Below are positions 1 to 64,000 of a stretch of DNA of 64,000 bases, one piece after another. This DNA is from Escherichia phage A51.2, in the sequence record ON286973. One strand, given 5' to 3'. The notes beneath the pieces are model-generated. The model saw only the letters and a list, made by a program, of their open reading frames with translations. It was not told the DNA's origin and did no database searches. Numbering within the stretch: position 1 is the stretch's first letter; each line of letters starts with the position of its first letter. Made by a program: the position numbers and the translations under genes.

Positions 1-1
1 T

Positions 2-277
2 CAGGGACTTATCGGTAAGGGTAAGTTCGGAGATGCCTCAGCATTCTACCTACTGTCTCAGTGCAGCACTCCAAAGGAGATGTGGATGGCTATTATTGAT
101 CAGTACAAGAAGTGGTTCCCGAAAGGTGTTGTTAAGTATACTGACTTCAATGATATTGATCGTAGAATTTCCGTAGGTCAATGGATGAGTATAATTTTTG
201 ACTGTTTGTATATGAAGCGAACATTCAATGATCAAACAAAACTTGTTAACGTTCTTAGAAATGTTGGAGCAATTTGA
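2..277 (+). CDS. hypothetical protein, 3' part (gene starts upstream of window)
   Basis: Frame open from window start to TGA at 275-277; ORF-track fragment 80..277 is its C-terminus. Confidence 0.35.
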   Translation, partial: QGLIGKGKFGDASAFYLLSQCSTPKEMWMAIIDQYKKWFPKGVVKYTDFNDIDRRISVGQWMSIIFDCLYMKRTFNDQTKLVNVLRNVGAI

Positions 278-609
278 TGACTAAAAATTCTGTAGATAAC
301 GCAATTATGGAAGCTGTTTTTGAGGATGATCACACAACAGGGACACTTAAAACAAAAAATACATTCGTTGTTGCCACAGGTATGTGGCGGTTGTATGAAG
401 ATGACACCATTTCATACATCCTGTACACGGATGATTACGCAGATGACCGTGTATGGTCTGCTGTTTTAAAAGAGGATTGTGAGCTGATTGAGGGCGAGCG
501 GTTATGCATGTTCACCAGTGTGGAAACAGATGTTAAGCTTTGCTCTCTCGTATTGTTCAAAGATAAGGCTTATGCTCCTGATGAAGGAGAGGAGGATGAG
601 GAAGCATGA
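277..609 (+). CDS. hypothetical acidic protein
   Basis: ORF with ATG at 277 overlapping upstream stop (TTGATGA); C-terminus EGEEDEEA. Confidence 0.45.
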   Translation: MTKNSVDNAIMEAVFEDDHTTGTLKTKNTFVVATGMWRLYEDDTISYILYTDDYADDRVWSAVLKEDCELIEGERLCMFTSVETDVKLCSLVLFKDKAYAPDEGEEDEEA

Positions 610-1235
610 GAGAGCGTCTATTATCCATAGACCAGTCGTTGACACACACAGCTTGCGTTGTATGGGACGATGGAAAGCCTGTTCATAAGGTTGTGTTACG
701 AACTCAAAGCTCATCTGCAAAAGAGAAGAAACCAGGGACGGTTTCTTTTGCAACAGCTGCTGAGCGTATTGACTGGATCTGCAAACAGGTCAGATATTAT
801 ATCCACACGCACGGCGTTGACACCGTAGTTATGGAAGGGCTTTCCTTTGGATCACGCGGGGATGCCACACGTGAACTGGCTGGGTTGTTTTACGGTCTTG
901 AAGTTATGCTTTGGGATGCCTTAGCTGATTGTGAAAATGACGGCCTGTTTAAGGTCCACACAGTGACACCAACAACTGTCAAAAAGTTTGCTCGTAGTCA
1001 TCTTCCTGAGGAACTTGCTTTCGAGGAGAAGAAAAAGCTTGACAAAAAGACAGGTAAAGAGCATACTGTGAAGAAACCTGTTACGATGGATAAAAAGTTG
1101 ATGGTTAAGGCCTGCGAAGTATCTGAACCTGGGTTCCTAGATGGGGTCAATTTGGTACAAGGTAAGGCCGATCTCGCAGATGCTTATTGGATAGGCAGGG
1201 CGCATCTGGAGGGATTATCGCAAAGCGTAAAATAA
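606..1235 (+). CDS. putative nuclease, RNase H-like fold (RuvC/YqgF-like resolvase?)
   Basis: 209 aa; N-terminal LSIDQS...TACVV and later acidic residues loosely resemble RuvC-type resolvases; weak. Confidence 0.3.
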   Translation: MRERLLSIDQSLTHTACVVWDDGKPVHKVVLRTQSSSAKEKKPGTVSFATAAERIDWICKQVRYYIHTHGVDTVVMEGLSFGSRGDATRELAGLFYGLEVMLWDALADCENDGLFKVHTVTPTTVKKFARSHLPEELAFEEKKKLDKKTGKEHTVKKPVTMDKKLMVKACEVSEPGFLDGVNLVQGKADLADAYWIGRAHLEGLSQSVK

Positions 1236-1792
1236 GAAAGAAAGCTGTCAAAGCCCCCGTTCATAACGGGTGGTTAAAAGATTCTAAGGACATAGCCAAC
1301 TTTCGAAAAGAATTGTCAGAGGAGCAGGATGGTCTTGATCCGATCTTGTGCGAGCCACTTCGTAAGCCTTGTTTGGATCATGACCATCTGACTGGTCGTT
1401 GCAGGGGTGTTTTGTCACAATGCACTAATACCTTTGAGGGGTATGTGCTTAAATACTGGATGAAATACTGTAACGAGTATACAGATTGCAGTTTATCAGA
1501 GGCGTTGCGCCGGATGGCTGACTATCTGGAGAAAGACTACAGCGACTTCCCGCTCCACAAAAACTACAGAGATGATATGACAAAGTTCTTGAGGAGATGC
1601 TCTAAAGCTACGGTTATTGCACGAGCAGAATCAGATCTCAATCTTGTCATTAATCCAGAGTGCACCAAGCATGAGGCTATTGAGTCCTACATGCAGGAGT
1701 TTATAAAGAAAACTGAGGAGAGAGACTTCTATGAGGATGAAAAAGGTATTCAATCCTTGCGACTCAGTCCTGATCAGGATGAAATACCGTAA
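1187..1792 (+). CDS. endonuclease VII family recombination endonuclease (T4 gp49-like)
   Basis: Motif C..C-LDHDH-LTG-RG-L-CN...EG matches T4 endo VII zinc/catalytic region; start uncertain (TTG at 1187, no in-frame ATG). Confidence 0.8.
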   Translation: MDRQGASGGIIAKRKIRKKAVKAPVHNGWLKDSKDIANFRKELSEEQDGLDPILCEPLRKPCLDHDHLTGRCRGVLSQCTNTFEGYVLKYWMKYCNEYTDCSLSEALRRMADYLEKDYSDFPLHKNYRDDMTKFLRRCSKATVIARAESDLNLVINPECTKHEAIESYMQEFIKKTEERDFYEDEKGIQSLRLSPDQDEIP

Positions 1793-1952
1793 CTGGAAAG
1801 GTGTTGTTGCAGATCGCTGCGTTACTGAGCCTAATTTATGGTTTGGATCTACAGAGTATCATAAAGAAGAGCAGTGGTTGATGCGTGCCTTCGATGTAGA
1901 CAAGGGCGAATATCGTGACTTCGCTTTAAAAGACATTCTTCAGTTTTACTAA
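1779..1952 (+). CDS. hypothetical small protein
   Basis: Internal ATG of ORF 1731..1952; overlaps end of endo VII gene; weak RBS. Confidence 0.25.
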   Translation: MKYRNWKGVVADRCVTEPNLWFGSTEYHKEEQWLMRAFDVDKGEYRDFALKDILQFY

Positions 1953-1964
1953 GGAATCTTGACG

Positions 1965-2948
1965 ATGATGACAAAGTTAACTCTTGAGCAAATTTTAACA
2001 CTAAAGCAGCAGGGATACACTAATAGACAAATTGCTCGTGAATTTTTAGGCCGTGAGTCACGTGAGAGCTGGATCCGACTACAGCTTAAACGTGCACAAG
2101 AGAATATGTCAGAGATTGTAGGAGAAGCAACGGAGCGCTTCCTTGAAGAACACAAAGGTGCTAAAGTTTGGGTGTATGATACAGAGACATCACCAACAAA
2201 CGGCTGGTTCTTTGGGCACTATAAGACCAACATTCAAACCTGCGGTATTGAAATTATGCCCTATATGCTAACTTTCGCAGGTAAGTGGTTAGACAGTCCT
2301 AGTGTGGTTGACTGCGCTCTTCCCGATTACAAAATGTGGGATGAGGATATTCACAATGACCTCGAATTGATTCAGGACTTGTGGTATTATCTGGATAAAT
2401 GTGATGTCGCAGTAGCCCACAATTCAGGTTTTGACTGTGGGTGGGCAAACCAACGATTTGCATTTCACGGGTTGCCGCCAACAAGCCCATACAAAGAGGT
2501 TGACACCCTTAAAATGATCAAGAAGGCATTCCGTTTGAATGCAAACACTTTGGAGTATGCATGCAAATACTTCCAACTTGCCCGACAGAAACTGATTGAC
2601 CACACATTTGAAATGTGGATCAAGTGTGTTCATGGTGATCTTGAGGCGTTTAAACAGATGCGGGAGTACAATGTTGGTGATATCCTATCTCTGGAAGGCC
2701 TGTATTTGCTGGCACGCCCGTTTGCTAAGCAGCACCCCAACATGTCATTGTACTACCAGGATGAGGAGCCAAAAGTTCGTTGCCCACGCTGTGGTGGAGA
2801 ACACCTTCACGAGGAAGAAGCTTTGGCGTATACTCAACTGAGTGCATTTAAAACATATCGCTGCGAAGGTTGTGGATCTGTTGTTCGTGACCGTAACAAC
2901 ATCCGTACCAGAGAAGAAATGAAAAACACCCTGATTCAGATAATCTAA
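1965..2948 (+). CDS. DEDD-type 3'-5' exonuclease-like protein with N-terminal HTH and C-terminal zinc ribbon
   Basis: VYDTETS (Exo I-like), HNSGFDCGW (Exo II-like), C-terminal CPRCGG...CEGCGS; ATG 1965 preceded by AAGGAA. Confidence 0.45.
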   Translation: MMTKLTLEQILTLKQQGYTNRQIAREFLGRESRESWIRLQLKRAQENMSEIVGEATERFLEEHKGAKVWVYDTETSPTNGWFFGHYKTNIQTCGIEIMPYMLTFAGKWLDSPSVVDCALPDYKMWDEDIHNDLELIQDLWYYLDKCDVAVAHNSGFDCGWANQRFAFHGLPPTSPYKEVDTLKMIKKAFRLNANTLEYACKYFQLARQKLIDHTFEMWIKCVHGDLEAFKQMREYNVGDILSLEGLYLLARPFAKQHPNMSLYYQDEEPKVRCPRCGGEHLHEEEALAYTQLSAFKTYRCEGCGSVVRDRNNIRTREEMKNTLIQII

Positions 2949-2957
2949 TCAAGTATA

Positions 2958-2986
2958 GGGAGGCTTGCGCCTCCCTTTTCCTTTTG
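2958..2986 (+). terminator. intrinsic terminator (GGGAGGC-TTGC-GCCTCCC hairpin plus T tract)
   Basis: Perfect 7-bp stem followed by TTTTCCTTTT directly after exonuclease stop. Confidence 0.6.
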
Positions 2987-2994
2987 GAGGCACT

Positions 2995-3813
2995 TTGAGC
3001 AAGAAAGAGTCCAACGACAAATATTACACAAACCCTGAGTATGCAGAATATCTTGTTGGTAAAGTAAAAGATAAGTATGGAAATTGTGCATACGTTGAGC
3101 CTTCTGCTGGAAGGGGTTCTTTTTCAAAACTATTTTCAGAGATACTGTCTTACGATCTGGTACCAGATCCTGAATTTGAAGGACCAACACCGTGCATTCA
3201 GGCAAACTTCTTGGAGGTGCATCCCAAGGCAGATGTCTTCATAGGTAACCCACCATTTGGCAAGAATTCATCTTTAGCTTGCAAATTCTTTAACCATTGT
3301 GCATCATTGCTAGAGCTTGGAGGGGCTATAGCCTTCATCTTGCCACGGACATTTGAAAAAATATTTTTTGCAAACAAACTGGACATGTCTATGCACCTTG
3401 TCTACAGTGAAAGGTGCCCTAAGAACTCGTTTCTACTTAATGGCAAACCTTATGACGTGCCATGTGTTTTCCAAATTTGGGAGAAAAAGGCGTGCAACAG
3501 GGATCCTGTAGAGATTGGAGAGAATAAGTTATTTTCTTTTAGCACACCAGATGACTACGACTTCTGTGTAAGACGTGTTGGGTATAATGCTGGAAAAGTA
3601 TTGGGGGATGATGACCCAAAATCTGAAGAATCAACATATTTCATAAAATCTTTAGTTGACGGTGTTGACAGAGTGTTTGCTGAATGCTATTCTTCTTTTC
3701 AAGAAGAAGCAGGTAAGACTGCTGGAATGAAGAGTATAGGTAAGAAAGAACTACAATACATTTTGGAGACCAGGTATGATCAAAAGCATAGACTTGACCA
3801 AAGAACTTACTGA
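2995..3813 (+). CDS. DNA N6-adenine methyltransferase
   Basis: Motif I-like EPSAGRGSF and motif IV NPPF; probable TTG start after GGAGG (ORF-track start 2965 lies inside the terminator hairpin). Confidence 0.65.
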   Translation: MSKKESNDKYYTNPEYAEYLVGKVKDKYGNCAYVEPSAGRGSFSKLFSEILSYDLVPDPEFEGPTPCIQANFLEVHPKADVFIGNPPFGKNSSLACKFFNHCASLLELGGAIAFILPRTFEKIFFANKLDMSMHLVYSERCPKNSFLLNGKPYDVPCVFQIWEKKACNRDPVEIGENKLFSFSTPDDYDFCVRRVGYNAGKVLGDDDPKSEESTYFIKSLVDGVDRVFAECYSSFQEEAGKTAGMKSIGKKELQYILETRYDQKHRLDQRTY

Positions 3814-4234
3814 TGCAAAAGCTTTTGGTGAGACAGCGGTACAAAGGGGGCAGGCGATGGGACTGGCACTACCTTTCGTATTAAAAGAGCACTTTACAGA
3901 TTTTCAACTTATCAAGGGTGATAAGGGAATGCTTATCCTGGAGCATAAGTTGAGTAAGAAACGCTATAAAGTTGTTTTTAATTCTAAAGCTCCAACAAAA
4001 CTGGGATTCAGAACTTACAATCTTAACCCATCCTACACTAAGGGTGTTGGAAGGGTAGAACAACAGCATTTCAGTGCCAGAGCTTCTTTAGCCCCTTTGA
4101 TGCTAAATTTCTCAGGGGTGGCTTTAGGATACCTTGATAAGAAAAGAGTTCTTCATGTCCGTTTCACAGACTTTGTAACGCTTCTAGCCAACAACGAGGT
4201 TGATGAAAAGGGACGTGTAAAAACAAACTTCTAA
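3776..4234 (+). CDS. hypothetical protein
   Basis: 152-aa ORF, ATG after GGAGAC. Confidence 0.4.
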   Translation: MIKSIDLTKELTDAKAFGETAVQRGQAMGLALPFVLKEHFTDFQLIKGDKGMLILEHKLSKKRYKVVFNSKAPTKLGFRTYNLNPSYTKGVGRVEQQHFSARASLAPLMLNFSGVALGYLDKKRVLHVRFTDFVTLLANNEVDEKGRVKTNF

Positions 4235-4261
4235 TAACGCATAGTATGATTGGAGAACGCA

Positions 4262-4453
4262 ATGACACTAAAGTTAACAATTCCAGACAGCTTTTCAGAA
4301 GACTTTATCCCAGAAATGATGGATAAGATGCGATCATTGCTTGATCAGATCGAGGAAGCTGTTTGGGAAGACGATGCTGTAGTGGCTAACGAGCTGGTAG
4401 ATAAGTGTAAAAGTATTATTGATGCAGTTGAAGAATACCACGGAGGTTTTTGA
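4262..4453 (+). CDS. hypothetical small acidic protein
   Basis: ATG 4262; stop overlaps next start (TGATG). Confidence 0.35.
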   Translation: MTLKLTIPDSFSEDFIPEMMDKMRSLLDQIEEAVWEDDAVVANELVDKCKSIIDAVEEYHGGF

Positions 4454-5067
4454 TGGATATTATTGTTCTTAACGCCCCACCCAGCAGTGGTAAGGATCAC
4501 ATTGCAGATCTCTTGTTGGAAGCTATTCCTAACTCACACCACCGTGAGGTTAAGGAGATGCTCTTCAGTGTGGCAATTAAGGCAGCTGGTGTAACTCCTC
4601 AACTCTGGAATGCACTTTATGACCGCCACTACAAAGAAGAGCCTTGCCCTTTCTTAATGATAGACGGTAAGCATGTTTCTCCGCGAGAATGGATGATCCA
4701 TTGTAGTGAAAATCTGATTAAACCTATCTTTGGTGAAGATGCTTTCGGTAAAGCCGCAGTCGCATCTTTGAAGAAAGATTTCCCTAAAGGTAAAGGGGTT
4801 GTTGTTTACTCCGATGGTGGATTCAAAGAGGAGCTGGCATGCCTTAGCGAGTACGCGTACAGCACAGGTGGAGATCTGTTGTTGTTCCGTATTCACCGTG
4901 TCGGATATGACTGGGGAAATGATTCCAGAACCTATCTAAGTCTGGAAAAGAACGGAATAAAAGGAATTGAGTTCGATGTTGTAAACCCTGAAGGTGCACC
5001 TTGGGAATGTGCATCGGAGATTGTGTGCAAGTATATTGATGCTAAAGAGGCCCAAGAAGAATGTTAA
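4453..5067 (+). CDS. P-loop nucleotide kinase, dNMP kinase-like (T4 gp1-like)
   Basis: N-terminal Walker A LNAPPSSGKDHIADL resembles T4 deoxynucleoside monophosphate kinase. Confidence 0.5.
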   Translation: MDIIVLNAPPSSGKDHIADLLLEAIPNSHHREVKEMLFSVAIKAAGVTPQLWNALYDRHYKEEPCPFLMIDGKHVSPREWMIHCSENLIKPIFGEDAFGKAAVASLKKDFPKGKGVVVYSDGGFKEELACLSEYAYSTGGDLLLFRIHRVGYDWGNDSRTYLSLEKNGIKGIEFDVVNPEGAPWECASEIVCKYIDAKEAQEEC

Positions 5068-5654
5068 TCGGTATTGATGTAGATTTGACACTGGTAGATT
5101 CAGGAACAGCATGGTGGGAGTGGTTGGAGCGTTTATATGGTCCAGCCAGTAAGACAGTCACTAAACCCTCTAATGGGTTAATGTATTACGATCTGTCAAA
5201 GTATTGGCCTGATCGCCCCAAAGAAAACATCATAGGGCCTTTTGATTTCTGGAGTGACCCGTTCCTCTACGACTTTCTTAAGCCTGAAGATGGGGCTATT
5301 GAGGTTATGAAAGATTTGGTGGCTCGTGGTCACAAGCTTGCATTTATCTCGGTATGCAAGAAAGGTCACCTTGCATCTAAATCAAGGTTCTTAAAGCGTT
5401 GGACTAGTGATTTTATGGATCTGGACGATCACACCCAGGGTCACGGCTTCTACGCCACGCATTTCAAGGGAAATGTGGCTGTAGATGTTATAATTGACGA
5501 CAGGCATGAATACCTGAACCAATTCGCTTCACGCCCTGAAGTTATTAAAATCCTAAAAGATACGCCTTATGAGCAATTTGAGGAGTTAAAGGTCAGTGTT
5601 GACTATACCGCTAATAGCTGGTATAAAATAGGAAAGTTTTTAGAAGGTATTTGA
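5061..5654 (+). CDS. HAD-superfamily 5'(3')-deoxyribonucleotidase-like phosphatase
   Basis: HAD motif I IGIDVDLTLVDS (DxD) and late DD motif VIIDDRHE. Confidence 0.6.
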   Translation: MLIGIDVDLTLVDSGTAWWEWLERLYGPASKTVTKPSNGLMYYDLSKYWPDRPKENIIGPFDFWSDPFLYDFLKPEDGAIEVMKDLVARGHKLAFISVCKKGHLASKSRFLKRWTSDFMDLDDHTQGHGFYATHFKGNVAVDVIIDDRHEYLNQFASRPEVIKILKDTPYEQFEELKVSVDYTANSWYKIGKFLEGI

Positions 5655-5655
5655 A

Positions 5656-5856
5656 ATGGGCAGATGTTCTAAAGGTGGCGATCCTGTAGTCAGATACGGT
5701 GACTGGCTAGAGGTGTATGATCTGGGAGGTAAGCTGGTGTATGCCTCCAGGATCACCCAAGACATGTGCTCCGATATGTTCAACAGATACCTTGCATTTA
5801 AGGCCAACATAAACCCAGACGAAATTTCCAAAATTAAAACAAGGAGAGCTAAATAA
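5656..5856 (+). CDS. hypothetical protein
   Basis: 66-aa ORF between nucleotidase and ThyX-like gene. Confidence 0.35.
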   Translation: MGRCSKGGDPVVRYGDWLEVYDLGGKLVYASRITQDMCSDMFNRYLAFKANINPDEISKIKTRRAK

Positions 5857-6839
5857 TGCTAAAACTGTGCACTGCAAAGATCATTGCTGACAGCATTTCC
5901 GAGAAAGGTAAGCGCATCACCACTTTTGAGCTAGAGTATCCTCGAATTATTCACTCAGAGCTTATGACGCACCGAGTGTTCAGCCGAAACGCCATGTCTT
6001 CCCGTGCAGTGCCTGTCGGAAAGATGCTGCAACAGATTGTGGAGAATCCGGCAATGCCAGTTCGCTTCGGTGTAAATAAGCGAGGAATGGAAGATGGTGG
6101 GGAACACGATCAAAAGATCCGTGTAGAGTACACTGATATGGAGCTAACTCCGGAAGAGTTTTGGAAAGAAGCTGCAAAAAACGCCGCTTGGCATGCAGAG
6201 AAGTTTGCCCTTGCTGGTTACCATAAGCAAGTATGTAACCGCTTAGTGGAGCCTTTTCAGCGCATGAAAACAGTTGTAACAAGCACCGAGTGGAATAATT
6301 TTTTCCACCTCCGTTGCTGGCACGATGCGGATCCTACGATTCAGATGTTAGCTAATTGTATGTGGGAGGCTCTTGTGAATAGCACTCCTGAAATCCTTAA
6401 ACCGGGTCAATGGCACACTCCATATGTAGAGCACGTTTATTTGGACGGGGAGTTTAACTACGCTGTACGTGACACAGAAGGAAAGCTCTGCATTCTCGAT
6501 ACTAAAGAAGCTCTGTCTATCAGTGCTAGTTGCTGTGCACAAGTATCTTATCGAAATATTGACAGCACGTTTGAAAAGGCAGACAGTGTGGCTAAAAAAT
6601 TGATTGGTGGGGATCGTATTCATGCAAGCCCTTACGAGCACCAGGCAACACCTATGGATCACGATAACGCAATGGAACGTTTAAACTACTACCTGTCTTC
6701 ATGTGAAATCACACAAGACATCAGTACTTGGCAGGAAGGTGTAACCCATCAAGACCGTGATGGTAAATTCTGGTCTGCCAACTTTTGTGGGTGGGTTCAG
6801 CACAGACAACTGCTTAATAACCACTTCGTGAAAGGTTAA
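5856..6839 (+). CDS. thyX: ThyX-like (flavin-dependent thymidylate synthase family) protein, divergent signature
   Basis: RBS AAGGAGAG; THRVFSRNAMSSRA aligns to ThyX signature RHRxxSxNExSxRY with 3 consensus positions changed; 327 aa is longer than typical. Confidence 0.6.
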   Translation: MLKLCTAKIIADSISEKGKRITTFELEYPRIIHSELMTHRVFSRNAMSSRAVPVGKMLQQIVENPAMPVRFGVNKRGMEDGGEHDQKIRVEYTDMELTPEEFWKEAAKNAAWHAEKFALAGYHKQVCNRLVEPFQRMKTVVTSTEWNNFFHLRCWHDADPTIQMLANCMWEALVNSTPEILKPGQWHTPYVEHVYLDGEFNYAVRDTEGKLCILDTKEALSISASCCAQVSYRNIDSTFEKADSVAKKLIGGDRIHASPYEHQATPMDHDNAMERLNYYLSSCEITQDISTWQEGVTHQDRDGKFWSANFCGWVQHRQLLNNHFVKG

Positions 6840-6868
6840 TCCTATCACAGCGATAGGTAACTTTTGTG

Positions 6869-6897
6869 TTGACTAATAGTATTAGATAATCTATAAT
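6869..6897 (+). promoter_or_regulatory. sigma70-like promoter (TTGACT-17-TATAAT)
   Basis: Consensus hexamers with 17-bp spacer upstream of 6926 gene. Confidence 0.55.
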
Positions 6898-6925
6898 AAT
6901 GGCTCACTTTGTTGGTGAGCCAGAA

Positions 6926-7399
6926 ATGGAGACAGATATGAGTAATGTTATGATTCCTAAAAAGACATTTATTTCAGTTACTTTGGATTTCCTATCTACC
7001 GTTCCCGGGTTTAACGTTCGCACACGAAACGGTCTCCGAGCTGCACTCTTTGCCGTAGGGTTTGATTTAAAAAGTATTGATGTTCTTCGTGGAAAAAACG
7101 TTCGATGCAAAAATAAGCCAACACATTATCGAAAGGCAGATGTATTTGCTGGTGTCATGCGTGCAGACTTTAGATACCCGCAAATGTATAACGGTGTAGA
7201 TATTTTAGATGTGGATAAAGCACCTGGTGAGGCAATGCTTGTTCAAGATCTTCCGTATGATATTCCTGTAGAGGATCGTGTTAATGTAAGAAAGTATACA
7301 AAACAATCTGAAAAGGCTGAAGATATTCATATTGTTGATGAACCTTTCAATTTTGAAGATCTGCATCGCCTGGAAAAATTATTCGGTATTGAAAGCTAA
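6926..7399 (+). CDS. hypothetical protein
   Basis: ORF 6899..7399 trimmed to first ATG downstream of the promoter -10. Confidence 0.4.
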   Translation: METDMSNVMIPKKTFISVTLDFLSTVPGFNVRTRNGLRAALFAVGFDLKSIDVLRGKNVRCKNKPTHYRKADVFAGVMRADFRYPQMYNGVDILDVDKAPGEAMLVQDLPYDIPVEDRVNVRKYTKQSEKAEDIHIVDEPFNFEDLHRLEKLFGIES

Positions 7400-7409
7400 G
7401 GTGGTGAAG

Positions 7410-7640
7410 ATGAGTCATAACTCCAAGTGGAAGGATCTTGGTTTTGCAAGTCGGTCAGAGTATGTTGGTTGGCTTTGGTTCAACGGCCTGACAAACGATA
7501 TTAAAATGTATGATGATGTTTATTATGACGAGTATACAGGCAAAATTATAAATATCTCTGTAGAAGAGGATACCTTTATCCAGCAAGATACTGATACCTG
7601 CCTTGATAAATACGTTGATGAAGTGGAGGAAGCAAATTGA
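7410..7640 (+). CDS. hypothetical protein
   Basis: ATG 7410 after AAGGTGG; ORF-track 7332 start overlaps upstream gene. Confidence 0.4.
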   Translation: MSHNSKWKDLGFASRSEYVGWLWFNGLTNDIKMYDDVYYDEYTGKIINISVEEDTFIQQDTDTCLDKYVDEVEEAN

Positions 7641-9952
7641 TCACCAAGGTAATTAAAAGCAACGGATGTGAAGTGGCATTCGATCCAGAACGTTTAAATA
7701 AGGCAGCTATTTTCGGTGACGACGGTAACGGCAATTGGTCACATATTGCACTGGATGCATACAAACGACTGTATGATGGATGTACAACCAAAGAAGTTAA
7801 CCAAGCTATCATAGACTCCTGTGTTAGCCGTAAAGACGAAGCACATTCCCGTATGGCTGGTCGTGTTCTTATTGGTCAGATTTATAAAGAGGCTTTTGGA
7901 GGGTTTACAAAGATCCCTTCCTTACCATCATTTTACAACGACATGGTTGAGAAAGGGTATTGGGAGGATATGGGATATAGCTTTACCGAGCTAAACACTT
8001 TAGACGCTGTTATTGACCACAGTAAAGATCTCGGTTATGGCTATGCAGTCCTTAAACAGTTTCGCGACAAATACGGGATCAAGGATACTCTTAAAGACAC
8101 CTTGTTTGAATCTCCCCAGATGATGTTTATGGGGATAGCAATGGCTGTCATGAAGAATATGCCGAAAGAACGTCGTATCAACGATGTTGTAAAATTATAC
8201 ACTTATCTGTCCGACTTAAAGATCAATGCCCCGACACCGTACTTAAACGGGCTGCGCACAGGTAAGACAGGGTATGCATCTTGTTGTGTAATAAAAGCTG
8301 ACGATACAGCAAAATCTATTGGTGTGGCACGTGAAGTTGCGTACACAATGACGGTTAACCAAGCAGGTATCGGCTACTATTTATCATCAAGATCTGCAGG
8401 TGATGGTGTTCGCGGTAACACTATTAAACACATGGGTAAGATTCCATATTATCGAGGTATTGATGCTGGTGTTAAGGAGAACAGACAACAATCACGTGGC
8501 GGTTCTGCAACAGTATCATTCCTTGCACTGGACCCGCAGATTGATGAGCTAATCCGTTTGAGAAACCCTATGACTGTTGCTTCAAAAAGAATCAACACCA
8601 TGGACTACTCCATCGGTATTAATAGGTCGTTTATCAACCGTGTGGCTAAGAATTTAGATTGGATGCTTGTTTCTTATAAGCACGCTCCTCAACTGCATGA
8701 GGGTATCTTCACCATGTCTATGGAGGAGTTCGATGCAGAGGTTGAGCGTATTGCTAAAGATGACAGTATTCCTAAGACATGGATCCGGGCTAGAGATCTT
8801 GCTGTTGAGCTGATCACGCAGCGTACTGAGGTGGGAAGGCTGTACGTATACTGGACAGATGAGATGAATAGACATACACCTTTTAAAGATGTGATCTATT
8901 CAAGCAACCTGTGTGCAGAAATAGCCCTCCCGACAAAAGGCTATTCAGATATGCGTAATATCTTCAAGTACGATGTTGATGATGGTGAGGTTGCATTGTG
9001 CTTCCTGTCATCTCTTGTAGCTGGAAGGGTTACCCCAGAGGAGTATGAGGATGTTGCATACTACACGGTACTTATGATTGACAATGTTATGGAAATCATG
9101 ACATATCCGTATGAAAACATGGAGAGTACTGTTAAAAAACGCAGATCCATCGGGGTTGGCCTTACCAATGTTGCACATTTTATTGCCAGCCACAAGGTTA
9201 CTTACGGATCTCCTGAAAGTAAACAGCTTGTTCACGATCTTGCAGAACTTCACAGCTACAGCTTGCATAAGGCAAGTTTACGGTTGGCAAAAGAGCGTGG
9301 TGTCTGCGAGTGGATGTATAAAACAAAATATCCAGAAGGTTGGTTACCAATCGACACTTATAACAAAGAGGTCGATAGTGTGGTGAAAGATCCTTCTCTT
9401 AAACAGGATTGGGAAGGGTTACGTAAAGAAATCATTGAAAATGGTGGGCTACGTAATAGCGTTCTTGAAGCATATATGCCTAATGAAAGCTCTTCGCTGG
9501 CAACAAACACCACTAACGGGGTTTATCCTGTCCGTGAGCACATTATCTTTAAAAAGTCGCCACAAGGGCAGGTGCTGTTTATCGTTCCTGAATACGATGA
9601 GTTGAAAGAGTATTACACTTCGGCTTGGGACGTTGATACTAACGACATGATCGATATGTATGCTGTGATTCAAAAATTCACAGGTCAGGCAATCAGCGCG
9701 GATTTATACATAGACTACACCAAGTTGAAAGATGGTAAAATTTCAATGAAGGAGCAGCTAGGGTACCTTATCCGTGCCACTAAATTCGGGATGAAGACAT
9801 GGTATTATTTAAACTCTAGGGTTGGTGCTGGTGACTCCTTGGCAGAGGAACTTCATGCCAAGAAACAGGCTGAAGATGAAACCAGAAAGAACTATCCTTT
9901 GATTGCAGATAGTTCAGTTGAAGATCCGTATTGCGAAAGCTGTGCACTATAA
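7637..9952 (+). CDS. nrdA: ribonucleotide reductase class Ia large subunit
   Basis: N-terminal ATP-cone (VIKSNG..E.F), catalytic NLCAEIALP motif, 771 aa; TTG start after GGAGGA. Confidence 0.9.
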   Translation: MITKVIKSNGCEVAFDPERLNKAAIFGDDGNGNWSHIALDAYKRLYDGCTTKEVNQAIIDSCVSRKDEAHSRMAGRVLIGQIYKEAFGGFTKIPSLPSFYNDMVEKGYWEDMGYSFTELNTLDAVIDHSKDLGYGYAVLKQFRDKYGIKDTLKDTLFESPQMMFMGIAMAVMKNMPKERRINDVVKLYTYLSDLKINAPTPYLNGLRTGKTGYASCCVIKADDTAKSIGVAREVAYTMTVNQAGIGYYLSSRSAGDGVRGNTIKHMGKIPYYRGIDAGVKENRQQSRGGSATVSFLALDPQIDELIRLRNPMTVASKRINTMDYSIGINRSFINRVAKNLDWMLVSYKHAPQLHEGIFTMSMEEFDAEVERIAKDDSIPKTWIRARDLAVELITQRTEVGRLYVYWTDEMNRHTPFKDVIYSSNLCAEIALPTKGYSDMRNIFKYDVDDGEVALCFLSSLVAGRVTPEEYEDVAYYTVLMIDNVMEIMTYPYENMESTVKKRRSIGVGLTNVAHFIASHKVTYGSPESKQLVHDLAELHSYSLHKASLRLAKERGVCEWMYKTKYPEGWLPIDTYNKEVDSVVKDPSLKQDWEGLRKEIIENGGLRNSVLEAYMPNESSSLATNTTNGVYPVREHIIFKKSPQGQVLFIVPEYDELKEYYTSAWDVDTNDMIDMYAVIQKFTGQAISADLYIDYTKLKDGKISMKEQLGYLIRATKFGMKTWYYLNSRVGAGDSLAEELHAKKQAEDETRKNYPLIADSSVEDPYCESCAL

Positions 9953-9959
9953 TTTTAAA

Positions 9960-9978
9960 GGGGCTTCGGCCCCATTTT
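9960..9978 (+). terminator. hairpin GGGGC-TTCG-GCCCC plus T tract between nrdA and nrdB (terminator/attenuator)
   Basis: Perfect stem with TTCG loop followed by ATTTT, 8 nt after nrdA stop. Confidence 0.5.
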
Positions 9979-9990
9979 AGAGGTAGAATA

Positions 9991-11079
9991 ATGGCTGTAT
10001 TTAATGCTGAGAACACCGCTCATAAAACTGGTGACTATCCGCTGTTTCTGGGACAGCAAATGGGTATGTACGACTCTATCAACAAAAAATATCCACAACT
10101 GTTTGAACTATACAAAAAACAAAAAGAGCAAGATTGGGCAGAGGATGAAGTGGATTTGTCGCAATCTATTTCAGATTTTGTAACATGCTCAAAGTCAACT
10201 TATGACGTGATGGTGCAGACCTTGATGTGGCAATGGGAGGCTGATAGCGTTGCGGCAAGATCGATCATCTGCCTCTTTTCACCATTCATCACTAATAGTG
10301 AGCTTTTCACTCTATTGATGAAACAGTCAGAGATTGAAGTTCTTCACGCACTAACTTACTCAGAGATTGTTAGACAATGCCTCCCCAATGCCCGTGAGAT
10401 TATAGAAGAGATTCAGGAAAACCAAAACGTTCTGAGCAGATCCGGCGTTATTGTCAAATACATGCAAGAGCTTGAGGTTATTGGTGCAAAATACCGCCTG
10501 GATCCTTCTAGTGTTGAAGAAGATATTGTGCGGAAATGCATTCTTAGAGCGCTTTTTGCGCTTTTAGCTCTGGAAAGTATTGAGTTTATTGCAAGTTTTG
10601 CATGCACTTTCGCAGTAGCTGAACAGGGTATCTTTGTTCAGGTGGCGCAGCTTGTTCAAAAAATCATGCTTGACGAAATGCTACATTCGAAAGGTGATTT
10701 TGCCATCATTGATATCTTGCTTAATGATCCCGCATGGGAGAAAAGCTTCCTTGAGATAAAGGGGGAGTTAAAAGAGATTCTTGATGAAGTACGAACCAAA
10801 GAGTACGGTTGGAGTGACTATATTTTCAGCGAAGGAAGAGCGATTATAGGTCTTAACTCACCGTTGCTTAAAGAGTGGGTTGACTATAACTGCTCACCGA
10901 TTTATGATTACTACGACATCGACAAAGACTTTGTGCCGCCAACAAAGGACCCGCTACCGTTTATGCAGGTGTGGATGAAACCTTCATTACAACAGACGGC
11001 GAACCAAGAAATGTCGAACACTGACTACCGCGTCAACACAACTGTTAACGACGCTGAAGAAGAAATTTGGGAGTTTTAA
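9991..11079 (+). CDS. nrdB: ribonucleotide reductase class Ia small subunit
   Basis: Iron-ligand region EVLHALTYSEIV and FACTFA; ATG 9991 downstream of the hairpin (ORF-track start 9931 runs through it). Confidence 0.85.
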   Translation: MAVFNAENTAHKTGDYPLFLGQQMGMYDSINKKYPQLFELYKKQKEQDWAEDEVDLSQSISDFVTCSKSTYDVMVQTLMWQWEADSVAARSIICLFSPFITNSELFTLLMKQSEIEVLHALTYSEIVRQCLPNAREIIEEIQENQNVLSRSGVIVKYMQELEVIGAKYRLDPSSVEEDIVRKCILRALFALLALESIEFIASFACTFAVAEQGIFVQVAQLVQKIMLDEMLHSKGDFAIIDILLNDPAWEKSFLEIKGELKEILDEVRTKEYGWSDYIFSEGRAIIGLNSPLLKEWVDYNCSPIYDYYDIDKDFVPPTKDPLPFMQVWMKPSLQQTANQEMSNTDYRVNTTVNDAEEEIWEF

Positions 11080-11082
11080 TAT

Positions 11083-11361
11083 ATGAGCTGCGAAAAATCT
11101 TTTTTCATCATCATTTACGGTAAGGATAACTGCCCACATTGTGTCAGAGCAAAAGAATTTGCAATCAGCAAAGGTCTGCCTTTTGTATATAAGACACTTG
11201 GCGAGGGCTACACAAAAGAAGAGCTTATTGAGAAGTGCAGTCCAATTGTCCCCAGAACGTTGCCGCAGATCTTCTTAGAAAGCGATCTTGACAGTGTCCA
11301 TATAGGCGGTGCCGACGATTTCATCTCTTTTGTTAAGAATGGTTTTGGAGAGAAAAAGTGA
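11083..11361 (+). CDS. glutaredoxin/NrdH-like redoxin
   Basis: 92 aa with CPHC active-site motif, between nrdB and nrdD. Confidence 0.65.
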   Translation: MSCEKSFFIIIYGKDNCPHCVRAKEFAISKGLPFVYKTLGEGYTKEELIEKCSPIVPRTLPQIFLESDLDSVHIGGADDFISFVKNGFGEKK

Positions 11362-13496
11362 AAGTTGTAAAACGGGACGGTAGAGAAGAGTTCTATAACG
11401 GAATTAAGGTGATCAAGGCGGCAGAGTCCGCCTTACTTGAGTCTGGACATACTGAAGAAGAAGCTTACCGGATCGCCTGCGCGGTTAATGAAGTTGTTGC
11501 TAACAATCTACCAACCGACCAGTGCACGATCTCTGTAAAAAATATCCATATCCTTGTTGAAGATGCTCTTATGGATATGGGTTTAAAATGTGCAGCCAGA
11601 GAATACATCCAGTATAGACAGACAAGAGATAATAACAGAGAGGCAGGTGGAAAACTGCTTGCAGATATTAGTGGCTTCTTGGATCGAACTTGTGATGAAT
11701 TTACAAAAGAAAACGCAAATAAGCCTACTAATCATGTACACACTCATCGCGACCTGCTTGCAGGTATTCTTAGCAAACACCTTGCATCAACACAGATCCT
11801 GCCAGACCGTGTCTCCGAAGAGCACAATAAAGGATTCATCCATGTGCATGATCTTGACTACTTGATCAGTCCGTTAACAAACTGTTGTTTGGTAAATTAT
11901 CCAGATATGTTGGAAAACGGATTCAACATTGGTAACGCCCATGTCAGTAAGCCGAAGTCAATAGGGGTTGCAACAACAATCCTTAGCCAAATCTCTAGTG
12001 CGGTAGCTAGTGCTCAATATGGTGGTCAGACTATGAGCCATATTGATCATTATCTGGCACAGTATGCTGAAGCAACCTATGAGAAGAACCTTAAATTTTG
12101 CCAGGAACATTGGTTGCCGGATGCTGAAACTGTTGCAATGCAAATGACAGATAAAGACGTATTTGACAGCATGCAGACTTTGCTCTATCAAATCAACACG
12201 TTAACTTCTGTCAACGGGCAAACTCCATTCATCACATTGAGTTTAGGACTGGATACCTCGGTCTTTGGTAGAATGATTACCAAAAACTACCTGAAAGTCC
12301 ACAAAATGGGTCTTGGTGAAGAACGTATCACACCTGTGTTCCCTAAAGTGCTGTTCTTCCTGGAAGAGGGTGTCAACATGAACCCTGGGGATCCTAACTA
12401 TGATTTGAAACGATTAGCTCTGGAATGCTGTGCAGAACGTATCTATCCTGACTTCGTATCTGTACCACTAAATAGAAAAGTGACAGGCTCGACAGATGGC
12501 AAAGTAACTAGCATGGGTTGCAGGAGTTTTCTTAGCAAATACAATGACTTGGAAACAGGCGAGGAGAAATACCTTGGCAGATTTAACTTAGGCGTTGTTA
12601 GCCTTAACCTGCCAATGATTGCGGCAAAAGCTAAGACGGAAGGTGTTGATTTCTTTGCAGTTCTTGACGAATACTTGGATCTTGCATACGAGGCTCACCT
12701 TGTAAGGGTTAACCGTCTAAAAGGAACAAAGGCAGGGCAGAACCCCATCATGTGGTGTGAAGGCGCTCTTGCTCGCCTGGATCCTGAAGAAAGTATTGAT
12801 AAACTCTTCTATGACGGGTACGCTTCCATCAGCATTGGGTACATTGGTGTGTATGAAACCTGTCAGATTTTGGGCAGAGAAGGTGACAAGGCTTTAGCTC
12901 TTGGAATCCTTCAGCACATGAGAGATGCTTGTGAGCGATACAAGAAGGAAAGTAGACTAGCATTTAGCTTGTACGGCACTCCTTCTGAGAGTCTATGCTA
13001 TAAAGCTGCAACCTGTCTGGATCGTGAATATCCAGAAGTGTTAAAGCACGAGCATGAATATCTCACCAACAGTTTCCATCAGCCAGTATGGATCAATAGC
13101 TCTCCTTTTGATAAGTGGGAGTATGAGGAAGGTTTTGCTATGATCTCCTCCGGTGGCAACATCGGATACGTAGAGACACCTAACCTGAAAAACAACCTTG
13201 ATGCTTTAGAGGCTCTTGTTGACTTCGGGTATAAACACATTATGTATTTTGGTATTAACCAACCTGTGGATAAATGTCTCAAGTGTGGTTTCTCTGGTGA
13301 GTTCAGTGCAACAGCTAAAGGGTTCTGCTGCCCTGCGTGCGGATGCCACGATGAACAATATATCTCAGTGATCCGAAGAGTGTCTGGCTATCTCTCCAGC
13401 CCGAACAGTAGGCCGTATAACACAGGTAAACAAGCAGAGGTTATCGAACGTGTTAAACATGTTGGGAATGTAGACTGTTGTCCGTTGAGTAAATAA
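11358..13496 (+). CDS. nrdD: anaerobic ribonucleotide reductase (class III)
   Basis: N-terminal ATP-cone, 712 aa, C-terminal glycyl-radical motif RRVSGYL plus Cys cluster; GTG start. Confidence 0.9.
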   Translation: MKVVKRDGREEFYNGIKVIKAAESALLESGHTEEEAYRIACAVNEVVANNLPTDQCTISVKNIHILVEDALMDMGLKCAAREYIQYRQTRDNNREAGGKLLADISGFLDRTCDEFTKENANKPTNHVHTHRDLLAGILSKHLASTQILPDRVSEEHNKGFIHVHDLDYLISPLTNCCLVNYPDMLENGFNIGNAHVSKPKSIGVATTILSQISSAVASAQYGGQTMSHIDHYLAQYAEATYEKNLKFCQEHWLPDAETVAMQMTDKDVFDSMQTLLYQINTLTSVNGQTPFITLSLGLDTSVFGRMITKNYLKVHKMGLGEERITPVFPKVLFFLEEGVNMNPGDPNYDLKRLALECCAERIYPDFVSVPLNRKVTGSTDGKVTSMGCRSFLSKYNDLETGEEKYLGRFNLGVVSLNLPMIAAKAKTEGVDFFAVLDEYLDLAYEAHLVRVNRLKGTKAGQNPIMWCEGALARLDPEESIDKLFYDGYASISIGYIGVYETCQILGREGDKALALGILQHMRDACERYKKESRLAFSLYGTPSESLCYKAATCLDREYPEVLKHEHEYLTNSFHQPVWINSSPFDKWEYEEGFAMISSGGNIGYVETPNLKNNLDALEALVDFGYKHIMYFGINQPVDKCLKCGFSGEFSATAKGFCCPACGCHDEQYISVIRRVSGYLSSPNSRPYNTGKQAEVIERVKHVGNVDCCPLSK

Positions 13497-13506
13497 GGAA
13501 AGAGGT

Positions 13507-13537
13507 GGAGAGCAAGGATGCTCTCATTTTTTTTTTT
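13507..13537 (+). terminator. intrinsic terminator (GGAGAGCA-AGGA-TGCTCTC plus T11)
   Basis: Stem-loop followed by 11 T residues right after nrdD. Confidence 0.7.
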
Positions 13538-13544
13538 GTTTTTA

Positions 13545-13573
13545 TTGACTTCTATTCCTCTTTTCTATAGTAT
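13545..13573 (+). promoter_or_regulatory. sigma70-like promoter (TTGACT-17-TAGTAT)
   Basis: Hexamers with 17-bp spacer, 39 nt upstream of 13612 ATG. Confidence 0.5.
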
Positions 13574-13611
13574 GCAATATAAAGTGAATAGCGGAAGGGT
13601 CTGGTCTGGTA

Positions 13612-14544
13612 ATGAGAAGACTAACAACCGAAGAGTTTATAGAAAAAGCTCAGACTATACATGGTGACAAATATGATTACTTCAAAGTGGAGTATAAAAA
13701 CAACAAGACACCTGTGTGTATAATTTGTCCTGAGCACGGTGAGTTCTGGCAAACCCCTGTGGCACATGCTTTCAAGAATCATGGTTGTCCAAGGTGTGGT
13801 GGGTCAGCGAAAAAGAACACTGAAGAGTTCATAAAAGAGGCTATGGCTGTTCATGGGGACAAGTACGATTACTCATTAGTCAAATATGCGAACATGAGAA
13901 CGCCTGTAAAAATTGTTTGCCCTGAACACGGTGTGTTTGAACAATACCCTGAAAACCACTTATACCAAAGAAACGGCTGCCCAGAGTGCTATGACTTAAG
14001 ACGTGGGCAAAGTCAAGCGTTAACCCATAAGGAGCACGCTGCAATTATCCACAAAGCCAACCCAGACATAGAAATATTAGAGAAAATTGCCAATGATAAC
14101 ACAAAAGTGCAATGTAGGTGCAAAATTTGTGGGTATAAGTGGTCTGCTAAACCTAATAACCTAAAAAGTGGTCGTGGCTGCTGTAAATGCGCACAAAATG
14201 GATTCTTATCTCATGAGTACGGTAAACTCTACATTATGGTTGATGACTTAGAAGTGCCAACACTTATGAAAATCGGTGTATGCGTTAAAATGCACAGGAG
14301 GAAAAATGAGGTGCTTAACAGTGCTCGTAAATCTGGCGCAGGTGTCCACACTCTTCACGTAGTAAAAACATGGAGCGGATCAACTCAAAACATGGTAGAT
14401 TTAGAAAAATCTGTGCATAAGGCCTTGAGCAAGTATAAAATAAACTTTCCTGTAAAATTTGACGGTAGCACTGAGTTTTTCTACTACAGGCCTGAAGTGT
14501 TTGACACGGTAGAAGAGGTATACAAGAAGATTTGTGGTAAATGA
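13612..14544 (+). CDS. homing-endonuclease-like protein: three zinc-ribbon repeats plus C-terminal T5orf172/GIY-YIG-like domain
   Basis: Repeats HGDKYDY...CPEHG...GCP.C x3; C-terminal LYIM...KIG...TEFF pattern; sits between nrdD and nrdG with its own promoter. Confidence 0.5.
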   Translation: MRRLTTEEFIEKAQTIHGDKYDYFKVEYKNNKTPVCIICPEHGEFWQTPVAHAFKNHGCPRCGGSAKKNTEEFIKEAMAVHGDKYDYSLVKYANMRTPVKIVCPEHGVFEQYPENHLYQRNGCPECYDLRRGQSQALTHKEHAAIIHKANPDIEILEKIANDNTKVQCRCKICGYKWSAKPNNLKSGRGCCKCAQNGFLSHEYGKLYIMVDDLEVPTLMKIGVCVKMHRRKNEVLNSARKSGAGVHTLHVVKTWSGSTQNMVDLEKSVHKALSKYKINFPVKFDGSTEFFYYRPEVFDTVEEVYKKICGK

Positions 14545-14596
14545 TTGTAGAAAGATATGCATATCTTAAACATGCTATTAACTAAGGAGGTGCAGT

Positions 14597-14713
14597 ATGT
14601 CATCAGGTATTTATAAAATTTGCAAGTGTGGTTGTCGTTGCAATCTTCGTTGGTGCAAGGCACTGGACGATTTTATTTGGCATTGCCCTGAATGCGATGC
14701 GGAGTACTTATAA
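14597..14713 (+). CDS. small Cys-rich protein (38 aa, zinc-ribbon-like)
   Basis: Strong RBS AAGGAGGTG; MSSGIYKICKCGCRCNLRWCKALDDFIWHCPECDAEYL; below ORF-track cutoff. Confidence 0.35.
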   Translation: MSSGIYKICKCGCRCNLRWCKALDDFIWHCPECDAEYL

Positions 14714-14864
14714 GCATAAGGGGTCGAAATGCGGAAATCTATCAAGAAAATCAAGATAAAATTGTTAGCACTGAAGCGTAAGTATAAAAAGTTATACGGC
14801 TTCATCAAATGGACTTTTATAGGTTTATCTTGAATAGAAGCACATCACAGAAGAGAGGTTCCTT

Positions 14865-15101
14865 ATGATAGGTGTCTGTGTAAAAGCTAACAGATGGTTT
14901 ACATTCGGTAAGGATTACGAAATTATCTTTCATTCGGACAGAGCCACAACAGTAGAAAGCGATGATGGGTGCCACTGGTTCGTTAGTTACCATGGTGATG
15001 GGTATTATAGATCTACTGATTCCAGAGGGGAAGAAGCTGTTTTCTTGGATAGAGCTTATTGTGGGCCTGAATATCCTTACCTAAAAGAGGATAAGGAATG
15101 A
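14865..15101 (+). CDS. hypothetical protein
   Basis: 78-aa ORF, RBS AGAGAGG; stop overlaps nrdG start. Confidence 0.4.
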   Translation: MIGVCVKANRWFTFGKDYEIIFHSDRATTVESDDGCHWFVSYHGDGYYRSTDSRGEEAVFLDRAYCGPEYPYLKEDKE

Positions 15102-15571
15102 ATGTTGTTAATATTATAGAGTGTAGCATGGTTGACGGCCCAGGCATTAGGACAACGGTGTTCTGTTCTGGTTGCCCACATCACTGCGTCGGTTGCCAAA
15201 ACAAAAGTGTTTGGTCACCAGCTAAAGGGGAACCGTTAACAAATGACACTATTGAGAGTATACTTCACTCTATAGAGCCGAAACACATTACTGGCGTTAC
15301 ATTATGCGGTGGCGAACCTTTAGCGCCTTACAATATTGATGGTATGTACTCGATCATTCGCGCTATCCGTGAACACTTCGGCAACACAAAAACTATCTGG
15401 GTGTACACAGGGTATTTGTTTGAAGAAGTCCCCGATTACATTAAAGATAGTGTTGATTACATTATGGACGGTAAGTACGAAAAAGATAACCCCACCAAAA
15501 AACCCTTTAGAGGCAGTGATAACCAAAGAATGTTTAAAAAGGTAGCAGATGGTTGGGTTCAGGTTGACTAA
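15098..15571 (+). CDS. nrdG: anaerobic ribonucleotide reductase activating protein (radical SAM)
   Basis: CSGCPHHCVGC cluster (CxxxCxxC) near N-terminus, 157 aa. Confidence 0.85.
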   Translation: MNVVNIIECSMVDGPGIRTTVFCSGCPHHCVGCQNKSVWSPAKGEPLTNDTIESILHSIEPKHITGVTLCGGEPLAPYNIDGMYSIIRAIREHFGNTKTIWVYTGYLFEEVPDYIKDSVDYIMDGKYEKDNPTKKPFRGSDNQRMFKKVADGWVQVD

Positions 15572-15574
15572 TCG

Positions 15575-15604
15575 TTGACAAAGCTTTGTTAAGTCGGTTA
15601 TAAT
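15575..15604 (+). promoter_or_regulatory. sigma70-like promoter (TTGACA-18-TATAAT)
   Basis: Consensus hexamers immediately after nrdG stop. Confidence 0.55.
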
Positions 15605-15633
15605 TGTCGTAATGAAAGCAGAGGAGGTGCCAA

Positions 15634-15747
15634 ATGGCTAAAAAAGCCTTGAAGAAGGCGTACAAGAAAGAGATTGCGCTTGAGCTTAAGAAAAAACACA
15701 AGCGTGAAAAGAAACATCATGAAGATGAAGAGGGGGTGCAACAGTGA
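15634..15747 (+). CDS. small lysine-rich protein (37 aa)
   Basis: RBS GAGGAGG; MAKKALKKAYKKEIALELKKKHKREKKHHEDEEGVQQ; stop overlaps next start (GTGA). Confidence 0.3.
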   Translation: MAKKALKKAYKKEIALELKKKHKREKKHHEDEEGVQQ

Positions 15748-16094
15748 CACAAGAACGTATCGATTTGGCTAATAAGTTTGTAGATCTCATTTTGCCACGG
15801 TTAGTTACTCAACATGCAGATGCTATTTCTACTAATCTTGATGGCTTACGCCTAATGCTGAATCGCACAGATGACCCTCGTATTCGGGCTGATTTAGAAG
15901 CCTCTGCCAACAAACTGGAAAAGTTCTTGCAAGTAGACACGCAAGAAGCCTTGCACAAGATTATGGTGGAAGGTTTCTCTAAAGAATTTACCATTAAAGA
16001 GCTTAAGGAGCTGATCCACCAAGAAGAGATGAATATCCGAGTTCAGGCTGTTGCAAGCAGCATGGAAGCGGTTATTGAAAAACTGTTGCAGTAA
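15744..16094 (+). CDS. hypothetical protein
   Basis: 116-aa ORF, GTG start coupled to upstream small ORF. Confidence 0.4.
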   Translation: MTQERIDLANKFVDLILPRLVTQHADAISTNLDGLRLMLNRTDDPRIRADLEASANKLEKFLQVDTQEALHKIMVEGFSKEFTIKELKELIHQEEMNIRVQAVASSMEAVIEKLLQ

Positions 16095-16132
16095 AAGTAC
16101 TTGGCACATCTCAATCTGAAAGGAGTCCCAAC

Positions 16133-16921
16133 ATGGGTCGAGCTAAAGAAACAAAACGCATGCGTGATGAAGCTAGAGAGGCTCGCAAATCTGATCGCCT
16201 GCGTAAGGCTGCTGAGAAATTTGCTGACGAAAGAGAGCACACCGCTCCAGCTCTCCGACCAATGAATAAGAAGCAGCAAAAGTATCTTGATTATCTAGGG
16301 TCACGTAAGATTATTATTGTAAACGGTGTGTTTGGATCCGGTAAGACATTTATGGCATCTGCATATGCAGGTGATCTTCTGCGTAAGAACGAGATTGATA
16401 AGATCATTGTTGCACGTCCTTACGTCCAGACAGGAAAGACTTCAGGATTTAAACCCGGAAATGCAATGCAGAAACTGTGGCCCTATCTTCGAAGCATGAT
16501 GGACACGATTTGTCGTCGTGTTGGCAAAGGTGCTTTTACCGCAATGCTGGGAGACGGTCAGAACAGTCGTATCGAGATTTGTGAAGTTGAAAGCATTCGT
16601 GGTCGTAGTTTCGATGAGCGATGCTTTGTCCTGATTGACGAGGCACAGCAAACTAACCCTGAAGAAATGTTGTCAATTATCACAAGGATCTCTGATCAAG
16701 CCACCCTTGTAATTATGGGTGATAATAGCCAACGTGACATCCCTGGTAAATCTGGCCTCGCATGGGTGACGGATTTCTTTACTCGTCATCCAGATCCTGA
16801 GGTTGGAATGATTAGCTTTGATAGTCCAGACGATGTCGTTCGTTCCGGGTTGGGTCGTCAGATTGCACTCAATCTTATTGAAGATCGTGCAAATCATATT
16901 TGGACCCCTGTTTCCGAGTAA
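16133..16921 (+). CDS. phoH: PhoH-like ATPase
   Basis: Walker A GVFGSGKTFMA, Walker B FVLIDEAQQ, PhoH-like overall pattern; RBS AGGAG. Confidence 0.85.
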   Translation: MGRAKETKRMRDEAREARKSDRLRKAAEKFADEREHTAPALRPMNKKQQKYLDYLGSRKIIIVNGVFGSGKTFMASAYAGDLLRKNEIDKIIVARPYVQTGKTSGFKPGNAMQKLWPYLRSMMDTICRRVGKGAFTAMLGDGQNSRIEICEVESIRGRSFDERCFVLIDEAQQTNPEEMLSIITRISDQATLVIMGDNSQRDIPGKSGLAWVTDFFTRHPDPEVGMISFDSPDDVVRSGLGRQIALNLIEDRANHIWTPVSE

Positions 16922-16966
16922 TACAGAAGGGTGGTTATTCCACCCTTAAAATATCTAAAACAGTTG

Positions 16967-16995
16967 TTGACAAACAGGTAAGCTTTAGATATTAT
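16967..16995 (+). promoter_or_regulatory. sigma70-like promoter (TTGACA-17-TATTAT)
   Basis: Hexamers with 17-bp spacer after PhoH; preceded by hairpin GGGTGG..CCACCC. Confidence 0.55.
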
Positions 16996-17025
16996 CATCG
17001 GACAAAACAAGGAGAAGGAGATAGT

Positions 17026-17337
17026 ATGGCTACAATACAAGAGAGACTGAATAAAATATACTGCCTGTTCGTCTACAACGGTGAGACAATTTTGGCAAAT
17101 AAAGGATCCAAGAATGTGTGGATCAAGGACAGTGGTGGTAATATAATCAACTTAGCGTTGCTACGTGAGCGCCGACACAGATTCTTTATCGAGTCTCGAA
17201 TTATTGAAAGCAGCACCTGCTACAGAACAGGCGATAAAGTAATTGTTGACAATGATACGTGGTATGTGGTAGACTGGCAATCATTGAGTTGTGATGCTTC
17301 TGACAATCGTAAGTATTCCATAGTGATTGCTAAATAA
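17026..17337 (+). CDS. hypothetical protein
   Basis: ATG 17026 after AAGGAGAAGGAG, downstream of promoter. Confidence 0.45.
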   Translation: MATIQERLNKIYCLFVYNGETILANKGSKNVWIKDSGGNIINLALLRERRHRFFIESRIIESSTCYRTGDKVIVDNDTWYVVDWQSLSCDASDNRKYSIVIAK

Positions 17338-17397
17338 AGGTAAATGTGAATCAGGTTTAAATAAATAGCTTTCAACTTCCAATATTAAGGATTTCTC

Positions 17398-18444
17398 ATG
17401 AATTTAACACCTCGCAGCACCATGGTACACGGCATGAAAGAAAAACAGAACGGTTTCGAACCTATGAGTAATAAAATGTTTGGTATGCCGGGCGGTATCA
17501 TGGAAACATACAGCTACCCAACACCTGTTGTTGACCACGTTCTTTATATCGACGATTTGGAAGACCTGCAGGATCATATGTCTCGTCTGCAGACGATCCG
17601 TATGGCTCAGCCGGAAGAAAGCATTCGGGTGATCATCAATAGCCCTGGTGGTTGCGTGCACATTGCAATGGCTTATCTACAGGCATTCCGCGAGTCTCAG
17701 GCAAGCGTTGTTGCACATGCTGAAGGGATGTGCTGCTCTGCGGGAACAATCTTATGGCTGGGTTGTAAAGAACGCACTGTGGCTCCGGACACAGAATTTA
17801 TGTTCCACTACTATCAAGGTGGCACTTATGGTAACGGTGTGAACATGAATACTCAGGTCAGCTACTGGAAAAAACGTTTTGAACGCCTGATCGAAAAATA
17901 CTACGGTGGGGTGCTGACAGAAGATGAGATCGCATCCATCACAGCTGGTGGTGAAGTGTGGTTGGACGGAGAGGAGCTGGCAGCTCGAACTGGAGCCATC
18001 ATTCTGGATGAAGGTAACATACAGCGCATCCAGAACGGACAAAAACCTAAAAAGCTTCTGGCAAAAGGTGATGAAGGCGTGTTAGGTGAAGCAGGTCTTC
18101 CTGAGATTCACCAGTGCACCTCTTTAGATGAGCTAGTTCATGCTGTTGAATCTGCGAAAGCGGTTGGTTCGAAAGGTGATGTTCACACTGTGTTCCTAAA
18201 TCTGCAGATGGAAAGTGGTGAGACCATTAAGATTGCCTTAGGTGAGATTACCTCAGAAGATCTGCAGCGATTCTCTGTCGTTGAACTTCAAGACATTCTG
18301 TCCCAATTGAAGACAACCCTGAACGGCGGTGAAGAGGTTAAGGTAAAAGATAAGACTCGCAAGCGTCTGGTGGACAATATTATTAAAACAGCAAAAGAGC
18401 TCAATGAAAAAATCCTGGGTGCAGGAATTGTCGAAGAAGCTTAA
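17398..18444 (+). CDS. ClpP-family serine peptidase with about 170-aa C-terminal extension
   Basis: VIINSPGG...CSAGT...MFHY matches ClpP/S14 signature with Ser and His positions; 348 aa. Confidence 0.6.
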   Translation: MNLTPRSTMVHGMKEKQNGFEPMSNKMFGMPGGIMETYSYPTPVVDHVLYIDDLEDLQDHMSRLQTIRMAQPEESIRVIINSPGGCVHIAMAYLQAFRESQASVVAHAEGMCCSAGTILWLGCKERTVAPDTEFMFHYYQGGTYGNGVNMNTQVSYWKKRFERLIEKYYGGVLTEDEIASITAGGEVWLDGEELAARTGAIILDEGNIQRIQNGQKPKKLLAKGDEGVLGEAGLPEIHQCTSLDELVHAVESAKAVGSKGDVHTVFLNLQMESGETIKIALGEITSEDLQRFSVVELQDILSQLKTTLNGGEEVKVKDKTRKRLVDNIIKTAKELNEKILGAGIVEEA

Positions 18445-18456
18445 ACATTAATTCTA

Positions 18457-18479
18457 AAGCCCTCTTCGGAGGGCTTTTA
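18457..18479 (+). terminator. intrinsic terminator (AAGCCCTC-TTCG-GAGGGCTT plus T tract)
   Basis: Perfect 8-bp stem, TTCG loop, TTTT. Confidence 0.7.
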
Positions 18480-18495
18480 TGATCTGGAGATTTGC

Positions 18496-19029
18496 ATGAC
18501 TTGTGCTAGAAAACCTGATGAACAACGTAACGCTTACGATGAGTATGTGACACCGGAGTGGTGTGCAGAAGGGCTGTATGACCTTATTCCGTTCCCAGAA
18601 GACTGGACCTATTTAGAGCCTTGCAGGAATAGTGCCTCAGGTGTGTTCTACTCACGTATGCCGTTAGGATCTGCATGGGGAGAAATCCAAGAAGGTGTTG
18701 ACTATCTGAATACAGAATACAACCATGTTGACTGTATTATCACCAACCCACCATACAGTTTGGCTCGTGAGTTTGTAGACAAGGCGTTGAAAGATGCTGA
18801 CGTAGTTATTATGCTTTTGCGTCTTAATTTTCTGGAAAGCAAAGCCAGATTTGAATGGTGGCTTGATAATGCACCTACCACTGTGATCACAATATCTAAG
18901 CGTCCATCTTTTCAATCAAATGGCAGAACTGACGGGCAAGCATATGCATATTTTGTCTGGGATAAGAAAAACCGTTTAGACTTGCCGCCATTTATGTGGT
19001 TGGCACCTCCAGAGGTAGACCTGAAATGA
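18496..19029 (+). CDS. small DNA N6-adenine methyltransferase-like protein (phage Dam-like)
   Basis: ITNPPYS motif (NPPY) in 177-aa protein; RBS GGAGA. Confidence 0.55.
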   Translation: MTCARKPDEQRNAYDEYVTPEWCAEGLYDLIPFPEDWTYLEPCRNSASGVFYSRMPLGSAWGEIQEGVDYLNTEYNHVDCIITNPPYSLAREFVDKALKDADVVIMLLRLNFLESKARFEWWLDNAPTTVITISKRPSFQSNGRTDGQAYAYFVWDKKNRLDLPPFMWLAPPEVDLK

Positions 19030-19310
19030 AAATGAGTGCTAAGGACAAATTACACCAGTTAGCGCTAAAACGTCCTGTAACGCTTCCTGACGAGCTTAAC
19101 TCTATTTATGATGCGATTGTAGGGGAGATACAAAATAAAGCGTTAGCAGGCTTTCTGGGGTGCGGATTTTCGATAAATCTACCATCGCATCTCTCAGATT
19201 ACTTCCCGCACATTGTTGGAGATTTAAGGGCAGGAGGTCTGCAGGTAGATGTTGTTGGCATCTCCCCAGAGAAAAATAATACGGTTGCCTACTTGACAGT
19301 AACCTGGTAG
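19026..19310 (+). CDS. hypothetical protein
   Basis: ATG overlapping upstream stop (ATGA). Confidence 0.4.
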   Translation: MKMSAKDKLHQLALKRPVTLPDELNSIYDAIVGEIQNKALAGFLGCGFSINLPSHLSDYFPHIVGDLRAGGLQVDVVGISPEKNNTVAYLTVTW

Positions 19311-19346
19311 TTGTGTATTGTTGTTTTCAACAAGAGGGGGTCATTT

Positions 19347-19586
19347 ATGTACAAGTCATTTTCAATCTACTCAAGACAGTCGAAACACTACACAGAGATC
19401 CTGATCACTCAGAAAAAATCTGTGGAAGGTGAGTGGGAATATCACCATAAAATGTTGCGTCCAGACTGGGTTTTTGATAGACTTATTGCTATGATCCCTC
19501 TCGGAGAAGTATACCCTCTGACAGCCCATCGCGATGCTTGGGATTTAATTGATTACATAGATTCATTTAAGGAGCCTAGATTATGA
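19347..19586 (+). CDS. hypothetical protein
   Basis: ATG 19347 after AGAGGGGG. Confidence 0.4.
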   Translation: MYKSFSIYSRQSKHYTEILITQKKSVEGEWEYHHKMLRPDWVFDRLIAMIPLGEVYPLTAHRDAWDLIDYIDSFKEPRL

Positions 19587-19981
19587 AGATTGAGATTACT
19601 AAAGAAGGTAAGAAAGTGTCCGGCAACTATGCAACAGTAATTCGGGATTTAATGTTTGAAGCCACCAAGATCGGTACATCTAAAGTTGGTCAAACTGTTA
19701 GTGTGCAAAGTAATATCTCCACAGGAGAGAAGGTATTCATTGTGGTCAAAGGGCAGGATCCCGTGGAAGGAACAGTGGGCCGAGGTGGCTACCTGTGCAT
19801 TTCTGAAGAGCCGCGTATGTTAGTGGCTGACGCTACTATGGGTGGGAAACGTGTGTGCGAGGCGGATGAGGTAATGATTATCCAACCTGTTGATCCAGAT
19901 GACCCAGCAACTTGGGTGGTAGGAAATGAAATCTTCTCTTTAGAAGAGTTATCCTTCCCAGCACCGCGCTCTGTTCAGTAA
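19583..19981 (+). CDS. hypothetical protein (MKIEIT N-terminus)
   Basis: RBS AAGGAG; 132 aa. Confidence 0.45.
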   Translation: MKIEITKEGKKVSGNYATVIRDLMFEATKIGTSKVGQTVSVQSNISTGEKVFIVVKGQDPVEGTVGRGGYLCISEEPRMLVADATMGGKRVCEADEVMIIQPVDPDDPATWVVGNEIFSLEELSFPAPRSVQ

Positions 19982-20018
19982 TAATTTATCTTACCAGGGA
20001 CGGTAGGTAGGAGGTAGC

Positions 20019-20252
20019 ATGAAAGTTAAATTTCTTACAGATTTAGGGTACCCTTCCTTGGTTGACTGTGTTGGTAAAATTGTGGAAGCAAAACGGCTAT
20101 CTGCAAACGAGAATGTTGTCCTGGTTAAAGGGAAGGATTTACTAGCTGCAGGTGCAGAGTCTGGCAGGATCTCTCCTGATTATATGTATTACCTATCTTT
20201 AAGTAATCTGCCAGAGCGAGGCGGTAAAGGCCTTGAAGTTGTGGAGGAGTGA
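20019..20252 (+). CDS. small acidic protein, VEVVEE-tail family member A
   Basis: RBS AGGAGG; MKVKFL...KGKDLLAAGA...LEVVEE. Confidence 0.5.
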   Translation: MKVKFLTDLGYPSLVDCVGKIVEAKRLSANENVVLVKGKDLLAAGAESGRISPDYMYYLSLSNLPERGGKGLEVVEE

Positions 20253-20257
20253 CAGGT

Positions 20258-20782
20258 ATGCTTCTGATTAACTGGGAAGACCTCTATGGGGACAAAGACC
20301 CTGTTGCGTTTGTTGATCGTAGGTGGAGATACACTGAAGAACAACTGGCGGCAAAAAATTTAACTGCAAAACGCAGAAAGATCATCCAGTGCAAGTACAA
20401 ATACGCACAGTTTGCTGCAAAAGTGTCTCCACAAATCGAGAGCTTTGTGCTTAAATTGTATGACGAGTACCTCAAATTCAAATTGGATTTTGTGCAGGTG
20501 TACCGTGCACAGGTACGACCAGATACCAACATATGTAGATGGAAGGTTGTTTGTGAAGGTAAAGATTTGCCGCTCAGCTTGACAATTGAGTGGCGTTATG
20601 GGTATCATGAGTGTGGTCTGTATGATATTTGGGATGTCATTGTAGATCCTGCTAAGCATCTGAACACAGAGGAGCTGGAATATATCAATAAGGTTATTCT
20701 CGATATGTTTTTCAGCTACACACATGAAAACTCTGAGAAAGAACGGGATAATTTTCTTGACACCCTCAGCGACCATTTGTAG
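20258..20782 (+). CDS. hypothetical protein
   Basis: ATG 20258 after GGAGGAG. Confidence 0.45.
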   Translation: MLLINWEDLYGDKDPVAFVDRRWRYTEEQLAAKNLTAKRRKIIQCKYKYAQFAAKVSPQIESFVLKLYDEYLKFKLDFVQVYRAQVRPDTNICRWKVVCEGKDLPLSLTIEWRYGYHECGLYDIWDVIVDPAKHLNTEELEYINKVILDMFFSYTHENSEKERDNFLDTLSDHL

Positions 20783-20812
20783 TATACAATTTAACCTACA
20801 AAGGGAGGACCA

Positions 20813-21040
20813 ATGAGTATAAATGTTGTGCTAATAGGTTACCTGGTAATGTCCGTTATAACAGCGGTATTCTTGACAGGTGTATGCATCGTGTCCAGAC
20901 GAAGGGTGAAGTTTGATGATTTTATCACCATCATCACTGCTGCACCTTTTTGGCCTGTTGTTATCTTCATCGTAATAATGTGCCTAGTTGATTACTACAA
21001 GAATATCAGGAAGGAGAGTAGGGATGGAGACTGCACCTAA
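20813..21040 (+). CDS. small membrane protein (two predicted TM segments)
   Basis: RBS AAGGGAGG; hydrophobic stretches VVLIGYLVMSVITAVFL and FWPVVIFIVIMCLV. Confidence 0.45.
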   Translation: MSINVVLIGYLVMSVITAVFLTGVCIVSRRRVKFDDFITIITAAPFWPVVIFIVIMCLVDYYKNIRKESRDGDCT

Positions 21041-21176
21041 AACTATCTATACTGTTCTTAAAGAGATTGCGTTCTACGCAGATCTTAGCCAGGCACCTTT
21101 ATGGGAAAAGAGCATGTATTTAAAATGGTGCGTTAATTTAGGGAGACCTTCCAGTGTTTCAAGCCATGTTTATTGA
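21024..21176 (+). CDS. hypothetical small protein
   Basis: Internal ATG of ORF 20988..21176. Confidence 0.3.
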   Translation: METAPKTIYTVLKEIAFYADLSQAPLWEKSMYLKWCVNLGRPSSVSSHVY

Positions 21177-21259
21177 GATGCTATCTGGGATATTGTTACT
21201 GGTAGCCATCTTAGGTGGTGCAGTTCTGATGTATAACTATCTTGAAAAAGGAGACAGCA

Positions 21260-21445
21260 ATGGTAAAAAATAAATCTTTAGAGCAGGCTGAAAACCTTCT
21301 CCACGAGCTGGTAAAGGAGTGGAAAGTTGAATACTCAGATTTTAATGCACGAGAGGGTGAAGAATATTGGCCTACGGAGCGCTCAGAGGGCGAATGGTAT
21401 CAAGATTTTATAGAGTGGTTATATCAGACGTGCGATGAGGGGTGA
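21260..21445 (+). CDS. hypothetical protein
   Basis: ATG 21260 after AAGGAG. Confidence 0.4.
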   Translation: MVKNKSLEQAENLLHELVKEWKVEYSDFNAREGEEYWPTERSEGEWYQDFIEWLYQTCDEG

Positions 21446-21447
21446 CG

Positions 21448-21912
21448 ATGTTTGTTAAATATGTAAAAACGTGCCTCAACAGTCTTGGCAGAGAGCATTG
21501 GTACACCTTGCTTGAAAAAGGGGAAATTTTAACAAAATCTGGAAAGATAACTTTGATACCTCTTGATAGTAAAGGTAAAGACCCGTCACGACTTGTTATA
21601 GATGATTACGTTACAGGTGTGACGTTCGAGGTCTCTGTGGAGAGGTTAATACGCAGAGCTGGCGGCCCTTATGACCGAAGAGAGTATGTTTTCGATTCCG
21701 TTACAGAGATGGGGGAGCATCCGTCTTTAATGTTCAGGATGGTAATCAGAGATATGAGGTCATCTATAGATAGGATCGTAAAGGACATTAAGGAACCTTT
21801 TAGAGTAAAAGTTAAGAAGTTTTTCGATTCTAAGATTAACATACTCGCCGTTGCACTAGGTGTAGTTCAACTTCTGTTAATTTTGCACTATTTTGAACTA
21901 CTATTTAAGTAG
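21448..21912 (+). CDS. hypothetical protein with C-terminal hydrophobic segment
   Basis: ATG 21448 after GAGGGG. Confidence 0.4.
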   Translation: MFVKYVKTCLNSLGREHWYTLLEKGEILTKSGKITLIPLDSKGKDPSRLVIDDYVTGVTFEVSVERLIRRAGGPYDRREYVFDSVTEMGEHPSLMFRMVIRDMRSSIDRIVKDIKEPFRVKVKKFFDSKINILAVALGVVQLLLILHYFELLFK

Positions 21913-21974
21913 TAGTTGAGATATGGCACAAAGGATGTGCCATAGTGAAATAAACTAAGAAAGAGGTAGAGAGA

Positions 21975-22322
21975 ATGCCAAAGATTAAAACGTTATTACT
22001 GTGGGTAGCTGTTTTAGCTTTTATAGGGTACTGGACTTGGGAAACTGAATTAAAAGATATCGGATATACCAGTCTTGAGAGCAAGGCGTGCATTGGCATA
22101 ACCGATGCGTTCAGGCAAAATGCTATGGATCACGAATGTGTTGATGCAGATATAGATGAGAAACTGTCTAAGGACAAAGATTTTTACCATGGGCATGCTT
22201 TACTTGATAGTGGTGACACTGTAGAGTTCTGGTCGTGGTTTCGTGAAGATGGAACAATAAAAACAGCAGTAAAGATCTCTAACAAAGAGTTAATGCTGTT
22301 GCAGCAAAAGGAGGCTCAATGA
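21975..22322 (+). CDS. hypothetical protein with N-terminal TM/signal-like segment
   Basis: RBS AAGAGG; LLLWVAVLAFIGYW near N-terminus. Confidence 0.45.
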   Translation: MPKIKTLLLWVAVLAFIGYWTWETELKDIGYTSLESKACIGITDAFRQNAMDHECVDADIDEKLSKDKDFYHGHALLDSGDTVEFWSWFREDGTIKTAVKISNKELMLLQQKEAQ

Positions 22323-22606
22323 TCTGGATATCCTATGCTGATGGCACCATGCTGTATACTGCAGGTACCAGATATGAAGTTCAGGAGAACGATAAAAAAT
22401 TTATCGTAAAAACATTTGACAAGGACGACAACCTTTTGCTAGAATTGACTTACAAAGTTGGAGAGGTATCCAATATCCAGTTGGATTGTGGTCATAAAGA
22501 TAATCCACTCAAAAAACCTGGAGTAGGTAAGGCTTCAGAAGAACGTCTGTCTCGTATTGCAGAAAGCGTTTCTCCCCAAAAATCTAAGAAGAGGACTAGA
22601 AAATGA
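22319..22606 (+). CDS. hypothetical protein
   Basis: RBS AAAGGAGG, overlapping start/stop. Confidence 0.4.
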   Translation: MIWISYADGTMLYTAGTRYEVQENDKKFIVKTFDKDDNLLLELTYKVGEVSNIQLDCGHKDNPLKKPGVGKASEERLSRIAESVSPQKSKKRTRK

Positions 22607-22797
22607 AAAACTTACGTTTTAACACTTATTACTACAACACATTGAATGATTTGTATTATATTGTTCGAAGTAAAAGTCCTGAAACAGTCCTATTCTGCCG
22701 CGAACCTTTCAAAGGGGAGGAAGTAGAGTCTGAGATGAATGTTAGCCAGATCACCTCTTTGTTGCTCTCAGGCGCAATGGAAGAAGCAATATTCTAA
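22603..22797 (+). CDS. hypothetical protein
   Basis: RBS AAGAGGA. Confidence 0.4.
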   Translation: MKNLRFNTYYYNTLNDLYYIVRSKSPETVLFCREPFKGEEVESEMNVSQITSLLLSGAMEEAIF

Positions 22798-22815
22798 ACC
22801 AGGCAGGAGGGTTTT

Positions 22816-23001
22816 ATGAAGCACTATTGCCTGTCTGGTAGAATGGGTGCAGATTGTGATTGGGTTTTCTTAAAACTTGTCAGCATTCGAGAGTTCATCC
22901 CAGAGGAAGAGCAAGAAAGCGAGCTGATGTCATGGATCAACCATTACGGTAACACTTTTCGGCATGTTAAGGTAGAAGAGTTGCCAAGCGAGGCTGATTG
23001 A
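22816..23001 (+). CDS. hypothetical protein
   Basis: RBS AGGAGG. Confidence 0.4.
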   Translation: MKHYCLSGRMGADCDWVFLKLVSIREFIPEEEQESELMSWINHYGNTFRHVKVEELPSEAD

Positions 23002-23096
23002 CTATGATTGCATCAATATTAACGTTTATGGGTGGCGTGGCATTCGGATTCATTGTTTGCCTGTTTATAGTGATTATGTCTATGCGAGGCTGAATT

Positions 23097-23393
23097 ATGA
23101 AACTTTTTGAGTGGTTTAAAAAGTTTAAATATAAAGCTGTAGCCATCGTGCCGTGGTCCATTCAGTGGGTTGATGAAGGTGGTCTACCGATACCTGGTGA
23201 CAAAGATACTGGGTACTGGATTATGATGGAGAACGGGTTTGGAAAGCGAAAGTATACGTGCACAAACTCTACTCGATCTGCACTTAATAGAGTGCCTGGT
23301 TACAAACTTATGGTTGTGTGGAAAATGTCAGGCGTGCCTCCAGCCAATGCTCAATTTCTTACTGACAATCCGACCACGGTAGAGGGAGATTGA
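23097..23393 (+). CDS. hypothetical protein
   Basis: 98-aa ORF. Confidence 0.4.
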   Translation: MKLFEWFKKFKYKAVAIVPWSIQWVDEGGLPIPGDKDTGYWIMMENGFGKRKYTCTNSTRSALNRVPGYKLMVVWKMSGVPPANAQFLTDNPTTVEGD

Positions 23394-23395
23394 TA

Positions 23396-23677
23396 ATGAA
23401 AAAGATTAACAGTAGTGAAGTAGAGTTTAAACTTGTCGGAAAAGGCACTTACTGGGAAGTTCGTCAAAAGGTATATTTGTTCGGTCTTATTCCCTACTGG
23501 TCTAAATTCTACTGGGGAGCTAACGAGTTGGGAAGATACGCCACCAAATCAATGGCACTTATTGGTATAGCAGAGTACATTGCAGCCCGAGACAGGGTTG
23601 GAACCACTTATTACTACACTGCTGACGATATTCGTAACAGTGTTTACGTCCCACAACCACCTGATGGAGACCGTTGA
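23396..23677 (+). CDS. hypothetical protein
   Basis: ATG 23396 after AGAGGGAG. Confidence 0.4.
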   Translation: MKKINSSEVEFKLVGKGTYWEVRQKVYLFGLIPYWSKFYWGANELGRYATKSMALIGIAEYIAARDRVGTTYYYTADDIRNSVYVPQPPDGDR

Positions 23678-23901
23678 TGAAAGTTAAAGTTTTAGATTCA
23701 AGCTTCTATATTGGTCAGGAGCCTTTAGTAGGAAAAGTGTTTACTGCTGTCCCTAACGAAGATTACCCTGACCTTTTAAAAATAAAAGGAGCAGATCTTA
23801 TTGCCGCTGGTGCATCTCAGGAATGCTTTGACAGTCAGTGGACCTATAACTTTGCCCTAGGTGAGGATGTAGAGGTAGTGGAGGACGATCATGAAGGTTA
23901 A
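23677..23901 (+). CDS. small acidic protein, VEVVEE-tail family member B
   Basis: MKVKVLDS...KGADLIAAGA...DVEVVEDD. Confidence 0.5.
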   Translation: MKVKVLDSSFYIGQEPLVGKVFTAVPNEDYPDLLKIKGADLIAAGASQECFDSQWTYNFALGEDVEVVEDDHEG

Positions 23902-24145
23902 AATTCTTGATTCTAACGTCTACTTGGGACAATCCTTCCTGAATGGAAAGGTCGTTCCTGCGGTATACTTTGAAGGGTTGCCGTGGGATGATCCTGTGCG
24001 GCAACATCACAGTTATGTAGGCCACAACGTGGTGTTTATCTTGGGATCAGACCTGATCACCGCTGGTGCACCTGAATATTATTTCGGGGAAGAGTCCTAC
24101 TATGCCTTTGGGGTAGGGTCAGATGCAGATATTGTAGAGCTGTGA
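23891..24145 (+). CDS. small acidic protein, VEVVEE-tail family member C
   Basis: MKVKILDS...GSDLITAGA...DADIVEL; similar to B. Confidence 0.5.
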   Translation: MKVKILDSNVYLGQSFLNGKVVPAVYFEGLPWDDPVRQHHSYVGHNVVFILGSDLITAGAPEYYFGEESYYAFGVGSDADIVEL

Positions 24146-24157
24146 TGGGTAACCGTT

Positions 24158-24556
24158 GTGAAAAATAAACTGTTTAAAGTTACAATGAAAATTCGCGGGG
24201 CTTGGAGCGTAAAGCAAGGGCGTATTCCAGAATTTGAGAAAGACTTCTACGTAGTCTCCACCTCGGAGGAGGCTGCATGCTGGCAGGCTGGCTATGCCTA
24301 TGCAAGAACCTGGTACGAAGGATACCAGACTGGGGGCTATGACGGAGAAATTATCAGCAAGGGTGTAGAAGAAATTAATGTGTTGACAAGTGAAAAAGTT
24401 TTTGTTATAGTGCATCCAGATTCCAGAGTGAAGCATTACTGGAATGCCAGAACAAAAACTTGGACACCGTTTGCAGATTCTGCTACGCCACTTTTAAACC
24501 AGAAAGCTCTTGACTCTGCCCCAAGTTATGGGGTTGTTGAAGAAAAGCTAAACTGA
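24158..24556 (+). CDS. hypothetical protein, paralogue of 26368..26763
   Basis: Shares HP[DH]S..YW..K.WTP motif with the 26368 gene; GTG start. Confidence 0.45.
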   Translation: MKNKLFKVTMKIRGAWSVKQGRIPEFEKDFYVVSTSEEAACWQAGYAYARTWYEGYQTGGYDGEIISKGVEEINVLTSEKVFVIVHPDSRVKHYWNARTKTWTPFADSATPLLNQKALDSAPSYGVVEEKLN

Positions 24557-24573
24557 AACAGTGAGGTGTCACC

Positions 24574-24864
24574 ATGATGGATTTAATTCTAAATATTGAT
24601 AACGCAGGAGAGTTTAAAGACGATGGTGTAACAAGCATGGACAAACCCTGCTCTGCTAAGGTTGACTCAAAATGGACCTACAAGTTTGACGGAGAGATCT
24701 TCGCAAATGATGAGAAGGTTGTAGATGCTGCAGCCATTTTAAACGCTCTAGGGTACGACCCTGTGAATTCTTTGATCAAGGATCCTGTTGAGTTTGCAGA
24801 GTATGTTCGAAAAATGGCAGATCTTGCTGTGGATATTTTAAAAACTATCGACAACAAGCTGTAA
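24574..24864 (+). CDS. hypothetical protein
   Basis: RBS GTGAGGTG. Confidence 0.45.
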   Translation: MMDLILNIDNAGEFKDDGVTSMDKPCSAKVDSKWTYKFDGEIFANDEKVVDAAAILNALGYDPVNSLIKDPVEFAEYVRKMADLAVDILKTIDNKL

Positions 24865-24870
24865 AAACTG

Positions 24871-24899
24871 TTGACACAACGCTTCAGATTTAGTATCAT
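24871..24899 (+). promoter_or_regulatory. sigma70-like promoter (TTGACA-17-TATCAT) upstream of hpf homologue
   Basis: Consensus -35 with 17-bp spacer. Confidence 0.55.
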
Positions 24900-24948
24900 T
24901 GTTTTCAAAGAGAGATAGTTATTCCCTCTTCCTTAAAAGGAACACGTT

Positions 24949-25269
24949 ATGCAAATTGAAATCACTGGCAACAATGTAGAAATCACAGAAGGTATGGTAT
25001 CTTTTATTTCCCGCAAAATGTCCAAGCTGGAGCGTTTACATCCCTCTGTTAACTATGCACGTGTGAGTGTAAAAGTTGAAAATGATCACCAGGAAGTTAT
25101 GGCGTTCATTTTTGACAATTCTGGAAAAGAAGTTATTGCCAAGGCTAAAGGCAGTGATGCTTACGAGGCAACTGACCGTATGGTAGATGTTGCAGCACGT
25201 CAGCTGGCTAAATGCGGTGGAAAGAAAGGTAAGGGGAAAGGCAAAGTAAAGATTGACTTTGGAGAATGA
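24949..25269 (+). CDS. hpf: ribosome hibernation promoting factor / RaiA (YfiA) family protein
   Basis: MQIEITGNNVEITEGM...KLE...VKVE...DAYEATDRMVDVAARQLAK aligns closely with E. coli HPF/YfiA; basic Lys/Gly C-tail. Confidence 0.85.
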   Translation: MQIEITGNNVEITEGMVSFISRKMSKLERLHPSVNYARVSVKVENDHQEVMAFIFDNSGKEVIAKAKGSDAYEATDRMVDVAARQLAKCGGKKGKGKGKVKIDFGE

Positions 25270-25406
25270 GGTGCTACAATGGGTGTGATTAAGAAATTAG
25301 TCCCAAATGTAGAGATTGCATGCTTTGAAATTATGTTTGCAATCGCAGTTGTAGTTAATGTGTTAGGTTACGGCTATTAATATCAAATAATTGAGGAGAC
25401 CTCTAA

Positions 25407-25676
25407 ATGAAAATTAAATTATTCCAAACTGAGCTGGCAGACAAAAATTGTGGACTGGTTGAAGGCATGATTGTTGAAGCACAACCAGTGGACTATATGA
25501 AGGTGGTTCGTGATGCCCTAGGTGAAGGTTTTGATCTGATGGAGCCAGCTCTGCGAGAAGATGTTATCGAGATGGCTAAAAAGCACACACCTGAAGGTTT
25601 GGTGGTGTTTGTTGCACCGGGTAACGGAGAAGAGTTGATTGTAACTCCTGATGTGTATGAGATTGTAGAGGAATAA
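25407..25676 (+). CDS. small acidic protein, VEVVEE-tail family member D
   Basis: RBS GAGGAG; MKIKLF...C-terminus VYEIVEE. Confidence 0.5.
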   Translation: MKIKLFQTELADKNCGLVEGMIVEAQPVDYMKVVRDALGEGFDLMEPALREDVIEMAKKHTPEGLVVFVAPGNGEELIVTPDVYEIVEE

Positions 25677-25767
25677 TCCTGCTTGGATTAGCATACTTCC
25701 TCGCTAAGGAAGATTTGTAATTATTTGTGGGAAAGGAGTCCCAATCTCTTACCAGAGGTGATACTAT

Positions 25768-26031
25768 ATGATTGTTTATTTTAAAACTTCAGGTGGATAC
25801 CCTGATTCTCAAAGCTTGATCGGAAAAACGTGCACAGCATACTCACCTCTTGATGAGGAGGTAAGCGATATTTTACGAAATATGTATCGGATTGACCCCC
25901 AAGAAGCCTTTGATCAAAACCTTGTATTTGTCAAGGGCTCAGATATGAAGTCTTTGGGAGCATTCCCTGAAGCAGATGATGATGCCGTTTATTCGTTCAT
26001 GACTCCTTTTGAAGCTATGGTTGTTGGGTGA
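25768..26031 (+). CDS. small acidic protein, VEVVEE-tail family member E
   Basis: RBS AGAGGTG; KGSDMKSLGA core; C-terminus FEAMVVG. Confidence 0.5.
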   Translation: MIVYFKTSGGYPDSQSLIGKTCTAYSPLDEEVSDILRNMYRIDPQEAFDQNLVFVKGSDMKSLGAFPEADDDAVYSFMTPFEAMVVG

Positions 26032-26035
26032 TAAT

Positions 26036-26368
26036 ATGAAAGTACGCTTTATTGGTGAAACAATTCCTGTGCATCTCCGGTCGCCTGAGGATTCTGCAGA
26101 TCTTGCATCTCAAAAGGCGAGAGGTTATGATAAGAAAGTAACCTCAACCGATGTAGTGCTTGAGGCTACTAGTCTACCTGACCCTGCTGCATTCTTTAAT
26201 CATTATGGGTACTATTTCAGCAATCTGATGAATATCGGTGAGCTTGTGTTTATTAGTGGTGGAGAAATTGTTAGCAAGCTTGGCGGCGATCCGGATGTCT
26301 TTCATGAAACCTGTCCTTTTGCATTTGTGGTGGGTTCAGATGTGGAAGTTATTGAGGAGGTGCGGTAA
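26036..26368 (+). CDS. small acidic protein, VEVVEE-tail family member F
   Basis: MKVRFIGE...C-terminus SDVEVIEEVR; ATG 26036. Confidence 0.5.
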   Translation: MKVRFIGETIPVHLRSPEDSADLASQKARGYDKKVTSTDVVLEATSLPDPAAFFNHYGYYFSNLMNIGELVFISGGEIVSKLGGDPDVFHETCPFAFVVGSDVEVIEEVR

Positions 26369-26763
26369 TGGTAAGCCTATACCGTGTTGAGTATAGCTCA
26401 GATACTGTATACAACGTAAGAAGCAAAGATCGCAGCGACAGAGTGCAAGAAATGTATGTTCTTGCCGACAGTCCGTTATCTGCAGCGTTCAAGGCAGGGG
26501 CTCTTGCATCTCGTTGGAAATTTGAAGGCGGATCTTTCTATGAAGAAACCCTTGAAGATTCTGTTGTTATTTCTTCTGTAGAGGTTTCAGATGACTACGA
26601 AGGGAAAAAGTTCGTAATGCGGCACCCACACAGCAACATTGCGTACTACTGGGATGTTCTGAACAACGAGTGGACCCCAGATCTTCAGAAGGCTACTGTG
26701 CTAACACCGTTTTTGGCAGATAAGTTCCCACCAGAAGGTAATTTATCCGCACTGTTTCAGTAA
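26368..26763 (+). CDS. hypothetical protein, paralogue of 24158..24556
   Basis: RBS GGAGGTG; shares HPHS..YW..WTP motif. Confidence 0.5.
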   Translation: MVSLYRVEYSSDTVYNVRSKDRSDRVQEMYVLADSPLSAAFKAGALASRWKFEGGSFYEETLEDSVVISSVEVSDDYEGKKFVMRHPHSNIAYYWDVLNNEWTPDLQKATVLTPFLADKFPPEGNLSALFQ

Positions 26764-26781
26764 TTTTCTTGCACACAGGTG

Positions 26782-26812
26782 TTGACAACACCAACCCTGT
26801 GTGAAATAATAC
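26782..26812 (+). promoter_or_regulatory. possible promoter (TTGACA inside CACACAGG/CCTGTGTG inverted repeat)
   Basis: -35 consensus flanked by 8-bp inverted repeat; -10 ambiguous. Confidence 0.35.
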
Positions 26813-26842
26813 CTTCATCTTAACAAGACGGGAGACTGATTG

Positions 26843-27100
26843 ATGAAGATTAAACTGAAAAACCTTGAAATGGCAGAGATTCAGGATGGTGTTGATTTCC
26901 GCTCTAAAGATGGTGACATCTTGGAGGTAAATCTTCCAACCTACGAGCTGATTAAAGGTTTTGGCAACGTTCAGGAAGAGGATATTCCAGAAACTCTTAT
27001 GATGTTGATTCTTGACGGAACTGTGTTTGTAGGTGAAGGTGAGAACGCTATTGCAATCCCCGGCCATTTTTATGAAGTAGTTGACGAAGAGGTGCTGTAA
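26843..27100 (+). CDS. small acidic protein, VEVVEE-tail family member G
   Basis: MKIKLKNL...C-terminus YEVVDEEVL. Confidence 0.5.
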   Translation: MKIKLKNLEMAEIQDGVDFRSKDGDILEVNLPTYELIKGFGNVQEEDIPETLMMLILDGTVFVGEGENAIAIPGHFYEVVDEEVL

Positions 27101-27451
27101 ATGAAAGTAGAAATTACTGGTTTTGATGTTAGTGTGGTTCCGGAAGATATTTTAGCTAACTTACCGGAAGGTTTTGGTAACGGTGTTGTGGTGGATGCTG
27201 TTCCTCCTACCAAAGACATTCTGCTGCAGTATGGTGTAGCAGAGGAAGATGTCGATAAAGTTCTTACAATGATGGCAATCGATCGTGTTGTCGTTGTTAA
27301 AGGTCTCGATAATTTTGAGAGTGATCCTCTGATTATTCGCGGAGATGACTACAAAATCATCGATAATGAAGGCCAAGAGTTCTATGAGCCTTGTGCAGAA
27401 GATATTCTTAACTTATTACTGGAAGCAGGCACCGAAGAGGAGGACGAATAA
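27101..27451 (+). CDS. hypothetical acidic protein (MKVEITG N-terminus)
   Basis: 116-aa ORF, C-terminus EEEDE. Confidence 0.45.
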   Translation: MKVEITGFDVSVVPEDILANLPEGFGNGVVVDAVPPTKDILLQYGVAEEDVDKVLTMMAIDRVVVVKGLDNFESDPLIIRGDDYKIIDNEGQEFYEPCAEDILNLLLEAGTEEEDE

Positions 27452-27780
27452 TGAAGATTGACCCGTTACTGAAGGCTCGTGCAGAAAAAGCGTACACCAT
27501 TAAGCTGACCAACCTGGTTCCTACTTGTCATCCAGATGTAGGTTGGCCCGAAGGTTTGGTGGAGGGAACTGTAACAGCTGCATACCTTCCTAACATCAAA
27601 TACCTTATGGAAATCTTGGAGCTGGATGAGGAAACGGCAGAAGAGTTACAGTTGGACATGAAACAAAGTGGGACTCTGGTTATTCACGGGTGGTATAATA
27701 CTAAAGATGCAGAAGACCCTCTGGTAACTTCTAATCTGGCATATGAAATCTTAGGACCTTTGAACCTGGAGGAAGACTAA
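27451..27780 (+). CDS. hypothetical acidic protein
   Basis: 109-aa ORF, overlapping start/stop. Confidence 0.45.
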   Translation: MKIDPLLKARAEKAYTIKLTNLVPTCHPDVGWPEGLVEGTVTAAYLPNIKYLMEILELDEETAEELQLDMKQSGTLVIHGWYNTKDAEDPLVTSNLAYEILGPLNLEED

Positions 27781-28067
27781 TGAAAGATTTGGTTAAGATT
27801 AAGATTAAAGATACCAATGGAGAACTCAGCCATTTTGGAATTAAGGATGGTGACGAGCTGATCGCACACTTGCCTACTAAGGAGGTTGTAAGCAAAGCAG
27901 TTGCCGGAGAAGAAGCTGCAATGCAGGCTGCAGGTGTGGATGAAAACTATGTAGCTATGTGCATGTGCCGAGATCAGGTTGTTCTGTATAAAGCGTATCG
28001 ACCAAACGGAGCCACGGAGTGGCTTGTATTCCGACCCGAAGGATATGAAATCTTAGAGGCACTATGA
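27780..28067 (+). CDS. hypothetical protein
   Basis: 95-aa ORF. Confidence 0.45.
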   Translation: MKDLVKIKIKDTNGELSHFGIKDGDELIAHLPTKEVVSKAVAGEEAAMQAAGVDENYVAMCMCRDQVVLYKAYRPNGATEWLVFRPEGYEILEAL

Positions 28068-28156
28068 TAAATCTTGCCAAGGTTGCAACGGCACTGTTAA
28101 TTATTTGCTGGTCTGTAACCTTAACACTGTGTCTTGTATTTCAGTGAGGTGCTTGT

Positions 28157-28420
28157 ATGAACATCCTGATGTGGGTTATAGCAGTGGCGTTTGTTGCATG
28201 TTTTTGCTGCTGGGTTGCGGTGAGGATTTCTGTAGCTACCCTTCGGAAGTTGGGGTTCTCAGAATGGGATATTAATATCCTTTCTTTTCGCAATGAAACA
28301 ATCTCAGCCGCCCTGCTTTGTAAGAAATTCAAGTGGGAACCTTGTGAGGTCATGAGCTATCTAAGAACAGGCGATATCCCTGAAAGATTTAAAAAAGTTC
28401 TTGACGGCAAGGATAAATGA
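28157..28420 (+). CDS. small membrane protein (N-terminal TM)
   Basis: RBS GTGAGGTG; MNILMWVIAVAFVACFCCWVAV. Confidence 0.45.
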   Translation: MNILMWVIAVAFVACFCCWVAVRISVATLRKLGFSEWDINILSFRNETISAALLCKKFKWEPCEVMSYLRTGDIPERFKKVLDGKDK

Positions 28421-28575
28421 CAGTATAGTGACTAACAAGAGGTGAGGAGTGACTGATTTTACTGAAGCTTTAATGATGGCCTTGTCTGTTTTAGCGCTAT
28501 CGGTGTGTTTTGGGGCGTTATTCACATCTCTGGTTAAAGTTTTACATACAGTATTATTACCCAAGGAGCGCAGTA

Positions 28576-28827
28576 ATGACGAAGATTGACTTGAATGCTG
28601 GTGATCATGTTGTTGTCAAATGCATTGGAGATTATCTTGGATTCACAATCGGCAATACTTACGAGGCGGTAGTGGCGAAGGTTTATCATGATAAAGTCCT
28701 CAGTCTTGTATTTGACTGCGATGATGATGGGGATGACCGATACGTCTGTGAGGTGCTGGCACGAGACGATAGTGAAGACCAGAAATTCCTGGTTATTGAA
28801 CTGAACGGTATTTTTGTAGAACGTTAA
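28576..28827 (+). CDS. hypothetical acidic protein
   Basis: RBS AAGGAG; ATG 28576. Confidence 0.45.
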   Translation: MTKIDLNAGDHVVVKCIGDYLGFTIGNTYEAVVAKVYHDKVLSLVFDCDDDGDDRYVCEVLARDDSEDQKFLVIELNGIFVER

Positions 28828-28855
28828 TTTAAAACAACATAAGGAGACTCTTACT

Positions 28856-29161
28856 ATGGCTAAATCTAAAGTTGAACTGTTCACCTCTCTTCCTTCTGAC
28901 ACTGCAGAACGTGATCGCCTTCGCAAAACAATTGAAGAACTGGTGGAACTCCAGCTTCAGATTAAAGATTTGAAAGATGCCATCAAGGATATCATTCTTG
29001 TTGAGAAGCAGGATCATCTGTATTCTCCTAAATTCATCAAATCTCTGGTGGCTACCGAGTTCGATATTCGATATGAGGCTGAAAAACGTCGAGCTAAAAT
29101 CGAAGAAGAGGTTGAGCACATGTCTGAGGCAGACATTCTGTTCAAACGCTCTGTAGAATAA
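28856..29161 (+). CDS. hypothetical coiled-coil-like protein
   Basis: RBS AAGGAGA; charged heptad-like sequence. Confidence 0.45.
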   Translation: MAKSKVELFTSLPSDTAERDRLRKTIEELVELQLQIKDLKDAIKDIILVEKQDHLYSPKFIKSLVATEFDIRYEAEKRRAKIEEEVEHMSEADILFKRSVE

Positions 29162-29166
29162 TGACA

Positions 29167-29193
29167 AAGAGGGGGGCTTAGGCCCCTCTTTTT
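29167..29193 (+). terminator. intrinsic terminator (AAGAGGGG...CCCCTCTT plus T tract)
   Basis: 8-bp stem followed by TTT. Confidence 0.7.
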
Positions 29194-29216
29194 ACTATCC
29201 ATGAAGGAGACTTGAG

Positions 29217-29549
29217 ATGGGTATACCGATCACTGTAAAAGAATTGAATGAACGTGATGCAGGTGGTCTATGGCCTGCACGAAAAATACACTGCATCCGT
29301 ATGAAAGAGAACCTTCAGCATCTTGAGCAACAGAAACGGATTGAGGTTGGTGATATTTTCGAAGTATTTTATTCTGATCGCCGTAACTGGGAAACCATTC
29401 AACCTTCCGGTTTTGTTCTTGCTAAGCTTGACACTGGAGAAGTGATTGTTCCTGGGTTGGATATTGTCTTCGAAATTATACAGGAGTGGGATCCGGACAA
29501 GATTAGATACGAAGAGCTATTCGGTGAAGGTATTATCAAACCTGTGTGA
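29217..29549 (+). CDS. hypothetical protein
   Basis: RBS AAGGAGA 6 nt upstream. Confidence 0.45.
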   Translation: MGIPITVKELNERDAGGLWPARKIHCIRMKENLQHLEQQKRIEVGDIFEVFYSDRRNWETIQPSGFVLAKLDTGEVIVPGLDIVFEIIQEWDPDKIRYEELFGEGIIKPV

Positions 29550-29557
29550 GGTGGATT

Positions 29558-29857
29558 ATGTCTACAAAGGCGGCTAAATACTCCTATATGCCATCAACCT
29601 CTGCAGAGGTAGACTTTAGTTTCGATGTGTTTCCACTGTTTGAGGTGGTTCTGGCATACCCAACAATACTATCTACTCCTGAATCACTTGTGCCTGTTAA
29701 GTTGCAGAACGCTATGCATTCCATGCACTACAACAACAAATGTAGGCACAGATGGTGTCAGGACGAGGAAAAAGATTTGGATAGTTTGAGAGATTTTGAC
29801 AGTCACCTTTTGACACCTTTCAGCTACTCCAACCTTGATAAGCCCTCGTGGGTATAG
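29558..29857 (+). CDS. hypothetical protein
   Basis: ATG 29558 after GTGAGGTGG. Confidence 0.4.
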   Translation: MSTKAAKYSYMPSTSAEVDFSFDVFPLFEVVLAYPTILSTPESLVPVKLQNAMHSMHYNNKCRHRWCQDEEKDLDSLRDFDSHLLTPFSYSNLDKPSWV

Positions 29858-30070
29858 CAAAATATCAAATTTAAGACACCTAGAACGCTCTGTGGCGTCC
29901 TTTTCTTTATCTGGTGCACGATTGCATACCTTGGGTAGTTAATTTCATTACAGAGCGTTTAAGAGCTCCCTACAAACAACCCCATATTTCGAGCGTAGCG
30001 AGAACGCACGTCCGTTTTGACCCAAATCACCATACGCTCGGATTTTAACCAAACCCTCGCGGCGTTTCTG

Positions 30071-30099
30071 TTGACACATTACCGATCCAGTGATAGTAT
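30071..30099 (+). promoter_or_regulatory. sigma70-like promoter (TTGACA-17-TAGTAT)
   Basis: Consensus hexamers; overlaps 8/9 DnaA-box-like TATCCACAC. Confidence 0.55.
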
Positions 30100-30131
30100 C
30101 CACACATCGTTTGGAGAATATGGGATACACA

Positions 30132-30221
30132 ATGAAAACATTGTCAGAGGTTTTGGTGGTGATCCTGATGATCATTACGTCCATAGTGGCTGTTGCCGGA
30201 ATACTCACGGGTGGAACATGA
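30132..30221 (+). CDS. small hydrophobic peptide (29 aa)
   Basis: MKTLSEVLVVILMIITSIVAVAGILTGGT downstream of promoter; below ORF cutoff. Confidence 0.3.
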   Translation: MKTLSEVLVVILMIITSIVAVAGILTGGT

Positions 30222-30430
30222 TAAACACACATGCATCTGAAGAGACATCCAAAGGAGTGACTATATGTCCCTTGACTGAGCCAGTGCAAGAGGAAAACTT
30301 CGATTCTGAAGATTCTTCATCTTCGCTCCAGGTAGATCCTGAGGCTGATGACCTGACGTGGGAAGACATCGTAGATATCTGGTTCTCTATTATGCCTGAG
30401 CACGAAGAGTTCAGGGGTGGTAGACTATGA
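30218..30430 (+). CDS. hypothetical acidic protein
   Basis: ATG overlapping upstream stop (ATGA); part of ORF-track 30017..30430. Confidence 0.3.
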   Translation: MINTHASEETSKGVTICPLTEPVQEENFDSEDSSSSLQVDPEADDLTWEDIVDIWFSIMPEHEEFRGGRL

Positions 30431-30551
30431 AGCACCGAGCCCACACAGGTTCCTCATGCTGAAGCATGGCCTGAAGAGGCAAACGTGCATAATTCCTGTG
30501 CATCGGAACGTATAAAACCCTGTTCACACTCTCATTTCCAGAGGAGATTTC

Positions 30552-30767
30552 ATGAAGATAGAAATATTTGGTGGAGCTGACAACACTCGTGGCCTGATTT
30601 ACCTTGAATTCGATGAATCATACCTGCCAGAGGTGTTAAATATAGACTCTGTTGCTGATGCTTTGGGAGTAAGTCCTAAAGATCTCTACTCTGGTGCTGA
30701 GATTGATGGTTGGGAGGAGACCATGAACATTGATTTCAGTGAAGTAGAGGATGAACCGCTGGACTGA
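30552..30767 (+). CDS. small acidic protein (MKIEIFG..., C-terminus EVEDEPLD)
   Basis: RBS AGAGGAGA; last plus-strand gene before the non-coding region. Confidence 0.45.
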   Translation: MKIEIFGGADNTRGLIYLEFDESYLPEVLNIDSVADALGVSPKDLYSGAEIDGWEETMNIDFSEVEDEPLD

Positions 30768-32183
30768 CGCACAATTAGCTGCCCGGCCAAAGTGCTGGAA
30801 GCACCTATAACACATCTTTCAACTAAATTTCCCACCACCACAATCACTTACCTTCCACACATGACTGTTTGCTTGTTTAGTGAGCAGTCATGCCTTGACA
30901 TTCTTGCCTATCCTGATAAAATTAAGTTCTTCTCTTTTCTTTTACCGAGTAATTCGGGTTTTCTGTTCTCTTCGGTTTGAAGGGGTATAGAGATACACCT
31001 GAGTGAACAGGGTGAACAACCGAACCATTAGCTATGGCATTAGCATGGCGAAGCGGACGGGTGACGAAAGAGGGGCCGGAGGACACCAGTCACTGCCATA
31101 TGATATATGGGTGATAACCTGAAGAGTCTGAATAAGTGTTTAAGTACCAGTCAGAGGAAAAGGTGAATGGTAGCCGAAGGGGGGAGGGGGGTTTCTTGTA
31201 TCTTTAATTTGTATATTATGTATACACTTGTAAACCAATCTAATCTGAATCTGTTTACCACACAAAGCGGATAGAGACAAATATTGCCTATTAAACTTGA
31301 ATTATTTATAGAAAATACCACAACACCCCTTAAGTCTTTGATTTTACACACAAATCCTACAGATATTCAACCTCCATATTTAACATACTTGTAACATATT
31401 CCATACTCTACCTGCCTGATCAATTTCCCCAACTACATTCTCATATTTCCCCTGTCTGTACTACCCTGCCCCACCGGGAGTCCCGTCATATCTGGCTTTC
31501 CAGCAAATATCACACCCACAAATATCATGCCTGAAGAGGGTTTCATCCCATAATACCTGCCTTGCCTGAAGAGCGCTTCATACACCACGTAAATTTTTTA
31601 ATTGACCTCCCCTGCCCCGCCGGAGAGGTTGGCTTTTCCCACACAGACCTGGAGAGTCAGCCAGAAATATCTGAATAGGCCCAGTTCTACCACGATTTTG
31701 ACCTGACCTACAGGAGCGCTGCCAGGCGGACGAAATGGGAATACTTCTCATTCTTATAACAATTCTCAAATATCGAGGCAGTGAGGCAAATTAATAGGCC
31801 AGGCCGTTCACACAGTGGCACAACATTTGCAACCTATCTTGTGGGGTGAATGAGAATACCTATCATTGTGAGAACCATTATCATTACGGGCAATTTAACA
31901 TAATACCCATTATGCGCACCACTGGCGATCCATACAGGGATTGATAACACGAGTTACAGTTTACGCATATAACAATCATATTTCTTACTATTTGTGTGGG
32001 ATATAGTTAGCAGCCGATAGATTAGATATTGACCTGTGGACTTCCAACCGTCTAGACGTCTAAGCGCCCACACAACAAGGCTTATACATACATTACTGAA
32101 TGTAAACAGGGCCGCAAAAATGCTACCATACCAGTTTGTAAATTTTTCATGCAGCACTTGACAAAGAGGAGGAAAACTTGTCT

Positions 32184-32277
32184 GACACAATGTCACACAA
32201 TATGACACAATAACGGCTGTTACCATTCCATATCTCACTGTTTACGCATAGACTGTTTACGCCTGGATAGTTTACAC
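32184..32277. repeat. short direct repeats: GACACAAT x3 (32184-32211) and TGTTTACGC x2 plus GTTTACAC (32239-32277)
   Basis: Read directly from sequence; non-coding. Confidence 0.8.
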
Positions 32278-32395
32278 AGATATGATAAGCCATGCCATTC
32301 GTTTGCATGAAAACAATTAACAAGATAACAATCGACAAGTTAATAATCTTTCGCTGGCTATGCCAGGTGACTAGGTCACCCCTTCGGGCGTTCCT

Positions 32396-32550
32396 ATGAC
32401 ATAATATAAAAGCAGGGCAACTATTAGCAGATCTATAGTTGCCTTGCTTGTTATGTCATGATTAACTAAATACAAGGCAACTATGATCTGATTAATAGTT
32501 TGCAGACAAACTATCACGGGGGTGATGGTTACTGCTTTTATATTATGTCG
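32396..32550. repeat. inverted-repeat-bounded cassette with GGCAACTAT iterons in alternating orientation
   Basis: ATGACATAATATAAAAGCAG (32396-32415) vs its reverse complement 32532-32550 (19/20); GGCAACTAT at 32416, 32476; ATAGTTGCC at 32435; ATAGTTTGC at 32495. Confidence 0.75.
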
Positions 32551-33195
32551 CGACTCCGTCGCGCCATGCCATTCGTTTGCATAGTTGCCTTATTGTTATG
32601 AATAAAACAATTGCATTGTTAATGATTTCTTATCTTTCTATTAGTCATCTAATGATTTCAGTCAGGATAGTAATGTACAGTAAACATTAGACGACTAAAG
32701 ATTTCTCTGTTTATGATAACCTATCGTGACAATTTCGGACTGTTTACGAAAAATGTTGACACCTGAGCTGATTTATGTTATGCAGTTTACACGAATAATT
32801 ATTTTATACAGGTATTGACTATTCTGTTATTCTATGGTTGGAATAAATACTTAGCAGACTATAGAATGGTGAGCGTACGTAAATTCTGAGATCTGGCGGC
32901 TATAGTTATACTCGATTTTTCACGTAGAACGCGCTTTTGTGGTTATGTAAGTGTATGACTTATAAGAATTTTTATTTGTTGACAAGATATTGAAGATGTG
33001 CATCAGGTTAAAATTTGTGCAATAGCGGCATTACGTGCAATTTTGAGGGAGAAAACGGGTAAAAATGGCCCTGCTACCACACAATGAAAAATTATGCAAT
33101 AGTTATTTTATATGTATGTTTGTACAGTGTGTGGGATTGATGGCTAGTCAATTATTCCACTTGCCAGGCTGGGCCGTTTGTGGTAGGGGGAAGAG

Positions 33196-33225
33196 CAGAC
33201 AAAAAGAAAGGGGCCTAAGCCCCTT
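33196..33225 (-). terminator. intrinsic terminator for minus-strand small-gene cluster
   Basis: Hairpin AAGGGGC-TTAG-GCCCCTT followed by U-run on minus strand, just 3' of gene 33244..33663. Confidence 0.6.
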
Positions 33226-33243
33226 GATAATTCAGTTAAAAAA

Positions 33244-33663
33244 TTATAATGATTCGTATATTTCATAGATTCGATTTGCCAGGTCGTTACGATAACGAAA
33301 TTTTTCATCACGTTTGATCATCAGATCCTTAAATCCATATTCTTTAAGCACTTCATTAACTTTATAGCGGCATACCTTCATATTATCCTGAGCGTCACCG
33401 ATAAACTTGTTGCTATGATGCATGGCTTTGATCTCTTCCTCCAGGACCAGGGCAACTATGCGGACCGGATCAAGCTGATAGGCGGTAACATCCATGCGGC
33501 ATTGCAAACGGCTTTTTACGTCTGCCACCGGATATACTGCAACCTCTTCCCCGTCAACATTGACAATAATTAGTTTACCATCAATTTCAAAACCTTTCGC
33601 CGCCGGACCGTGACAAAAAGCGTTATCAAAGCTATATGCCGGATTATTAGATTTAATGTTCAT
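33244..33663 (-). CDS. hypothetical protein
   Basis: 139-aa ORF, RBS GAGGT. Confidence 0.5.
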   Translation of the reverse strand: MNIKSNNPAYSFDNAFCHGPAAKGFEIDGKLIIVNVDGEEVAVYPVADVKSRLQCRMDVTAYQLDPVRIVALVLEEEIKAMHHSNKFIGDAQDNMKVCRYKVNEVLKEYGFKDLMIKRDEKFRYRNDLANRIYEIYESL

Positions 33664-33712
33664 GGTGTTTTTACCTCTTAGTTAATTTTCTTACAACTTC
33701 CCTTCAAAAAAG

Positions 33713-33741
33713 AATATAGCAAAACTGCCGATCCTTGTCAA
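33713..33741 (-). promoter_or_regulatory. sigma70-like promoter (TTGACA-17-TATATT)
   Basis: Consensus hexamers on minus strand upstream of 33663 start. Confidence 0.55.
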
Positions 33742-33809
33742 CCAAGGATAGCATAATTTTTTATGTGATCAAGGGGCTTTATTGCCCCCCTGATCGTGCA
33801 ACTTGTTTA

Positions 33810-34073
33810 TTATTTGTTGCTCATCCAGTTTTCCCAGGCTGCCTGATAATCTGCCTCACTGCGGCGGATCTCTTCTTGTTCTTCAAGGCGGATCTCTTCT
33901 TCCAGGTACCCCAGTATATCGGCTTTTTTGGTCTGGCGTAGCATCCAGTCATCTTTTTTGCGGGTAAAGATCTTATAAGCTTTCTCGCAAACCTCTTTTT
34001 TGCTACCTTTCTGGACTTCAAGAACACGATAAGCCATATATTGAACTAGTTTGAGCTGGTCAAGACGTTTCAT
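33810..34073 (-). CDS. hypothetical basic protein
   Basis: Internal ATG with RBS AAGAGG chosen; ORF-track start 34157 would overlap next gene. Confidence 0.4.
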   Translation of the reverse strand: MKRLDQLKLVQYMAYRVLEVQKGSKKEVCEKAYKIFTRKKDDWMLRQTKKADILGYLEEEIRLEEQEEIRRSEADYQAAWENWMSNK

Positions 34074-34134
34074 GATGTTTACCTCTTTATGCGGTTCTGG
34101 TTTGGTGGGCCTTTTGGCCCGTGTCATTATCTTA

Positions 34135-34407
34135 TTACTTATGGCGGCAGAATTCAAGCGTTTTTAATTGATAATCTTCCTCAGCCTGGAGTACTACCGC
34201 CTCGATCATTTCGTTGGCATTGTTAAAGCCATAACCTTTAGCGAACTCATCCGCGCCACCTTCGTGATCATGTTCTGCGTTCATCGCTTCCACAAAATGG
34301 AATTCCAAATTGTTGAGGTAGGGGCTTGATGTTCCGTCCTCTTTTTCGATGAGATCCCAAATAGCATTAAAACGTGATTCGACTTCTTGATTAATCCAGC
34401 TTGACAT
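34135..34407 (-). CDS. hypothetical acidic protein
   Basis: 90-aa ORF, RBS AGGAGAGAGG. Confidence 0.45.
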   Translation of the reverse strand: MSSWINQEVESRFNAIWDLIEKEDGTSSPYLNNLEFHFVEAMNAEHDHEGGADEFAKGYGFNNANEMIEAVVLQAEEDYQLKTLEFCRHK

Positions 34408-34461
34408 AGTGTTTTCCTCTCTCCTGGTTGTTGTGTGGGCACCTTTGCCCCTTCAAGATAA

Positions 34462-34491
34462 ATGTTACCTCACCCCCATGGCAGATGTCAA
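34462..34491 (-). promoter_or_regulatory. promoter (TTGACA-18-TAACAT) followed by GC hairpin and CA-rich leader
   Basis: Hexamers on minus strand; hairpin GGGGCAAAGGTGCCC at 34437-34451. Confidence 0.5.
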
Positions 34492-34516
34492 CGGTTTTTA
34501 TAGTTCTTATATGACA

Positions 34517-34539
34517 GGCAGGCCCGGTGATTGTCTCCC
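34517..34539. repeat. 23-bp repeat GGGAGACAATCACCGGGCCTGCC (minus orientation), identical to 44142-44164
   Basis: Perfect 23/23 inverted match about 9.6 kb apart. Confidence 0.85.
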
Positions 34540-34628
34540 CCCTGTTCCCAAGTGCCGCCCGTTTAATAAGAATAACAAAAGGGGCCGAACAAGTCAACCC
34601 CAAAATCAGTACCAAAAACACTTTTTAT

Positions 34629-34940
34629 TTATACGGTCCGATCATTGGCCTTTGTCCAGGACCTGGCGATCCGTTTCCCGGTCACCTGGAACGGAGACTG
34701 CATTGTGTGTAATGAGTCCAGCGTAAGGGAGGACCGTTTACGGCGTATCTTCAGGATCGCTAACGTATTGTCCATCTCACGGCCAGGCCCTGGGCGGTAT
34801 GGTGTGCCTCCAGCGTTAAGGTTGATGATCTCATGTATTGAGATCCGGCGTTGTTTTGCTTCCGCATCTTTGAAGATAGCCAGCGGAGGCGCTATGCGTT
34901 GCCGATACCAATCTAAAACGGTTGGCGTAATAGCGATCAT
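34629..34940 (-). CDS. hypothetical protein
   Basis: 103-aa ORF. Confidence 0.45.
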   Translation of the reverse strand: MIAITPTVLDWYRQRIAPPLAIFKDAEAKQRRISIHEIINLNAGGTPYRPGPGREMDNTLAILKIRRKRSSLTLDSLHTMQSPFQVTGKRIARSWTKANDRTV

Positions 34941-35128
34941 ATTTTACCCCCTATGTAGTCCGGTCGGTTTTTCTCTGTCATGCGCTTTAGCAATTCTTGC
35001 ATGTTACTTATGGCTTGTAGTGTATCCCCTTCCAGGCTTGAATCAACATAATCAGGATCGTCTATGACCTTTCTATGATTATGATAACGCAGTACTGCTA
35101 ATACCTTTCTAACTTGTTCGATATTCAT
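34937..35128 (-). CDS. hypothetical protein
   Basis: 63-aa ORF, overlapping start/stop with neighbour. Confidence 0.4.
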   Translation of the reverse strand: MNIEQVRKVLAVLRYHNHRKVIDDPDYVDSSLEGDTLQAISNMQELLKRMTEKNRPDYIGGKI

Positions 35129-35140
35129 TTTTACCGCTCT

Positions 35141-35275
35141 TTAAAACAAGGTGCCAACCGTTTCCAATAGATCACTGACCATCAGGACAATACTGATCAG
35201 CACATGCCTAACCATAAGGGGAAAGAGCGCCAGCGATCCCGCCACAATCCCCAAGGTGATGATTATCTTTCTCAT
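35141..35275 (-). CDS. small hydrophobic membrane peptide (44 aa)
   Basis: MRKIIITLGIVAGSLALFPLMV...; below ORF cutoff. Confidence 0.3.
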   Translation of the reverse strand: MRKIIITLGIVAGSLALFPLMVRHVLISIVLMVSDLLETVGTLF

Positions 35276-35277
35276 GG

Positions 35278-35562
35278 TTAACGGTTTACGTAAGCTTTAC
35301 CGTTTACGGTGATGGGCAGATCTTCCAGGTCTGGATCTTCCTTAAGGTCGCGAGCAAGCTCACCGCACCGGATACCCTCGAATCCGTAGTACTCTGTTGT
35401 GCCGTCATTAAAAGTTTTAGCGGCAAGGCATAAGCGATAAGTAACCCCGATTTGATTGACGGCATGAATATCCGTTAGATTAACCTCTTTTGCCAGCTCT
35501 TTAGCCATTACAGGCGCATTAAGTCCAACAACCAGGGCAACCACTGCGATCATCTTTTTCAT
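35278..35562 (-). CDS. secreted/periplasmic small protein with signal peptide
   Basis: MKKMIAVVALVVGLNAPVMA followed by KELAKE (AxA-type cleavage site). Confidence 0.55.
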   Translation of the reverse strand: MKKMIAVVALVVGLNAPVMAKELAKEVNLTDIHAVNQIGVTYRLCLAAKTFNDGTTEYYGFEGIRCGELARDLKEDPDLEDLPITVNGKAYVNR

Positions 35563-35653
35563 TGTGTCTATCCTCTTTCTGCTACGTTTAAGGCGGCGGT
35601 AACCGCCTGTTTATGCTTTGTTGGTTAATTTTCGGGTATCGGTATAAATTAAA

Positions 35654-35878
35654 CTATGCTGTACGCTCAACTATAACAACGGTTTGAGGGATCTCACCTT
35701 CCACCACTATCAAGGCCTTTTTCTGCGTGATGGATATCTTTACCCGTTGCAGCGTGGCGGTGAAGTCTTTCATTTCGTCACGTGGTGTTTTAGTGCAATA
35801 CCAGATCTCAGGCTTGCCGACCTGCAAGCCGCGCAAGAATTCCGTTTTACCTGTTTTATTCGTGATCATTTGATTCAC
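35654..35878 (-). CDS. hypothetical protein
   Basis: 74-aa ORF. Confidence 0.45.
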   Translation of the reverse strand: MNQMITNKTGKTEFLRGLQVGKPEIWYCTKTPRDEMKDFTATLQRVKISITQKKALIVVEGEIPQTVVIVERTA

Positions 35879-35879
35879 C

Positions 35880-35984
35880 TTAACCGATACCGTGGGAAGA
35901 TAGGATCATGTTAGCCATAGTTGCAACCCATCCAACCGATAATGCCAGGCCAACTACTACAACCGTGAAAATTTTCTCTAACAT
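35880..35984 (-). CDS. small hydrophobic membrane peptide (34 aa)
   Basis: RBS GAGGGTAG; MLEKIFTVVVVGLALSVGWVATMANMILSSHGIG. Confidence 0.3.
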   Translation of the reverse strand: MLEKIFTVVVVGLALSVGWVATMANMILSSHGIG

Positions 35985-36061
35985 GATTCTACCCTCATTA
36001 ATGGCGGGAAGTATTCCCGCGCTATGTAGTACACTTTACCAGATTGTTGACTGTTGTCAAA

Positions 36062-36289
36062 CTAATTTTTACAAGGGATCAGTAAACTTCTTGCTACTGC
36101 TTCGCGTAGTCCTTGACTTTTTATCAGATCTATTGTTGCAGGATGGCAAGTAAAAGCCTTTGACCATTTTTGATCCCCTGGTTTACGGGCAAAAATGTAA
36201 ACTTCCCCGTCGATTTCATCCCAACGAGTATTGCTTGTTAGTTTTTTAAGCGCCATGATGATCTCTCTTTTAGTTGTGAGCGGCATCAT
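36062..36289 (-). CDS. hypothetical protein
   Basis: 75-aa ORF. Confidence 0.45.
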   Translation of the reverse strand: MMPLTTKREIIMALKKLTSNTRWDEIDGEVYIFARKPGDQKWSKAFTCHPATIDLIKSQGLREAVARSLLIPCKN

Positions 36290-36307
36290 TGCCGCCCTAC
36301 GAAATAC

Positions 36308-36335
36308 ATTCTACCCGATTTACAATTGTTGTCAA
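36308..36335 (-). promoter_or_regulatory. sigma70-like promoter (TTGACA-16-TAGAAT)
   Basis: Hexamers on minus strand upstream of 36289. Confidence 0.5.
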
Positions 36336-36341
36336 ACTATT

Positions 36342-36521
36342 TTAACGATAATCATCATATGCTTTATTGACCTGGCGAATATAACATTCAAAAGCTAGAT
36401 CAATAGATTTATATTCACGGATATATTCACCATAGGAAACCACATACATTTCTATAGCTTCCTCATATGCGAGGAGAATAGAATCTAAGCCTACGATCTC
36501 AGTCTTTGCAATAATAGCCAT
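36342..36521 (-). CDS. hypothetical protein (59 aa)
   Basis: RBS AAGAGGA; below ORF cutoff. Confidence 0.35.
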   Translation of the reverse strand: MAIIAKTEIVGLDSILLAYEEAIEMYVVSYGEYIREYKSIDLAFECYIRQVNKAYDDYR

Positions 36522-36571
36522 GATTTTTATCCTCTTTGTGGTTGGTGGGGCTTGTTGCCCCTTTGATTTAT

Positions 36572-36600
36572 ATTCTACAGTCTTATAAGGTCATGTCAAC
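36572..36600 (-). promoter_or_regulatory. sigma70-like promoter (TTGACA-17-TAGAAT) plus leader hairpin GGGGCAACAAGCCCC
   Basis: Hexamers on minus strand; hairpin at 36547-36561 then CA-rich leader and RBS. Confidence 0.5.
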
Positions 36601-36829
36601 TATTTTCAAAAAATTTTTCTGCTGTAATATTTTTCCCGGTAGGGTTCGCTACTTTCAAAATTTTATCATGCACTGGACGCCCAAAAGAATAAGCGCCGTA
36701 CACAGTGCACCAATAATCGCCGTCAGGCTGTACTATTACAGCCGCATAGGGTACGCCTTTTTCGTTTTTGCTGACAAAATAGATCACGTTGCCATTAATA
36801 GCCTCGGCGCGTTTAATTTGTTCCATCAT
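36596..36829 (-). CDS. hypothetical protein
   Basis: 77-aa ORF. Confidence 0.45.
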   Translation of the reverse strand: MMEQIKRAEAINGNVIYFVSKNEKGVPYAAVIVQPDGDYWCTVYGAYSFGRPVHDKILKVANPTGKNITAEKFFENS

Positions 36830-36885
36830 GATGATTTGCCTCTCTTTATTTTCATAATTGGGGGGCCTTTTCGGCCCCGCCAGGT

Positions 36886-37170
36886 TTATTTATTGATAGC
36901 GTGCAGCGGGAAAGGTACGCCAGGTTGATAGATAACTTTTACAACCTCATCAGAGCAAAAGAAATTACAGAATTCGCCCTGATAAGCCTCATCCTCTTTT
37001 AATTCTTCATCAACATACTCAAAAAAGTAGTCAACACTTGGATAATCTTGCCCTGGGTTATAGTCAACCATTGTCAGGACCAGTTCAAGATCGTTGCGTA
37101 GGATATGCATACCCGCTTTTAAGTATTTTGCTTCCATTTCTACTACATCGCCAGCGGTAACAATAGCCAT
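36886..37170 (-). CDS. hypothetical acidic protein
   Basis: 94-aa ORF, RBS AGGAG. Confidence 0.45.
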   Translation of the reverse strand: MAIVTAGDVVEMEAKYLKAGMHILRNDLELVLTMVDYNPGQDYPSVDYFFEYVDEELKEDEAYQGEFCNFFCSDEVVKVIYQPGVPFPLHAINK

Positions 37171-37224
37171 GGTTTTAACTCCTATCTATCCGGTTAATGA
37201 TTGGGGGCCGCCCCCCGACACGTC

Positions 37225-37254
37225 CTATTATCCATATTGTAGGGCTTGATGCAA
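37225..37254 (-). promoter_or_regulatory. promoter (TTGCAT-18-TAATAG) with CAATATGGATAATA motif and leader hairpin
   Basis: Minus-strand hexamers; hairpin GGGGGCGGCCCCC at 37203-37215. Confidence 0.45.
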
Positions 37255-37372
37255 GTACTTCTTTAAAAAATTTTTTAAGCGCCTTGGGGGTAGCTGTAAC
37301 GCTAAAATAATAAAGGCCATGCAACCGCATAGCCTTTATGTGATTATATCGCTGCAGGCCCTGCTAGGGGCC

Positions 37373-37723
37373 TTATTTTGCATTCTTGCTTGTATTGCCG
37401 CCACGGTACCAACGTTTGCGGTGAAAATGGTAATAATCACCCTCGGCATTGAACATCAGATGATTTTCAATAACCAGCTTACGAAGGTGGGCCGGATCTT
37501 GTTCCATTCTTGCCAGATTCCGGCTGTTGTTACGTAAGCGGATAAATTCCATATTCAGGCCGTTGATTGCAGCATGGATGTCAAAGTAACCACCTTTGAG
37601 ACGTTCACGCATGGCGTTAAGCTCAACACAATATACAGATTTCTCACAAATCAAGGTATTAGCCAGGGCGCGGACCTGGGCAAGGGGGTTAAGCTCATTA
37701 AGGTAATATAGTTTTACTTTCAT
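37373..37723 (-). CDS. hypothetical protein
   Basis: 116-aa ORF. Confidence 0.45.
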   Translation of the reverse strand: MKVKLYYLNELNPLAQVRALANTLICEKSVYCVELNAMRERLKGGYFDIHAAINGLNMEFIRLRNNSRNLARMEQDPAHLRKLVIENHLMFNAEGDYYHFHRKRWYRGGNTSKNAK

Positions 37724-37740
37724 AAAATCACCTGCTGAAA

Positions 37741-38049
37741 TTAGTTTGAGAAAACATCGTTCACAATAGCGATCACAATGCCGCCCACCTTGTCACGGTC
37801 AACAATGCACAAATCACCATAGATCATGTGGTAGTCTGGATGATCTTTCACAGAATAGTCAATAAGTGTTTTCTTGTCGTCCAGCTTCGTAACTTCCATT
37901 CTCATAACGATATGAGAATCATCAAAGGCATTATTCCGGAAAGTCATAGCCTGACCACCAGGGCACCCGGTGATCTCCACTTCCACACCATCTACGATCT
38001 GACCATCAAAGAAATAAAGATTATTAGCCTGGATAAACATGTCTATCAC
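37741..38049 (-). CDS. hypothetical protein
   Basis: 102-aa ORF, RBS AAGGAG. Confidence 0.45.
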   Translation of the reverse strand: MIDMFIQANNLYFFDGQIVDGVEVEITGCPGGQAMTFRNNAFDDSHIVMRMEVTKLDDKKTLIDYSVKDHPDYHMIYGDLCIVDRDKVGGIVIAIVNDVFSN

Positions 38050-38086
38050 TCCTTGTTAACTGCGTGGTATTTTAACAGGGTTTAAA

Positions 38087-38130
38087 TTTACTTTATCGAT
38101 GGCCCTGAAGTCAAGGCCATCTAAAAATAA
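38087..38130. repeat. 44-bp intergenic repeat copy 1 (contains hairpin GATGGCC..GGCCATC and TTGACT)
   Basis: Near-identical to 41826-41869 and 42448-42491; lies directly 3' of gene 38134..38334. Confidence 0.85.
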
Positions 38131-38133
38131 ATT

Positions 38134-38334
38134 TTACAGGCCTACAATCTCTTTGATTCGTTTAACTGCTGCCTCAGCGCCTTGGGGGTAGAAATTATGA
38201 TAACCAATCACGCGAGTGATACTAATCGCCGTTTGATGATCTTCATAGTCGCCCTTGAAGATTTCTTGACCGTCAATCAGCACGGCAATTTTTTCTTCTT
38301 TTTTGAAGTTAATAACGCGGATATTGTTGCTCAT
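38134..38334 (-). CDS. hypothetical protein
   Basis: 66-aa ORF, RBS GAGGAG. Confidence 0.45.
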   Translation of the reverse strand: MSNNIRVINFKKEEKIAVLIDGQEIFKGDYEDHQTAISITRVIGYHNFYPQGAEAAVKRIKEIVGL

Positions 38335-38391
38335 CTTCTTTCTCCTCTTCGGGCTTTTGTTTGTGTGGTGGGGATGTTTCCCCGTTGATTG

Positions 38392-38421
38392 TTATTATCC
38401 ATATTGCGGACCGGATTGCAA
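38392..38421 (-). promoter_or_regulatory. promoter (TTGCAA-18-TAATAA) with CAATATGGATAATA motif and leader hairpin GGGGAAACATCCCC
   Basis: Same architecture as the 37225 promoter. Confidence 0.45.
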
Positions 38422-38439
38422 CACCCTGAAAGGGAAATT

Positions 38440-38472
38440 TTTTAAAAAGATAGGCCCCCATGATCGGGGGCC
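38440..38472 (-). terminator. intrinsic terminator (GGCCCCCGATCATGGGGGCC plus U-run)
   Basis: Hairpin followed on minus strand by TCTTTTTAAAAA. Confidence 0.55.
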
Positions 38473-38476
38473 GTTC

Positions 38477-38596
38477 TTAGTTACTTACAGCGATAAAGTA
38501 CATCCCTACGCCTAGCAATATTTCAAGGGCGATGATCTCAAGCCATACCATAACCCGGCGCGCCTTATCGGTACGGGGCTTATCCTTGGTTGTCAT
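38477..38596 (-). CDS. small membrane peptide (39 aa)
   Basis: RBS AAGGGGGAG; MTTKDKPRTDKARRVMVWLEIIALEILLGVGMYFIAVSN; speculative. Confidence 0.25.
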   Translation of the reverse strand: MTTKDKPRTDKARRVMVWLEIIALEILLGVGMYFIAVSN

Positions 38597-38838
38597 CGTC
38601 TCCCCCTTTCTTCCTGGTAGTAGTGACGTGGTTTACAATGGCCCCCAGGAGTACCATCACCACGCACATCCCAAGAAAAATTATCTCCGCTGTTGTTCGG
38701 TCCATTGTTATAAAATTCCTCAAGATCAGGCTTGAAAATAAAGCGTTCGTTATTGAATCCATCACGCCAGGCGGCTGGATTCAAATCTTCACTAAAGGGA
38801 TTAATTAACGTGGCATTATTTAAACGGTTGGCCCACAT
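38593..38838 (-). CDS. hypothetical protein
   Basis: Internal ATG with RBS AGAGGA; region has competing ORFs. Confidence 0.3.
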   Translation of the reverse strand: MWANRLNNATLINPFSEDLNPAAWRDGFNNERFIFKPDLEEFYNNGPNNSGDNFSWDVRGDGTPGGHCKPRHYYQEERGRR

Positions 38839-39187
38839 ATTTTCTATTCCTCTCAAATAGGCGATCCGCCTCAGTTAAACATATCTCATGGGCTTGATCT
38901 CTGGTTTTAGCCTCATCGAAAACTTGTTGTGCCAGGCTGCAGCGTAGGGAGACTGGAAGATCACTATAATAGGCGTTGACAAACGTTTGAGCGTCGTACA
39001 GGTCTGAAAATACTTTACCCTTTCTATTATTCCCCTTGTCAACAATTGCAAGGATAACCAATACAATAGTTGCAACCACTCCCAGGAAAATAGATATAAC
39101 AAACCATAGAAAAGCGGATCTACCCATCTTGCCAGCGATCCAGGCGTTGAACAAGGCAACTACTACAGCCAAAATAATAAATTCCAT
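38816..39187 (-). CDS. membrane protein (two TM segments)
   Basis: MEFIILAVVVALFNAWIAG and FLWFVISIFLGVVATIVLVILAIV; RBS AAGAGGT. Confidence 0.5.
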   Translation of the reverse strand: MEFIILAVVVALFNAWIAGKMGRSAFLWFVISIFLGVVATIVLVILAIVDKGNNRKGKVFSDLYDAQTFVNAYYSDLPVSLRCSLAQQVFDEAKTRDQAHEICLTEADRLFERNRKYVGQPFK

Positions 39188-39251
39188 TCTATGTACCTCT
39201 TTTGCAGTTCTGTTTAACAATAAGGCGGCAAATATGCCGCCTGTTACCTGA

Positions 39252-39632
39252 TTAAAAATTATCGCCGTAAATCTTTCCGCTTTCTGCCCACACCACCACG
39301 CGGGGCATGTTATCCCATACGTCTTGTTTTAGATTTAACGCGTGCAATTCTTCTGTGGTGCTCATACCAGGCACGGGCTGATTGTATACTGCAAAACGAC
39401 CACCTGCATAATCATAAGCTAAAGTCAAATCGCACTGAATCATTTTCTTGATCATGGCGTTGAGCATAGCATTAGCCGCATATTGATCACGTTTTAAAGG
39501 CAACTCTTTGATTAGTTTGCGATAGTTTTCAATGTGATCGCACACTGTTTCACGTGGAAGATCTTTCATATCCTCGCGAAAGGTAACCAGGTTAAACATA
39601 ACGGTGTCAATAGCTTTAGTAGTGTTTTTCAT
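39252..39632 (-). CDS. hypothetical protein
   Basis: ATG 39632 after leader hairpin and RBS AAAGAGGA; ORF-track start 39668 reads through the hairpin. Confidence 0.45.
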   Translation of the reverse strand: MKNTTKAIDTVMFNLVTFREDMKDLPRETVCDHIENYRKLIKELPLKRDQYAANAMLNAMIKKMIQCDLTLAYDYAGGRFAVYNQPVPGMSTTEELHALNLKQDVWDNMPRVVVWAESGKIYGDNF

Positions 39633-39683
39633 GATGTTTTCCTCTTTGTTTTGTGTGGGGCAAGTCATCTCGCCCCTTGAGTT

Positions 39684-39713
39684 TTAATATAGCAGGTTTT
39701 TAAATTATTGCAA
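39684..39713 (-). promoter_or_regulatory. promoter (TTGCAA-18-TATTAA) plus leader hairpin GGGGCGAGATGACTTGCCCC
   Basis: Minus-strand hexamers; hairpin 39657-39676. Confidence 0.45.
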
Positions 39714-39721
39714 CACTTTAT

Positions 39722-40345
39722 TTATGAAAAACTCATCTCACCATATTCATCTACATCAAACCGCCAATCATTGGCTTCAATAAGGCCGATCAGGTTTTCG
39801 GTAGTAAACTGTTCAAGATAGGCCTCCTCAAGGTCTACATAAACCTTGCGGGATAGCTCCCGTACCGTCTCGGTGATCAGCTCTTCCAGATCTTCCACTT
39901 TATTTTCTTGTTTTGCGGTCAGATCTAGCCAGGTAGTATCAATATATCCGCTTACAGTGTTTTCATGGCTGTAATGGCTGTACTTGTCGCGTTCAACACT
40001 GGCTGATAGTTCGCCATCGTGCATTGTGCCGAACAAGTGACGAATTGATCGGAACTTGGTCAGGGCCTTGACTTTACGCAAGAATTTCTCTAAGTCTACA
40101 TTTTCAGCACTAATTGACGCGCCATCGCCTTGACACCAAAAGCCGGACCAATGTACATCGGTATCTTCAAGGCCGTACTCTGGAAAAACCTGTTCTTTAT
40201 AGTATTCAATTACACTTTCTGCAAAAAAGTTATCCCCGCTGTGTTCTTCTCTTTCGCGGACCATTTCAATAGCTTTTTCTTTTTGTTCGTCGGTCAGCAC
40301 GTCGAAAGATAAATTGTAACCTGTGGTAATGTTAACGGTGGTCAT
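39722..40345 (-). CDS. hypothetical acidic protein (207 aa)
   Basis: Largest ORF of the small-gene cluster; no recognised motif. Confidence 0.5.
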   Translation of the reverse strand: MTTVNITTGYNLSFDVLTDEQKEKAIEMVREREEHSGDNFFAESVIEYYKEQVFPEYGLEDTDVHWSGFWCQGDGASISAENVDLEKFLRKVKALTKFRSIRHLFGTMHDGELSASVERDKYSHYSHENTVSGYIDTTWLDLTAKQENKVEDLEELITETVRELSRKVYVDLEEAYLEQFTTENLIGLIEANDWRFDVDEYGEMSFS

Positions 40346-40373
40346 GATATTTTCTCCTATTTTCTTTGTTAGT

Positions 40374-40430
40374 GGCGGGAAAACTTCCCGCCTGTGTGTT
40401 TAAGTATACTTATTGAGATTTACTTGTCAA
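40374..40430 (-). promoter_or_regulatory. promoter-hairpin module: TTGACA-16-TATACT-TAAACAC then GGCGGGAAGTTTTCCCGCC
   Basis: One of three near-identical modules (with 42239-42292 and 42918-42974). Confidence 0.55.
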
Positions 40431-40680
40431 CACTATTTTTTAAATTATTGTGGCGTAAAATGTTCAAGATCTCTTCAACGTCATCAACACGGCGGCAATT
40501 TTTAAACGCTACCAGTTGCCCCAGTATTTTAATCACTGGACGGCCTTGCCAGTGCCCTTGGAGAAAGCGAGCTTTAACTTTATCGGTGGAACTATCACGC
40601 CACCAAATGGCCTTGTTGTTGCAGTAGTAAAAATTATTCAGGACAACATCAACTTTATCAAAATTTTTTAATTTACGCAT
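40420..40680 (-). CDS. hypothetical protein
   Basis: 86-aa ORF. Confidence 0.45.
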   Translation of the reverse strand: MRKLKNFDKVDVVLNNFYYCNNKAIWWRDSSTDKVKARFLQGHWQGRPVIKILGQLVAFKNCRRVDDVEEILNILRHNNLKNSVDK

Positions 40681-40880
40681 GGCGTTTACTCCTTTCTCTC
40701 TTTGATGTGGTTAGTATAGCTAACCTGTTTAAGATGTCAAGCTTTAAATAAAATCACTATCAATGATATTTTTAACGCCATAAAACGGCCCTAAGCGATG
40801 TTTTCAGGTTAAAGGGGGCGATTGCATAGGTGGGGCCTTTTTGGCGCTTACAGGGCCAACCGGGGGCGCTATTCGTAGGA

Positions 40881-40912
40881 TAGAAATAAAAAGCCCCGCA
40901 CAATGGCGGGGC
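40881..40912 (-). terminator. intrinsic terminator (GCCCCGCCATTGTGCGGGGC plus U-run)
   Basis: Hairpin followed on minus strand by TTTTTATTTC. Confidence 0.6.
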
Positions 40913-40920
40913 GTTGGTTG

Positions 40921-41118
40921 TTATTTGCCTTTGTGGCGGTATCGTTCCGCCTGTCGTTCACGTTCCAAAAGCAGGCCCGGTAATTTGCGATCATAATGAT
41001 TCCGCCAGATCTTCCCAAATCTTTTTGGCTTATTCAGTTTATTGTTGCGCTGGCGGCGTTCCGGCAGCTCTTCGGAAGCATGAGATCGCTTTACAATCTT
41101 CTCAAAATTAATCTTCAT
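40921..41118 (-). CDS. hypothetical basic protein
   Basis: ATG 41118 after AAGGGGGG; Arg/Lys-rich. Confidence 0.4.
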   Translation of the reverse strand: MKINFEKIVKRSHASEELPERRQRNNKLNKPKRFGKIWRNHYDRKLPGLLLERERQAERYRHKGK

Positions 41119-41461
41119 ATATTCCCCCCTTGCTAACTTCAATATTGGCCTGAATAGCCCGGATACGGCGCTTTATAACTTCCTGATCTGTGTGATCGTA
41201 TCCCCAAAAGTCTACGATTTTTGCGCCTCCAGCCTTTAGGCGGTATAGTGTTTCTTGCATCTTGTAAGCCGGGATCGGTCGCGGTGTTACCTGGTCGCCC
41301 TTCTCATTCTTGTACTTGATAATATAGTCTTCATTGTCGTTGAATACCCAAAACGGGTATTCTGTAAGGGCGTTGCTATCTTTTTCGTTTTTAGATTGGA
41401 TCTTGTTTACAATTAAAGCCGTAGCAATAGCGCCAATAATAAAACTTGCCCCGCTGATCAT
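41108..41461 (-). CDS. membrane-anchored protein (N-terminal TM)
   Basis: ATG 41461 after AAAGGAGA; MISGASFIIGAIATALIV. Confidence 0.45.
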   Translation of the reverse strand: MISGASFIIGAIATALIVNKIQSKNEKDSNALTEYPFWVFNDNEDYIIKYKNEKGDQVTPRPIPAYKMQETLYRLKAGGAKIVDFWGYDHTDQEVIKRRIRAIQANIEVSKGGIYED

Positions 41462-41536
41462 GTACTTTCTCCTTTCATTGTATTGATAAACTATCTTTAT
41501 AGATGGCCCTGCTACCAGGACCACCGAAAAAACAGC

Positions 41537-41782
41537 TTATTTGACGATACCGACAAAACAGATCCCGCCTTCCCCTATATAGGCAATATCGGTAATTTTA
41601 TAATTTGTCAAGATCCGCGTGTTCAGATCATTAATAAAATCGGTCATCGCGTTGGTGTAGTTGTCTTCCGTGTCTAAGGCATAATCCCAGGTGTAAACCT
41701 TTTTACGTCCGAAGCCTTTTACCATGATACGGGCGCTTTTGGTGTTGGTAGGGGCATAATATTTGGTGATTAGTGCTGCCAT
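41537..41782 (-). CDS. hypothetical protein
   Basis: 81-aa ORF, RBS AGAGGAG. Confidence 0.45.
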   Translation of the reverse strand: MAALITKYYAPTNTKSARIMVKGFGRKKVYTWDYALDTEDNYTNAMTDFINDLNTRILTNYKITDIAYIGEGGICFVGIVK

Positions 41783-41825
41783 GGTTTTAACTCCTCTGAA
41801 TTAGTTCAGTGTTAACAGTATAAAG

Positions 41826-41869
41826 TTTACTTTATTGATGGCCCTGGAGTCAAGGCCATCTAAAAATAA
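41826..41869. repeat. 44-bp intergenic repeat copy 2
   Basis: TTTACTTTATTGATGGCCCTGGAGTCAAGGCCATCTAAAAATAA, directly 3' of gene 41872..42213. Confidence 0.85.
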
Positions 41870-41871
41870 TC

Positions 41872-42213
41872 TTACTCGTTTTCTTCCAGCTCCGCAAGCT
41901 CTTCTTTTGCTTCTTCTAACTCTGTCTGTAGTTCCTGGTATTCTTCATCTTCCTCAATATCCAGGCTGTCGATGTAGTCGCTAAATCCGCAGCGGTAAGC
42001 GATAGGATCTAGCTCCTTGAGGATACGCGACGGAAGAAAAGAAATGTTTCCGATCATAATTTCGCCGTAGATCTCGTCTAACCATTCATCATAGTTTTCG
42101 TCGTACTTGTCCTCGTCGATTTCAAAGTTATCGATCTTGTTCTCAAGGTCTGCGATCTGTTTTTTCAGCGCGGCGATCTGCATAGCTTTTTCTGCGGCGG
42201 TCATAGTAGTCAT
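41872..42213 (-). CDS. hypothetical acidic coiled-coil protein
   Basis: 113-aa ORF. Confidence 0.45.
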   Translation of the reverse strand: MTTMTAAEKAMQIAALKKQIADLENKIDNFEIDEDKYDENYDEWLDEIYGEIMIGNISFLPSRILKELDPIAYRCGFSDYIDSLDIEEDEEYQELQTELEEAKEELAELEENE

Positions 42214-42238
42214 GGTGTTTTCTCCTTTTGTGTGCTCT

Positions 42239-42292
42239 GGGAAGTTTTCCCGTTTACGTGTTTAAGTATATCGATCTAAGTTAGTTTGTCAA
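42239..42292 (-). promoter_or_regulatory. promoter-hairpin module: TTGACA-16-TATACT-TAAACAC then GGGAAAACTTCCC
   Basis: Same architecture as 40374-40430. Confidence 0.55.
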
Positions 42293-42447
42293 TTAAAAAT
42301 TTAAGAAAAATTTTGCAAAACTGTTAGCGCTACTCATTAACATTTGCGCCAGGATGTAACCGACAACGCAAACGATAATAGTTACCTTTGTGTATTGGCG
42401 TGTAGTGCTCATCTTAAAGCCCCCTTTTTTCGCTTAGTTGAGATTAG

Positions 42448-42491
42448 TTTACTTTATTGATGGCCCTGAAGTCAAGGCCATCTAAAAATAA
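42448..42491. repeat. 44-bp intergenic repeat copy 3
   Basis: TTTACTTTATTGATGGCCCTGAAGTCAAGGCCATCTAAAAATAA, directly 3' of gene 42494..42898. Confidence 0.85.
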
Positions 42492-42493
42492 AC

Positions 42494-42898
42494 TTAGTAA
42501 GTTTTCAGTACTTTACCGTCCAACCTGTCAAGCTGGATCTCGATAGCTGCAGAAAACCTATTGTAAACCACATCGCCCATAGAATCCAACCAGTCTATGA
42601 TATTATACACTTGCTCTTTGTTCTTGCAGGTCCGGATCCGTTTCATGATGTAAGCCGGATCAATATTGGTACTCTCGTTGGTGTTCCCCTGTACCTGGTT
42701 TGCCGTATTAGTTACATCTTTAATGGCCTTTACCACCACCTGGAATGGCTTTAAGGTGCCTTTTGCGTTCATCTCACGCGCTTTTGCGGCGCGGTTGTTA
42801 TATGTTACACAACGGCGGCAAATGTTGATCAAATGCATGTCAATAATTTTTTCATCGTTTGCCAACTCGTTCATGATGCGGCGTACGTTCTTATTCAT
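42494..42898 (-). CDS. hypothetical protein
   Basis: 134-aa ORF downstream of promoter-hairpin module. Confidence 0.45.
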   Translation of the reverse strand: MNKNVRRIMNELANDEKIIDMHLINICRRCVTYNNRAAKAREMNAKGTLKPFQVVVKAIKDVTNTANQVQGNTNESTNIDPAYIMKRIRTCKNKEQVYNIIDWLDSMGDVVYNRFSAAIEIQLDRLDGKVLKTY

Positions 42899-42917
42899 GA
42901 TCTTTTTCCTTTGTGCT

Positions 42918-42974
42918 GGCGGGAAACATTCCCGCCTTTTGTGTCTAGTTTACTTGAATTTTGCAGCGTGTCAA
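42918..42974 (-). promoter_or_regulatory. promoter-hairpin module: TTGACA-16-TAAACT then GGCGGGAATGTTTCCCGCC
   Basis: Same architecture as 40374-40430. Confidence 0.55.
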
Positions 42975-42986
42975 TAATTTTTTTTT

Positions 42987-43385
42987 TTATTCGTGGGCAC
43001 ATGTTACAATGTGCTTTTTATAGCCTAGGTGGTCAGCAAGTGCTGACAAAAACTCTTCTTCGTAGATCCAGCCGTTGGCAGTGATCCCCATAGCATTTAA
43101 TGCGCTCTCAAGTGCTGCGTTAGCTTTATCATAACCGTGACCGCTCGCCTTGCCGCCAGTATAGCCGTACTTATTGTTCTTGTTGTCGTGTATCCAAAAA
43201 ACGCAGTAGTAAGTGTTCCCGCTGTCGGCGGCATAATACCGGATCTCAGCTACTTCGTGCAAATTATTGTCATCGTCCAGGCCCACCAGATTATAAGCCT
43301 TGTAAAATCCACGATCACGGCGGCAGTTCTTGACATCAGAAAAAGAAAAGTCTGCATTATCAAAATTAAAGGTAGTGGTTTTCAT
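42987..43385 (-). CDS. hypothetical protein
   Basis: 132-aa ORF. Confidence 0.45.
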   Translation of the reverse strand: MKTTTFNFDNADFSFSDVKNCRRDRGFYKAYNLVGLDDDNNLHEVAEIRYYAADSGNTYYCVFWIHDNKNNKYGYTGGKASGHGYDKANAALESALNAMGITANGWIYEEEFLSALADHLGYKKHIVTCAHE

Positions 43386-43449
43386 GATTTTATCCTCTTA
43401 GTGTCTTTTGTGCTTTTAGTGTATTTGGTGTCGGACTATATGTCAATAC

Positions 43450-43647
43450 TTATTTTTTATTAAACCAGTGGTTGATCTGACCTTTTGTCAGGGCGCAACG
43501 ATTAAGCTGTTGCAGGGTATAGCTATGACCGCGACGAAATTTATAAAGGCCTTGCCCGTTGTTGATGGTTACATCCACCCGGCAAATCACTTGATTGGTG
43601 ACCACCTGGCGAGTGTTGCGACGTACTTTGATCCCGTATGCGTTCAT
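43450..43647 (-). CDS. hypothetical basic protein
   Basis: ATG 43647 after AAGAGGA; ORF-track start 43725 probably an extension. Confidence 0.4.
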   Translation of the reverse strand: MNAYGIKVRRNTRQVVTNQVICRVDVTINNGQGLYKFRRGHSYTLQQLNRCALTKGQINHWFNKK

Positions 43648-43943
43648 AAATTTATCCTCTTTACTGGTTAGTGCGGTGTTGTTCACCTTGTAGGGTAATA
43701 ATACCATGATTAACCTTGTTGTCAACGACTATTTTAAATTATTTTTATGATAGAATCCACCTGCCGCCGCCCTGCCAGGTTAACCATCATTTTTTCGTAC
43801 TCTTCTTTATGTTCCAACGCTCCCGCCATGGCCTTTTCAACCAGGGCGATAGCCTCAGCGTCATTAATAGCTACATTTTCCAGGCTGGCCCCGCCAGGTT
43901 GCAGCGGTTAGCGCATCAGGTTAGAAAAATTTTTTGAAAAGTG

Positions 43944-43972
43944 TTGACAGCGGCCCCGCCAGGTGGCACAAT
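43944..43972 (+). promoter_or_regulatory. possible promoter (TTGACA-17-CACAAT) reading into GC-rich element
   Basis: Good -35, moderate -10; no ORF downstream. Confidence 0.3.
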
Positions 43973-44141
43973 ATACCTATCGAAAGGACGGCAGGCACCG
44001 GTGACGGGGGAGACAACCACCGGGGATGGGCGCTGCATAAAATGAGAACGGTTATCATTATCATTTAAAAATTTATGCAAAAAATCCTTGCTTTCTTTGT
44101 CCTGTGTGATACTATAATAACAAGCCGGGGCAACAGGGGCC

Positions 44142-44164
44142 GGGAGACAATCACCGGGCCTGCC
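44142..44164. repeat. 23-bp repeat GGGAGACAATCACCGGGCCTGCC (plus orientation); variant copy at 44008-44025
   Basis: Identical to reverse complement of 34517-34539; preceded by TATAAT at 44114. Confidence 0.85.
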
Positions 44165-44397
44165 CGTTATTCTGCAAACGAGAATGATTATCATTCAAAA
44201 TTCTAAATGAGAACTCCTCGCATTTAATAAATTTAATTAGCACGCTAATTACCCTCCGTAACAATTTCCTATAAAACAGTATCCCATAAAATATTCCCGT
44301 ATAGAAATTTTAAAAATCCATTTCTGAAAACGAAAAATCGATTTCGTCCCCAAAAATTTTAGGCCAAGAGCCGGAGCGATTTCCAGAAAATCCGATT

Positions 44398-44488
44398 CAG
44401 AAAACGAAAAACAGATCGAGTACTGAGAAATTTATCGAGAAAAATTTTCAGAAAATTCAATCTTTGAAACGAAAAACAGATCGAGTAC
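44398..44488. repeat. direct repeats: ACGAAAAACAGATCGAGTAC x2 at 65-bp period, degenerate third copy at 44326
   Basis: Perfect 20-bp copies at 44404-44423 and 44469-44488 in AT-rich non-coding DNA. Confidence 0.8.
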
Positions 44489-44799
44489 CTGGAAAGCTGC
44501 ACCGCAACTTCAAGATAGTGGTTGGATTATTGCTATAAAAGGTCAAGGGTAAGTGGAGGAAGTTCTAGTAGCGAGATGTAAGCATGTGCGGGAAATCTAT
44601 AATGGTGGTCTGGAATATGGTGCAAACGGTAGGATGAGTGATTCAGCTTGTCGCGCCTACTCTGAAAAATCCATTTTAGTTTTCGATCCATTTTCTGATT
44701 TTCTAAGGATTTTAAAATATCCTGGCAGGTAAAATATCAAAAGGAGGAAATCCATTTTAGAAATCCTCCTGATCTCTGGCAACCTGATAACTTAAAATA

Positions 44800-45132
44800 T
44801 CAGGCTCCCAGTGTGTTCTTTCCTTTGTACAACCTTAAGGGTATAGTTTTTGTAACAGTCCATCTCCCCAGCCCTTCCCAGTTCCAGTTGTAGGCATGGT
44901 ACCCGGTTACGCATGCACTGCTAGAGTGGTCATAGGCATAAGAGAACGCTATACGCACCAAATGGAACCAGTCTTTCCACGGTTGTGGTCCGTAAGCTTT
45001 TCTCCAACACCGACACAAACTAAATGTCTCAAGAATAGGCAGGATAACAAATCCATACACCGCCACCAGAATAGCCAGCGCAATGATTGTCAGGAATACA
45101 TACCCTGCAGTTGAAACGATGATCTCTGTCAT
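44800..45132 (-). CDS. membrane protein (N-terminal TM segments)
   Basis: VFLTIIALAILVAVYGFVILPIL. Confidence 0.45.
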   Translation of the reverse strand: MTEIIVSTAGYVFLTIIALAILVAVYGFVILPILETFSLCRCWRKAYGPQPWKDWFHLVRIAFSYAYDHSSSACVTGYHAYNWNWEGLGRWTVTKTIPLRLYKGKNTLGA

Positions 45133-45332
45133 TTGTCGTCCCCTTTCTTACGGATATAGATGTGAGAACCTGCCTGTATATAAATTTCTCGACCATCTTC
45201 TGCGAAGATGTGGAATACACGGTCACCTTCGTACTCAATACGAGATATCTTCATAATGGTCTTTCCACCTGGGATACGGATCTCGTCCCCCACAGCGATG
45301 TTCCATGCAGATTTAAGCTTAAACATCTGCAC
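45129..45332 (-). CDS. hypothetical protein
   Basis: 67-aa ORF. Confidence 0.4.
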   Translation of the reverse strand: MQMFKLKSAWNIAVGDEIRIPGGKTIMKISRIEYEGDRVFHIFAEDGREIYIQAGSHIYIRKKGDDK

Positions 45333-45564
45333 CCTCCTTTGGGAACTTGAACTCTGGCATAGCCATATACGCTACAACAGGGTTGTGATCAAAGTAGAAC
45401 TGACCGTTAATTATCCCGGTTTTGTCCACATAGTTACCAGATCCTGCAAGAACAACCTCGCAAGCTCCGAAATCTACATTGCCATCCTCATCAGCCATGG
45501 CTACGATATACTTTCCAAGAGGCATGTTTTTAACGCCGTCTACAAATGTCCACCCTTTGCTCAT
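45319..45564 (-). CDS. hypothetical protein
   Basis: 81-aa ORF. Confidence 0.4.
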   Translation of the reverse strand: MSKGWTFVDGVKNMPLGKYIVAMADEDGNVDFGACEVVLAGSGNYVDKTGIINGQFYFDHNPVVAYMAMPEFKFPKEGADV

Positions 45565-45584
45565 ACTTTATCTCCTGCGCTTTC

Positions 45585-45917
45585 TTAAGGTAACCAGTAA
45601 ACAATCTCGCCTTTCAGCTTCATGTCGTTTCCAACATAAATTTCCCAGCCATCCATCTTAGCAACTGTAGGCCCAAAGTCATCCGCACCCCTTACCTCTT
45701 TCCAGGCTCCGTAGTCAGGTTGCCAGATATAGAATCCACCTTCTTTGTCCCATGCTCCGTACACTACGTTTAACAGGTTTCCCATTGCAACAATGGTGGG
45801 CCGTGGGAATAATACATCTACAGATGCGCCACAATTTCGAGTATCTTTTAAGTTGCAATCCCAAAAGATGTCTGCCAGTGTGGCGGCGATAGCTTTACGT
45901 CTTTCCAATGTTACCAT
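45585..45917 (-). CDS. hypothetical protein
   Basis: 110-aa ORF. Confidence 0.45.
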   Translation of the reverse strand: MVTLERRKAIAATLADIFWDCNLKDTRNCGASVDVLFPRPTIVAMGNLLNVVYGAWDKEGGFYIWQPDYGAWKEVRGADDFGPTVAKMDGWEIYVGNDMKLKGEIVYWLP

Positions 45918-45927
45918 GGCACGATAC

Positions 45928-46119
45928 TCACTTGTTGTTAATAAGTTCTAAAACTTTCTGTCTTACTTTGTCAAGGTCTGTTGATTCAAAAACTGTGCGA
46001 TATCCCCAACTTTGCCCATAAGAGTGACTGCAATCCCCGTAGCACCATTGCTCAATTTGATAGTATTCAAGGAACGGGTGCTGTCTAACTATGATACCAT
46101 CCCGGTTAAAAATTACCAT
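45928..46119 (-). CDS. hypothetical protein
   Basis: 63-aa ORF. Confidence 0.4.
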   Translation of the reverse strand: MVIFNRDGIIVRQHPFLEYYQIEQWCYGDCSHSYGQSWGYRTVFESTDLDKVRQKVLELINNK

Positions 46120-46182
46120 AATACATCACTCTCTGTTAGTTTATGCATATATTATACACTGCAGTTTTCAGATGTCAATCTT

Positions 46183-46377
46183 TTACAGGTTACTCCAGTA
46201 TAATCGGCATTTACATTTTGGGCAATGAGGTTCTTTTATGTAATAACCATCAGTCTTTGGAACACTTTTTGGTGCAGTTTTAAGATTGTACCTGGTAAAA
46301 CATCGGAAGCAGGTTACCTCTCCAACCTGTTGATCGTTGATCCACTCACCAGAGTAAAGCTCTTTCTTGTTTCTCAT
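46183..46377 (-). CDS. small zinc-ribbon protein
   Basis: ATG 46377 after GGGAGAG; CFRC...CPKCKC. Confidence 0.4.
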   Translation of the reverse strand: MRNKKELYSGEWINDQQVGEVTCFRCFTRYNLKTAPKSVPKTDGYYIKEPHCPKCKCRLYWSNL

Positions 46378-46628
46378 AATTCTCTCCCAAATCCTCTGCA
46401 ATCTTATACCAAAATCTCCAGCCAGAAAGCACACGGGAACACTTTGAGGATTGAATCTTTACTTGGCTCGGAAGTTCTTTTTCCGTATGGTAGGTAGAAA
46501 TACCCTCCTGCAGATTCGAATATAGCTCCTTCGGTTGTATCTACCACAGCAAGAATTAAGATTTTAGTCTCCACAGTGCTCTCCTCTCTTAGTTGTTGTG
46601 GAGACTATATCACCTCAGAAGATGGTCG

Positions 46629-47087
46629 TCAACACTTTTTGTACTCTACTACAACCACATCAATATCTGTGGTTGCAAGATTAATTACATCTTCTACATG
46701 TTCCCACTTTAGACCGCCAATACCGCATCCAATTTTAGGAATGTAGAACGGCAATGACACACCTTTGAATACCTCGTTGACTCGCTCAAAACCTTTCATG
46801 ATTGAGAAGTATTCAGCATTGGGCCCTGGGTAGAACTGGGTATACAGGTTGATTCCATATACGACCCTGTTCTTGGCAAAATGCTCCCAACAAGAAAACA
46901 TACCCAGCTTGTCTAGATTACCATAAGCAGTTTCTTTGTCGGCTGCCAGTGCTTGAGGGAACTCACGGGCAATATCTTTCGCTATACCTGCACCCATTGT
47001 GTGAAAGCAGTTACAACCGTGGATCATGTGGCCTGACCCTTTCTTGAAAATGGAGATTAGATCTCCACCTACAGTATCAATAATCAC
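46629..47087 (-). CDS. macrodomain protein, TARG1/DarG-like (ADP-ribose hydrolase family)
   Basis: IHGCNCFHTMGAGIAKDI resembles TARG1-type AHCISEDCRMGAGIA motif; probable GTG start at 47087 after GGAAGAGGAG. Confidence 0.6.
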   Translation of the reverse strand: MIIDTVGGDLISIFKKGSGHMIHGCNCFHTMGAGIAKDIAREFPQALAADKETAYGNLDKLGMFSCWEHFAKNRVVYGINLYTQFYPGPNAEYFSIMKGFERVNEVFKGVSLPFYIPKIGCGIGGLKWEHVEDVINLATTDIDVVVVEYKKC

Positions 47088-47502
47088 GGTATGCCAGCTC
47101 CTCTTCCGCAATTTCAAAAAACTCAGTCCAGCACTGTGGCATATTGGAGTTGCCGAAGTGGCTTTCATAGTAAAGGTTCTCACCACTTGGAAGATAGAAA
47201 TCTGTTACCTCATAGAATCCACAATCGTCGCACTCACCTTCTTCAAACTTGGCCTCAACCTTAATACCGAGGAAGGTGAAAAGTTTATGGATATCTTCAG
47301 TTTCGAACTCCCAGTGAATGTTGTTTTCCGCATCGGTGTAGAACTGGATCAGCAGACCCTTGTCCAGTTTACCAAAATACTCTGTGAAGTAACTTCCTTC
47401 CCAGAAATCTTTATGACAAATAATATCCATGCGTTTGCCCATAATAATGGTGTGAGCGTTTTGGGCATCGTCACGAATCAGTTTTGGCATTTCATAGATC
47501 AT
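47077..47502 (-). CDS. hypothetical protein
   Basis: 141-aa ORF. Confidence 0.45.
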   Translation of the reverse strand: MIYEMPKLIRDDAQNAHTIIMGKRMDIICHKDFWEGSYFTEYFGKLDKGLLIQFYTDAENNIHWEFETEDIHKLFTFLGIKVEAKFEEGECDDCGFYEVTDFYLPSGENLYYESHFGNSNMPQCWTEFFEIAEEELAYRDY

Positions 47503-47570
47503 CTTAGTTCTCCTGGTTCAACAGGTGGTGGCGCTACAGGAAGATCATAAAACATAGCTATCACAGTCTC

Positions 47571-47768
47571 TTACACAGGAATTGCTTCAAACAGGCCGTT
47601 ATCTATACCGTCCTTCAGATAGAGATTATATTCTATGTCGGTATCTGTGTAAAGGGCAGCATCCAGCATTCTATCTGTGAGTCCATCCATTGGGTGGATA
47701 AACCACCACCCACGCCAGTCAAAGTAACAGCCTGGTGCATCTTCTCTTACACGGATTCGATAAATCAT
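47571..47768 (-). CDS. hypothetical protein
   Basis: 65-aa ORF. Confidence 0.4.
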   Translation of the reverse strand: MIYRIRVREDAPGCYFDWRGWWFIHPMDGLTDRMLDAALYTDTDIEYNLYLKDGIDNGLFEAIPV

Positions 47769-47864
47769 GGGCAGTGGCCTCCTGTTAGTTATACATCCCA
47801 GTTTTCTTCGTTCATCACGTCCTCCCGTTCTATGAAGTTATAATTGCACACCTTTCAATCTGTG

Positions 47865-48281
47865 TCAACAGAAAACTTCAACAAATTCTTCCACAGTTTT
47901 AATGTCGTGGGAAAAAGGTTTACGGCTATAACGGGCAATAGCACTATCAACCACCGCCCGGTACTCCAAATCTTCAGAATATTTCATGAAGCATTGTAGC
48001 GTCTCTGGACAGATAGCTAAATAGCTCCACCACCCCTCTTCAGATTGGTAGTCGAATCCCATACTATCCAACCATGAAGCATATACGCCTGCACCCTCAA
48101 GCCAGTGAGTATTTTCATCCAGAAACTTGTTAATAGACATGTGAGCTTCTAAGCATTTATCCAGCTCTTTTCCGTTAACCAGCCACGCACTGACCGTGGC
48201 GCATCCAAGGTCTACAGATTGAGTTGACAGGTTGTATTGGTCATAGTTCTCAGGCTTAACAATGATATCTTCTAATGTCAT
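47865..48281 (-). CDS. hypothetical protein
   Basis: 138-aa ORF. Confidence 0.45.
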   Translation of the reverse strand: MTLEDIIVKPENYDQYNLSTQSVDLGCATVSAWLVNGKELDKCLEAHMSINKFLDENTHWLEGAGVYASWLDSMGFDYQSEEGWWSYLAICPETLQCFMKYSEDLEYRAVVDSAIARYSRKPFSHDIKTVEEFVEVFC

Positions 48282-48343
48282 TTTTCAGATCTCCTTATAC
48301 AAAAATGCCCCACCCTTTCGGGCAGGGCTATGTTAACTAGATG

Positions 48344-49570
48344 TTAAAAAGGGATGTCATCATCAAAGGTATACTGTGCTGGATTCTGATCCATTGGGTC
48401 ATCTTCCTCATCATTTACAGGAGGAGCGTCTACAGTGTTTTGCTGTGGAGCTGCTTCCTGTTTGGCAGCCTGGGGTTCTTGATAGTCAGTTGACCCAGCA
48501 CCGTTCTTGATCCAATCGTACAACGGTTCAGCCAGATTAGTCAAGACATCTTTTGCTTCTGCAGTAATTGCCGCTGCAAAATCATCAACTTTCGTTTTCT
48601 TGTCAATACGGCGACAAGCGTTCAACACCGCATTACCGACACTGGCACCTACTTCATCTTCAGTTCGGTTGGTGGCTTGAGCATACTCTTTCTTAAGCTC
48701 AATGGTGACTACGTGCAGTGTTTTAGCCACGCCCAGTGGGTCGTCTACCTTAAACCCGCGATCCAGGATGATCTGCAACGCATTGATGCTATGCCCCGTT
48801 TCCACACCGATAGGGTCGTAAGAGGATTTACGCTTGCCACCGGAGCCTTGAGTGCCGTTCTCTGCCTTAGGGGGATAGGCTTTGAAACCGCTGATAATGT
48901 TTCCGGTGTCTTTGTCAACAATGGCTGCAACACGACCACCTACCACCAGGTCTTTAAGCTGCTCATCAGTTACAACCATAGCACCTTCGCCAATCTTGTG
49001 GTCATTAACAGTAACCACGTTGCCAACAATCTGAGTCACATCGCCATAGATGCGTAAAACGTCCTGATTGGCATTCTGCTGAGGTTTCTGCTTCTGGCCT
49101 TGTGATTGTGCACCTTGTTGCTGTTTTTGCTGCTGAGTCGCTGCTGGAGCCTCTCCTGCACCCAGCTTGACCATCTTAGCCAGTGAGCCTTTGTAATAGG
49201 TCTTACCGTTATGCTCGTTTGCCTTCAAAGGGATATTTACGATCCATCCCGGCGTTACGGTTTCCCACTTGTCATCAATTTTAACAGAGACAGAGTCTTG
49301 ATGACCAGGTTTAAGCAGCTTATCACCCATGCTGATCCAAACTTCTTCACCACCTTGAAGCAGGTTATCAGAGGAATCCAGTTCAGAAATCAGTAAAGAG
49401 ATGGTGTGGCTGGATTCAATTTTCTTACCTTGCCACACAGTGGTTTTAATACCTGTTGTAGGATCAGCACCTTTGATAGGCTTGATGCTGACACGTTTAA
49501 TCATGCCGTGAGCCAGTAAAACAGTTTCACGCGGATTCATCGGGTTAGCGAATTGTTGAATAACGCTCAT
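48344..49570 (-). CDS. putative ssDNA-binding-type replication protein with host-SSB-like C-terminal tail
   Basis: 408 aa; Gln-rich linker; C-terminus ends DDDIPF (E. coli SSB ends DFDDDIPF); N-terminal fold not recognised. Confidence 0.55.
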   Translation of the reverse strand: MSVIQQFANPMNPRETVLLAHGMIKRVSIKPIKGADPTTGIKTTVWQGKKIESSHTISLLISELDSSDNLLQGGEEVWISMGDKLLKPGHQDSVSVKIDDKWETVTPGWIVNIPLKANEHNGKTYYKGSLAKMVKLGAGEAPAATQQQKQQQGAQSQGQKQKPQQNANQDVLRIYGDVTQIVGNVVTVNDHKIGEGAMVVTDEQLKDLVVGGRVAAIVDKDTGNIISGFKAYPPKAENGTQGSGGKRKSSYDPIGVETGHSINALQIILDRGFKVDDPLGVAKTLHVVTIELKKEYAQATNRTEDEVGASVGNAVLNACRRIDKKTKVDDFAAAITAEAKDVLTNLAEPLYDWIKNGAGSTDYQEPQAAKQEAAPQQNTVDAPPVNDEEDDPMDQNPAQYTFDDDIPF

Positions 49571-49935
49571 TATTTGTCTCCTTGTTCTTCGTTAGTGTTT
49601 GCCGTGTGTGCAAACCCTGCTTGAATTAATTTGTCCTGAACTTGAGCCAACAGCCCCATTGCAAAACTTGTGGTCCCAGAGAGGGCCATCAGCATATCTC
49701 GTTGTTGAGCTACCCAACCTAAGGCATAGTCCAAACGACGATATTTTTCTTCTTCACGCAGAGCTTGAAATAATTGTTCAGCCTCTGGTTGTTGTGTGAG
49801 CTCCTGAAGTCTTCCCATGAAAGAAGAAAGCACTAGCAGAAGAGACACTTGATCTTTACTTAACCCTAAGAAAAATTCTTGAGGTTGTTCTTGCTCGTTC
49901 ATCGCAACCGACGCTTGATCGTTCATTTGTTCCAT
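49570..49935 (-). CDS. hypothetical protein
   Basis: 121-aa ORF abutting the SSB-tail gene. Confidence 0.45.
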   Translation of the reverse strand: MEQMNDQASVAMNEQEQPQEFFLGLSKDQVSLLLVLSSFMGRLQELTQQPEAEQLFQALREEEKYRRLDYALGWVAQQRDMLMALSGTTSFAMGLLAQVQDKLIQAGFAHTANTNEEQGDK

Positions 49936-50018
49936 TATGGAATCTCCGATTTTATTTGAACAACATAGAAGGAGACACTATTTTAGCATCCCCTTCTGCA
50001 AATTACAATAGGTATTTG

Positions 50019-50264
50019 TTAGCCAATCACTTCGAAAGTTCCCCAATTCCCGTCCAGCAGGCAGGTGATCGGATCCCCATCGTCGTCAAAGATTTCAAAG
50101 TTTTCAGCATCCAGGATGTGGCCCTCAAACACAATACTTTCGTCGCCACCACCAGAAATAACAGCGTATTCCTTACCTTGAGTCAAGTTTTGACACCCTT
50201 TGCCACCAAAACCTACTTCAACACAACGTACTTTCTGTCCTGCGCGAGCAACTACTTCAGTCAT
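50019..50264 (-). CDS. hypothetical protein
   Basis: 81-aa ORF. Confidence 0.4.
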   Translation of the reverse strand: MTEVVARAGQKVRCVEVGFGGKGCQNLTQGKEYAVISGGGDESIVFEGHILDAENFEIFDDDGDPITCLLDGNWGTFEVIG

Positions 50265-50281
50265 CTTAAGGTCTCCTGATA

Positions 50282-50602
50282 TTAATCGTCAAGTTCAAAA
50301 TAGATTTTAACAGCTTCATCAAAGATTGGAATCCCGATGTTGTTAATAAGCTGCCAAACTACCATATCTTTACCTGGGTCGGGGAGAATGTCAACCTTTC
50401 TCCATGCGCTGTATATCCAGTTCGGACCACCTTCTGCACTAACTGGCAGATTTTCACCAGCCTCCTGCAGATACTTATACAGCAAAAGATATTCTGGATA
50501 CTCTAGAACACTGTCCTCTGTAGTATATAGCAGTTCACGGTATACTTTTAAGAACCCTGCGGGGGTGATGTTTTCAGTCTTCATTTGCTGCTTCTCCTGC
50601 AT
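50282..50602 (-). CDS. hypothetical protein
   Basis: 106-aa ORF, start uncertain. Confidence 0.4.
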   Translation of the reverse strand: MQEKQQMKTENITPAGFLKVYRELLYTTEDSVLEYPEYLLLYKYLQEAGENLPVSAEGGPNWIYSAWRKVDILPDPGKDMVVWQLINNIGIPIFDEAVKIYFELDD

Positions 50603-50966
50603 TCATCAGATCTGCCATAGCGTCACCCACGAAGAGAACAACCACATCGTTGACAGCGTCAGCATCATCTTTGTTGACGTTGCTGAATTTAGGACACACA
50701 GCAATGATCATATAGACACCGTTACCAACTTGAACTGTCCGTGTGGTGCACATCATGGCGGTATTTGTGCCTTCTTTGAAGGCGAAGCCTTGAAGACGCT
50801 CCTCTAAAGTGTTACCGGTAGATTTCAGAAGCGCCAGCTCGTCCAAGGCATAGATGATATCTCCGGAAGTTAGTGTTGCCTTGCCATCAGACACCATAAT
50901 CACTCCATCAGCACCATCAAGCTTAGAGGCTTCAAAGATATCGATATCCCAAATATTTTTCATCAC
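50574..50966 (-). CDS. hypothetical acidic protein
   Basis: 130-aa ORF. Confidence 0.4.
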   Translation of the reverse strand: MMKNIWDIDIFEASKLDGADGVIMVSDGKATLTSGDIIYALDELALLKSTGNTLEERLQGFAFKEGTNTAMMCTTRTVQVGNGVYMIIAVCPKFSNVNKDDADAVNDVVVLFVGDAMADLMNAGEAANED

Positions 50967-51235
50967 GCTTCCTCATCATCTAAGTAATCATCAAGAGAGG
51001 TGAAGATTTCACCGAAGTATTCTAAGATTTCTAGCTCACGTGTGGTGCAGCAAACATAATCGCCTTGGTCGTCCTTAATAGTGGCCTCTTTACCCAGAAT
51101 ATCTACTTCAAGTTCATCGTTCAACAGGACGGCCCCTGTGTAAACTTTGTCAGCTGTGCAGTCCCGAAAAGCAGAGTCCTTCTCCAGATAGTCTGGCTTA
51201 ACCTTGGCTTTAATTCGTTGATATTGTTTGGTCAT
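50963..51235 (-). CDS. hypothetical protein, paralogue of 51299..51553
   Basis: ATG 51235 after AAAGGGGA; shares KP.Y.E.D.AF.DCT and KDD.GD...CT motifs. Confidence 0.4.
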   Translation of the reverse strand: MTKQYQRIKAKVKPDYLEKDSAFRDCTADKVYTGAVLLNDELEVDILGKEATIKDDQGDYVCCTTRELEILEYFGEIFTSLDDYLDDEEA

Positions 51236-51298
51236 TGCTGTGGTCCCCTTTCGTTTTGATAGGGCCATTATAGTAGGCCCTATGACTGTTGTCAAGCA

Positions 51299-51553
51299 TT
51301 AATGTTCAGGTTTTACAAAAACTACTTCATTAACAGTGCACCAGACAGAGTCTCCTTCATCATCTTTAAAGGTAAGGCACTGTGCTGAGTTTTCCAACTC
51401 ATCAAGCTCTTCCTGTGATAGAGGAGCTCCTTCTTCCAGAAGGGCTTTTACCAAAGGGTTCTCACAAAACTCTGCTTCATAAATTGCACCGATTGTGCAA
51501 TCTTTAAAAGCTCGGTCATTTTCAACGCATTCTGGCTTCAGAGTAATTTTCAT
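51299..51553 (-). CDS. hypothetical protein, paralogue of 50963..51235
   Basis: 84-aa ORF, RBS AAGGAGA. Confidence 0.45.
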   Translation of the reverse strand: MKITLKPECVENDRAFKDCTIGAIYEAEFCENPLVKALLEEGAPLSQEELDELENSAQCLTFKDDEGDSVWCTVNEVVFVKPEH

Positions 51554-51629
51554 CTTAGCGGTCTCCTTAAGTGTTAAACAATCAACGCTCTGTTTGTGTG
51601 AAGCATCTTATATCTAATCTTACTTCCTG

Positions 51630-52028
51630 TCAACGACTATTTTCGATCATCCACCAAGGATCAAGATAAGTTTGTTGACTTTTTGCCCACTGACAAACTT
51701 CATTGTACATCTGAACCTCGTTGTCCGTCAATTCACGAATAGGTTCATCTATACCCTCATTTTTATGGTAATCCCATTCTGCGTCTATCTCCCACAGCCA
51801 TGACTTGTTGTCACCACGCTTACGCACACAAAAATCACCAGGGCGGCCTGCCAGTGCATTTAAGAACTCGTTCTCCGCTCGCTCCTGGAGAATACTAAGG
51901 AGCAAAACGTTGGAGCATGACCGTAAAATATGCTTCAGCTCACAATCATCAATCTCAACTTCAATACGTTGTTTGACTGTGTGGGTACCTTTTACTAACA
52001 TCCTGCCTCCTCTAAACGAACTCTGCAA
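51630..52028 (-). CDS. hypothetical protein
   Basis: 132-aa ORF. Confidence 0.45.
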   Translation of the reverse strand: MQSSFRGGRMLVKGTHTVKQRIEVEIDDCELKHILRSCSNVLLLSILQERAENEFLNALAGRPGDFCVRKRGDNKSWLWEIDAEWDYHKNEGIDEPIRELTDNEVQMYNEVCQWAKSQQTYLDPWWMIENSR

Positions 52029-52206
52029 GAGTTGTGTTGTTCACTGCACCGCAGTAAATGGAGTATCCCAGCCCATTAGAGTGCAGAAACCACGGCGTGC
52101 CGAAATTATCTTTCACGTAGACATCACCGTTGTTTGTAAAGGGCCAATATTCTTCACCAAGGGTAAAATACCTATTCATACCTTCAGCAAGATACTTTAC
52201 TTTCAT
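52012..52206 (-). CDS. hypothetical protein, three-member paralogue family
   Basis: Shares (F/Y)F..G..Y......KD..G..W(Y/F)...... pattern with next two genes. Confidence 0.4.
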   Translation of the reverse strand: MKVKYLAEGMNRYFTLGEEYWPFTNNGDVYVKDNFGTPWFLHSNGLGYSIYCGAVNNTTLAEFV

Positions 52207-52430
52207 AGGTCCTCTTCAACAACTACAAACTTGGCAAGCAAAGTGGTTCCGTAGATATGATACTCACCGTTTGCCAGGTGAGAGATATACCAGGCAACCC
52301 CTTCCTCGTCTTTAATCATTTTGTTTGCACGAGCTTTATCGTAATAAACCTCGTAGGTCTTTCCTTCTTTAAAGAATGACAGGTCTGTCATCTTTTCTTC
52401 TACAAAGGTAGCTTTAACCAAAGTCGTCAT
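52203..52430 (-). CDS. hypothetical protein, three-member paralogue family
   Basis: FFKEGKTYEV...IKDEEGVAWYI. Confidence 0.4.
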   Translation of the reverse strand: MTTLVKATFVEEKMTDLSFFKEGKTYEVYYDKARANKMIKDEEGVAWYISHLANGEYHIYGTTLLAKFVVVEEDL

Positions 52431-52711
52431 TGATCGGTCTCCTTCTTGTTAAGTCTGAATACTGCAATAATAGCATTCCCAAGGTGCAGTGTCAAGTCAT
52501 TTCCAAGATACCACAGCATCCCACGGTCATCTTTAATGAAAGGGTAACAATCTGGTGCCTTCCAGACATTGTACACTTTCCCAACCTGAAAGAAATCAGG
52601 CCCTGTTGGGATTTTGGTGCCAGGCCACACTTGAGATACCTGAACACACTCCACCTGCATAATAACAGGAATGGTCATGGATGTAAATGTTTTTGTTGGC
52701 TCTACTACCAT
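52427..52711 (-). CDS. hypothetical protein, three-member paralogue family
   Basis: ATG 52711 after AAGAGGAG; FFQVGKVYNV...IKDDRGMLWYL. Confidence 0.45.
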   Translation of the reverse strand: MVVEPTKTFTSMTIPVIMQVECVQVSQVWPGTKIPTGPDFFQVGKVYNVWKAPDCYPFIKDDRGMLWYLGNDLTLHLGNAIIAVFRLNKKETDQ

Positions 52712-52760
52712 AAAAGTCTCCTCTTTGCTCAACAGCACCTCCCTGTGCTGATAGTTTACA

Positions 52761-55538
52761 TTAGTGACAATCACCCCAGTTACGACCGCACAAGTATTCA
52801 CCTGTGATCTGGAATGGAACGCCCATCATTTTAGAAGCTTGCCAGAAGCAATGCACCACCATTTCACCCACAGGGCTCCAGATAAGTTCAAGCTTTCCGT
52901 CATCGTTCAGGATAGGATCGTACACCGTGTTTCCGTCTCTGTCAACCACTTCGTTTCCGTTTTCATCCTTGCGTGCCTTTTTGTACTTATGACCGTCGAA
53001 CACATGAAGTTTGGCTTCCTGCTCTGCCTTAAATGCTTCCAATTCTTCAATTGTGTCGAAGGTGTACACAGTCTTATACTTAGGTGTGTCAGGGACCTGA
53101 AGTTGGTACTCATCATGGTAATAAATAATACGACGGACACCTTCATCGTACCACCCACGCTTCACCATTTGGTGGTGCATGAGTATCCCAACTAAGTCAC
53201 ACAGCGATGCACCACCATTTTGTTGGTATGCATTAAGTAAAGAGTGTTTAGATCGGGTCCAGATAGCATGACCATCAAAAGAGTAGATAAACTTCTTACC
53301 TGTTGCTTCCCAGAATTTCTCCAGATCCTCTTTGCGCCCCTTAAGACCGGGGTTGGCATCCCAAAGTGCATCGATCACCCTTTGCCCCAACTCTGGGGAG
53401 ATATCCAGCATATCTGCGACTTTATCTTTTTGTGCCCCGTACATAACCCCATACGTGATAGGTTTACCGTCGTTACGAGACACCTCTCTGCCTGCTACTT
53501 TTGTATATGCCTCAGCATTGTTTTGGTGTGCGTCTCCGTTACTTACAACATCATAGTACAAGCCGTTGTCGAACTCAAAGGCACCCCAAGCCCCGATAAG
53601 CTGCTCTAAGTTGGACCCGTCAATACCGATCTCAAAATATCCAGGAGGAACACCCCACAAGCTACGCATCTCTTTACCCATAACCACTTTAGGAGATGGT
53701 TTAGGCATGTTTGCACAAATACTGTGTTTCTGTCGGGAAGTGTTTGTTAATCCAGAGCTTTTAGCAGGAAGCTTATGGTCAATCTTCAAACGTGGGTGAT
53801 TAAGAAGACCAGTATCAACCTTATCCTCCTTGATTGGATCAAGGACCGATCTGCGGTTTCGCAATGATAACCACAAGACGATATCTTTAGCCATCTCTCC
53901 GTTCAATTTTTCAAGATTCGGACATAGGTGTCCAAACGTATCTTTCAGTTGCGGAGAAGTAATAAGTGCCCTGGCTTTTCTGCGTATTTTCCCGAACACT
54001 TCCTTTTTAATCCTTTCGGAGTTAGGAAAGCTTCGGAACTTGTGCACTGTTGTCTGAAACTTAGCATCAGTTTTGTTCCAGAAGTTGATAATTAGGTCAC
54101 AATACTCTGACTCTAAAAGCTCGTCCATGTATGCATATACTCGTGCATCAACATCTGCATCAGGTAGAGCTTTCTTCTTGCTGTCCTTAGTTACATCCTT
54201 AGTTCTCCACATTGTCGGAAGCCAACCAGCACTGATCAGGTATCGCTTAATGTCGTCCTGATTGCTGATTTTCATAGGTATCTTGCAGTCAGGCATTCGC
54301 TTCTGCTGCAGATCACTTATTGCCTGATCCATCAGCTCTTTAGGTAAAGGTTGTGGTGTGGAGGTGCCCTTAATATAACCTCTCAAGAAATCAGCCATCT
54401 TGTCGGGGTCTTTGCAGCCCATCTCTTCGCACCATTTTATCCCCATCTTGCTGACATCTCCTGTGGAGGTAAATGCTCGCTTAGGCGGGGCTTTGAATTC
54501 TAAGGCGCTCATGTCTACAGGATAGCCAAGCTTATCTTTTAACCATTTCCAACCATTATTGGAGATTGTCCCATCTTGGTTAAACGGCTTTTCAGGGAAC
54601 TTGGGCCGCTGAGACATTGACAACTCTTTTAAAGGAAGTTGAGGTTCAACACGATCAGCGATCTCTTTCATCCACGCATCGCAACGGTCACGTAAAGCAA
54701 TAGCCCCATCTATGTCGAAATACACACCCTGACGGGCCTGCAGCTCCATCAGGAAGTGCTGCAGCATGCCTCGGCGTAATGCGTTCTTCCAGGTGATTTT
54801 CTTGAACCCTTTCGGCTTCTCTTTGGCTGGATCGTACATAAAGTTCTGCATGTCAGATTTGCCGTAGAATACACCTTTTGATTCCGCTATCAGCTCTTTC
54901 CAGAGCAGCTCCTGGATGATAACGTCCTCGAATACACGATCCACATACTTCCACAACGGAAGATCGCGCCAGTCATCAATTTGAACTTTCTGGTTACCAA
55001 GGGCGTAGCCCCATGCCATAAGGCCGTGAGGACCAACAGGCTGCATTTTCTTAGTAACCGGGTTGAATACAGAGTCCGGACAACCTTTTGGTAAAGGGCG
55101 ATCAGGCCACAAGATTCTGCTCATCGCCAACGTATCAAACAGGTTAACCTGGTGGTCGTTGATAGTCCCCATGCATTTAGGATCACGGAACATATCAAAA
55201 TGAATACCGGATAATCTTTCCATCAGCATAAAGTCATAACTGTAGCAGTTATGGCAGTTCAAAGCTGTTGGTGACCAGTCGGAATTGCCTGTAAGCCAAC
55301 CTTCCAACTCCGAAAAATCTGCTATGCGAACTTCAAAATCTTTATGAAGAGTTTTCTTTGCCAGAATAAAGTTCTTAGCCTTCTCTATATCCTCTTCGGA
55401 GTAGTGTGTGCGGTCATTTAGAGGAAGGAACAGCATAAAACGGTTCTTATTCAGCTCTTTAAACAGGCCGCAGTGATAATAAAGATCTGGATCTTCCAGC
55501 AAACCGGATGACTCAAAGTCGAACGACCACATGCTCAT
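52761..55538 (-). CDS. DNA polymerase, family A, with 3'-5' exonuclease domain
   Basis: 925 aa; exo motif FDFESSG; Pol motif A-like DGSNLEQLIGAW, motif B-like KPITYGVMYGAQ, motif C YYHDEYQ. Confidence 0.85.
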   Translation of the reverse strand: MSMWSFDFESSGLLEDPDLYYHCGLFKELNKNRFMLFLPLNDRTHYSEEDIEKAKNFILAKKTLHKDFEVRIADFSELEGWLTGNSDWSPTALNCHNCYSYDFMLMERLSGIHFDMFRDPKCMGTINDHQVNLFDTLAMSRILWPDRPLPKGCPDSVFNPVTKKMQPVGPHGLMAWGYALGNQKVQIDDWRDLPLWKYVDRVFEDVIIQELLWKELIAESKGVFYGKSDMQNFMYDPAKEKPKGFKKITWKNALRRGMLQHFLMELQARQGVYFDIDGAIALRDRCDAWMKEIADRVEPQLPLKELSMSQRPKFPEKPFNQDGTISNNGWKWLKDKLGYPVDMSALEFKAPPKRAFTSTGDVSKMGIKWCEEMGCKDPDKMADFLRGYIKGTSTPQPLPKELMDQAISDLQQKRMPDCKIPMKISNQDDIKRYLISAGWLPTMWRTKDVTKDSKKKALPDADVDARVYAYMDELLESEYCDLIINFWNKTDAKFQTTVHKFRSFPNSERIKKEVFGKIRRKARALITSPQLKDTFGHLCPNLEKLNGEMAKDIVLWLSLRNRRSVLDPIKEDKVDTGLLNHPRLKIDHKLPAKSSGLTNTSRQKHSICANMPKPSPKVVMGKEMRSLWGVPPGYFEIGIDGSNLEQLIGAWGAFEFDNGLYYDVVSNGDAHQNNAEAYTKVAGREVSRNDGKPITYGVMYGAQKDKVADMLDISPELGQRVIDALWDANPGLKGRKEDLEKFWEATGKKFIYSFDGHAIWTRSKHSLLNAYQQNGGASLCDLVGILMHHQMVKRGWYDEGVRRIIYYHDEYQLQVPDTPKYKTVYTFDTIEELEAFKAEQEAKLHVFDGHKYKKARKDENGNEVVDRDGNTVYDPILNDDGKLELIWSPVGEMVVHCFWQASKMMGVPFQITGEYLCGRNWGDCH

Positions 55539-55596
55539 ATACAGTTCTCCTTAAAGGGGAGGCGGTTGTACTACCCCTCCCACTCTTTGTTAAACA

Positions 55597-57675
55597 TTAA
55601 AAAGGTGTTTCATCATCCTCAAAACCAGGGACCGGATCAGAGGATGGATCATCGTATTGGAGGTCTTCCTGCGTGTCAATAGGCTTGACAGTGGGTGTTA
55701 CAACCTTATCAGCCACAACCTTGCCCATAGGTGTTTCTACAACTGCATGCTCTTGATCCTCAAACATAGCCTGAGGTCTCCAAACAACCTCCCCACCTTC
55801 TCCGTCTGTAAACATCTGCATTTCTTTGTCCCAGTACCAATTACTGGCATCATGGAACTTACCTGTATGCGGATCCATAACTAAAGTGTCAGCAATACCT
55901 AAAGTTTTTGCTGGACGGTTTTTAAGACCTACCAGACGGACACGTCCACGAGAACGATCCACCATTTCTTCGGCCTCGACACCTATGACTACCCAACTCA
56001 ACTGTTCAAGCCCAGCCGATCCTCGCAAATTCTCTTTTCGCACAGGATACCAGAAAGGTAATGGGTTACCATCCTTGTCCTTAGGGGGCACAATCTCTGT
56101 ACGTTTGAGGTGAGCGATCACCAAGATAAACACGTTAAACTGCTTACAAAACGCAGCCAGTTGGGTCATAGCCATGTCCAGTTCTTTTCGCTCATCCTTA
56201 ACATTAAGCCCTGAAATTACCATGGACAGGTGATCCAGCACAATATAACGGCAATGGTACAGGCAAACCATTTGCTTAAGCTTGGTAATCAACTCGTCCA
56301 CCGGAATAGATCCGAAATGTTTGAACACTTTGATTTTTCCAGCTTTTGCCCATGATTGGTGGATCTCTGCGTGTTCTTGATCAGTTAAAAACTGGCTAGG
56401 ATCTTCAACAAACTCTTTAACATCAAACCCTAACTGGTTTGCATACAAGGAGTTAATTGCTTCCTCTGGGTCCTCCTCAAGATGGATCATACATAGACGA
56501 TCATCCTCTTCATAGTCATCAGCCTTCGGGCATGTCGGGTCCATTAGGTATCTTGCAATACAATGTTCCAGTTTTTTAGCTACAGTTGTTTTACCGCCCC
56601 CTGATGGCCCTGTAAGCATTACGAGTGTCCCTTTGTGCAAGCCTTTTAGCATTTTTTGCAGTTTTGGGAACTCTGCGCTGATATCTACCCCGTTGGAAGT
56701 CTTTTTCCGCAAAGACTCGATAGAGAAGTCTTCTAAATCCGACACAGCATCAGGCACATATTTAACAGGGTGCCGGAACATGTTGACAATATCTTCCAGC
56801 TTTTTAGCCTTCAGCATGTCACGGATATCTTTTACCCCGTCAGGGTCATTTACTTCACCAGGGTATTCTACGTGGTAAACGTTATCAGCCATCAAAAATG
56901 CTGCGATATTGTGCGTGGCCTCAACACCTTTAATGACGTGTTTTTGCTTCTCTACCTCGTTAGCTGCATCGTTATCCATTGCCAGCACAACTGTTCCATA
57001 GCTACGGATAAACTTCTCATTGTTTGCAAAAGTATCTACTGCGTTTGCACATCCACAGTTAATTCCAACAAAAGGCAGGCAGGGTTTTCCTGCCAGATCA
57101 CCACCGTTGATAACTGCGTCGATCCCGTCCTGGACCTCTTTAGCCCACTGCTTCACCTTTGCCGGGGCTTTAGCGTTGGTGAGAATCCCTTTTACTTGTA
57201 TCTGATATGCAGCCTGCCATGCTGCAATAACATCACCTTCTCCCTCACAAACGTTAATCTGCTTACGGTTGTTGGAAGATGCACACAGCTTTTGACCAAA
57301 CATCTGGGAGTTGGCCTTTACGATGCCAACAACGGAGAAGTGGCCCCTTTGTTCTTTAGGAATAGTCCAGTCACGCTTTTTGAAACCGGACAGATTTCCG
57401 TAGCGGTCGTAATATGGGAAATATGTTGCAGTGACTGTCACACCGTCTTCTTGTGACAATGCTGATCGCACACCAAAATATTGTGCAGCCATCAGACCGA
57501 TATTTTGTTGTGGGACAGGGACAATTTTAGTATTTTCTAAAACAGTCTCTACAGTTTCAACTTCTTTTTCATCACGATAGTCTCGTTTCACACTTCCCCC
57601 ACTTTTATACTTAGTTGCTTTCGGGTTTGGCTCACCGAAACGGTTGTATGCAGATGCCATAAATTTACTTCCCAT
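55597..57675 (-). CDS. bifunctional primase-helicase (T7 gp4-like: TOPRIM plus DnaB-type helicase)
   Basis: TOPRIM-like EGEGD and DNDAANE; Walker A LTGPSGGGKTT; Walker B IVLDHL. Confidence 0.8.
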   Translation of the reverse strand: MGSKFMASAYNRFGEPNPKATKYKSGGSVKRDYRDEKEVETVETVLENTKIVPVPQQNIGLMAAQYFGVRSALSQEDGVTVTATYFPYYDRYGNLSGFKKRDWTIPKEQRGHFSVVGIVKANSQMFGQKLCASSNNRKQINVCEGEGDVIAAWQAAYQIQVKGILTNAKAPAKVKQWAKEVQDGIDAVINGGDLAGKPCLPFVGINCGCANAVDTFANNEKFIRSYGTVVLAMDNDAANEVEKQKHVIKGVEATHNIAAFLMADNVYHVEYPGEVNDPDGVKDIRDMLKAKKLEDIVNMFRHPVKYVPDAVSDLEDFSIESLRKKTSNGVDISAEFPKLQKMLKGLHKGTLVMLTGPSGGGKTTVAKKLEHCIARYLMDPTCPKADDYEEDDRLCMIHLEEDPEEAINSLYANQLGFDVKEFVEDPSQFLTDQEHAEIHQSWAKAGKIKVFKHFGSIPVDELITKLKQMVCLYHCRYIVLDHLSMVISGLNVKDERKELDMAMTQLAAFCKQFNVFILVIAHLKRTEIVPPKDKDGNPLPFWYPVRKENLRGSAGLEQLSWVVIGVEAEEMVDRSRGRVRLVGLKNRPAKTLGIADTLVMDPHTGKFHDASNWYWDKEMQMFTDGEGGEVVWRPQAMFEDQEHAVVETPMGKVVADKVVTPTVKPIDTQEDLQYDDPSSDPVPGFEDDETPF

Positions 57676-58459
57676 TAATTCTGCTCCTTACTACAGGCTC
57701 GTTTGCTAGGAATACGGCTTTTGCCCAGCCACGTGGTGTGAGGCTTCGAATCATCTTCGTTCTTGCACTCTTTCCACCCAGCTTGGCGTGTTGCATGGAA
57801 TACCCGCTAACCGCGTCAACTATTTGCGGGACAGGTTTTGTGGCTGGGATTATAAATCCATTACCTATCCAGCCGCAAGTTATTTTTGGATAGGCATCAC
57901 GTGGAGCTATAAATTCAGGAAACCATGGGTTTACATCATCTTCCGGTAAATACCCGCCATAATCCGAAGGGTGAAAACGGTAATCAGGTTTGCGCCACAG
58001 TGTGGACATAACACCCACAGGATTCTCTACATGCCACGGGCAATCGTAAATCTCTCCCAGCTCTTCCGCAACCCGAGCATCCTTTACAGCATTAATTTGG
58101 ATCATGGGGTCCTTAGCCAGTTTTTTCTTAAAATGTGCAGCACCTGATACCGCTAAATGCGTGCACGGAGGAAATGCAAGAATAAAATCTGGAGCCGGAT
58201 ACATGCAAAAAGTTTCCTGAGGGAACCACGGGTCAATCCAATAGTCCACATAGTGAATGTTGGGATGATCGGTGATCACCTCTGCATAACTGCCGTGATC
58301 AGCGCCTTCTGCATTAAAGCACAGGCACAGGTACCCAGCTTTTGCCCAGTCAATGACTGCACCACCAGACCCGTCAAATAGACTCCACACAACACCTTTG
58401 TGGTAGTGTTCTTTGTAGATAAATTTCAATTTACTGTCTCCTAATGCAAAAAGCCCCAC
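57665..58459 (-). CDS. minimal C5-cytosine methyltransferase-like protein
   Basis: 264 aa with motif I LFDGSGG, motif IV FPPC, motif VI-like VENP in canonical order; no obvious target-recognition domain. Confidence 0.5.
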   Translation of the reverse strand: MGLFALGDSKLKFIYKEHYHKGVVWSLFDGSGGAVIDWAKAGYLCLCFNAEGADHGSYAEVITDHPNIHYVDYWIDPWFPQETFCMYPAPDFILAFPPCTHLAVSGAAHFKKKLAKDPMIQINAVKDARVAEELGEIYDCPWHVENPVGVMSTLWRKPDYRFHPSDYGGYLPEDDVNPWFPEFIAPRDAYPKITCGWIGNGFIIPATKPVPQIVDAVSGYSMQHAKLGGKSARTKMIRSLTPRGWAKAVFLANEPVVRSRINGK

Positions 58460-58480
58460 CCTTTCGGGCAGGGCCTAGTG

Positions 58481-58963
58481 TTAAACCCGGATACCTATTG
58501 TATACTCGGTGGATACCAATGTCAAATCTAAATTTAAAATTTCTTGCATCTCATAATATGCGTCCAGGGTTAGATACATTTCCCCATCCTTTTCTGCATA
58601 CTTGTCCAAGTGCTTAAGGCATTTCGGATAACTATCGAGTGCAGCTTTCAGACACTCAAATTCTGTGCTGTTAATGAATCCTTCCATCTTAGCTACCCGT
58701 TCTGGAGTAACGATAGCACTGTAGTGAGATTTAGCTTCCTGAATGCAATGGGTCCAAGCATCAACTTTCTCTTCGAAAAGCCCGAAGAACTTCTTTTTGG
58801 TGAGCTTCAGATTCTTTAAGTGCTTAAGCACTCGGTTGCCGATCACAGCCACATCACGAAACTTAAGGATCACTTTGTCGATATCCTCGCGGCCTATTTT
58901 CACAAAGCAAGCCTCGCACATTTCAGGAGTGGCATAGCCTACTTTCCACATAAAATCTGACAT
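58481..58963 (-). CDS. hypothetical protein
   Basis: 160-aa ORF. Confidence 0.45.
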   Translation of the reverse strand: MSDFMWKVGYATPEMCEACFVKIGREDIDKVILKFRDVAVIGNRVLKHLKNLKLTKKKFFGLFEEKVDAWTHCIQEAKSHYSAIVTPERVAKMEGFINSTEFECLKAALDSYPKCLKHLDKYAEKDGEMYLTLDAYYEMQEILNLDLTLVSTEYTIGIRV

Positions 58964-58975
58964 AACACCCTCTCC

Positions 58976-59371
58976 TTATTCCTGAAAAGCAACGATATCA
59001 TATGAACTTGCAGATGATCCTGGTGAAGAATGACTCCAGTCTAGGTCATCAGAGTAGTCAGCGTACTGTGCACCACTACGTAGTTTGTATTTTACCCACT
59101 TACCTGGTGCAGGGTTTTCACCACCTTCCCATACTTCCCAGCCTTCTGGCAGGCCGTCCTGGGGGTAGTCATCCACCTCACTAATAATCTTAGGGTTTGG
59201 CACCAAGATCCCTGCAGGCTCTTCCTTCCTGATAAGTGTCCACACAGCGTAGGTGTCTGAGCAGGCGCATGATAGCAAAGTATATCCACTATTCAGAACT
59301 TCTGCAAGCTCTTTCTCAGCATCTTCCAACTTGGTTAAGTGGTATTGGACAATCTTCACATCTGTAATCAT
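58976..59371 (-). CDS. hypothetical protein
   Basis: 131-aa ORF. Confidence 0.45.
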   Translation of the reverse strand: MITDVKIVQYHLTKLEDAEKELAEVLNSGYTLLSCACSDTYAVWTLIRKEEPAGILVPNPKIISEVDDYPQDGLPEGWEVWEGGENPAPGKWVKYKLRSGAQYADYSDDLDWSHSSPGSSASSYDIVAFQE

Positions 59372-59715
59372 CAGAAACCTCCCACTTCTTCGGCAAATGC
59401 AGCTGCTGTCGTCGCTGCATCAAGATAGGACTCTAGTTCACGGGCTGCACGTTTGTAAATTGAGTGGCGCATATCGTTTGGCAGTTTGTGGAAGTCCACC
59501 TCTTCACCGTTGTGGTAAGCATGCACATCAGTGATCTGTCTAAATCCATAATAGTCAACATCAGAATCACGACACTCTGGGTCTGGCAACTGGACAACTG
59601 CCTGAGCTTCCACAGTGAACATATCGTCAAGTTCAAAATCGATTTCAAAAGTGTATGGTTTATAACGTTTCATCATTTGATTGTACTCTTTATTGATCAG
59701 ACTTATCTTTCGCAA
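59371..59715 (-). CDS. hypothetical protein
   Basis: 114-aa ORF. Confidence 0.45.
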   Translation of the reverse strand: MRKISLINKEYNQMMKRYKPYTFEIDFELDDMFTVEAQAVVQLPDPECRDSDVDYYGFRQITDVHAYHNGEEVDFHKLPNDMRHSIYKRAARELESYLDAATTAAAFAEEVGGF

Positions 59716-61015
59716 CTAAGGCCGGGGCAAGTTTGTAATAACGGAAGCCACCACCACCTTGCCAGTTTACAGACTTAGAAATACCACCTTGATCTTCGCC
59801 ATCGATCACTTTTTCCAAGCGCGGAATAATATGGGTATGACAATGATCACCTAGCTCGATTGAGATCCAGCGTCTTTTCATCTTATGAGCTACAGCAGCA
59901 GTAGTTCCCGAACCACCGAATGAATCCAATACCAAATCGCCTTCTCGCGTGCACATTTCGAAAATCCGCTTCAAAAGCGCTTCTGGTTTTTTCCCATTTT
60001 TGAAACTAACGCCGCCTTCATTTGCTATTCCATTCCAACTAATGTCTGTCCAAACATCAGTTATTAGTTCCGCAGGTTGCATCTCACCGTCAATTTCCAA
60101 AAGCCTATTGGAGTAAAAGACCATTTGCCTACCATTTGCGATATAAAATCCTTCAACATCCTCATTTGGATGTACATAAACCTTATCCCTATCTTTCTTT
60201 GACTTCTCGATAGTTTCTTTTCTCTTTATTTTAGCACCACCACCAATTGCAACAGATTGAAATACACGTTCTGCATTATCAATTGCGAATTGTGCTAATT
60301 CATCATCGAATGTATCAGGCAGTTTTTTCTTGGCTTCTTTTGCATCTTTATAGCCATTGGCCTTTGCAAACGCATCGGCAATACCGCACCACGTCCAATT
60401 TTTATAATGGTCATCCGGGTTTAATAGGTATTTGTTATATCCTGTATCATACCCTTTAGGTATATAGATTTTGTTAAGCGGTTTCTGGGTGCGATCTTTT
60501 GCATATACAAGCAAAAAGTTTGCTGTGGAGAAAACTGTGGCTCCTGTTGCCTTAAATCCCGAAGGGGAATTTGTGGTCATCGATATAGTATTTAACTGAT
60601 TTGCACGACCAAAAATCTCGTCCATCAAAACTTTTAAATACGCCATTTCGCAATCATCTAAGTGAACGAATATTACCCCATCATCACTTAGAAGATTACG
60701 AATTATTTCTAACCTATCCCTCATTAAGCCCAGCCAAATGGAATGCTCCAGGCTATCATCGTAATGCTCAAAAGCCCTCCCGGTATTGAATGGTGGGTCT
60801 ATGTAAACACACTTCACTTTGCCTGCATACTCTTGCTCTAGCGCCTTCAATGCTAATAAGTTATCTCCAAAAATCAGTTTATTATCAAAAATATCGTTTT
60901 CGGTCACTTTCTGGCTGTGGTAAGATTTGCTAGAATCTTCTAACAAAATGTGTGGCTCTAACTTTTTGCGCTCGTTTTTACCTATCCAGGTAAGTTCTAA
61001 TTTGGTTTTGCTCAT
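59690..61015 (-). CDS. beta-class DNA methyltransferase (N6-adenine or N4-cytosine; Type III Mod-like)
   Basis: N-terminal LTWIGKNE, motif IV DPPF, C-terminal motif I DSFGGSGTT. Confidence 0.75.
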   Translation of the reverse strand: MSKTKLELTWIGKNERKKLEPHILLEDSSKSYHSQKVTENDIFDNKLIFGDNLLALKALEQEYAGKVKCVYIDPPFNTGRAFEHYDDSLEHSIWLGLMRDRLEIIRNLLSDDGVIFVHLDDCEMAYLKVLMDEIFGRANQLNTISMTTNSPSGFKATGATVFSTANFLLVYAKDRTQKPLNKIYIPKGYDTGYNKYLLNPDDHYKNWTWCGIADAFAKANGYKDAKEAKKKLPDTFDDELAQFAIDNAERVFQSVAIGGGAKIKRKETIEKSKKDRDKVYVHPNEDVEGFYIANGRQMVFYSNRLLEIDGEMQPAELITDVWTDISWNGIANEGGVSFKNGKKPEALLKRIFEMCTREGDLVLDSFGGSGTTAAVAHKMKRRWISIELGDHCHTHIIPRLEKVIDGEDQGGISKSVNWQGGGGFRYYKLAPALVAKDKSDQ

Positions 61016-61076
61016 CGTTTGGTGCTCTCCTTAGTTTTTTGTGGGGAGGAGGCCTCCCCTTTATACTCACATCTTA

Positions 61077-61418
61077 CTACTCAAGGTCTTCAGAGTCAAG
61101 CTCAAAAAGAATCAAACTGTGCATGCCTGCAGATAGATTAACACACCCTGCAACAATAAGGGTCTGATAGTAAGGTTCAGCACCCTCAATGTCTTCGTTA
61201 AAATCCACAACAAGGTAGTCACCTTTGTTAAAGGTGTATTTGTCCGATGTAAACGCAAAACCTGCCCAGTCCCCTACTGCAGGGTCTTTATCAGTCACCT
61301 TTGTTAACAGTAGATCTTTTTCACGGGATCTTTTAGTAAAATCGTGAATCACAACATCCTTCTCTTCAGGAGTTGGATTGCCACACACGTAGTTAACTAT
61401 ATTTCTCCACAAACTCAT
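61077..61418 (-). CDS. hypothetical protein
   Basis: 113-aa ORF. Confidence 0.45.
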   Translation of the reverse strand: MSLWRNIVNYVCGNPTPEEKDVVIHDFTKRSREKDLLLTKVTDKDPAVGDWAGFAFTSDKYTFNKGDYLVVDFNEDIEGAEPYYQTLIVAGCVNLSAGMHSLILFELDSEDLE

Positions 61419-62785
61419 ACGTCCCCCTCTTCGGCTCTGGTTTCAAAATCTTTCCTGACAATTTTGTCTAAGTCAGGGAATGTTGTATTGTAAAACTCTA
61501 CGACTCGCGGGTCAACAATAATGTCAACTTCTCTTAGTGGACGCAACAAGTTTATTCCTTGTATTGTCTTAACCCGACTCAAAGCAACATACGTCATCCC
61601 AGGAGAGAAAGCTCCGTTCTTTCCAAGGTCCAGGTTGTAACAATCTAGCGTAAGTCCTTGACTTTTATGAGATGTTACGGCATACCCAGATTTCAGAGGA
61701 AGTTGCCTGTATGACCCAATCACTACCCTCTCTATAAACTTCTCCATCTTCCTTTCTGCAATGTTGTATCTCTGAGATGGCTTATACTCGTTATTCTCCC
61801 ACAACCTTTGCTCTATGTCAACCTGTGTTCCATCTTCAAGCTCTACCACCACTGCCTTGTTCTTAAATTTAACAATTGTGGCACGTGTTCCGTTAACATA
61901 ATAAGGTACTTTGTGCGTCGGGTCAACATCGTTGGCGGTTATCATAACTTTCATGCCAATTTTCAACTTCATCTCCTGCTCAACTGGCAGGGTGGAGGGA
62001 AACTTACCCTTCATTTCACCAGTGTATACCTTCTCTGGGGCGTTGATGGCATCATAGAACCTTCTGTTCACTTCCTCTGCTTGTTTGTTGGTGGCGCAAA
62101 TTGTGAGAGCATCTGTTGGTACACCACCTTTGTAACAGCGAGCATTAAGTTCTGCTACAACCTCTTTTATGCGACGACCCTCACGAACACAGTTGAGCAT
62201 TGTGGCAAATCGAATAGACTCCTGTCGGAACTGATCTATTAGGGCTATGTTGTGGAGGTCAAGCTCTTTCCAAGATTCGGTATAGCAACACAGGTCCGTA
62301 TGGTAGAAGTTGAAATAGGCCTCCTTCTCCATAGAAGAGACAACAGGGGGGGCCTGGTAAAAATCGCCAAACAATATGACCTGTATGCCTCCGAAAGGTT
62401 TGTCATTTTTTCGAAGGAAGCGGAGTTTCCTATCCATCTCTATAAACTTATCAGCACGGATCATAGAGATTTCATCGATAATTAGGATGGTAAATGCCTT
62501 GCTTTTCAAAGGCTTTGCTGTTTTTGCCCTTATTGCGGTCCAGTCTGACTCCATGCTCACACCTGCTGCAAGATCGAAGGTTCGGTGTGCTGTTGCTCCA
62601 TTAACGTTTAAAGCGGCTACCCCTGTCGGGGCAACCGTTATGCAAGAGTCTCCATACATTGACTGGATCATGTTGATGAGGTACGTCTTCCCACAACCTG
62701 CGGGTCCTGAAACGAAGACATTCTCACCACTCATGATTGCAACGAGGGCAGCATCTGTGCCTACATCATACTGCCCTTTTTCCAT
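61415..62785 (-). CDS. SF1 DNA helicase, Dda/RecD-like
   Basis: Walker A VSGPAGCGKT, Walker B ILIIDEISM, 456 aa. Confidence 0.8.
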   Translation of the reverse strand: MEKGQYDVGTDAALVAIMSGENVFVSGPAGCGKTYLINMIQSMYGDSCITVAPTGVAALNVNGATAHRTFDLAAGVSMESDWTAIRAKTAKPLKSKAFTILIIDEISMIRADKFIEMDRKLRFLRKNDKPFGGIQVILFGDFYQAPPVVSSMEKEAYFNFYHTDLCCYTESWKELDLHNIALIDQFRQESIRFATMLNCVREGRRIKEVVAELNARCYKGGVPTDALTICATNKQAEEVNRRFYDAINAPEKVYTGEMKGKFPSTLPVEQEMKLKIGMKVMITANDVDPTHKVPYYVNGTRATIVKFKNKAVVVELEDGTQVDIEQRLWENNEYKPSQRYNIAERKMEKFIERVVIGSYRQLPLKSGYAVTSHKSQGLTLDCYNLDLGKNGAFSPGMTYVALSRVKTIQGINLLRPLREVDIIVDPRVVEFYNTTFPDLDKIVRKDFETRAEEGDV

Positions 62786-63990
62786 TACGCCTCCTCGTAA
62801 AGAATGTCGATAGTGTTACCGTCACGATCAACTACATATTCAATAGGGTCTCCATCTTTGCGTGCCTCCGGAGCTACCACAATCTCATAGCGGCATGCAC
62901 GGCACTTGGCGCTATTGTGTTGGTATGGCACACTAACCACATCTGCAGGGTCAACCATGACAGTCATTACAGTGCCGTAGCTCTTTGCATACTCTTTGCT
63001 GGCGCAGTGTAAGCCATAGGAGCACGCAGCTTCCGGATCATCCTCTACAAAGTTACGAGGCATGGATACAAAAGCACCCTGGTATTGTGGAACTTTACCA
63101 CTGTGCCAATCTACCCACTTGCTGCCGTTAAACTGAACCCCTTTGTAGCAAATGATTCGACCATCTTCTGCAATCTGGATATCGTTGGCCTGCATAAAAT
63201 CGTAGAGCATGTTTACAGATTTTGCAGAAGGATTGCGTAGCAGGCGAACGAGGAATTTCACATAGCGGTCATCCAGTGTTCCGTCTGCATAGTCTTTCTC
63301 AATTTTCTTTGCAATGGTGGATCGCATCTCTACACCGTAGTAGTAGAGCTTACCATCTTTCATGATCAGGTTGTCTGCAAGTGTGGTGAACTCATTCTTG
63401 CGTTCCAGCCAGACAAGGATTTCACCAATTGCCTCATCATATTCCTGAACAGAGATATGGTCGAAGACTTTCTGGTAAACTTCCTCACTTTCGCTGCGGC
63501 GAATTTCAAAAATGCCTTCGTTGCAGGTGATCTGGAGGAGTTCCCCGCAAATAACTACCAAAGGCTCGATGCTTCGAGTCTGTTGCTGAGACACACTGCT
63601 CACCACCTCCAGCACCGGGTCTTTGACTTCTACTAAAGGTTCTTCTGACTTGATTGCCACCCCAGTGAACCCCACACCGTGAACAACACACAGTGGGTAT
63701 ACCACGCCCCAACGTTTAACGGAACCTTCGCCTAAGTCTAAGATCATGGCGTACTTACCATTATCTTCCAGCCCATATCGAAATAGACGGGCCTCTTCAC
63801 GGGTTTCAAAATCCTCACGGGTGTAGCAGACGCTGTCACGGTCAGGATCGAACAATTCTGGGGCACCCACTGCCAGTGTCCAGGTTGTGTCACCTTTCTC
63901 AATGGCACATGTGAAACCATTCTTCTCAAGTTCTGCACGGCGGTCGCGTGCTTCTTTACGAGTTTTGAAATGTTCGTAGATGAAAATCAT
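62785..63990 (-). CDS. hypothetical protein with duplicated N-terminal motif
   Basis: 401 aa; tandem F.TR.EAR..R..LE.NG repeats at N-terminus. Confidence 0.45.
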   Translation of the reverse strand: MIFIYEHFKTRKEARDRRAELEKNGFTCAIEKGDTTWTLAVGAPELFDPDRDSVCYTREDFETREEARLFRYGLEDNGKYAMILDLGEGSVKRWGVVYPLCVVHGVGFTGVAIKSEEPLVEVKDPVLEVVSSVSQQQTRSIEPLVVICGELLQITCNEGIFEIRRSESEEVYQKVFDHISVQEYDEAIGEILVWLERKNEFTTLADNLIMKDGKLYYYGVEMRSTIAKKIEKDYADGTLDDRYVKFLVRLLRNPSAKSVNMLYDFMQANDIQIAEDGRIICYKGVQFNGSKWVDWHSGKVPQYQGAFVSMPRNFVEDDPEAACSYGLHCASKEYAKSYGTVMTVMVDPADVVSVPYQHNSAKCRACRYEIVVAPEARKDGDPIEYVVDRDGNTIDILYEEA

Positions 63991-64000
63991 CTTGGTCTCC

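Follow-up and report, generated by a model that had tools for sequence, protein, structure and literature searches.

Promoter, stem-loop and CA-rich leader cassettes repeated in front of small early genes of an rV5-like coliphage

Cassettes in the early-gene region

The window, a 64,000-nucleotide stretch of Escherichia phage A51.2 (ON286973), comes from an rV5-like coliphage (Vequintavirus). In its early-gene region ten small genes on the minus strand are each preceded by a module made up of a strong host-type promoter, a GC hairpin at the predicted mRNA start, an A/C-rich leader and a strong ribosome site. Eight of the hairpins had been listed in a sequence-only reading, and every one was found where it had been placed, on the minus strand. 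That reading had overlooked two others within the region, at 36297-36278 and 36020-36004, as well as a hairpin copy without a promoter (34120-34107) and a hairpin beyond the region (61059-61043). The modules, all on the minus strand, are:

Module 1, 42896..42974: promoter TTGACA-16-TAAACT (42974-42947); hairpin GGCGGGAAtgtTTCCCGCC (42936-42918); leader agcacaAAGGAAAAAGATC; ATG 42898, 134-aa gene
Module 2, 42211..42292: promoter TTGACA-16-TATACT (42292-42265); weak hairpin GGGAAaacTTCCC (42251-42239); leader agagcacacaaAAGGAG; ATG 42213, 113 aa
Module 3, 40343..40430: promoter TTGACA-16-TATACT (40430-40403); hairpin GGCGGGAAgttTTCCCGCC (40392-40374); leader actaacaaagaaaatAGGAG; ATG 40345, 207 aa
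Module 4, 39630..39713: promoter TTGCAA-16-TATATT (39713-39686); hairpin GGGGCGAGatgaCTTGCCCC (39676-39657), one G.U; leader acacaaaacaaaGAGG; ATG 39632
Module 5, 38332..38421: promoter TTGCAA-16-GATAAT including CAATATGGATAATA (38421-38394); hairpin GGGGAaacaTCCCC (38383-38370); leader accacacaaacaaaagcccgaaGAGGAG; ATG 38334, 66 aa
Module 6, 37168..37254: promoter TTGCAT-16-GATAAT including CAATATGGATAATA (37254-37227; 8/12); hairpin GGGGGcggCCCCC (37215-37203); ATG 37170, 94 aa
Module 7, 36519..36599: promoter TTGACA-16-TAGAAT (36599-36572); hairpin GGGGCaacaaGCCCC (36561-36547); leader accaaccacaaaGAGG; ATG 36521, 59 aa
Module 8 (overlooked earlier), 36254..36335: promoter TTGACA-16-TAGAAT (36335-36308); hairpin GGGCGGCAatgaTGCCGCTC (36297-36278); leader acaactaaaaGAGAG; ATG 36256
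Module 9 (overlooked earlier), 35982..36060: promoter TTGACA-16-TAAAGT (36060-36033); hairpin GCGGGAAtacTTCCCGC (36020-36004); leader cattaatGAGGG; ATG 35984, 34 aa
Module 10, 34405..34491: promoter TTGACA-18-TAACAT (34491-34462); hairpin GGGCAaaggTGCCC (34450-34437); leader acacaacaaccAGGAG; ATG 34407, 90 aa

A full module was defined as a promoter whose −10 box is followed after 6-14 nt by a hairpin and then by an SD-ATG no more than 50 nt away. By this definition the minus strand contained 10, whereas 200 dinucleotide shuffles gave 0.26 on average and 3 at most. The promoters had been described as sigma70-like, and for nine of the ten in-region hairpins a site scoring at least 9/12 ended 9-13 nt upstream; the tenth (37215) has TTGCAT-16-GATAAT, with a score of 8/12. 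The sequence CAATATGGATAATA, shared by a second promoter class, has exactly two copies (37239-37226 and 38406-38393). The claim that three modules are nearly identical held in part: a repeat finder placed 40360-40411, 42222-42273 and 42904-42955 in one group, with 62-71% identity across 52 nt, but TATACT-TAAACAC occurs in only two hairpin modules, and no hairpin accompanies the third TTGACA-16-TATACT promoter (40740). The palindrome GGCGGGAAnnnTTCCCGCC is present at two sites, 40392-40374 and 42936-42918 (Modules 3 and 1).

Partial cassettes and a second cassette class lie on the same strand:

34071..34120, minus strand: hairpin GGGCCaaaaGGCCC and CA leader accaaaccagaaccgcataaaGAGG without a recognisable promoter; ATG 34073
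61013..61059, minus strand: same layout beyond the region; hairpin GGGGAGGcctCCTCCCC (61059-61043); leader acaaaaaactAAGGAG; ATG 61015, 441-aa gene; weak promoter match; z −2.31
43383..43446, minus strand: hairpin-less promoter TTGACA-17-TACACT with CA-rich leader aaaagcacaaaagacactaaGAGG
40740-40713 (P40740), minus strand: second hairpin-less promoter with a CA-rich leader
38085-38135, 41489-41539, 41824-41874 and 42446-42496, minus strand: four copies of a 51-nt repeat, the second cassette class, interleaved with the first

Since some promoters with CA leaders lack a hairpin and some hairpins lack a promoter, the cassette is not obligatory and its elements are separable. Each copy of the 51-nt repeat has an inverted repeat, GATGGCC-N10-GGCCATC, around a −35-like TTGACT, followed by TAAAGT/TAAACT; the repeat is called a 'terminator' in the annotation of phage Murica.

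Stem-loop position, pairing and leader composition

Spacing was scored in 127 modules, from the window and 14 related loci. The −10 box and the start of the hairpin were 10 nt apart in 52 modules, 11 nt in 31, 9 nt in 15 and 12 nt in 13, so that the start lay 9-12 nt past the box in 111 of the 127. Position 7 after the −10 box was a pyrimidine in 66 of 82 unique modules and position 8 a purine in 71, a pattern in line with the common preference for starting at a purine (+1) that follows a pyrimidine (−1). From the hairpin spacing a 5' tail of 3-4 nt is predicted (57 of 85 unique modules), with tails of up to 7 nt as well. We infer the start sites, and the position of the hairpin in the mRNA, from the consensus promoters; because its position is fixed, the stem-loop should form the 5' terminus of the mRNA made from its own cassette.

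Folding of the leaders, suggested in the earlier reading as a check, predicted in each a 5' hairpin with the leader and SD open. The values included an MFE of −14.6 and z of −2.67 for Module 1, −15.1 and −4.15 for Module 4, and z of −2.83 and −2.44 for Modules 3 and 8; two hairpins were weak or no better than shuffles (z about 0), one of them that of Module 2 (−5.5 kcal/mol). At ten orthologous loci, loops differed in 30.5% of cells and stems in 4.8% and 7.3%, a divergence about fivefold faster in loops than in stems. Whole hairpins have also given way to unrelated hairpins at orthologous sites (GGGGG/CCCCC to GGAGGT/GCCTCC, GCGGGAA.. to GGGCG..CGCCC, and GGGCA.. to GGGGCAA..); that of Module 10 is replaced by GGGGCAAgacgtTTGCCCC in L018. 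Orthologues of Module 6 have GGAGGTgatGCCTCC, a compensatory change of G-C to A-U. As structure is kept while sequence changes, the requirement for a hairpin is independent of its sequence. Loops are inverted between orthologues (GTT/AAC, TGT/ACA), as in Module 3, with GTT where relatives have AAC; together with the cassette swaps, these inversions show DNA-level processes at work, and gene conversion between cassette copies could leave a pattern like that of purifying selection acting on stems. Imperfections in the stems were neutral as a test of RNA-strand asymmetry, G.U and A.C being equally common (8 and 8), and therefore give no positive pointer to the RNA strand.

Palindromes that are perfect and placed where repressors commonly act might instead be DNA operators, at which a phage dimeric DNA-binding protein, bound at about +4 to +22, would shut off or time early transcription, the RNA hairpin being incidental. 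We consider this unlikely, as this one phage has at least ten different stems, with arms of 5-8 bp and loops of 3-5 nt, and as orthologous sites carry unrelated palindromes, so that no single recognition sequence is conserved; moreover, the stems are generic terminator-type GC stems also found in unrelated viruses. What such operators would explain is the recurrence of the half-site GGCGGGAA (3-4 times in the window), the dominance of two stem types in ESCO5 and alia, and the operator-like 51-nt repeats nearby, which lie over the −35 box; the variable and flipped loops are compatible with an operator spacer, and the lack of a G.U over A.C bias also fits.

The leaders, from hairpin to SD, were CA-rich as claimed: A 57%, C 28%, G 7% and T 8% (n=156), compared with a strand background of 32/20/23/25. 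In 10 of 12 leaders the SD was directly preceded by an A/C-rich stretch with ACA; the leader of Module 6 was the least CA-rich. T depletion was specific to module genes, with 6% T in the 14 nt before the SD and 26-28% in 90 other window genes. No U-tract followed the stem at any module hairpin; because of this absence and the leader composition (A/C-rich, 8% T), we rejected the idea that the modules are intrinsic terminators. Their GC stems are identical to those of Rho-independent terminators, but lie downstream of a promoter, without a U-tract, and are followed by a CA-rich leader and SD, whereas the terminator form of GGCGGGAAnnnTTCCCGCC carries a T-run. In other viral contigs a T-run followed GGCGGGAAnnnTTCCCGCC in 76 of 114 cases; in promoter-leader context this palindrome was found only in rV5/phi92-type contigs.

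The stem-loops might still act, in the manner proposed for PeSLs, on read-through transcripts from upstream cassettes, as attenuators, terminators or 3'-exonuclease barriers that delimit and stabilise the upstream mRNA and insulate the cassettes. Seven of the ten modules follow the upstream stop codon with no terminator between, four hairpins score as loose terminator-like sites on the opposite strand, and the PeSL211/210 stem-loop, placed between a strong promoter and lacZ, cut expression roughly as strongly as did the rrnB T1 terminator (PMC2839356). Such a role appears improbable to us, given the U-tract-free stems, T-poor leaders and T-run of the same palindrome where it is a terminator, as described above; genuine T-run terminators lie nearby at 40912, 38472, 39242 and 37339, T-rich antisense tails are present in only about 3 of 10 cases in the plus-strand reading, and the tight spacing from the −10 box, which differs from the variable position of PeSL stem-loops, would be left unexplained.

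Gene exchange among relatives and proposed function

Comparison with related genomes, another check suggested earlier, revealed the same architecture in ten close relatives and also in the distant genera Phapecoctavirus and Justusliebigvirus, both of which have the Module 8 cassette, with 9-16 modules per locus. Conservation thus spans two phage subfamilies. Junctions of indels and gene swaps between relatives lie inside cassettes, and deletions between repeats occur: the Module 9 cassette has a different gene behind it in phage C12, the 34071..34120 leader is duplicated in rV5, flanking an extra gene, L006 shows a clean 574-bp indel between two copies of the 51-nt repeat, and hairpins of MiataMamis are truncated at junctions. 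The cassettes are places where related phages have swapped genes. These breakpoints at hairpins, leaders and repeats, the different genes behind one cassette, the truncated hairpins and the inverted loops would suit repeats that are mainly recombination substrates or selfish palindromes spread by gene conversion, with no expression function of the hairpin or CA tract, but we give this little credence, as it leaves unexplained the constant distance from the −10 box, the pyrimidine/purine signal at bases 7 and 8, the U and G depletion of leaders differing in sequence, and the pairing retained through non-homologous hairpin replacement.

We favor, with somewhat better than even confidence, a modular early-expression cassette that combines a 5'-terminal stabilising stem-loop, an ACA/CA-rich translation enhancer and a recombination site as in PeSL. 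The host sigma70 RNA polymerase would begin transcription roughly 8 nt past the −10 box, so that a tail of 2-5 nt leads straight into a stable GC stem-loop, which, as RNA and independently of its sequence, would hinder 5'-end-dependent attack by RppH and RNase E. The A/C-rich leader, which contains ACA motifs and hardly any U or G, would be unstructured, offer few RNase E sites and enhance 30S ribosome loading at a strong SD whose spacer is A-rich. As repeats, the cassettes could also serve as homologous recombination sites at which the small genes behind them are inserted, deleted or swapped, as in PeSL. The cassettes probably stabilise mRNAs and boost translation. The shared leader-RNA element for stability or translation proposed earlier agrees with the geometry, structural conservation and leader composition; its action at the RNA level, by stabilisation and translational enhancement, we infer from these.

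Relation to known systems

The likeness of these expression cassettes to PeSL, noted earlier, stands as an analogy, in that both are repeated composites among small orphan genes with swap junctions inside; the layout differs. PeSL cassettes are known from the T4-type phages RB49/phi1, PST and nt-1 (Arbiol 2010, PMC2839356; Comeau 2014, PMC4122927). Both kinds are intergenic and join a stop codon and AT-rich upstream DNA to a sigma70 promoter, a polyG/polyC stem-loop and SD-ATG; both cluster among small orphan early genes and contain the junctions of insertions, deletions and replacements between close relatives. PeSL stem-loops vary in position, mostly lying inside the promoter, and have been shown or argued to be terminators (PMC2839356); in one of five subclasses the stem-loop is downstream of the −10 box (Arbiol 2010, PMC2839356; Comeau 2014, PMC4122927). 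In contrast, the module stem-loop starts at a fixed point about 10 nt after the −10 box, without a U-tract, and a CA-rich leader poor in U and G is an extra, consistent element. The layout here nearest to classical PeSLs is that of the 51-nt repeats, with an inverted repeat around a −35-like box. As the lineages differ (Vequintavirus and Stephanstirmvirinae for the modules, Tevenvirinae for PeSL), we regard the modules as an analogue, not a homologue.

The phage T7 gene 10 leader has a 5' stem-loop comparable to stabilising stem-loops. According to work listed in PMC3997798 (Emory 1992; Bouvet and Belasco 1992; Arnold 1998), 5'-terminal stem-loops stabilise E. coli mRNAs. The ompA 5' UTR and papA stem-loops (references in PMC3997798) place a short stable hairpin a few nt from the 5' end, followed by an open ribosome-binding region, and the modules are alike by prediction; they differ in serial use, on about 10 or more short transcripts per genome, and their stabilisation is predicted. 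RppH-type enzymes attack ends that carry 2-3 or more unpaired nucleotides (PMC3997798). The predicted tails, of 3-4 nt and up to 7 nt, are borderline for a protective 5' hairpin, 3-4 nt being the upper limit that has been reported for such protection.

ACA motifs that precede the SD act as translation enhancers (Yang 2014, PMC3879156). The C/A-rich enhancers of the enterobacterial mRNAs yifK and dppA, which are GcvB target sites (PMC3879156), resemble the putative enhancers of the modules in having an A/C-rich ACA stretch before the SD and an E. coli host. Predicted pairing with GcvB R1 was only modestly better for module leaders than for other leaders (median −15.7 vs −11.6 kcal/mol), because of their composition. 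Each part of the cassette is of a known kind; its fixed layout in this lineage is a new variation.

Inventory and geometry of the class-A modules

Reading of the minus strand and listing of its perfect GC-rich hairpins located all eight GC hairpins that the sequence-only reading had claimed between 33713 and 42974, and yielded two additional full class-A modules (sigma70-like promoter, GC hairpin, CA-rich leader and SD-ATG, in that order) in the same region, with hairpins at 36297-36278 and 36020-36004 (-). The hairpin listing also contained two further features:

34120-34107, minus strand: promoter-less hairpin with a CA leader
61059-61043, minus strand: hairpin and CA leader with a weak promoter match, preceding a gene of 441 aa

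Sigma70-like promoters, which had been proposed for every module, scored 9-11/12 in nine of the ten modules in a consensus scan; module 37215 (modules are named by the first coordinate of the hairpin on the minus strand) has TTGCAT-16-GATAAT instead. By reading, A/T runs were present upstream of the -35 box in class-A modules. A full module was required to have a promoter scoring 9/12 or better, a hairpin with a stem of 5 bp or more that begins 6-14 nt past the -10 box, and an SD-ATG no more than 50 nt away. By this definition 10 full modules were counted on the minus strand, whereas 200 dinucleotide-preserving shuffles averaged 0.26 and reached at most 3. The repeat finder placed 40360-40411, 42222-42273 and 42904-42955 in one group, with 62-71% identity over 52 nt, and 36013-36068 and 36288-36343 in a second, at 75%; the module families described earlier are therefore real, but to call three of the modules nearly identical was an overstatement. 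The second promoter class was also recovered, with CAATATGGATAATA present exactly twice.

Measured from the end of the -10 hexamer, the first paired base lay 9-13 nt away in the modules of the window; among 127 modules from the window and 14 related loci, this spacing was 10 nt in 52, 11 in 31, 9 in 15 and 12 in 13. In the set of 85 unique modules, the 7th base after the hexamer was a pyrimidine (66/82) and the 8th a purine (71/82); as this is the usual -1/+1 start signature, the transcripts of 57 of the 85 are predicted to begin with 3-4 unpaired nucleotides. The class-A stem-loop had a fixed position downstream of the -10 box, and overlap with a -35 box occurred only in class B, a 51-nt repeat interleaved among the class-A modules, and in the hairpin at 34601. 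The 5' arm was G-rich in all 36 unique hairpins, a polarity that is uninformative on strand because a perfect palindrome reads alike on both; equal numbers of G.U and A.C imperfections (8 versus 8) were likewise uninformative on RNA- versus DNA-level action. Promoters with CA leaders but no hairpin (43446, 40740) and hairpins without promoters (34120, 36878, 35608) were both present, indicating that the parts of the cassette are separable.

Megablast of 33700-43000 against phage records gave 262 matches, 63 of which aligned over 80% or more of the query, with identities of 92-95%; these were rV5-type Escherichia phages, including nimi, A6-1, rV5_ev168, Murica and V5 itself. The region is the counterpart of rV5 ORFs 164-204, small hypothetical genes on a single strand, which the rV5 genome paper assigns to transcription unit 10-1-238-164; its authors describe 33 promoters and 20 terminators and make no mention of 5' hairpins or CA-rich leaders. 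Between 33 and 43.5 kb, 10 class-A and 4 class-B cassettes lie amid about 28 small genes, every product of which is annotated as hypothetical in relatives. In the literature on rV5, phi92, phAPEC8 and PVP-SE1 we found neither start-site or transcriptome data nor a prior description of class-A hairpins, and Rfam 15, run on 30-64 kb at a permissive threshold, gave a sole match, RF03091, which was below threshold (32.8 bits versus a gathering value of 94.4; E 0.93).

Other non-coding repeats lie nearby. A 17-mer, GGGAGACAAYCACCGGG, for which no occurrence was expected, is present three times (34539-34523 (-), 44008-44024 (+) and 44142-44158 (+)), always in non-coding DNA beside promoter-like sites and with no Rfam match; each copy is embedded in some 45 nt of GC-rich sequence, and the predicted folds are alike (z -1.5 to -3.3). 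The stretch at about 43900-44800, roughly 0.9 kb without genes, corresponds to the box labelled 'non-coding' in the rV5 paper and contains, besides other short repeats, a 52-nt direct repeat in three copies (44305, 44379, 44444); the stretch looks iteron-like and may be a replication origin.

Leader composition and turnover of the hairpins

The description of the leaders as CA-rich was borne out. From hairpin to SD the bases were A 57%, C 28%, G 7% and T 8% (n=156), compared with 32/20/23/25 for the strand, so that A+C made up 85%. In the 14 nt preceding the SD, T amounted to 6% in module genes versus 26% in 35 other minus-strand genes and 28% in 55 plus-strand genes. When the predicted 5' UTRs were folded with the first codons, the hairpin was dominant and the leader and SD were open in 12/12, with z-scores from -4.15 to about 0 and two weak hairpins. 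As expected of an enhancer sequence, ACA was present in 10 of the 12 leaders, and the leaders were unpaired in the MFE folds. The SD of module genes was strong (GAGG or AGGAG), and the A-rich SD-ATG spacer ended in ATC or ACC in 9/12. The initiation regions of minus-strand early genes (33000-44000) form a repeat family, GAGGA(A/T)AAAAYATC-ATG (families D3, D4 and D9), which is also found at genes lacking a hairpin module.

An IMG/VR search with a 207-aa protein returned two close relatives only, and orthologous loci were taken from GenBank phage records instead. As stem and loop lengths were too variable for a MAFFT-based covariance model, we compared hairpins orthologue by orthologue and by divergence per class, with orthologous sites found via flanking homology, independent of the hairpin. 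In the orthologous stretch, each of ten Vequintavirus loci had 5-8 modules. Stephanstirmvirinae, another subfamily, share the architecture in more uniform form (ESCO5 9, dw-ec 16, alia 13 and A150 13 modules), with two dominant stem types, GGCGGGAA(A)nnn(T)TTCCCGCC and GGGCGGCAnnnnTGCCGCTC.

The hairpin was retained at orthologous sites in almost every case. Divergence from the window affected 30.5% of cells in loops, 4.8% and 7.3% in the two stem arms, 6.7% in promoters and 10% in leaders, loops diverging overall about five times faster than stems, and a few single changes broke a pair. At several sites the orthologues carried an entirely different hairpin: GGGGGcggCCCCC versus GGAGGTgatGCCTCC for module 37215, GCGGGAAtacTTCCCGC versus GGGCG...CGCCC for module 36020, and GGGCAaaggTGCCC versus GGGGCAAgacgtTTGCCCC for module 34450. 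Stems were thus kept while loops varied and non-homologous hairpins interchanged, as expected of 5' stabilisers, for which structure and not sequence counts. Two loops were reverse-complemented between orthologues (GTT/AAC and TGT/ACA; 40392-40374 and 42936-42918 versus relatives' loci L001, L007 and L014-L018), which indicates flipping at the DNA level inside the perfect palindrome.

These comparisons bear on whether the palindromes could be operators bound by one sequence-specific repressor. Their perfect symmetry and position would suit such a role, and a half-site, GGCGGGAA, is common to a subset of 3-4 hairpins; however, a single genome contains at least 10 different stems, arm lengths and spacers with no half-site common to all, and the replacement of hairpins by non-homologous ones at orthologous sites argues further against one repressor.

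Terminator-like signals and recombination

The interpretation applied to promoter-early stem-loop (PeSL) cassettes, that the hairpin acts on upstream transcripts as an attenuator, terminator or 3' barrier, would be in keeping with the seven modules that have no terminator upstream, but the tight -10 spacing and the missing U-tracts speak against it. We rejected class-A hairpins as Rho-independent terminators: no T-run followed any of them, the leaders being 8% T, and a terminator scan called 0/10 on the minus strand, although the same scan called nearby true terminators at 40912, 38472, 39242, 37339, 34601 and 33225. A general role as antisense terminators was also rejected, as T-rich plus-strand tails were found in only about 3/10. 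As a control, 2.9 million viral contigs were scanned for GGCGGGAAnnnTTCCCGCC. Of its 114 occurrences, 76 were ordinary terminators with a T-run and only 3 were in promoter-hairpin-leader context, on contigs of 137-153 kb (the rV5/phi92 size class). Since this stem is mostly a terminator elsewhere, it is generic, and the distinction of class A lies in position and in what follows the stem. Many GGCGGGAAnnnTTCCCGCC copies in L022-L134 (unrelated viral contigs from IMG/VR) share the flank ...gtttagtgtaaaag / tttttttgtttaa, suggesting that they belong to a single abundant group of phages.

Two other hairpin arrangements were observed. At 34601-34581 (-) a terminator-like hairpin, GGGGTTGACTTGTTCGGCCCC, is followed by TTTTGTT and holds a TTGACT -35 box in its loop; in this terminator/promoter overlap a recurrent indel breakpoint (34580) was found in 8/10 relatives. 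In the plus-strand gene block, hairpins at 6900-6922 and 9960-9973 lie 2-6 nt past TATAAT (TGGCTCAC...GTGAGCCA; GGGGCttcgGCCCC) without CA-rich leaders, a layout unlike that of the early cassettes.

The class-B repeat, TTATTTTTAGATGGCCTTGACTTCAGGGCCATCAATAAAGTAAAC, was identified by the repeat finder in four copies:

38085-38135, minus strand: class-B 51-nt repeat
41489-41539, minus strand: class-B 51-nt repeat
41824-41874, minus strand: class-B 51-nt repeat
42446-42496, minus strand: class-B 51-nt repeat

The copies lie ahead of small genes and have GATGGCC-N10-GGCCATC around a -35-like TTGACT, with TAAAGT/TAAACT as the -10 box. Annotated in Murica as a terminator, the repeat nevertheless has no T-run after its stem and resembles either a classical PeSL or a regulated promoter that bears an operator.

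BLAST comparison of the window with relatives repeatedly placed breakpoints in cassettes, at 36004/36291, 36326, 40760, 34083-34104 and 41872/42446. In the relative C12, a gene other than that in the window is driven by a whole 36020-type cassette (promoter, hairpin and leader to the SD), and the gene of the window's 36020 module sits behind another cassette. A junction in MiataMamis bisects a hairpin, the DNA missing from an IMG/VR relative is precisely the 574 bp that separate two class-B copies, and rV5 has an extra ORF166 between duplicated leader copies. By these alignments, and by our reading of the sequences at the junctions, the cassette indels and gene replacements match the recombination behaviour described for the PeSL cassettes of T4-type phages (PMC2839356), with the limit that whole-gene indels end in intergenic DNA anyway. 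A purely recombinational or selfish repeat would leave the geometry and leader composition unexplained.

Proposed function and comparison with known systems

The fixed -10 spacing, the start signature, the conservation of structure without sequence and the lack of a U-tract are best fitted by an RNA hairpin at the very 5' terminus of the transcript that each cassette itself produces. We infer the steps at the transcript level. The hairpin would extend the life of the mRNA by shielding it from 5'-end-dependent decay through RNase E/RppH, and the A/C-rich leader would act as a translation enhancer ahead of the SD. RNase E prefers U-containing single strands, and the U-poor leader would leave few sites for it. 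The earlier interpretation finds partial support: the likening to PeSL cassettes was a good analogy, and the RNA-level leader function proposed with it is plausible, though unproven.

It is improbable, in our estimate, that the cassettes mark phage mRNA versus host mRNA, or that the CA-rich leaders engage or titrate host GcvB/Hfq. As rV5 gp11, like its counterparts in rV5-type phages, is reportedly Srd-like (PMC3606486) and the Srd of T4 promotes RNase E attack on host mRNA (PMC4980113), hairpin-capped, U-poor leaders could spare phage transcripts: with a 5' hairpin and a near-U-free leader, early phage transcripts would be poor RNase E substrates while host mRNAs were destroyed. Using a GcvB sequence verified in E. 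coli and by Rfam, we found that pairing with GcvB R1 had a median of -15.7 kcal/mol for module leaders versus -11.6 for others (p=0.004), and a clean duplex was formed by module 34450 only; as this modest advantage follows from leader composition, we keep it as speculation.

Every component of the cassette is known in kind; the consistent transcript-internal layout across two subfamilies is undescribed in the searchable literature. If the mechanism is true, promoter, 5' stabiliser, enhancer and SD would constitute a compact portable unit standardised in a phage group, any small accessory gene would fit behind it, and recombination between copies would shuffle genes, so that a single element would join gene expression to genome plasticity. 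The PeSL idea would then apply outside T4-type phages as well, to a layout acting within the transcript. For the sequenced rV5-like phages of therapy and biocontrol, which number more than 260 and in which class-A hairpins are unannotated, the finding improves annotation, and the cassettes are a natural source of strong 5' UTR parts for engineering E. coli.

In E. coli, 5'-terminal hairpins protect mRNAs from 5'-end-dependent decay (Emory 1992; Bouvet and Belasco 1992; Arnold 1998; all as listed in PMC3997798). Such stabilisers lie a few unpaired nucleotides from the 5' end, and the predicted class-A tails, 3-4 nt in most modules, reach the limit reported for this protection. In enterobacteria, ACA and C/A-rich sequences ahead of the SD serve as enhancers (PMC3879156); the composition of the class-A leaders fits, and they may raise translation initiation in the same way. 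Like class A, PeSL is a repeated intergenic composite amid a hyperplastic region of small orphan genes, with a sigma70-consensus early promoter and AT-rich upstream sequence. In contrast, the PeSL stem-loop, polyG then polyC, varies in position and is mostly within or overlapping the promoter, whereas that of class A is fixed after the -10 box; the PeSL stem-loop is interpreted as a terminator or attenuator, whereas class-A stems have no U-tract. As PeSL is a family of T4-type phages (Tevenvirinae) and the window is from a Vequintavirus, class A is an analogue only.

Follow-up and report, generated by a model that had tools for sequence, protein, structure and literature searches.

A 23-bp repeat flanking the small early genes of an rV5-like coliphage as the possible core of a promoter, hairpin and Fur-box-like cassette

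The window analysed here, a 64-kb stretch of DNA, comes from an rV5-like (Vequintavirus) coliphage and contains a block of small genes bounded by a perfect 23-bp inverted repeat. What does such a repeat mark: a segment that inverts, a binding site for a protein, or a part of a structured transcript? The original prediction regarded an operator or an inversion site as more likely than an RNA structure. We favour another answer, to which we assign a probability of about one half: the repeat is the conserved core (apical loop and 3' arm) of a regulatory cassette consisting of a promoter, a hairpin and Fur boxes, with copies that point outward from both edges of the early block. The features of the locus are collected in Table 1.

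Table 1 Features at the edges of the early-gene block and at the terminal repeat (window coordinates).
Feature	Position	Strand	Description
Start of the terminal repeat (= EdH4 position 1)	31727-31883	+	four palindromes of the same family at 31736, 31754, 31851 and 31869
Second promoter-like site	34462-34491	-	TTGACA-18-TAACAT, between unit C and the next gene (34135-34407, phrog_7287)
Hairpin unit C ('34-type')	34511-34562	-	ACGGGCGGCACUUGGGAACAGGGGGGAGACAAUCACCGGGCCUGCCUGUCAU, read 34562 to 34511; sense to genes; contains the exact 23-mer
Predicted composite terminator/promoter feeding unit C	34569-34601	-	terminator 34601-34581; promoter 34597-34569
Small early ORF block	34629-43725	-	about 27-30 ORFs; many strong sigma70-like promoters, composite terminator/promoter cassettes
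Predicted promoter P1 (copy A)	43923-43972	+	UP element and TTGACA-17-CACAAT (TG); antisense to all neighbouring genes
Hairpin unit A (diverged copy)	43991-44036	+	core 44008-44025
Palindrome(s) after unit A	44040-44068	+	Fur-box-like, AAATGAGAACGGTTATCATTATCATTT
Predicted promoter P2 (copy B)	44088-44115	+	TTGCTT-16-TACTAT, extended -10 TG, A/T-rich upstream; antisense to neighbouring genes; read directly from the sequence
Hairpin unit B ('44-type')	44120-44172	+	contains the exact 23-mer
Palindromes after unit B	44176-44225	+	Fur-box-like AACGAGAATGATTATCATTC (15-mer core 44179-44193) and degenerate AAATGAGAACTCCTCGCATTT (44205-44225)
Three 65-74-bp direct repeats	44305-44495	+	carry ACAGATCGAGTAC; A/T-rich non-coding stretch downstream of the cassette

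The repeat copies and their setting

The exact 23-mer GGGAGACAATCACCGGGCCTGCC was confirmed at 44142-44164 (plus strand) and, as its reverse complement, at 34517-34539 (minus strand), and the pair can be extended to 29 nt at 93% (34511-34539 and 44142-44170). The window had no further match with up to three mismatches, and none arose in 100 dinucleotide shuffles. The diverged copy GGGAGACAACCACCGGG was likewise found on the plus strand, its end being also given as 44024, and the 13-nt core GGAGACAANCACC occurred with at most one mismatch at just three sites, which are copies A, B and C. When the motif was searched genome-wide in the complete related genome EdH4 (136,031 bp; nhmmer, E ≤ 10), only three equivalent copies were obtained.

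A promoter-like element lies just upstream of all three copies, as had been claimed; that of copy C is TTGACT-17-TATTCT with a TG. A minus-strand early promoter at 36594-36620 shares 93% identity with the UP/-35 part of P1. The element preceding unit C is composite: a stem-loop, GGGGTTGACTTGTTCGGCCCC followed by TTTTGTT, holds the -35 (TTGACT) inside its loop, and an extended -10 (TGtTATTCT) directly follows the T-tract, an architecture also present in EdH4, POP15 and ukendt. A sigma70-like promoter was found at each of the 31 distinct units compared, with a mean promoter score of 9.1 against 6.8 at random positions, and its -10 ends 33-39 nt before the 3' end of the loop (45 nt for copy A). 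The repeat is non-random and promoter-proximal and is likely to be a recognition element; this part of the original prediction stands, whereas its inversion reading and its dismissal of a hairpin do not.

The 9.6-kb small-gene block between the copies was also confirmed, with all of its ORFs on the minus strand. Two repeat families within it, D1 and D3, are stem-loops with a -35 in the loop and a -10 after the T-tract. The 31 proteins lying under the match are small and are all annotated as hypothetical.

The copies each cover the loop and the 3' arm of a predicted hairpin that is imperfect, GC-rich and about 45-50 nt long; its 5' arm lies upstream of the 23-mer. The earlier statement that no obvious hairpin forms is correct only for the isolated 23-mer; with the 5' flank included, an imperfect hairpin is predicted with AGACAAYCA at its tip. 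The consensus loop is A-rich, (G)AGACAAnCA, and is closed by GG/CC or CCGG/CCGG. In unit B, the predicted stems are CCGG/CCGG (inner), CAGG/CCUG (middle) and CGGG/CCCG (outer) around the loop GAGACAAUCA. The hairpin would begin close to the predicted transcription start (about +1 to +5). Rfam 15 at gathering thresholds gave no match in the window and six related loci. We found no earlier description of the cassette.

Two opposed units, 7.3-9.7 kb apart, flank co-oriented small genes in six genera of two subfamilies, namely Vequintavirus, Certrevirus, Seunavirus, Mydovirus, Phapecoctavirus, and Justusliebigvirus. Both units always point outward and one of them is antisense to the genes; homologues of unit C occupy the same relative position in all six genera, and a third, tandem copy is present in Vequintavirus.

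These comparisons bear on whether the copies are crossover sites, with the 9.6-kb block inverted in a fraction of the population. The presence of a perfect 23-bp inverted repeat at both ends of a discrete block invites this explanation, which the relatives nevertheless leave extremely improbable. The 12-kb region is collinear in related records (39 cover at least 80% of it in one same-strand place), and many records read across both junctions in the parental arrangement, these being consensus assemblies in which minor subpopulations are invisible. In all six genera the block genes and their flanking genes are oriented alike, so that the inverted state would set about 30 genes against their surroundings. 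No recombinase domain was detected by Pfam and PHROGs in the four largest block ORFs or in the genes adjoining the units. The 23-mer lacks internal dyad symmetry, and its two sites are not kept identical: the copies differ within the 23-mer in isim (copy C) and L129 (copy B), and the loops of the two copies are strongly different in Seunavirus and Mydovirus. These data do not support an inversion switch.

The position of the units exactly at both block edges in all genera would also suit a transcription boundary, in which the hairpins, alone or with Fur bound alongside, keep polymerases from entering or leaving the early block, the link to promoters being secondary. The ΦTE record annotates a 'terminator' within its 44-type hairpin on the gene-sense strand, CUUGUUAUUAU follows hairpin B on that strand, and unit C comes directly after a canonical terminator. 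However, the stems of the units are followed by the tails GUUAUUCUGC and UGUCAUAUAAG rather than by a U-tract; a proper U-tract is missing from both strands of every unit, and a terminator scan called none of them. Furthermore, the orientation of a unit follows its promoter and not the direction of the genes, and terminators need no conserved loop sequence. We consider a boundary function decidedly improbable.

Comparative evidence for a possible RNA hairpin

Does the conserved core act as RNA or as duplex DNA? On folding, most units placed the conserved loop at their tip, with the outer stem starting at the predicted 5' end. The loop measures 9, 10 or 11 nt across the units while the flanking CCGG arms are kept, a pattern more in keeping with a structure than with a site in double-stranded DNA. 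When three genera were used to build a covariance model, it recovered units of the other genera, and unit B scored 33.4 bits (E 4e-9) against a model built from other genera. In the covariance-model alignment, which is biased toward structure because it was fitted to the model and contains related sequences, 89.6% of the cells pair against 39-53% in slid controls, both sides have changed in 4 of 12 pairs, and the covariation score is 0.185 against 0.118 ± 0.014 in shuffles (0/500). G·U or U·G combinations outnumber A·C or C·A by 21 to 8, indicating the promoter-sense strand. These comparative data lend moderate support to an RNA structure, because they combine covariation, changes in loop length with intact stems, and an excess of G·U over A·C.

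Other results were less favourable to folding. The folding energies were scarcely better than those of shuffled sequences (mean z -0.8; z of -1.7 to -2.5 for single sequences), and folding was nearly as good on the antisense strand of the units. RNAalifold on a plain MAFFT alignment gave no consensus hairpin, since the stem registers differ between clades, and the helices consist mostly of conserved GC pairs and thus carry little information. The strong conservation of the loop and its rigid distance to the first box are also compatible with a nucleoprotein complex at the DNA level.

Such a complex would form if the 13-nt core GGAGACAAnCACC, which falls in the initially transcribed region (about +20 to +35), were bound as a duplex by a phage or host protein, which may cooperate with Fur to switch the promoters on or off, the flanking complementarity being incidental GC-rich sequence. 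No stretch of the unit is better conserved than the core, with its invariant or near-invariant columns; it lies at rigid distances from the promoter and from the first Fur box (27 nt in the latter case); no more than 2-3 promoters per genome have it, which would suit a dedicated regulator; and the weak hairpin thermodynamics point the same way. Yet the core tolerates insertions of 1-2 nt and heavy rewriting (AGUACAAAACA, AGGAAAGCCA, AAGAUAAUCA) with CCGG…CCGG or an equivalent complementarity kept, and pairing is maintained by two-sided changes (GGTGG…CCAGG in isim, GGGGGG…CCGGG in the window). Together with the strand preference of the G·U excess, and with no candidate binding protein identified, these features make an operator within the core unlikely.

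Fur-box-like palindromes and a possible mechanism

For the sequence adjoining the core, the idea of a protein-binding operator fared better, as rigidly spaced Fur-box-like palindromes that had escaped the original prediction follow the repeat; for the core itself it is the rival explanation just described. A palindrome of this type lies within 90 nt of 26 of the 31 distinct units, compared with 3.6% of random windows, and the five units without a box are gene-sense units of Vequintavirus and of Phapecoctavirus and Justusliebigvirus. The first box starts at +27 from the loop in 22 units and at +25 in three, and further boxes follow at +56 and +85, giving a phasing of 29 bp. Cassettes carry one to five boxes, often in such phased arrays, and each locus contains 8-13 boxes against about 0.2 in shuffles.

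By sequence, the palindromes resemble Fur operators: they match the 19-bp / 7-1-7 consensus as well as known operators. A 19-nt identity was found with the E. coli ryhB promoter, directly downstream of which RyhB was confirmed by Rfam, at a BLAST E-value of 4 in a very redundant 28-Gb database. Furthermore, with a matrix derived from the phage sites alone, which had been collected using a pattern that included the Fur consensus, the Fur-regulated promoters fepB|entC, fepA|fes, and fepD|entS made up the top 4 across 50 kb of K-12. Fur may therefore bind these boxes, as judged from their resemblance to its operators.

What counts against the cassette favoured here is that its boxes lie downstream of the promoter, an atypical place for an operator that represses by occlusion.

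In the promoter, hairpin and Fur-box cassette that we favour, the sigma70-type promoter, whose -10 is often extended, comes first, followed by a GC-rich hairpin and then by Fur-box-like palindromes. Host RNA polymerase would start at the cassette promoters early in infection and fire outward, from one cassette with the genes toward the nearby genome end, and from the other antisense into a non-coding, iteron-bearing region. The nascent RNA would fold into a 5'-terminal hairpin, so both outward transcripts would share a structure and a loop, and this hairpin could be what one factor recognises on both RNAs, could stabilise their 5' ends, or both. Fur-Fe on boxes a few bases past the hairpin would then decide whether the polymerase reads through, in which case outward transcription would be coupled to the iron status of the host. 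The sequences themselves establish the anatomy of the cassette, its copy number, its fixed geometry, its conservation in six genera and the likeness of its boxes to Fur operators, whereas transcription from the promoters, folding of the RNA, binding of Fur and all functional consequences are inferred.

A bolder extension seems doubtful, if worth stating: a cis-acting phage RNA hairpin, not described before, may mark or load onto the transcribing polymerase (put-like) or recruit a phage factor, and, with phased Fur arrays at the block edges and the genome terminus, may make early or boundary transcription of a virulent phage iron-responsive. Alternatively, the arrays might titrate Fur as a sponge, so that iron uptake is derepressed and supplies the iron-dependent ribonucleotide reductases of the phage.

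The iteron-bearing region raises a further possibility, namely that G-rich structured transcripts from P1 and P2 open or prime the adjoining A/T-rich DNA as a replication origin, with the hairpin, as RNA or as displaced single-stranded DNA, acting as a signal for priming or processing and the second copy serving the other direction. The primary origin of T7 and the R-loop origins of T4 combine promoters with an unwinding region. Here, tandem strong promoters, opposed to every neighbouring gene, point into a non-coding A/T-rich stretch of about 400 bp, which has direct repeats and GATC-containing iterons conserved across genera (in related genera, CGATCGAGAAC iterons lie at the position equivalent to the repeats in Table 1); the predicted transcripts begin with G clusters, and a family-A DNA polymerase and a primase-helicase are among the phage's gene products. 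What makes this origin improbable is that a promoter and genes, not iterons, lie downstream of the 34-kb copy, that the downstream repeats differ in Phapecoctavirus, and that the rV5 authors reported no informative skew signal (PMC3606486).

Relation to known systems

The invertible segments of the Hin/Gin/Cin systems are alike in having short inverted repeats around a multi-kb segment, but at the phage locus we found no recombinase, no enhancer and no alternative orientation in relatives, and identity of the sites is not required. The Fur operators of Enterobacterales, such as those of the ryhB, fepA-fes, and fepB-entC promoters, share the 7-1-7 / 19-bp architecture; the phage boxes differ in lying downstream of the promoter rather than over it and in forming 29-bp-phased arrays of up to 4-5, which are also clustered at the genome terminus.

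The PeSLs of T4-like phages are composite promoter-terminator cassettes between small early ORFs, with many dispersed copies (PMC2839356, PMC4122927). They resemble the promoter feeding unit C and the D1/D3 families of the block, in which a stem-loop is fused to a promoter. The 23-mer hairpin, in contrast, lies downstream of its promoter without a U-tract, has 2-3 copies per genome, and is conserved in sequence across subfamilies. With 5'-terminal stabilising stem-loops of the ompA type, known from bacterial and phage mRNAs, it would share a stem a few nucleotides from the 5' end, judging by the predicted start. Stabilising hairpins prolong mRNA half-life and need no conserved loop sequence.

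The remaining comparison is with nutL/nutR of lambda and putL/putR of HK022, cis-acting RNA elements that lie close behind divergent early promoters. A nut site consists of boxA and boxB, and a put site of two adjacent stem-loops of about 65-70 nt. In the phage cassettes a single hairpin is predicted instead of the two of put; on reading the sequence, no boxA-like CGCTCTTTA was visible in the cassette leaders, and no N-like protein was identified. Moreover, one transcript is antisense to all nearby genes, the phage is virulent, and Fur boxes follow the element. The likeness lies in two near-identical, opposed elements shortly downstream of early promoters, which flank a regulatory or early region and would place the same RNA hairpin on both divergent transcripts. 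The function of nut and put depends on a hairpin with a conserved loop, and their RNA renders RNA polymerase resistant to downstream terminators.

Repeat copies at the borders of the small-gene block

Vequintavirus (rV5-like) coliphages, among them phiWec191 and EdH4, shared 93-95% identity with the region. An exact-match search with GGGAGACAATCACCGGGCCTGCC found one copy on each strand, and no additional site with up to three mismatches was found in the 64-kb window, nor any match in 100 shuffles. The exact 23-bp inverted repeat pair of the original prediction is thus confirmed, far beyond chance. The similarity between the copies reached 29 nt at 93% identity, and a 13-nt core, GGAGACAANCACC, occurred only at the two exact copies (B and C) and the diverged copy (A). 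The complete EdH4 genome contained three copies of the unit, i.e., the hairpin carrying the 23-mer or its homologue, and no others. BLAST detected no counterpart of the hairpin among 5,426 E. coli genomes, indicating that it is not host-derived.

The 9.6 kb between the repeats contained numerous terminators and strong sigma70-like promoters, along with about 30 small hypothetical ORFs. In the EdH4 annotation, all genes from the left end to ~38 kb are on one strand, corresponding to the minus strand of the window. The terminal redundancies of EdH4 are 458 bp (PMC6563267). Window position ~31727 aligned with the first base of EdH4, which places the 34.5-kb copy ~2.8 kb and the 44.1-kb copies ~12.4 kb from the physical genome end; both this terminus and the beginning of the direct terminal repeat (458 bp in the EdH4 publication) fall inside the window. 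The ~1.5 kb after the terminus (31727-33244) is non-coding, with GTTTACRC-type repeats and long inverted repeats (e.g., ~32390-32560). A tRNA/tmRNA scan found nothing. In addition, about 20 GenBank "Campylobacter phage" records (host C. jejuni) that matched 33500-45500 and 43880-44320 were rV5-like coliphage sequences, one of which, MG065659 "C5", was 100% identical to the window over 441 nt. Their C. jejuni host label looks doubtful.

The predicted promoters of copies A and B are P1 and P2, respectively. The UP element and -35 of P1 were 93% identical to those of a minus-strand early promoter in the block. At copy C, the loop of the terminator holds the -35 (TTGACT), and the T-tract is followed by the -10 (TGtTATTCT). 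The D1 and D3 repeat families of the block have a similar layout, with -35 TTGACT inside the loop of a terminator stem-loop, then the T-tract and the -10; these cassettes may mediate shuffling of small early genes.

Direct repeats were also observed downstream of the cassette: three 65-74-bp repeats with ACAGATCGAGTAC in the window, multiple CGATCGAGAAC(CC) repeats with GATC inside in POP15 and KNP2, and a different ~70-bp repeat in Phapecoctavirus. Their architecture is origin-like or protein-array-like. P1 and P2 face this A/T-rich, iteron-bearing stretch, which speaks for a replication-origin or priming element; we consider such a role for the cassette quite improbable.

Features of the window and of related-phage loci (L002, L005-L009; L005 and L009 carry Phapecoctavirus/Justusliebigvirus units)
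Feature	Location	Strand	Remark
Copy A	window 44008-44024	+	diverged; in ~600-bp non-coding gap (43.93-44.53 kb), antisense to every neighbouring gene
Copy B	window 44142-44164	+	exact; same gap and sense as copy A
Copy C	window 34517-34539	-	exact; sense to genes; promoter embedded in terminator of preceding gene
P1	ahead of copy A	+	TTGACA-17-CACAAT with TG
P2	ahead of copy B	+	TTGCTT-16-TACTAT with TG
Fur-box-like palindromes	window 44040-44068, 44176-44225, 31736-31883		last: corresponds to first 160 bp of EdH4 terminal repeat
Fur-box-like palindromes	L002 1278-1350; L005 700-801, 11092-12041; L006 1177-1286, 10913-11738		
Fur-box-like palindromes	L007 1211-1254; L008 12614-12657, 2025-2783		
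~95-nt sequence	L007 1400-1500(-); L008 12390-12490(+); L002 1480-1580(-); L005 950-1050(-)		also ~10 metagenomic loci
Gp30.8/Gp30.7-homologue genes	L002 11226-11597; L005 10458-10841; L008 4573-4932; L007 11008-11373		
RyhB-like gene-sense hairpin	L005 10283-10310; L009 12724-12750	+	
D1 family	window 38085-38135, 41489-41539, 41824-41874, 42446-42496	-	repeated composite cassettes
D3 family	window 40360-40411, 42222-42273, 42904-42955	-	repeated composite cassettes
Direct repeats/iterons	window 44305-44495; L002 1060-1190(-); L008 12750-12930		downstream of cassette

Conservation of the units across genera

The corresponding regions of POP15 and ΦTE (Certrevirus), GAP31 (Seunavirus), KNP2 (Mydovirus), ukendt (Phapecoctavirus), and alia (Justusliebigvirus) were compared, together with a handful of metagenomic contigs. 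In distant relatives, sensitive BLAST found conservation only over the ~60-90 bp that surround each copy, and the conserved stretch was intergenic and unannotated in every case. Two scans of the viral collection, run with GAGAATGATTATCATT and CGCCACCCCACGGCG, hit unrelated contigs for the most part and left about 15 usable rV5-like loci; an nhmmer profile found 40 copies, 31 of them distinct. Every genus had two opposed units, both oriented outward and 7.3-9.7 kb apart, around a co-oriented small-gene block. A sigma70-like promoter preceded all 31 units, with 33-39 nt (45 nt in copy A) between the end of the -10 and the 3' end of the loop. From this distance, the hairpin would span about +1 to +50 of the transcript, counted from the predicted start. 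A role of the units as terminators or insulators appears very improbable.

The original prediction also proposed inversion of the block between the two copies. However, the relatives are collinear, the block genes run in the same direction as those on either side, a search for a recombinase domain in the four largest block ORFs and the genes adjoining the units found none, and the two copies differ from each other in other phages; inversion sites are hence scarcely credible. What stood of the original prediction is a promoter-proximal recognition element.

The first gene after the gene-sense unit was, in four genera, a homologue of T4 early Gp30.8 (PF06019/phrog_1507) or Gp30.7 (PF06919), and in Vequintavirus an unrelated small protein gene (phrog_7287). 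Because the downstream genes vary in this way, we rejected a role of this unit as a leader dedicated to a single conserved gene. The pseudo-ToxI locus of ΦTE (106.7 kb) was also considered and found to be unrelated to the cassette locus. For these phages, sigma70-like early promoters with UP elements and a "non-coding" box have been described, and nothing further (PMC3606486, PMC7344957); our literature search on transcriptomes, Fur boxes, and non-coding elements of these groups found only the sigma70-like early promoters.

Predicted hairpin structure and Fur-box-like palindromes

When the 5' flank was included, each copy was predicted to fold into an imperfect hairpin whose tip carries AGACAAYCA. 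The original prediction, which saw no obvious hairpin, had therefore noticed the loop and the 3' arm only. The folding energy was weak (mean z -0.8) and similar for the sense and antisense strands, and RNAalifold derived no consensus hairpin from a plain MAFFT alignment of 27 units, since their stems sit in different registers; the plain alignment was replaced by a covariance-model alignment. Most units had a common layout: an outer stem starts at the predicted 5' end, an internal loop follows, and the conserved loop is closed by a short inner stem. The outer stems were clade-specific (e.g., AUAGCGGG/CCCGCUAU, AUGGCG/CGUCAU, and ACGGGCGG/CCUGCCUGU), and the CCGG…CCGG arms persisted despite a loop length that varied from 9 to 11 nt and extensive rewriting of the loop in some clades. 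A covariance model trained on Certre-, Seuna-, and Mydovirus units recovered those of Vequinta- and Phapecoctavirus. In the covariance-model alignment, where such counts are by construction biased toward the model, 89.6% of the pairing cells were paired versus 39-53% in slid controls, two-sided changes were found at 4 of 12 pairs, and the covariation score exceeded all 500 shuffles. Furthermore, G·U/U·G outnumbered A·C/C·A (21 versus 8), which favours the promoter-sense strand. These results moderately support a hairpin that exists as an RNA structure, and we regard an operator recognized in duplex DNA as unlikely.

No Rfam match was obtained at gathering thresholds for the window and six related loci. 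Homology of the unit to RyhB, to which GGAAGACCC in the Phapecoctavirus copy had pointed, was rejected, since no RF00057 match was found in the phage loci and the likeness is limited to one clade. The gene-sense hairpin of Phapecocta-/Justusliebigvirus, AAUCACCGGAAGACCCCGC, also resembles the first stem-loop of RyhB, GAUCAGGAAGACCCUCGC, probably by coincidence for the same two reasons.

Outside Vequintavirus, all genera had a conserved sequence of ~95 nt behind the upstream one of the tandem promoters, P1: ACAGRAGAG..CGCCACCCCACGGCGAAAAGGCGGGGCUAAC..ACCRGG-loop-CCWGGU..GGAAGGUGRAUCGCCGG. This sequence contains a hairpin whose loop varies, with a compensatory G-C/A-U pair (7 versus 6 sequences), and shows pseudoknot-like complementarity (CGCC/GGCG and CCCC/GGGG). 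It matched no Rfam family and is hence a candidate new phage ncRNA. In the window, hairpin copy A occupies its place.

Directly 3' of the hairpin, we found palindromes with the consensus AAATGAGAATCATTCTCATTT. A palindrome was present within 90 nt in 26 of 31 units versus 3.6% of random windows; the first box started 27 nt past the loop in 22 units and 25 nt past it in three, and further boxes at +56 and +85 gave a 29-bp phase. The enrichment in these loci was 40- to 60-fold, with a collecting pattern that included the Fur consensus. In every genus, the palindromes were also clustered in the non-coding gap near the terminus. The sole E. coli match to the first box was in the yhhY-yhhX intergenic region, where TGCAAATGAGAATGATTAT, the Fur operator of ryhB, lies between the -35 and the start of ryhB (RyhB confirmed by Rfam, 83 bits); 19 nt are common to the phage palindromes and this ryhB promoter box. 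When a weight matrix built from phage sites only was run over 50 kb of K-12 (9.6% intergenic), the top four sites were fepB|entC, fepA|fes, fepB|entC, and fepD|entS. Based on the ryhB match and this ranking, the palindromes are Fur-box-like and candidate Fur sites. With the four-box array of ukendt as query, BLAST matches in E. coli did not rise above chance level. By analogy with ryhB, a third promoter under the boxes was considered and dropped, as no convincing -35 was seen. Since the phage encodes NrdAB and NrdDG, one possibility is that the arrays serve in iron sensing or as a Fur sponge.

Proposed role and comparison with known systems

As the best-supported reading, we propose a duplicated cassette, made up of a promoter, a 5' hairpin, and Fur boxes, that would fire outward from both block borders. 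Its anatomy, distribution, and geometry are direct observations. The hairpin would act in RNA, giving both outward transcripts the same 5' structure and loop as a handle for a factor and/or a stabiliser, and Fur bound to the adjacent boxes would gate read-through. For this mechanism as a whole, in which we infer transcription, folding, Fur binding, and function, we estimate a probability of about 0.5.

Phages of the rV5-like and phi92-like groups (Vequintavirinae, Stephanstirmvirinae) are frequent candidates for therapy and biocontrol and, to our knowledge, their non-coding DNA is essentially unannotated. The analysis defines a conserved cassette at both borders of the host-takeover gene block, one predicted promoter of which is directed, in antisense, into a conserved region of non-coding DNA with iterons. 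Of most interest, and most open to testing, is the connection of the cassette with Fur-box arrays: if Fur binds, a virulent phage would clearly be tying its early transcription, or the availability of Fur, to the iron status of the host. A new structured leader RNA would also join the few known phage cis-acting RNAs. The finding is a modest one if the cassette is no more than a hairpin close to a promoter, with AT-rich palindromes as decoration.

What these phages carry appears to be a conserved, hitherto undescribed regulatory cassette. Its arrangement is closest to nutL/nutR of lambda or putL/putR of HK022, in which identical hairpin elements follow divergent early promoters. It departs from the features that define these systems, being without boxA, with one hairpin instead of two, and with one of its predicted transcripts antisense. 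The promoter of unit C and other block repeats resemble the PeSL cassettes, composite promoter/terminator cassettes of T4-like phages (PMC4122927), whereas the 23-mer hairpin is a three-copy element different from PeSL.

Follow-up and report, generated by a model that had tools for sequence, protein, structure and literature searches.

The closest described counterparts of the elements analysed here are the RNase III signals of bacteriophage T7 (R0.3, R0.5, R1, R1.1, R1.3, R4.7, R6.5, and R18.5; Dunn and Studier 1983; Nicholson laboratory), a family of similar copies within one genome that lie between cistrons on the sense strand of polycistronic phage mRNA. They combine a lower stem of about 9-10 bp, an asymmetric internal loop, a 10-bp upper stem with a U.G pair, and a loop of 3-5 nt, and in R0.5, R1, R4.7, and R18.5 the hairpin, as here, begins at the stop codon of the preceding gene or overlaps it. 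The REP/BIME elements of enterobacterial chromosomes are likewise imperfect palindromes just past stop codons inside operons, and they act on the mRNA through 3' end protection or through ribosome stalling near the stop codon; REPs are single stems of about 35 nt with their own consensus and hundreds of copies in host genomes. Substrates of E. coli RNase III are typically two helical turns long (PMC1540722), and an internal loop confines the cut to a single strand, so that a protective 3' hairpin is left behind (PMC1540722; PMC3867540). The promoter-early stem-loops (PeSLs) of the T4-type phages RB49/phi1, PST/T4, and nt-1/KVP40 (PMC2839356, PMC4122927) are short, conserved motifs in the intergenic spaces of small early genes without known function; they are numerous across hyperplastic regions and join a stem-loop (overlapping the -35 box in one subclass) to sigma-70-like hexamers. 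Their promoters are near-consensus with demonstrated activity, their stem-loops are G-run/C-run terminators for which termination has been shown, and direct repeats flank a cassette in some genomes, where others have one chimeric element instead. Both the processing of phage mRNAs by RNase III and the loss of cassettes through repeats are established; the elements described below are a useful annotation and not a new kind of element, and they add a type of regulatory signal that annotations of rV5-type phages lack.

Four copies of a two-part hairpin past stop codons

The window, the whole stretch of 64,000 nt that was analysed (ON286973, Escherichia phage A51.2), belongs to an rV5-like coliphage (Vequintavirus), which, unlike T7, is a large myovirus without a phage RNA polymerase. 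An earlier note on this DNA had described three near-identical 44-bp elements, and their pattern occurs exactly at 38087-38130, 41826-41869, and 42448-42491 on the plus strand; 100 dinucleotide shuffles gave 0 matches, so none is expected by chance. That note had missed a fourth, diverged copy (c4; 69% identity, 41489-41539), which brings the total in the window to four, all clustered within 4.4 kb. An assembly artefact is excluded by the near-identical copies standing at three places in each of about 120 independent phage records, and c4 stands at one place in each of 117, so that the four occupy fixed orthologous positions across about 117-120 sequenced relatives. The copies and their neighbouring genes are as follows:

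42494..42898, minus strand, gene ending at c3
42442..42498, minus strand, c3, two-part hairpin after the stop of 42494..42898, upper hairpin 42459-42482
42293..42412, minus strand, gene downstream of c3
41872..42213, minus strand, gene ending at c2
41820..41876, minus strand, c2, hairpin after the stop of 41872..42213, upper hairpin 41837-41860
41537..41782, minus strand, gene downstream of c2, ending directly at c4
41485..41541, minus strand, c4, diverged hairpin of the same architecture after the stop of 41537..41782
41108..41461, minus strand, gene downstream of c4
38134..38334, minus strand, gene ending at c1
38081..38137, minus strand, c1, hairpin after the stop of 38134..38334, upper hairpin 38098-38121
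37741..38040, minus strand, gene downstream of c1 (99 aa, PHROG 7366)

As had been noticed, c1, c2, and c3 adjoin the stop codons of different minus-strand genes; the gap proved to be 2-3 bp, and the proteins of these genes belong to different PHROG families of unknown function. All four copies are on the gene strand, past one stop codon and ahead of the ribosome-binding site that comes next, where they would presumably be transcribed, and the downstream start codons follow about 23-44 nt past the respective hairpins.

The 44-bp element proved real, but it is the core of a longer conserved unit of about 57 nt, whose outer arms pair together and overlap the stop codon of the preceding gene. All four copies have the same fold on the gene (minus) strand: a lower stem of 9-10 A/U pairs begins at the stop codon and leads, through a small and asymmetric internal loop, to a G/C upper stem of 10 bp that is capped by a tetraloop. 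The 7-bp inverted repeat that had been described is a perfect dyad, but the inner stem has 10 bp rather than 7 because of a U.G pair, and therefore the TTG of TTGACT, which had been placed in the loop, is part of the stem, leaving only ACUU or ACUC as the loop. The upper stem of c4 has three differences from the other copies, all wobble-compatible on the minus strand, and carries TGGTAG in place of TTGACT. Folding energies on the gene strand were -25.0 kcal/mol for c3 (z -7.2; -16.9 on the other strand), -22.3 for c2 (z -5.1), -24.7 for c1 (z -5.6), and -28.2 for c4 (z -6.4; antisense -10 to -15), that is, -22 to -28 kcal/mol at z -5 to -7, compared with about -16 on the opposite strand. The gene strand was the more stable in all 54 copies from 15 genomes, and this much weaker structure on the opposite strand indicates that the element acts as RNA.

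This strand-specific structure is under selection. Over 40 distinct sequences, 98.9% of the pair cells hold a pair, compared with 36-57% when the partners are slid, and stem positions are 2-8 times less variable than unpaired positions. Four pairs of the lower stem are altered on both sides and three pairs of the upper stem vary through wobble only, although this covariation mostly reflects a single split between c4 and c1-c3 together with a few polymorphisms among close relatives. The perfect dyad and the near identity of the copies could also suggest an element that works as DNA, such as a palindromic operator bound by a phage protein, a small mobile element, or a target of site-specific recombination. 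We regard such an element as highly improbable, given that the departures from the dyad are all G.U-compatible on one strand only (109 G.U cells vs 9 non-pairs), that the lower-stem pairs co-vary, and that there are only four copies, at fixed orthologous places in about 120 genomes.

Resemblance to the T7 RNase III sites

The suggestion in the earlier note of an RNA processing site is the best supported of its options, since the covarying, strand-specific two-part hairpin is retrieved by a covariance model (R2) built from T7 alone. The seed of this model consisted of seven T7 sites (R0.3, R0.5, R1, R1.1, R1.3, R4.7, and R18.5), with cleavage coordinates that we take to be those of Dunn and Studier (1983) and that were checked by canonical folds and recovery of R6.5 only. 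In a search of 128 kb, the four elements took the first four ranks, each matched over its full length on the gene strand, with 25.6 bits for c3 (E 0.0011), 22.5 for c1 (E 0.0076), 21.0 for c4 (E 0.019), and 20.4 for c2 (E 0.027), where the E-values are rough and the support amounts to effectively two independent sequences because c1-c3 are near-identical. The next-best match in the window scored 15.3 bits, the held-out T7 site R6.5 was recovered at 29.5 bits, and in T7 and CAjan nothing apart from the true T7 sites, on their sense strand, scored above 17.3 bits. The ranking was replicated in rV5 and V18. A model built from the window copies gave c4 76.7 bits, a score that is not independent as c4 is in the seed alignment, and reached only 11.7 bits on T7. 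The elements differ from the T7 sites in having no recognisable sequence homology to them, in an almost pure A/U lower stem with a U-rich 5' arm, and in a smaller internal loop of 2-4 x 3-5 nt; moreover, there are only four copies, and cleavage is here a prediction.

The details of the upper stem can be set beside the reported RNase III rules, namely a stringent U.G requirement at position 2 of the R1.1 distal box and the exclusion of G-C and C-G at position 2 of the proximal box (PMC1540722), with the box positions mapped only from the text of that paper, via a gapless alignment to R1.1. Copies c1-c3 have U.G at the position of the U.G of R1.1 and A-U at the position mapped to proximal-box position 2, and c4 has C-G and G.U at these positions, respectively; among the seven T7 sites of the alignment, the former position likewise shows either U.G or C-G. 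At its base the upper stem has a G-C pair here, where A-U is usual in T7, and together with the G.U of c4 this could lower the reactivity toward RNase III.

On these grounds, we consider it somewhat probable, at roughly 55%, that the elements are intercistronic processing and stability hairpins of the T7 RNase III type; RNase III as the enzyme and the position of the cut are both what we infer from this resemblance. Host RNA polymerase would make polycistronic mRNAs of the minus-strand early genes from canonical sigma-70 promoters, each element would fold into about two helical turns of RNA, and host RNase III would bind the hairpin and nick the 3' side of the internal loop. After the nick, a hairpin would stay on the upstream cistron and protect its 3' end, with the downstream cistron freed as a separate mRNA, so that the stability and translation of neighbouring small genes would be uncoupled. 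The predicted cuts for the near-identical copies are:

near 42456/42455, minus strand, predicted RNase III cleavage of c3 in the 3' internal loop (AAU^AA)
near 41834/41833, minus strand, predicted RNase III cleavage of c2
near 38095/38094, minus strand, predicted RNase III cleavage of c1

The early mRNAs of a therapeutically used genus are thus predicted to be cut by host RNase III at four defined places, which should be of use in reading transcriptomes.

A stable, selected sense-RNA hairpin inside operons that begins at the stop codon in 4/4 copies could also act without RNase III, as REPs do, by blocking 3'-to-5' exonucleases or, because it abuts the stop codon, by stalling terminating ribosomes and thus setting the expression level of the upstream gene. 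We think this unlikely, for an exonuclease block does not need a 10 + 10 bp geometry with an internal loop, and it is this conserved two-part geometry that the T7 model rewards; the distal-box U.G is also conserved in c1-c3. The elements contain no match to REP sequences, and Rfam returned no family at gathering thresholds in the window, with only sub-threshold chance matches near the elements. On the side of a REP-like role, the 81-aa gene 41537..41782, flanked by hairpins here, has a 44%-identical homolog in the unrelated siphovirus CAjan (Seuratvirus), and that homolog is flanked by hairpins of the same layout after stop codons, with a similar lower-stem sequence (UAAGUUU... / ...AAUAAGnAAACUAAU), which the T7 model did not pick up in CAjan; this failure to match also counts against the RNase III reading. 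These hairpins were the three best matches of the window-derived model in 40 kb of CAjan. A rather speculative reading of this parallel, to which we give little weight, is that the hairpin is a portable intercistronic linker common to unrelated coliphages; an RNase III-type site, perhaps combined with a weak promoter, would then also provide the homology patch, and units of hairpin, small gene, and hairpin would move early accessory genes between lineages.

Operon setting and promoter-like hexamers

All four copies lie inside early transcription units that have canonical promoters and end in U-tract terminators, and this setting disagrees with the terminator half of the terminator-promoter unit proposed in the earlier note. 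A G/C-rich hairpin directly after a gene would suit an intrinsic terminator or attenuator between neighbouring genes, and PeSL stem-loops are known to terminate. Such a role is nevertheless very improbable here. Directly past the hairpin comes AAUAAAGUAAA when the gene strand is read and CUAAAAAUAA when its complement is read, with no U-tract in either case; the tail (AAUAAAGUA on the gene strand, CUAAAAAUA opposite) does not have the U-tract of an intrinsic terminator, and the U-rich stretch is on the 5' side of the stem, whichever strand is read. A terminator scan did not call the elements and found canonical terminators at 38453-38472, 39223-39242, 40893-40912, and 37310-37339. Nor are the elements among the 20 terminators obtained for rV5 with ARNold and MFOLD, or listed anywhere in the rV5 paper (33 promoters, 20 terminators) and the rV5 record.

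The promoter half of the proposal concerns these hexamers:

42446..42475, minus strand, promoter-like hexamers of c3 (TTGACT, 18-nt spacer, TAAACT)
41824-41853, minus strand, equivalent site of c2
38085-38114, minus strand, equivalent site of c1 (TAAATT)

They raise the possibility, which we hold tentatively and consider rather doubtful, that the element is mainly a PeSL-like sigma-70 early promoter with an overlapping stem-loop, in which an AT-rich upstream part, TTGACT, an 18-bp spacer, and TAAAYT would drive the downstream small gene, and which would also act as the linker when cassettes are shuffled; such a promoter and an RNA hairpin are compatible and do not exclude each other. In c1-c3 a start codon follows the hexamers 33-44 nt downstream, the -35 box is a perfect TTGACA in some relatives, and in the Gotham record c2 and c1 bear the annotation "promoter predicted by PhagePromoter". 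Some PeSL subclasses also have the stem-loop over the -35 box (PMC2839356), and in the T7 record the E. coli promoter starts C (3113) and E (36836) lie inside the R1 and R18.5 hairpins. However, TTGACT-18-TAAAYT is a 9/12 match to the consensus, which is at chance level (36 such sites in the region vs 21.9 in shuffles), whereas the canonical promoters nearby are TTGACA-16/17-TATACT with a different, A-rich upstream context. The hairpin of c4 is kept in all 117 genomes without a -35 box. That both stem arms are invariant, that changes are compensatory, and that the two strands differ in folding is not accounted for by a promoter; with TTG in the stem, and its first T being the U of the conserved U.G, only "AC" in the loop remains without an explanation. 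Compared with PeSLs, the window elements number only four and have a weak promoter match and no U-tract, and what is conserved is an RNase III-like two-part RNA helix. These comparisons may help in judging which promoter predictions deserve trust.

Exchange between the repeats and cassette loss

The earlier note's further proposal, a recombination hotspot at which small-gene cassettes are shuffled, finds support in so far as such recombination is an observed consequence of the repeats. The segment concerned contains the following:

41877..42441, minus strand, dispensable 622-bp cassette between c3 and c2, two genes and a promoter
42293..42412, minus strand, cassette gene of 39 aa
42265-42292, minus strand, cassette promoter TTGACA-16-TATACT (equivalent to rV5 P192)
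41872..42213, minus strand, cassette gene of 113 aa

According to annotation tables and junction sequences, this cassette is missing in magaca, ime, ECP26, and the IMG/VR metagenome contig L003, and c3 and c2, measured from start to start, are 617-631 bp apart in 11 genomes and 0 bp apart in these 4. The four cassette-less relatives retain a single hybrid element, bordered upstream by the flank that belongs to c3 and downstream by the one that belongs to c2, which is why we conclude that recombination at the repeats happens; the loss is seen on at least 2 different flank backgrounds. This topology of cassette versus single chimeric element is exactly that of the RB49/phi1 ORFan192 case, a point in favor of the PeSL-like promoter discussed above.

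For the processing hairpins that we favor, such events are a by-product: c1-c3 behave as direct repeats of about 50 bp that exchange sequence among themselves, and crossing-over between near-identical copies deletes, or could re-insert, the intervening genes. The three sites are accordingly predicted to be hotspots for loss or gain of small accessory genes. For phage engineering, the 622-bp cassette is naturally dispensable, and inserts placed between the repeats are expected to be destabilised.

That the deletion junction falls exactly inside the repeat, and that paralogous copies share variants, would also fit a site-specific element acting as DNA. Nothing points to a dedicated recombination mechanism, no recombinase or transposase was found among the flanking proteins, and ordinary homologous recombination between direct repeats of about 50 bp is enough to account for the loss. 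Moreover, magaca and ime have different crossover points (loops ACAC and ACTC, respectively), as is expected of homologous rather than site-specific exchange.

Hairpins behind stop codons and their distribution

The 44-nt pattern described in the earlier note is found exactly at 38087, 41826 and 42448 (no match in 100 shuffles), and each copy does end 2-3 bp from a stop codon. A repeat search together with a covariance model made from the window's own copies (the window-derived model) added a fourth, diverged copy at 41489-41539, directly 3' of a stop codon. This was the one extra copy to come from the search for further copies suggested in that note; the same model found none beyond these four in the window and none in positions 1-13600 of the reference phage rV5, the other early arm. 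The hairpins around the four copies are as follows.

c1, 38081..38137, minus strand: near-identical hairpin copy
c2, 41820..41876, minus strand: near-identical hairpin copy
c3, 42442..42498, minus strand: near-identical hairpin copy
c4, 41485..41541, minus strand: diverged hairpin copy, 3' of gene 41537..41782

Folding of the gene strand gives a single long hairpin for each of the four copies.

Parts of the hairpin
Lower stem: 9-13 bp, A/U-rich; its first pairs take in the last base(s) of the stop codon
5' side of internal loop: 2 unpaired nt
Upper stem: 10 bp, GAUGGCCUUG/CAGGGCCAUC, with one U.G
Apical loop: tetraloop
3' side of internal loop: 3 unpaired nt

On the gene strand, energies range from -22 to -28 kcal/mol (z -5 to -7), versus only about -16 on the opposite strand. 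Fifteen genomes with 54 copies in all were compared, and every copy showed this asymmetry; for c4 across genomes, the values are -23 to -29 versus -10 to -15. When the whole window was scanned by energy for long intergenic hairpins, the four elements stood out, and the other strong ones among those listed were canonical terminators.

Between 37000 and 43500, the window is 93-96% identical over the full length to more than 100 rV5-like Vequintavirus coliphages (JeffSchatz, rV5_ev147, APECc02). BLAST recovered near-identical copies of the c1-c3 type in 120 phage records, nearly always at three places per record, and c4 once in each of 117 records, so the search in relatives that had been proposed indicates that the repeats are real, fixed in position and restricted to Vequintavirus. 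A DNA operator or mobile element was rejected because of the strand asymmetry and the fixed positions. An exact-pattern scan of IMG/VR gave one related contig (L003), and two other IMG/VR contigs (L002 and L004) were rejected as chance matches in unrelated contexts. Rfam returned nothing relevant at gathering and E-value thresholds. Searching via the flanking genes for distant relatives in other Vequintavirinae genera yielded none. What turned up were homologs in unrelated phages, and deep covariation was therefore not obtained. Over the region, 93-95% identity was also found to seventeen MG0656xx records (H7, H8, H19-H21 and others) that are entered as 'Campylobacter phage' and give C. jejuni as the host; this host label looks doubtful. 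In KP869102 (E. coli O157 typing phage 4, 'partial genome'), gene orientation flips after the ORF186 homolog, from locus position ~8600 onward, and c1 is missing from its usual place within the locus; this arrangement is a rearrangement or a misassembly.

In rV5, the elements lie 3' of ORF194, ORF192 and ORF179. They carry no annotation in the rV5 record and are absent from Table S4 of the rV5 paper (33 promoters, 20 terminators), which nowhere mentions RNase III or repeats (PMC3606486). Our literature search found the core sequence of the element in no paper, and found no transcript-end study of any Vequintavirus. The genes near the hairpins are all on the minus strand, small, of unknown function and from different PHROG families, and no Pfam domains were found in them. 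The hairpin copies sit within transcription units, not at unit ends.

Example transcription unit
42947-42974, minus strand: promoter, first item of the unit
42494..42898, minus strand: gene (134 aa), after this promoter and before c3
42293..42412, minus strand: gene (39 aa), between c3 and the next promoter
42265-42292, minus strand: P192-type promoter, between genes 42293..42412 and 41872..42213
41872..42213, minus strand: gene (113 aa), directly before c2
41537..41782, minus strand: gene (81 aa), between c2 and c4
41108..41461, minus strand: gene, after c4; further sequence follows, then the terminator
40893-40912: terminator, closing the unit

Sense-strand RNA structure and T7 RNase III sites

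Pairing was counted in 40 distinct aligned sequences from the window and 14 relatives, where standard pairs fill 98.9% of pair cells; sliding the partners by 1-3 columns lowers this share to 36-57%. In the lower stem, four pairs have changed on both sides (e.g., G-C/A-U/G.U and U-A/C-G). Pairing in the upper stem is 100%, and three of its pairs vary, via wobble only (A-U to G.U, C-G to U.G, U.G to C-G or U-A); this covariation comes mostly from one split, c4 versus the other three, plus a few polymorphisms in close genomes. There are 109 G.U cells versus 9 non-pairs, and because a G.U is an A.C mismatch on the other strand, the constraint is on the sense RNA and not the DNA duplex. Variability is 2-8 times lower in stems than at unpaired positions, which is the one contrast used from an ungapped comparison that indels at c2 and c4 distort in the flanks. 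Taken as a whole, the element very probably acts at the RNA level.

In their classic form, the RNase III processing signals of phage T7 sit between cistrons and consist of a helix in two parts, about two turns long, interrupted by an asymmetric internal loop. We folded T7 sites located by cleavage coordinates that we take to be those of Dunn and Studier (1983), and these gave the expected canonical hairpins. Like those of the window, the hairpins of R0.5, R1, R4.7 and R18.5 start at or overlap the upstream stop codon. A covariance model built on seven T7 sites only (R2) was run unfiltered over the window, both strands included. Its four top matches were the four elements, all on the gene strand, end to end and gapless.

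Matches of the T7-only model R2 to the elements, gene strand
c3: 25.6 bits, E 0.0011
c1: 22.5 bits, E 0.0076
c4: 21.0 bits, E 0.019
c2: 20.4 bits, E 0.027

The fifth-ranked match was a canonical terminator hairpin at 15.3 bits. The result was reproduced in rV5 and V18, the held-out T7 site R6.5 was recovered at 29.5 bits, and the background was at most 17.3 bits in T7 and 40 kb of phage CAjan. The T7 cleavage point UAU^GA aligns with AAU^AA on the 3' side of the elements' internal loop, which is the predicted cleavage site.

Researchers have found that E. coli RNase III substrates typically have two helical turns (PMC1540722), and that internal loops confine cutting to one strand, so that protective 3' hairpins remain (PMC1540722; PMC3867540). 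According to PMC1540722, position 2 of the distal box requires U.G; the conserved U.G of c1-c3 aligns with this position, box positions being mapped from the text description alone, and c4 has C-G there, like some T7 sites. The bottom pair of the upper stem is G-C in the elements, which is less favourable under the rules in that paper; the published rules fit the elements partly. An RNA processing site was one reading of the earlier note, and it is the best-supported one: the element is a selected sense-strand RNA hairpin whose copies are the four top R2 matches. The likeliest reading is a T7-type RNase III site for processing and stability, and we put the probability of RNase III as the enzyme at roughly 0.55. 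Such a hairpin would be a fresh instance of an established kind of signal.

Promoter and terminator readings

The same note had also considered a terminator-promoter unit, of which the terminator half is rejected from the sequence: a U-rich run lies 5' and an A-rich run 3' of the stem on both strands, so neither has a terminator-type U-tail, and a consensus scan found four canonical terminators nearby, not the element. That the element has promoter activity is unlikely. TTGACT was placed in the loop, and the hexamer is indeed present in c1-c3 as part of TTGACT-18-TAAAYT (with TTGACA in some relatives), but its TTG falls within the stem, the first T being the U of the conserved U.G pair, and 9/12 promoter matches are at chance level here (36 found vs 21.9 in shuffles). 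PhagePromoter calls two copies promoters in the Gotham record, although the local canonical promoters differ in appearance from TTGACT-18-TAAAYT. Promoter/hairpin overlap has precedent in the T7 record, where the R1 and R18.5 hairpins contain the start points of E. coli promoters C and E; however, c4, whose hairpin is kept in every genome, is without a -35. Any promoter activity that the element may have would be weak. Hallmarks of the promoter-early stem-loops (PeSLs) of T4-type phages are a strong promoter plus a stem-loop that terminates, whereas the window's elements have a weak promoter match and no terminator-type U-tail.

Two pairs of repeated blocks in the window (36013-36068 and 36288-36343; 43715-43742 and 51623-51650) carry canonical TTGACA promoters on the minus strand, so promoter regions without hairpins are likewise duplicated in the early region. 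Two 27-nt terminator hairpins of the form AAAA[T/A]GCCCCACCCTTTCGGGCAGGGC, at 48302-48328 and 58448-58474, are 26/27 identical and 10 kb apart, and they appear to be the counterparts of rV5 t213 and t232, which have one common hairpin sequence.

Recombination between copies and possibly mobile accessory genes

In magaca, ime, ECP26 and the related IMG/VR contig L003, the 81-aa gene comes straight after the 134-aa gene. Missing between them is a 622-bp segment that carries the P192-type promoter together with the 39-aa and 113-aa genes, and the genomes without it keep one hybrid element, flanked upstream as c3 is and downstream as c2 is, the footprint of cassette exchange for which comparative genomics had been proposed. 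These genomes split into two flank haplogroups. Magaca and ime share their upstream flank at 100% identity with Mangalyan, in which the cassette is present, and the hybrid elements of magaca and ime differ in loop variant (ACAC and ACTC). The two haplogroups and the differing hybrid loops indicate at least two losses, with differing crossover points within the repeat, and the number of independent losses is probably three or four. Loss of the cassette is the expected product of homologous recombination between direct repeats of ~50 bp, and its topology is the same as in the PeSLs of T4-type phages (PMC2839356; PMC4122927). A recombination hotspot, also suggested previously, is borne out in that four relatives lost the cassette at the repeats, in a pattern as from ordinary homologous recombination; the element is a recombination substrate as a side-effect, and removal of the two-gene cassette is documented.

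Loop variants (ACUU/ACUC/ACAC) and internal-loop variants (AAU/GAU/UAU) recur at different paralogous copies across genomes, which points to sequence exchange between copies that would explain their near-identity. In Gotham (MT682716, 6500-6560), c3 has lost 5 nt (GGGCC) and with them most of the upper-stem right arm, and the -35/-10 spacing is down to 13; since this phage is viable, single copies are dispensable.

In the siphovirus CAjan, which is unrelated, a homolog of the 81-aa gene (44% identity) is likewise flanked by stop-codon-abutting hairpins of the same layout with similar lower-stem sequence, and a third such hairpin lies 3' of a neighbouring gene.

Hairpins around the homolog of the 81-aa gene in CAjan (L018, KP064094)
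32066-32132, minus strand: hairpin
32386-32453, minus strand: hairpin
33309-33375, plus strand: hairpin

When the window-derived model was run on 40 kb of CAjan, these three scored best, at a weak 17-24 bits. As RNase III-type sites they were rejected, since the T7 model gave no more than 15.7 bits, and that on the wrong strand. They may belong to a wider class of intercistronic linker or reflect co-transfer of gene plus hairpins. Genes 41537-41782 and 41872-42213 (minus strand) have distant homologs (31-56% amino acid identity) in unrelated Escherichia, Pseudomonas, Vibrio, Proteus and Klebsiella phages, and none were found in other Vequintavirinae genera; this scatter suggests that both are horizontally mobile accessory genes.

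About 4.5 kb upstream of the hairpins lies a macro-domain gene (46629-47087, minus strand; Pfam Macro, 25.2 bits) homologous to rV5 tk.4/gp204. In E. coli, RNase III is inhibited by the macrodomain protein YmdB (PMC3867540), and any link of the phage gene to RNase III or the hairpins is pure speculation. Read on the minus strand, 44300-44800 is a stretch of ~500 bp without a convincing ORF, dense in short repeats, among them (A)AAATGGATTTT and GATCTGTTTTTCGTTT, and with three ~52-nt repeat copies at 44305-44495; the repeats look like iterons or protein-binding sites, possibly of an origin or regulatory region.
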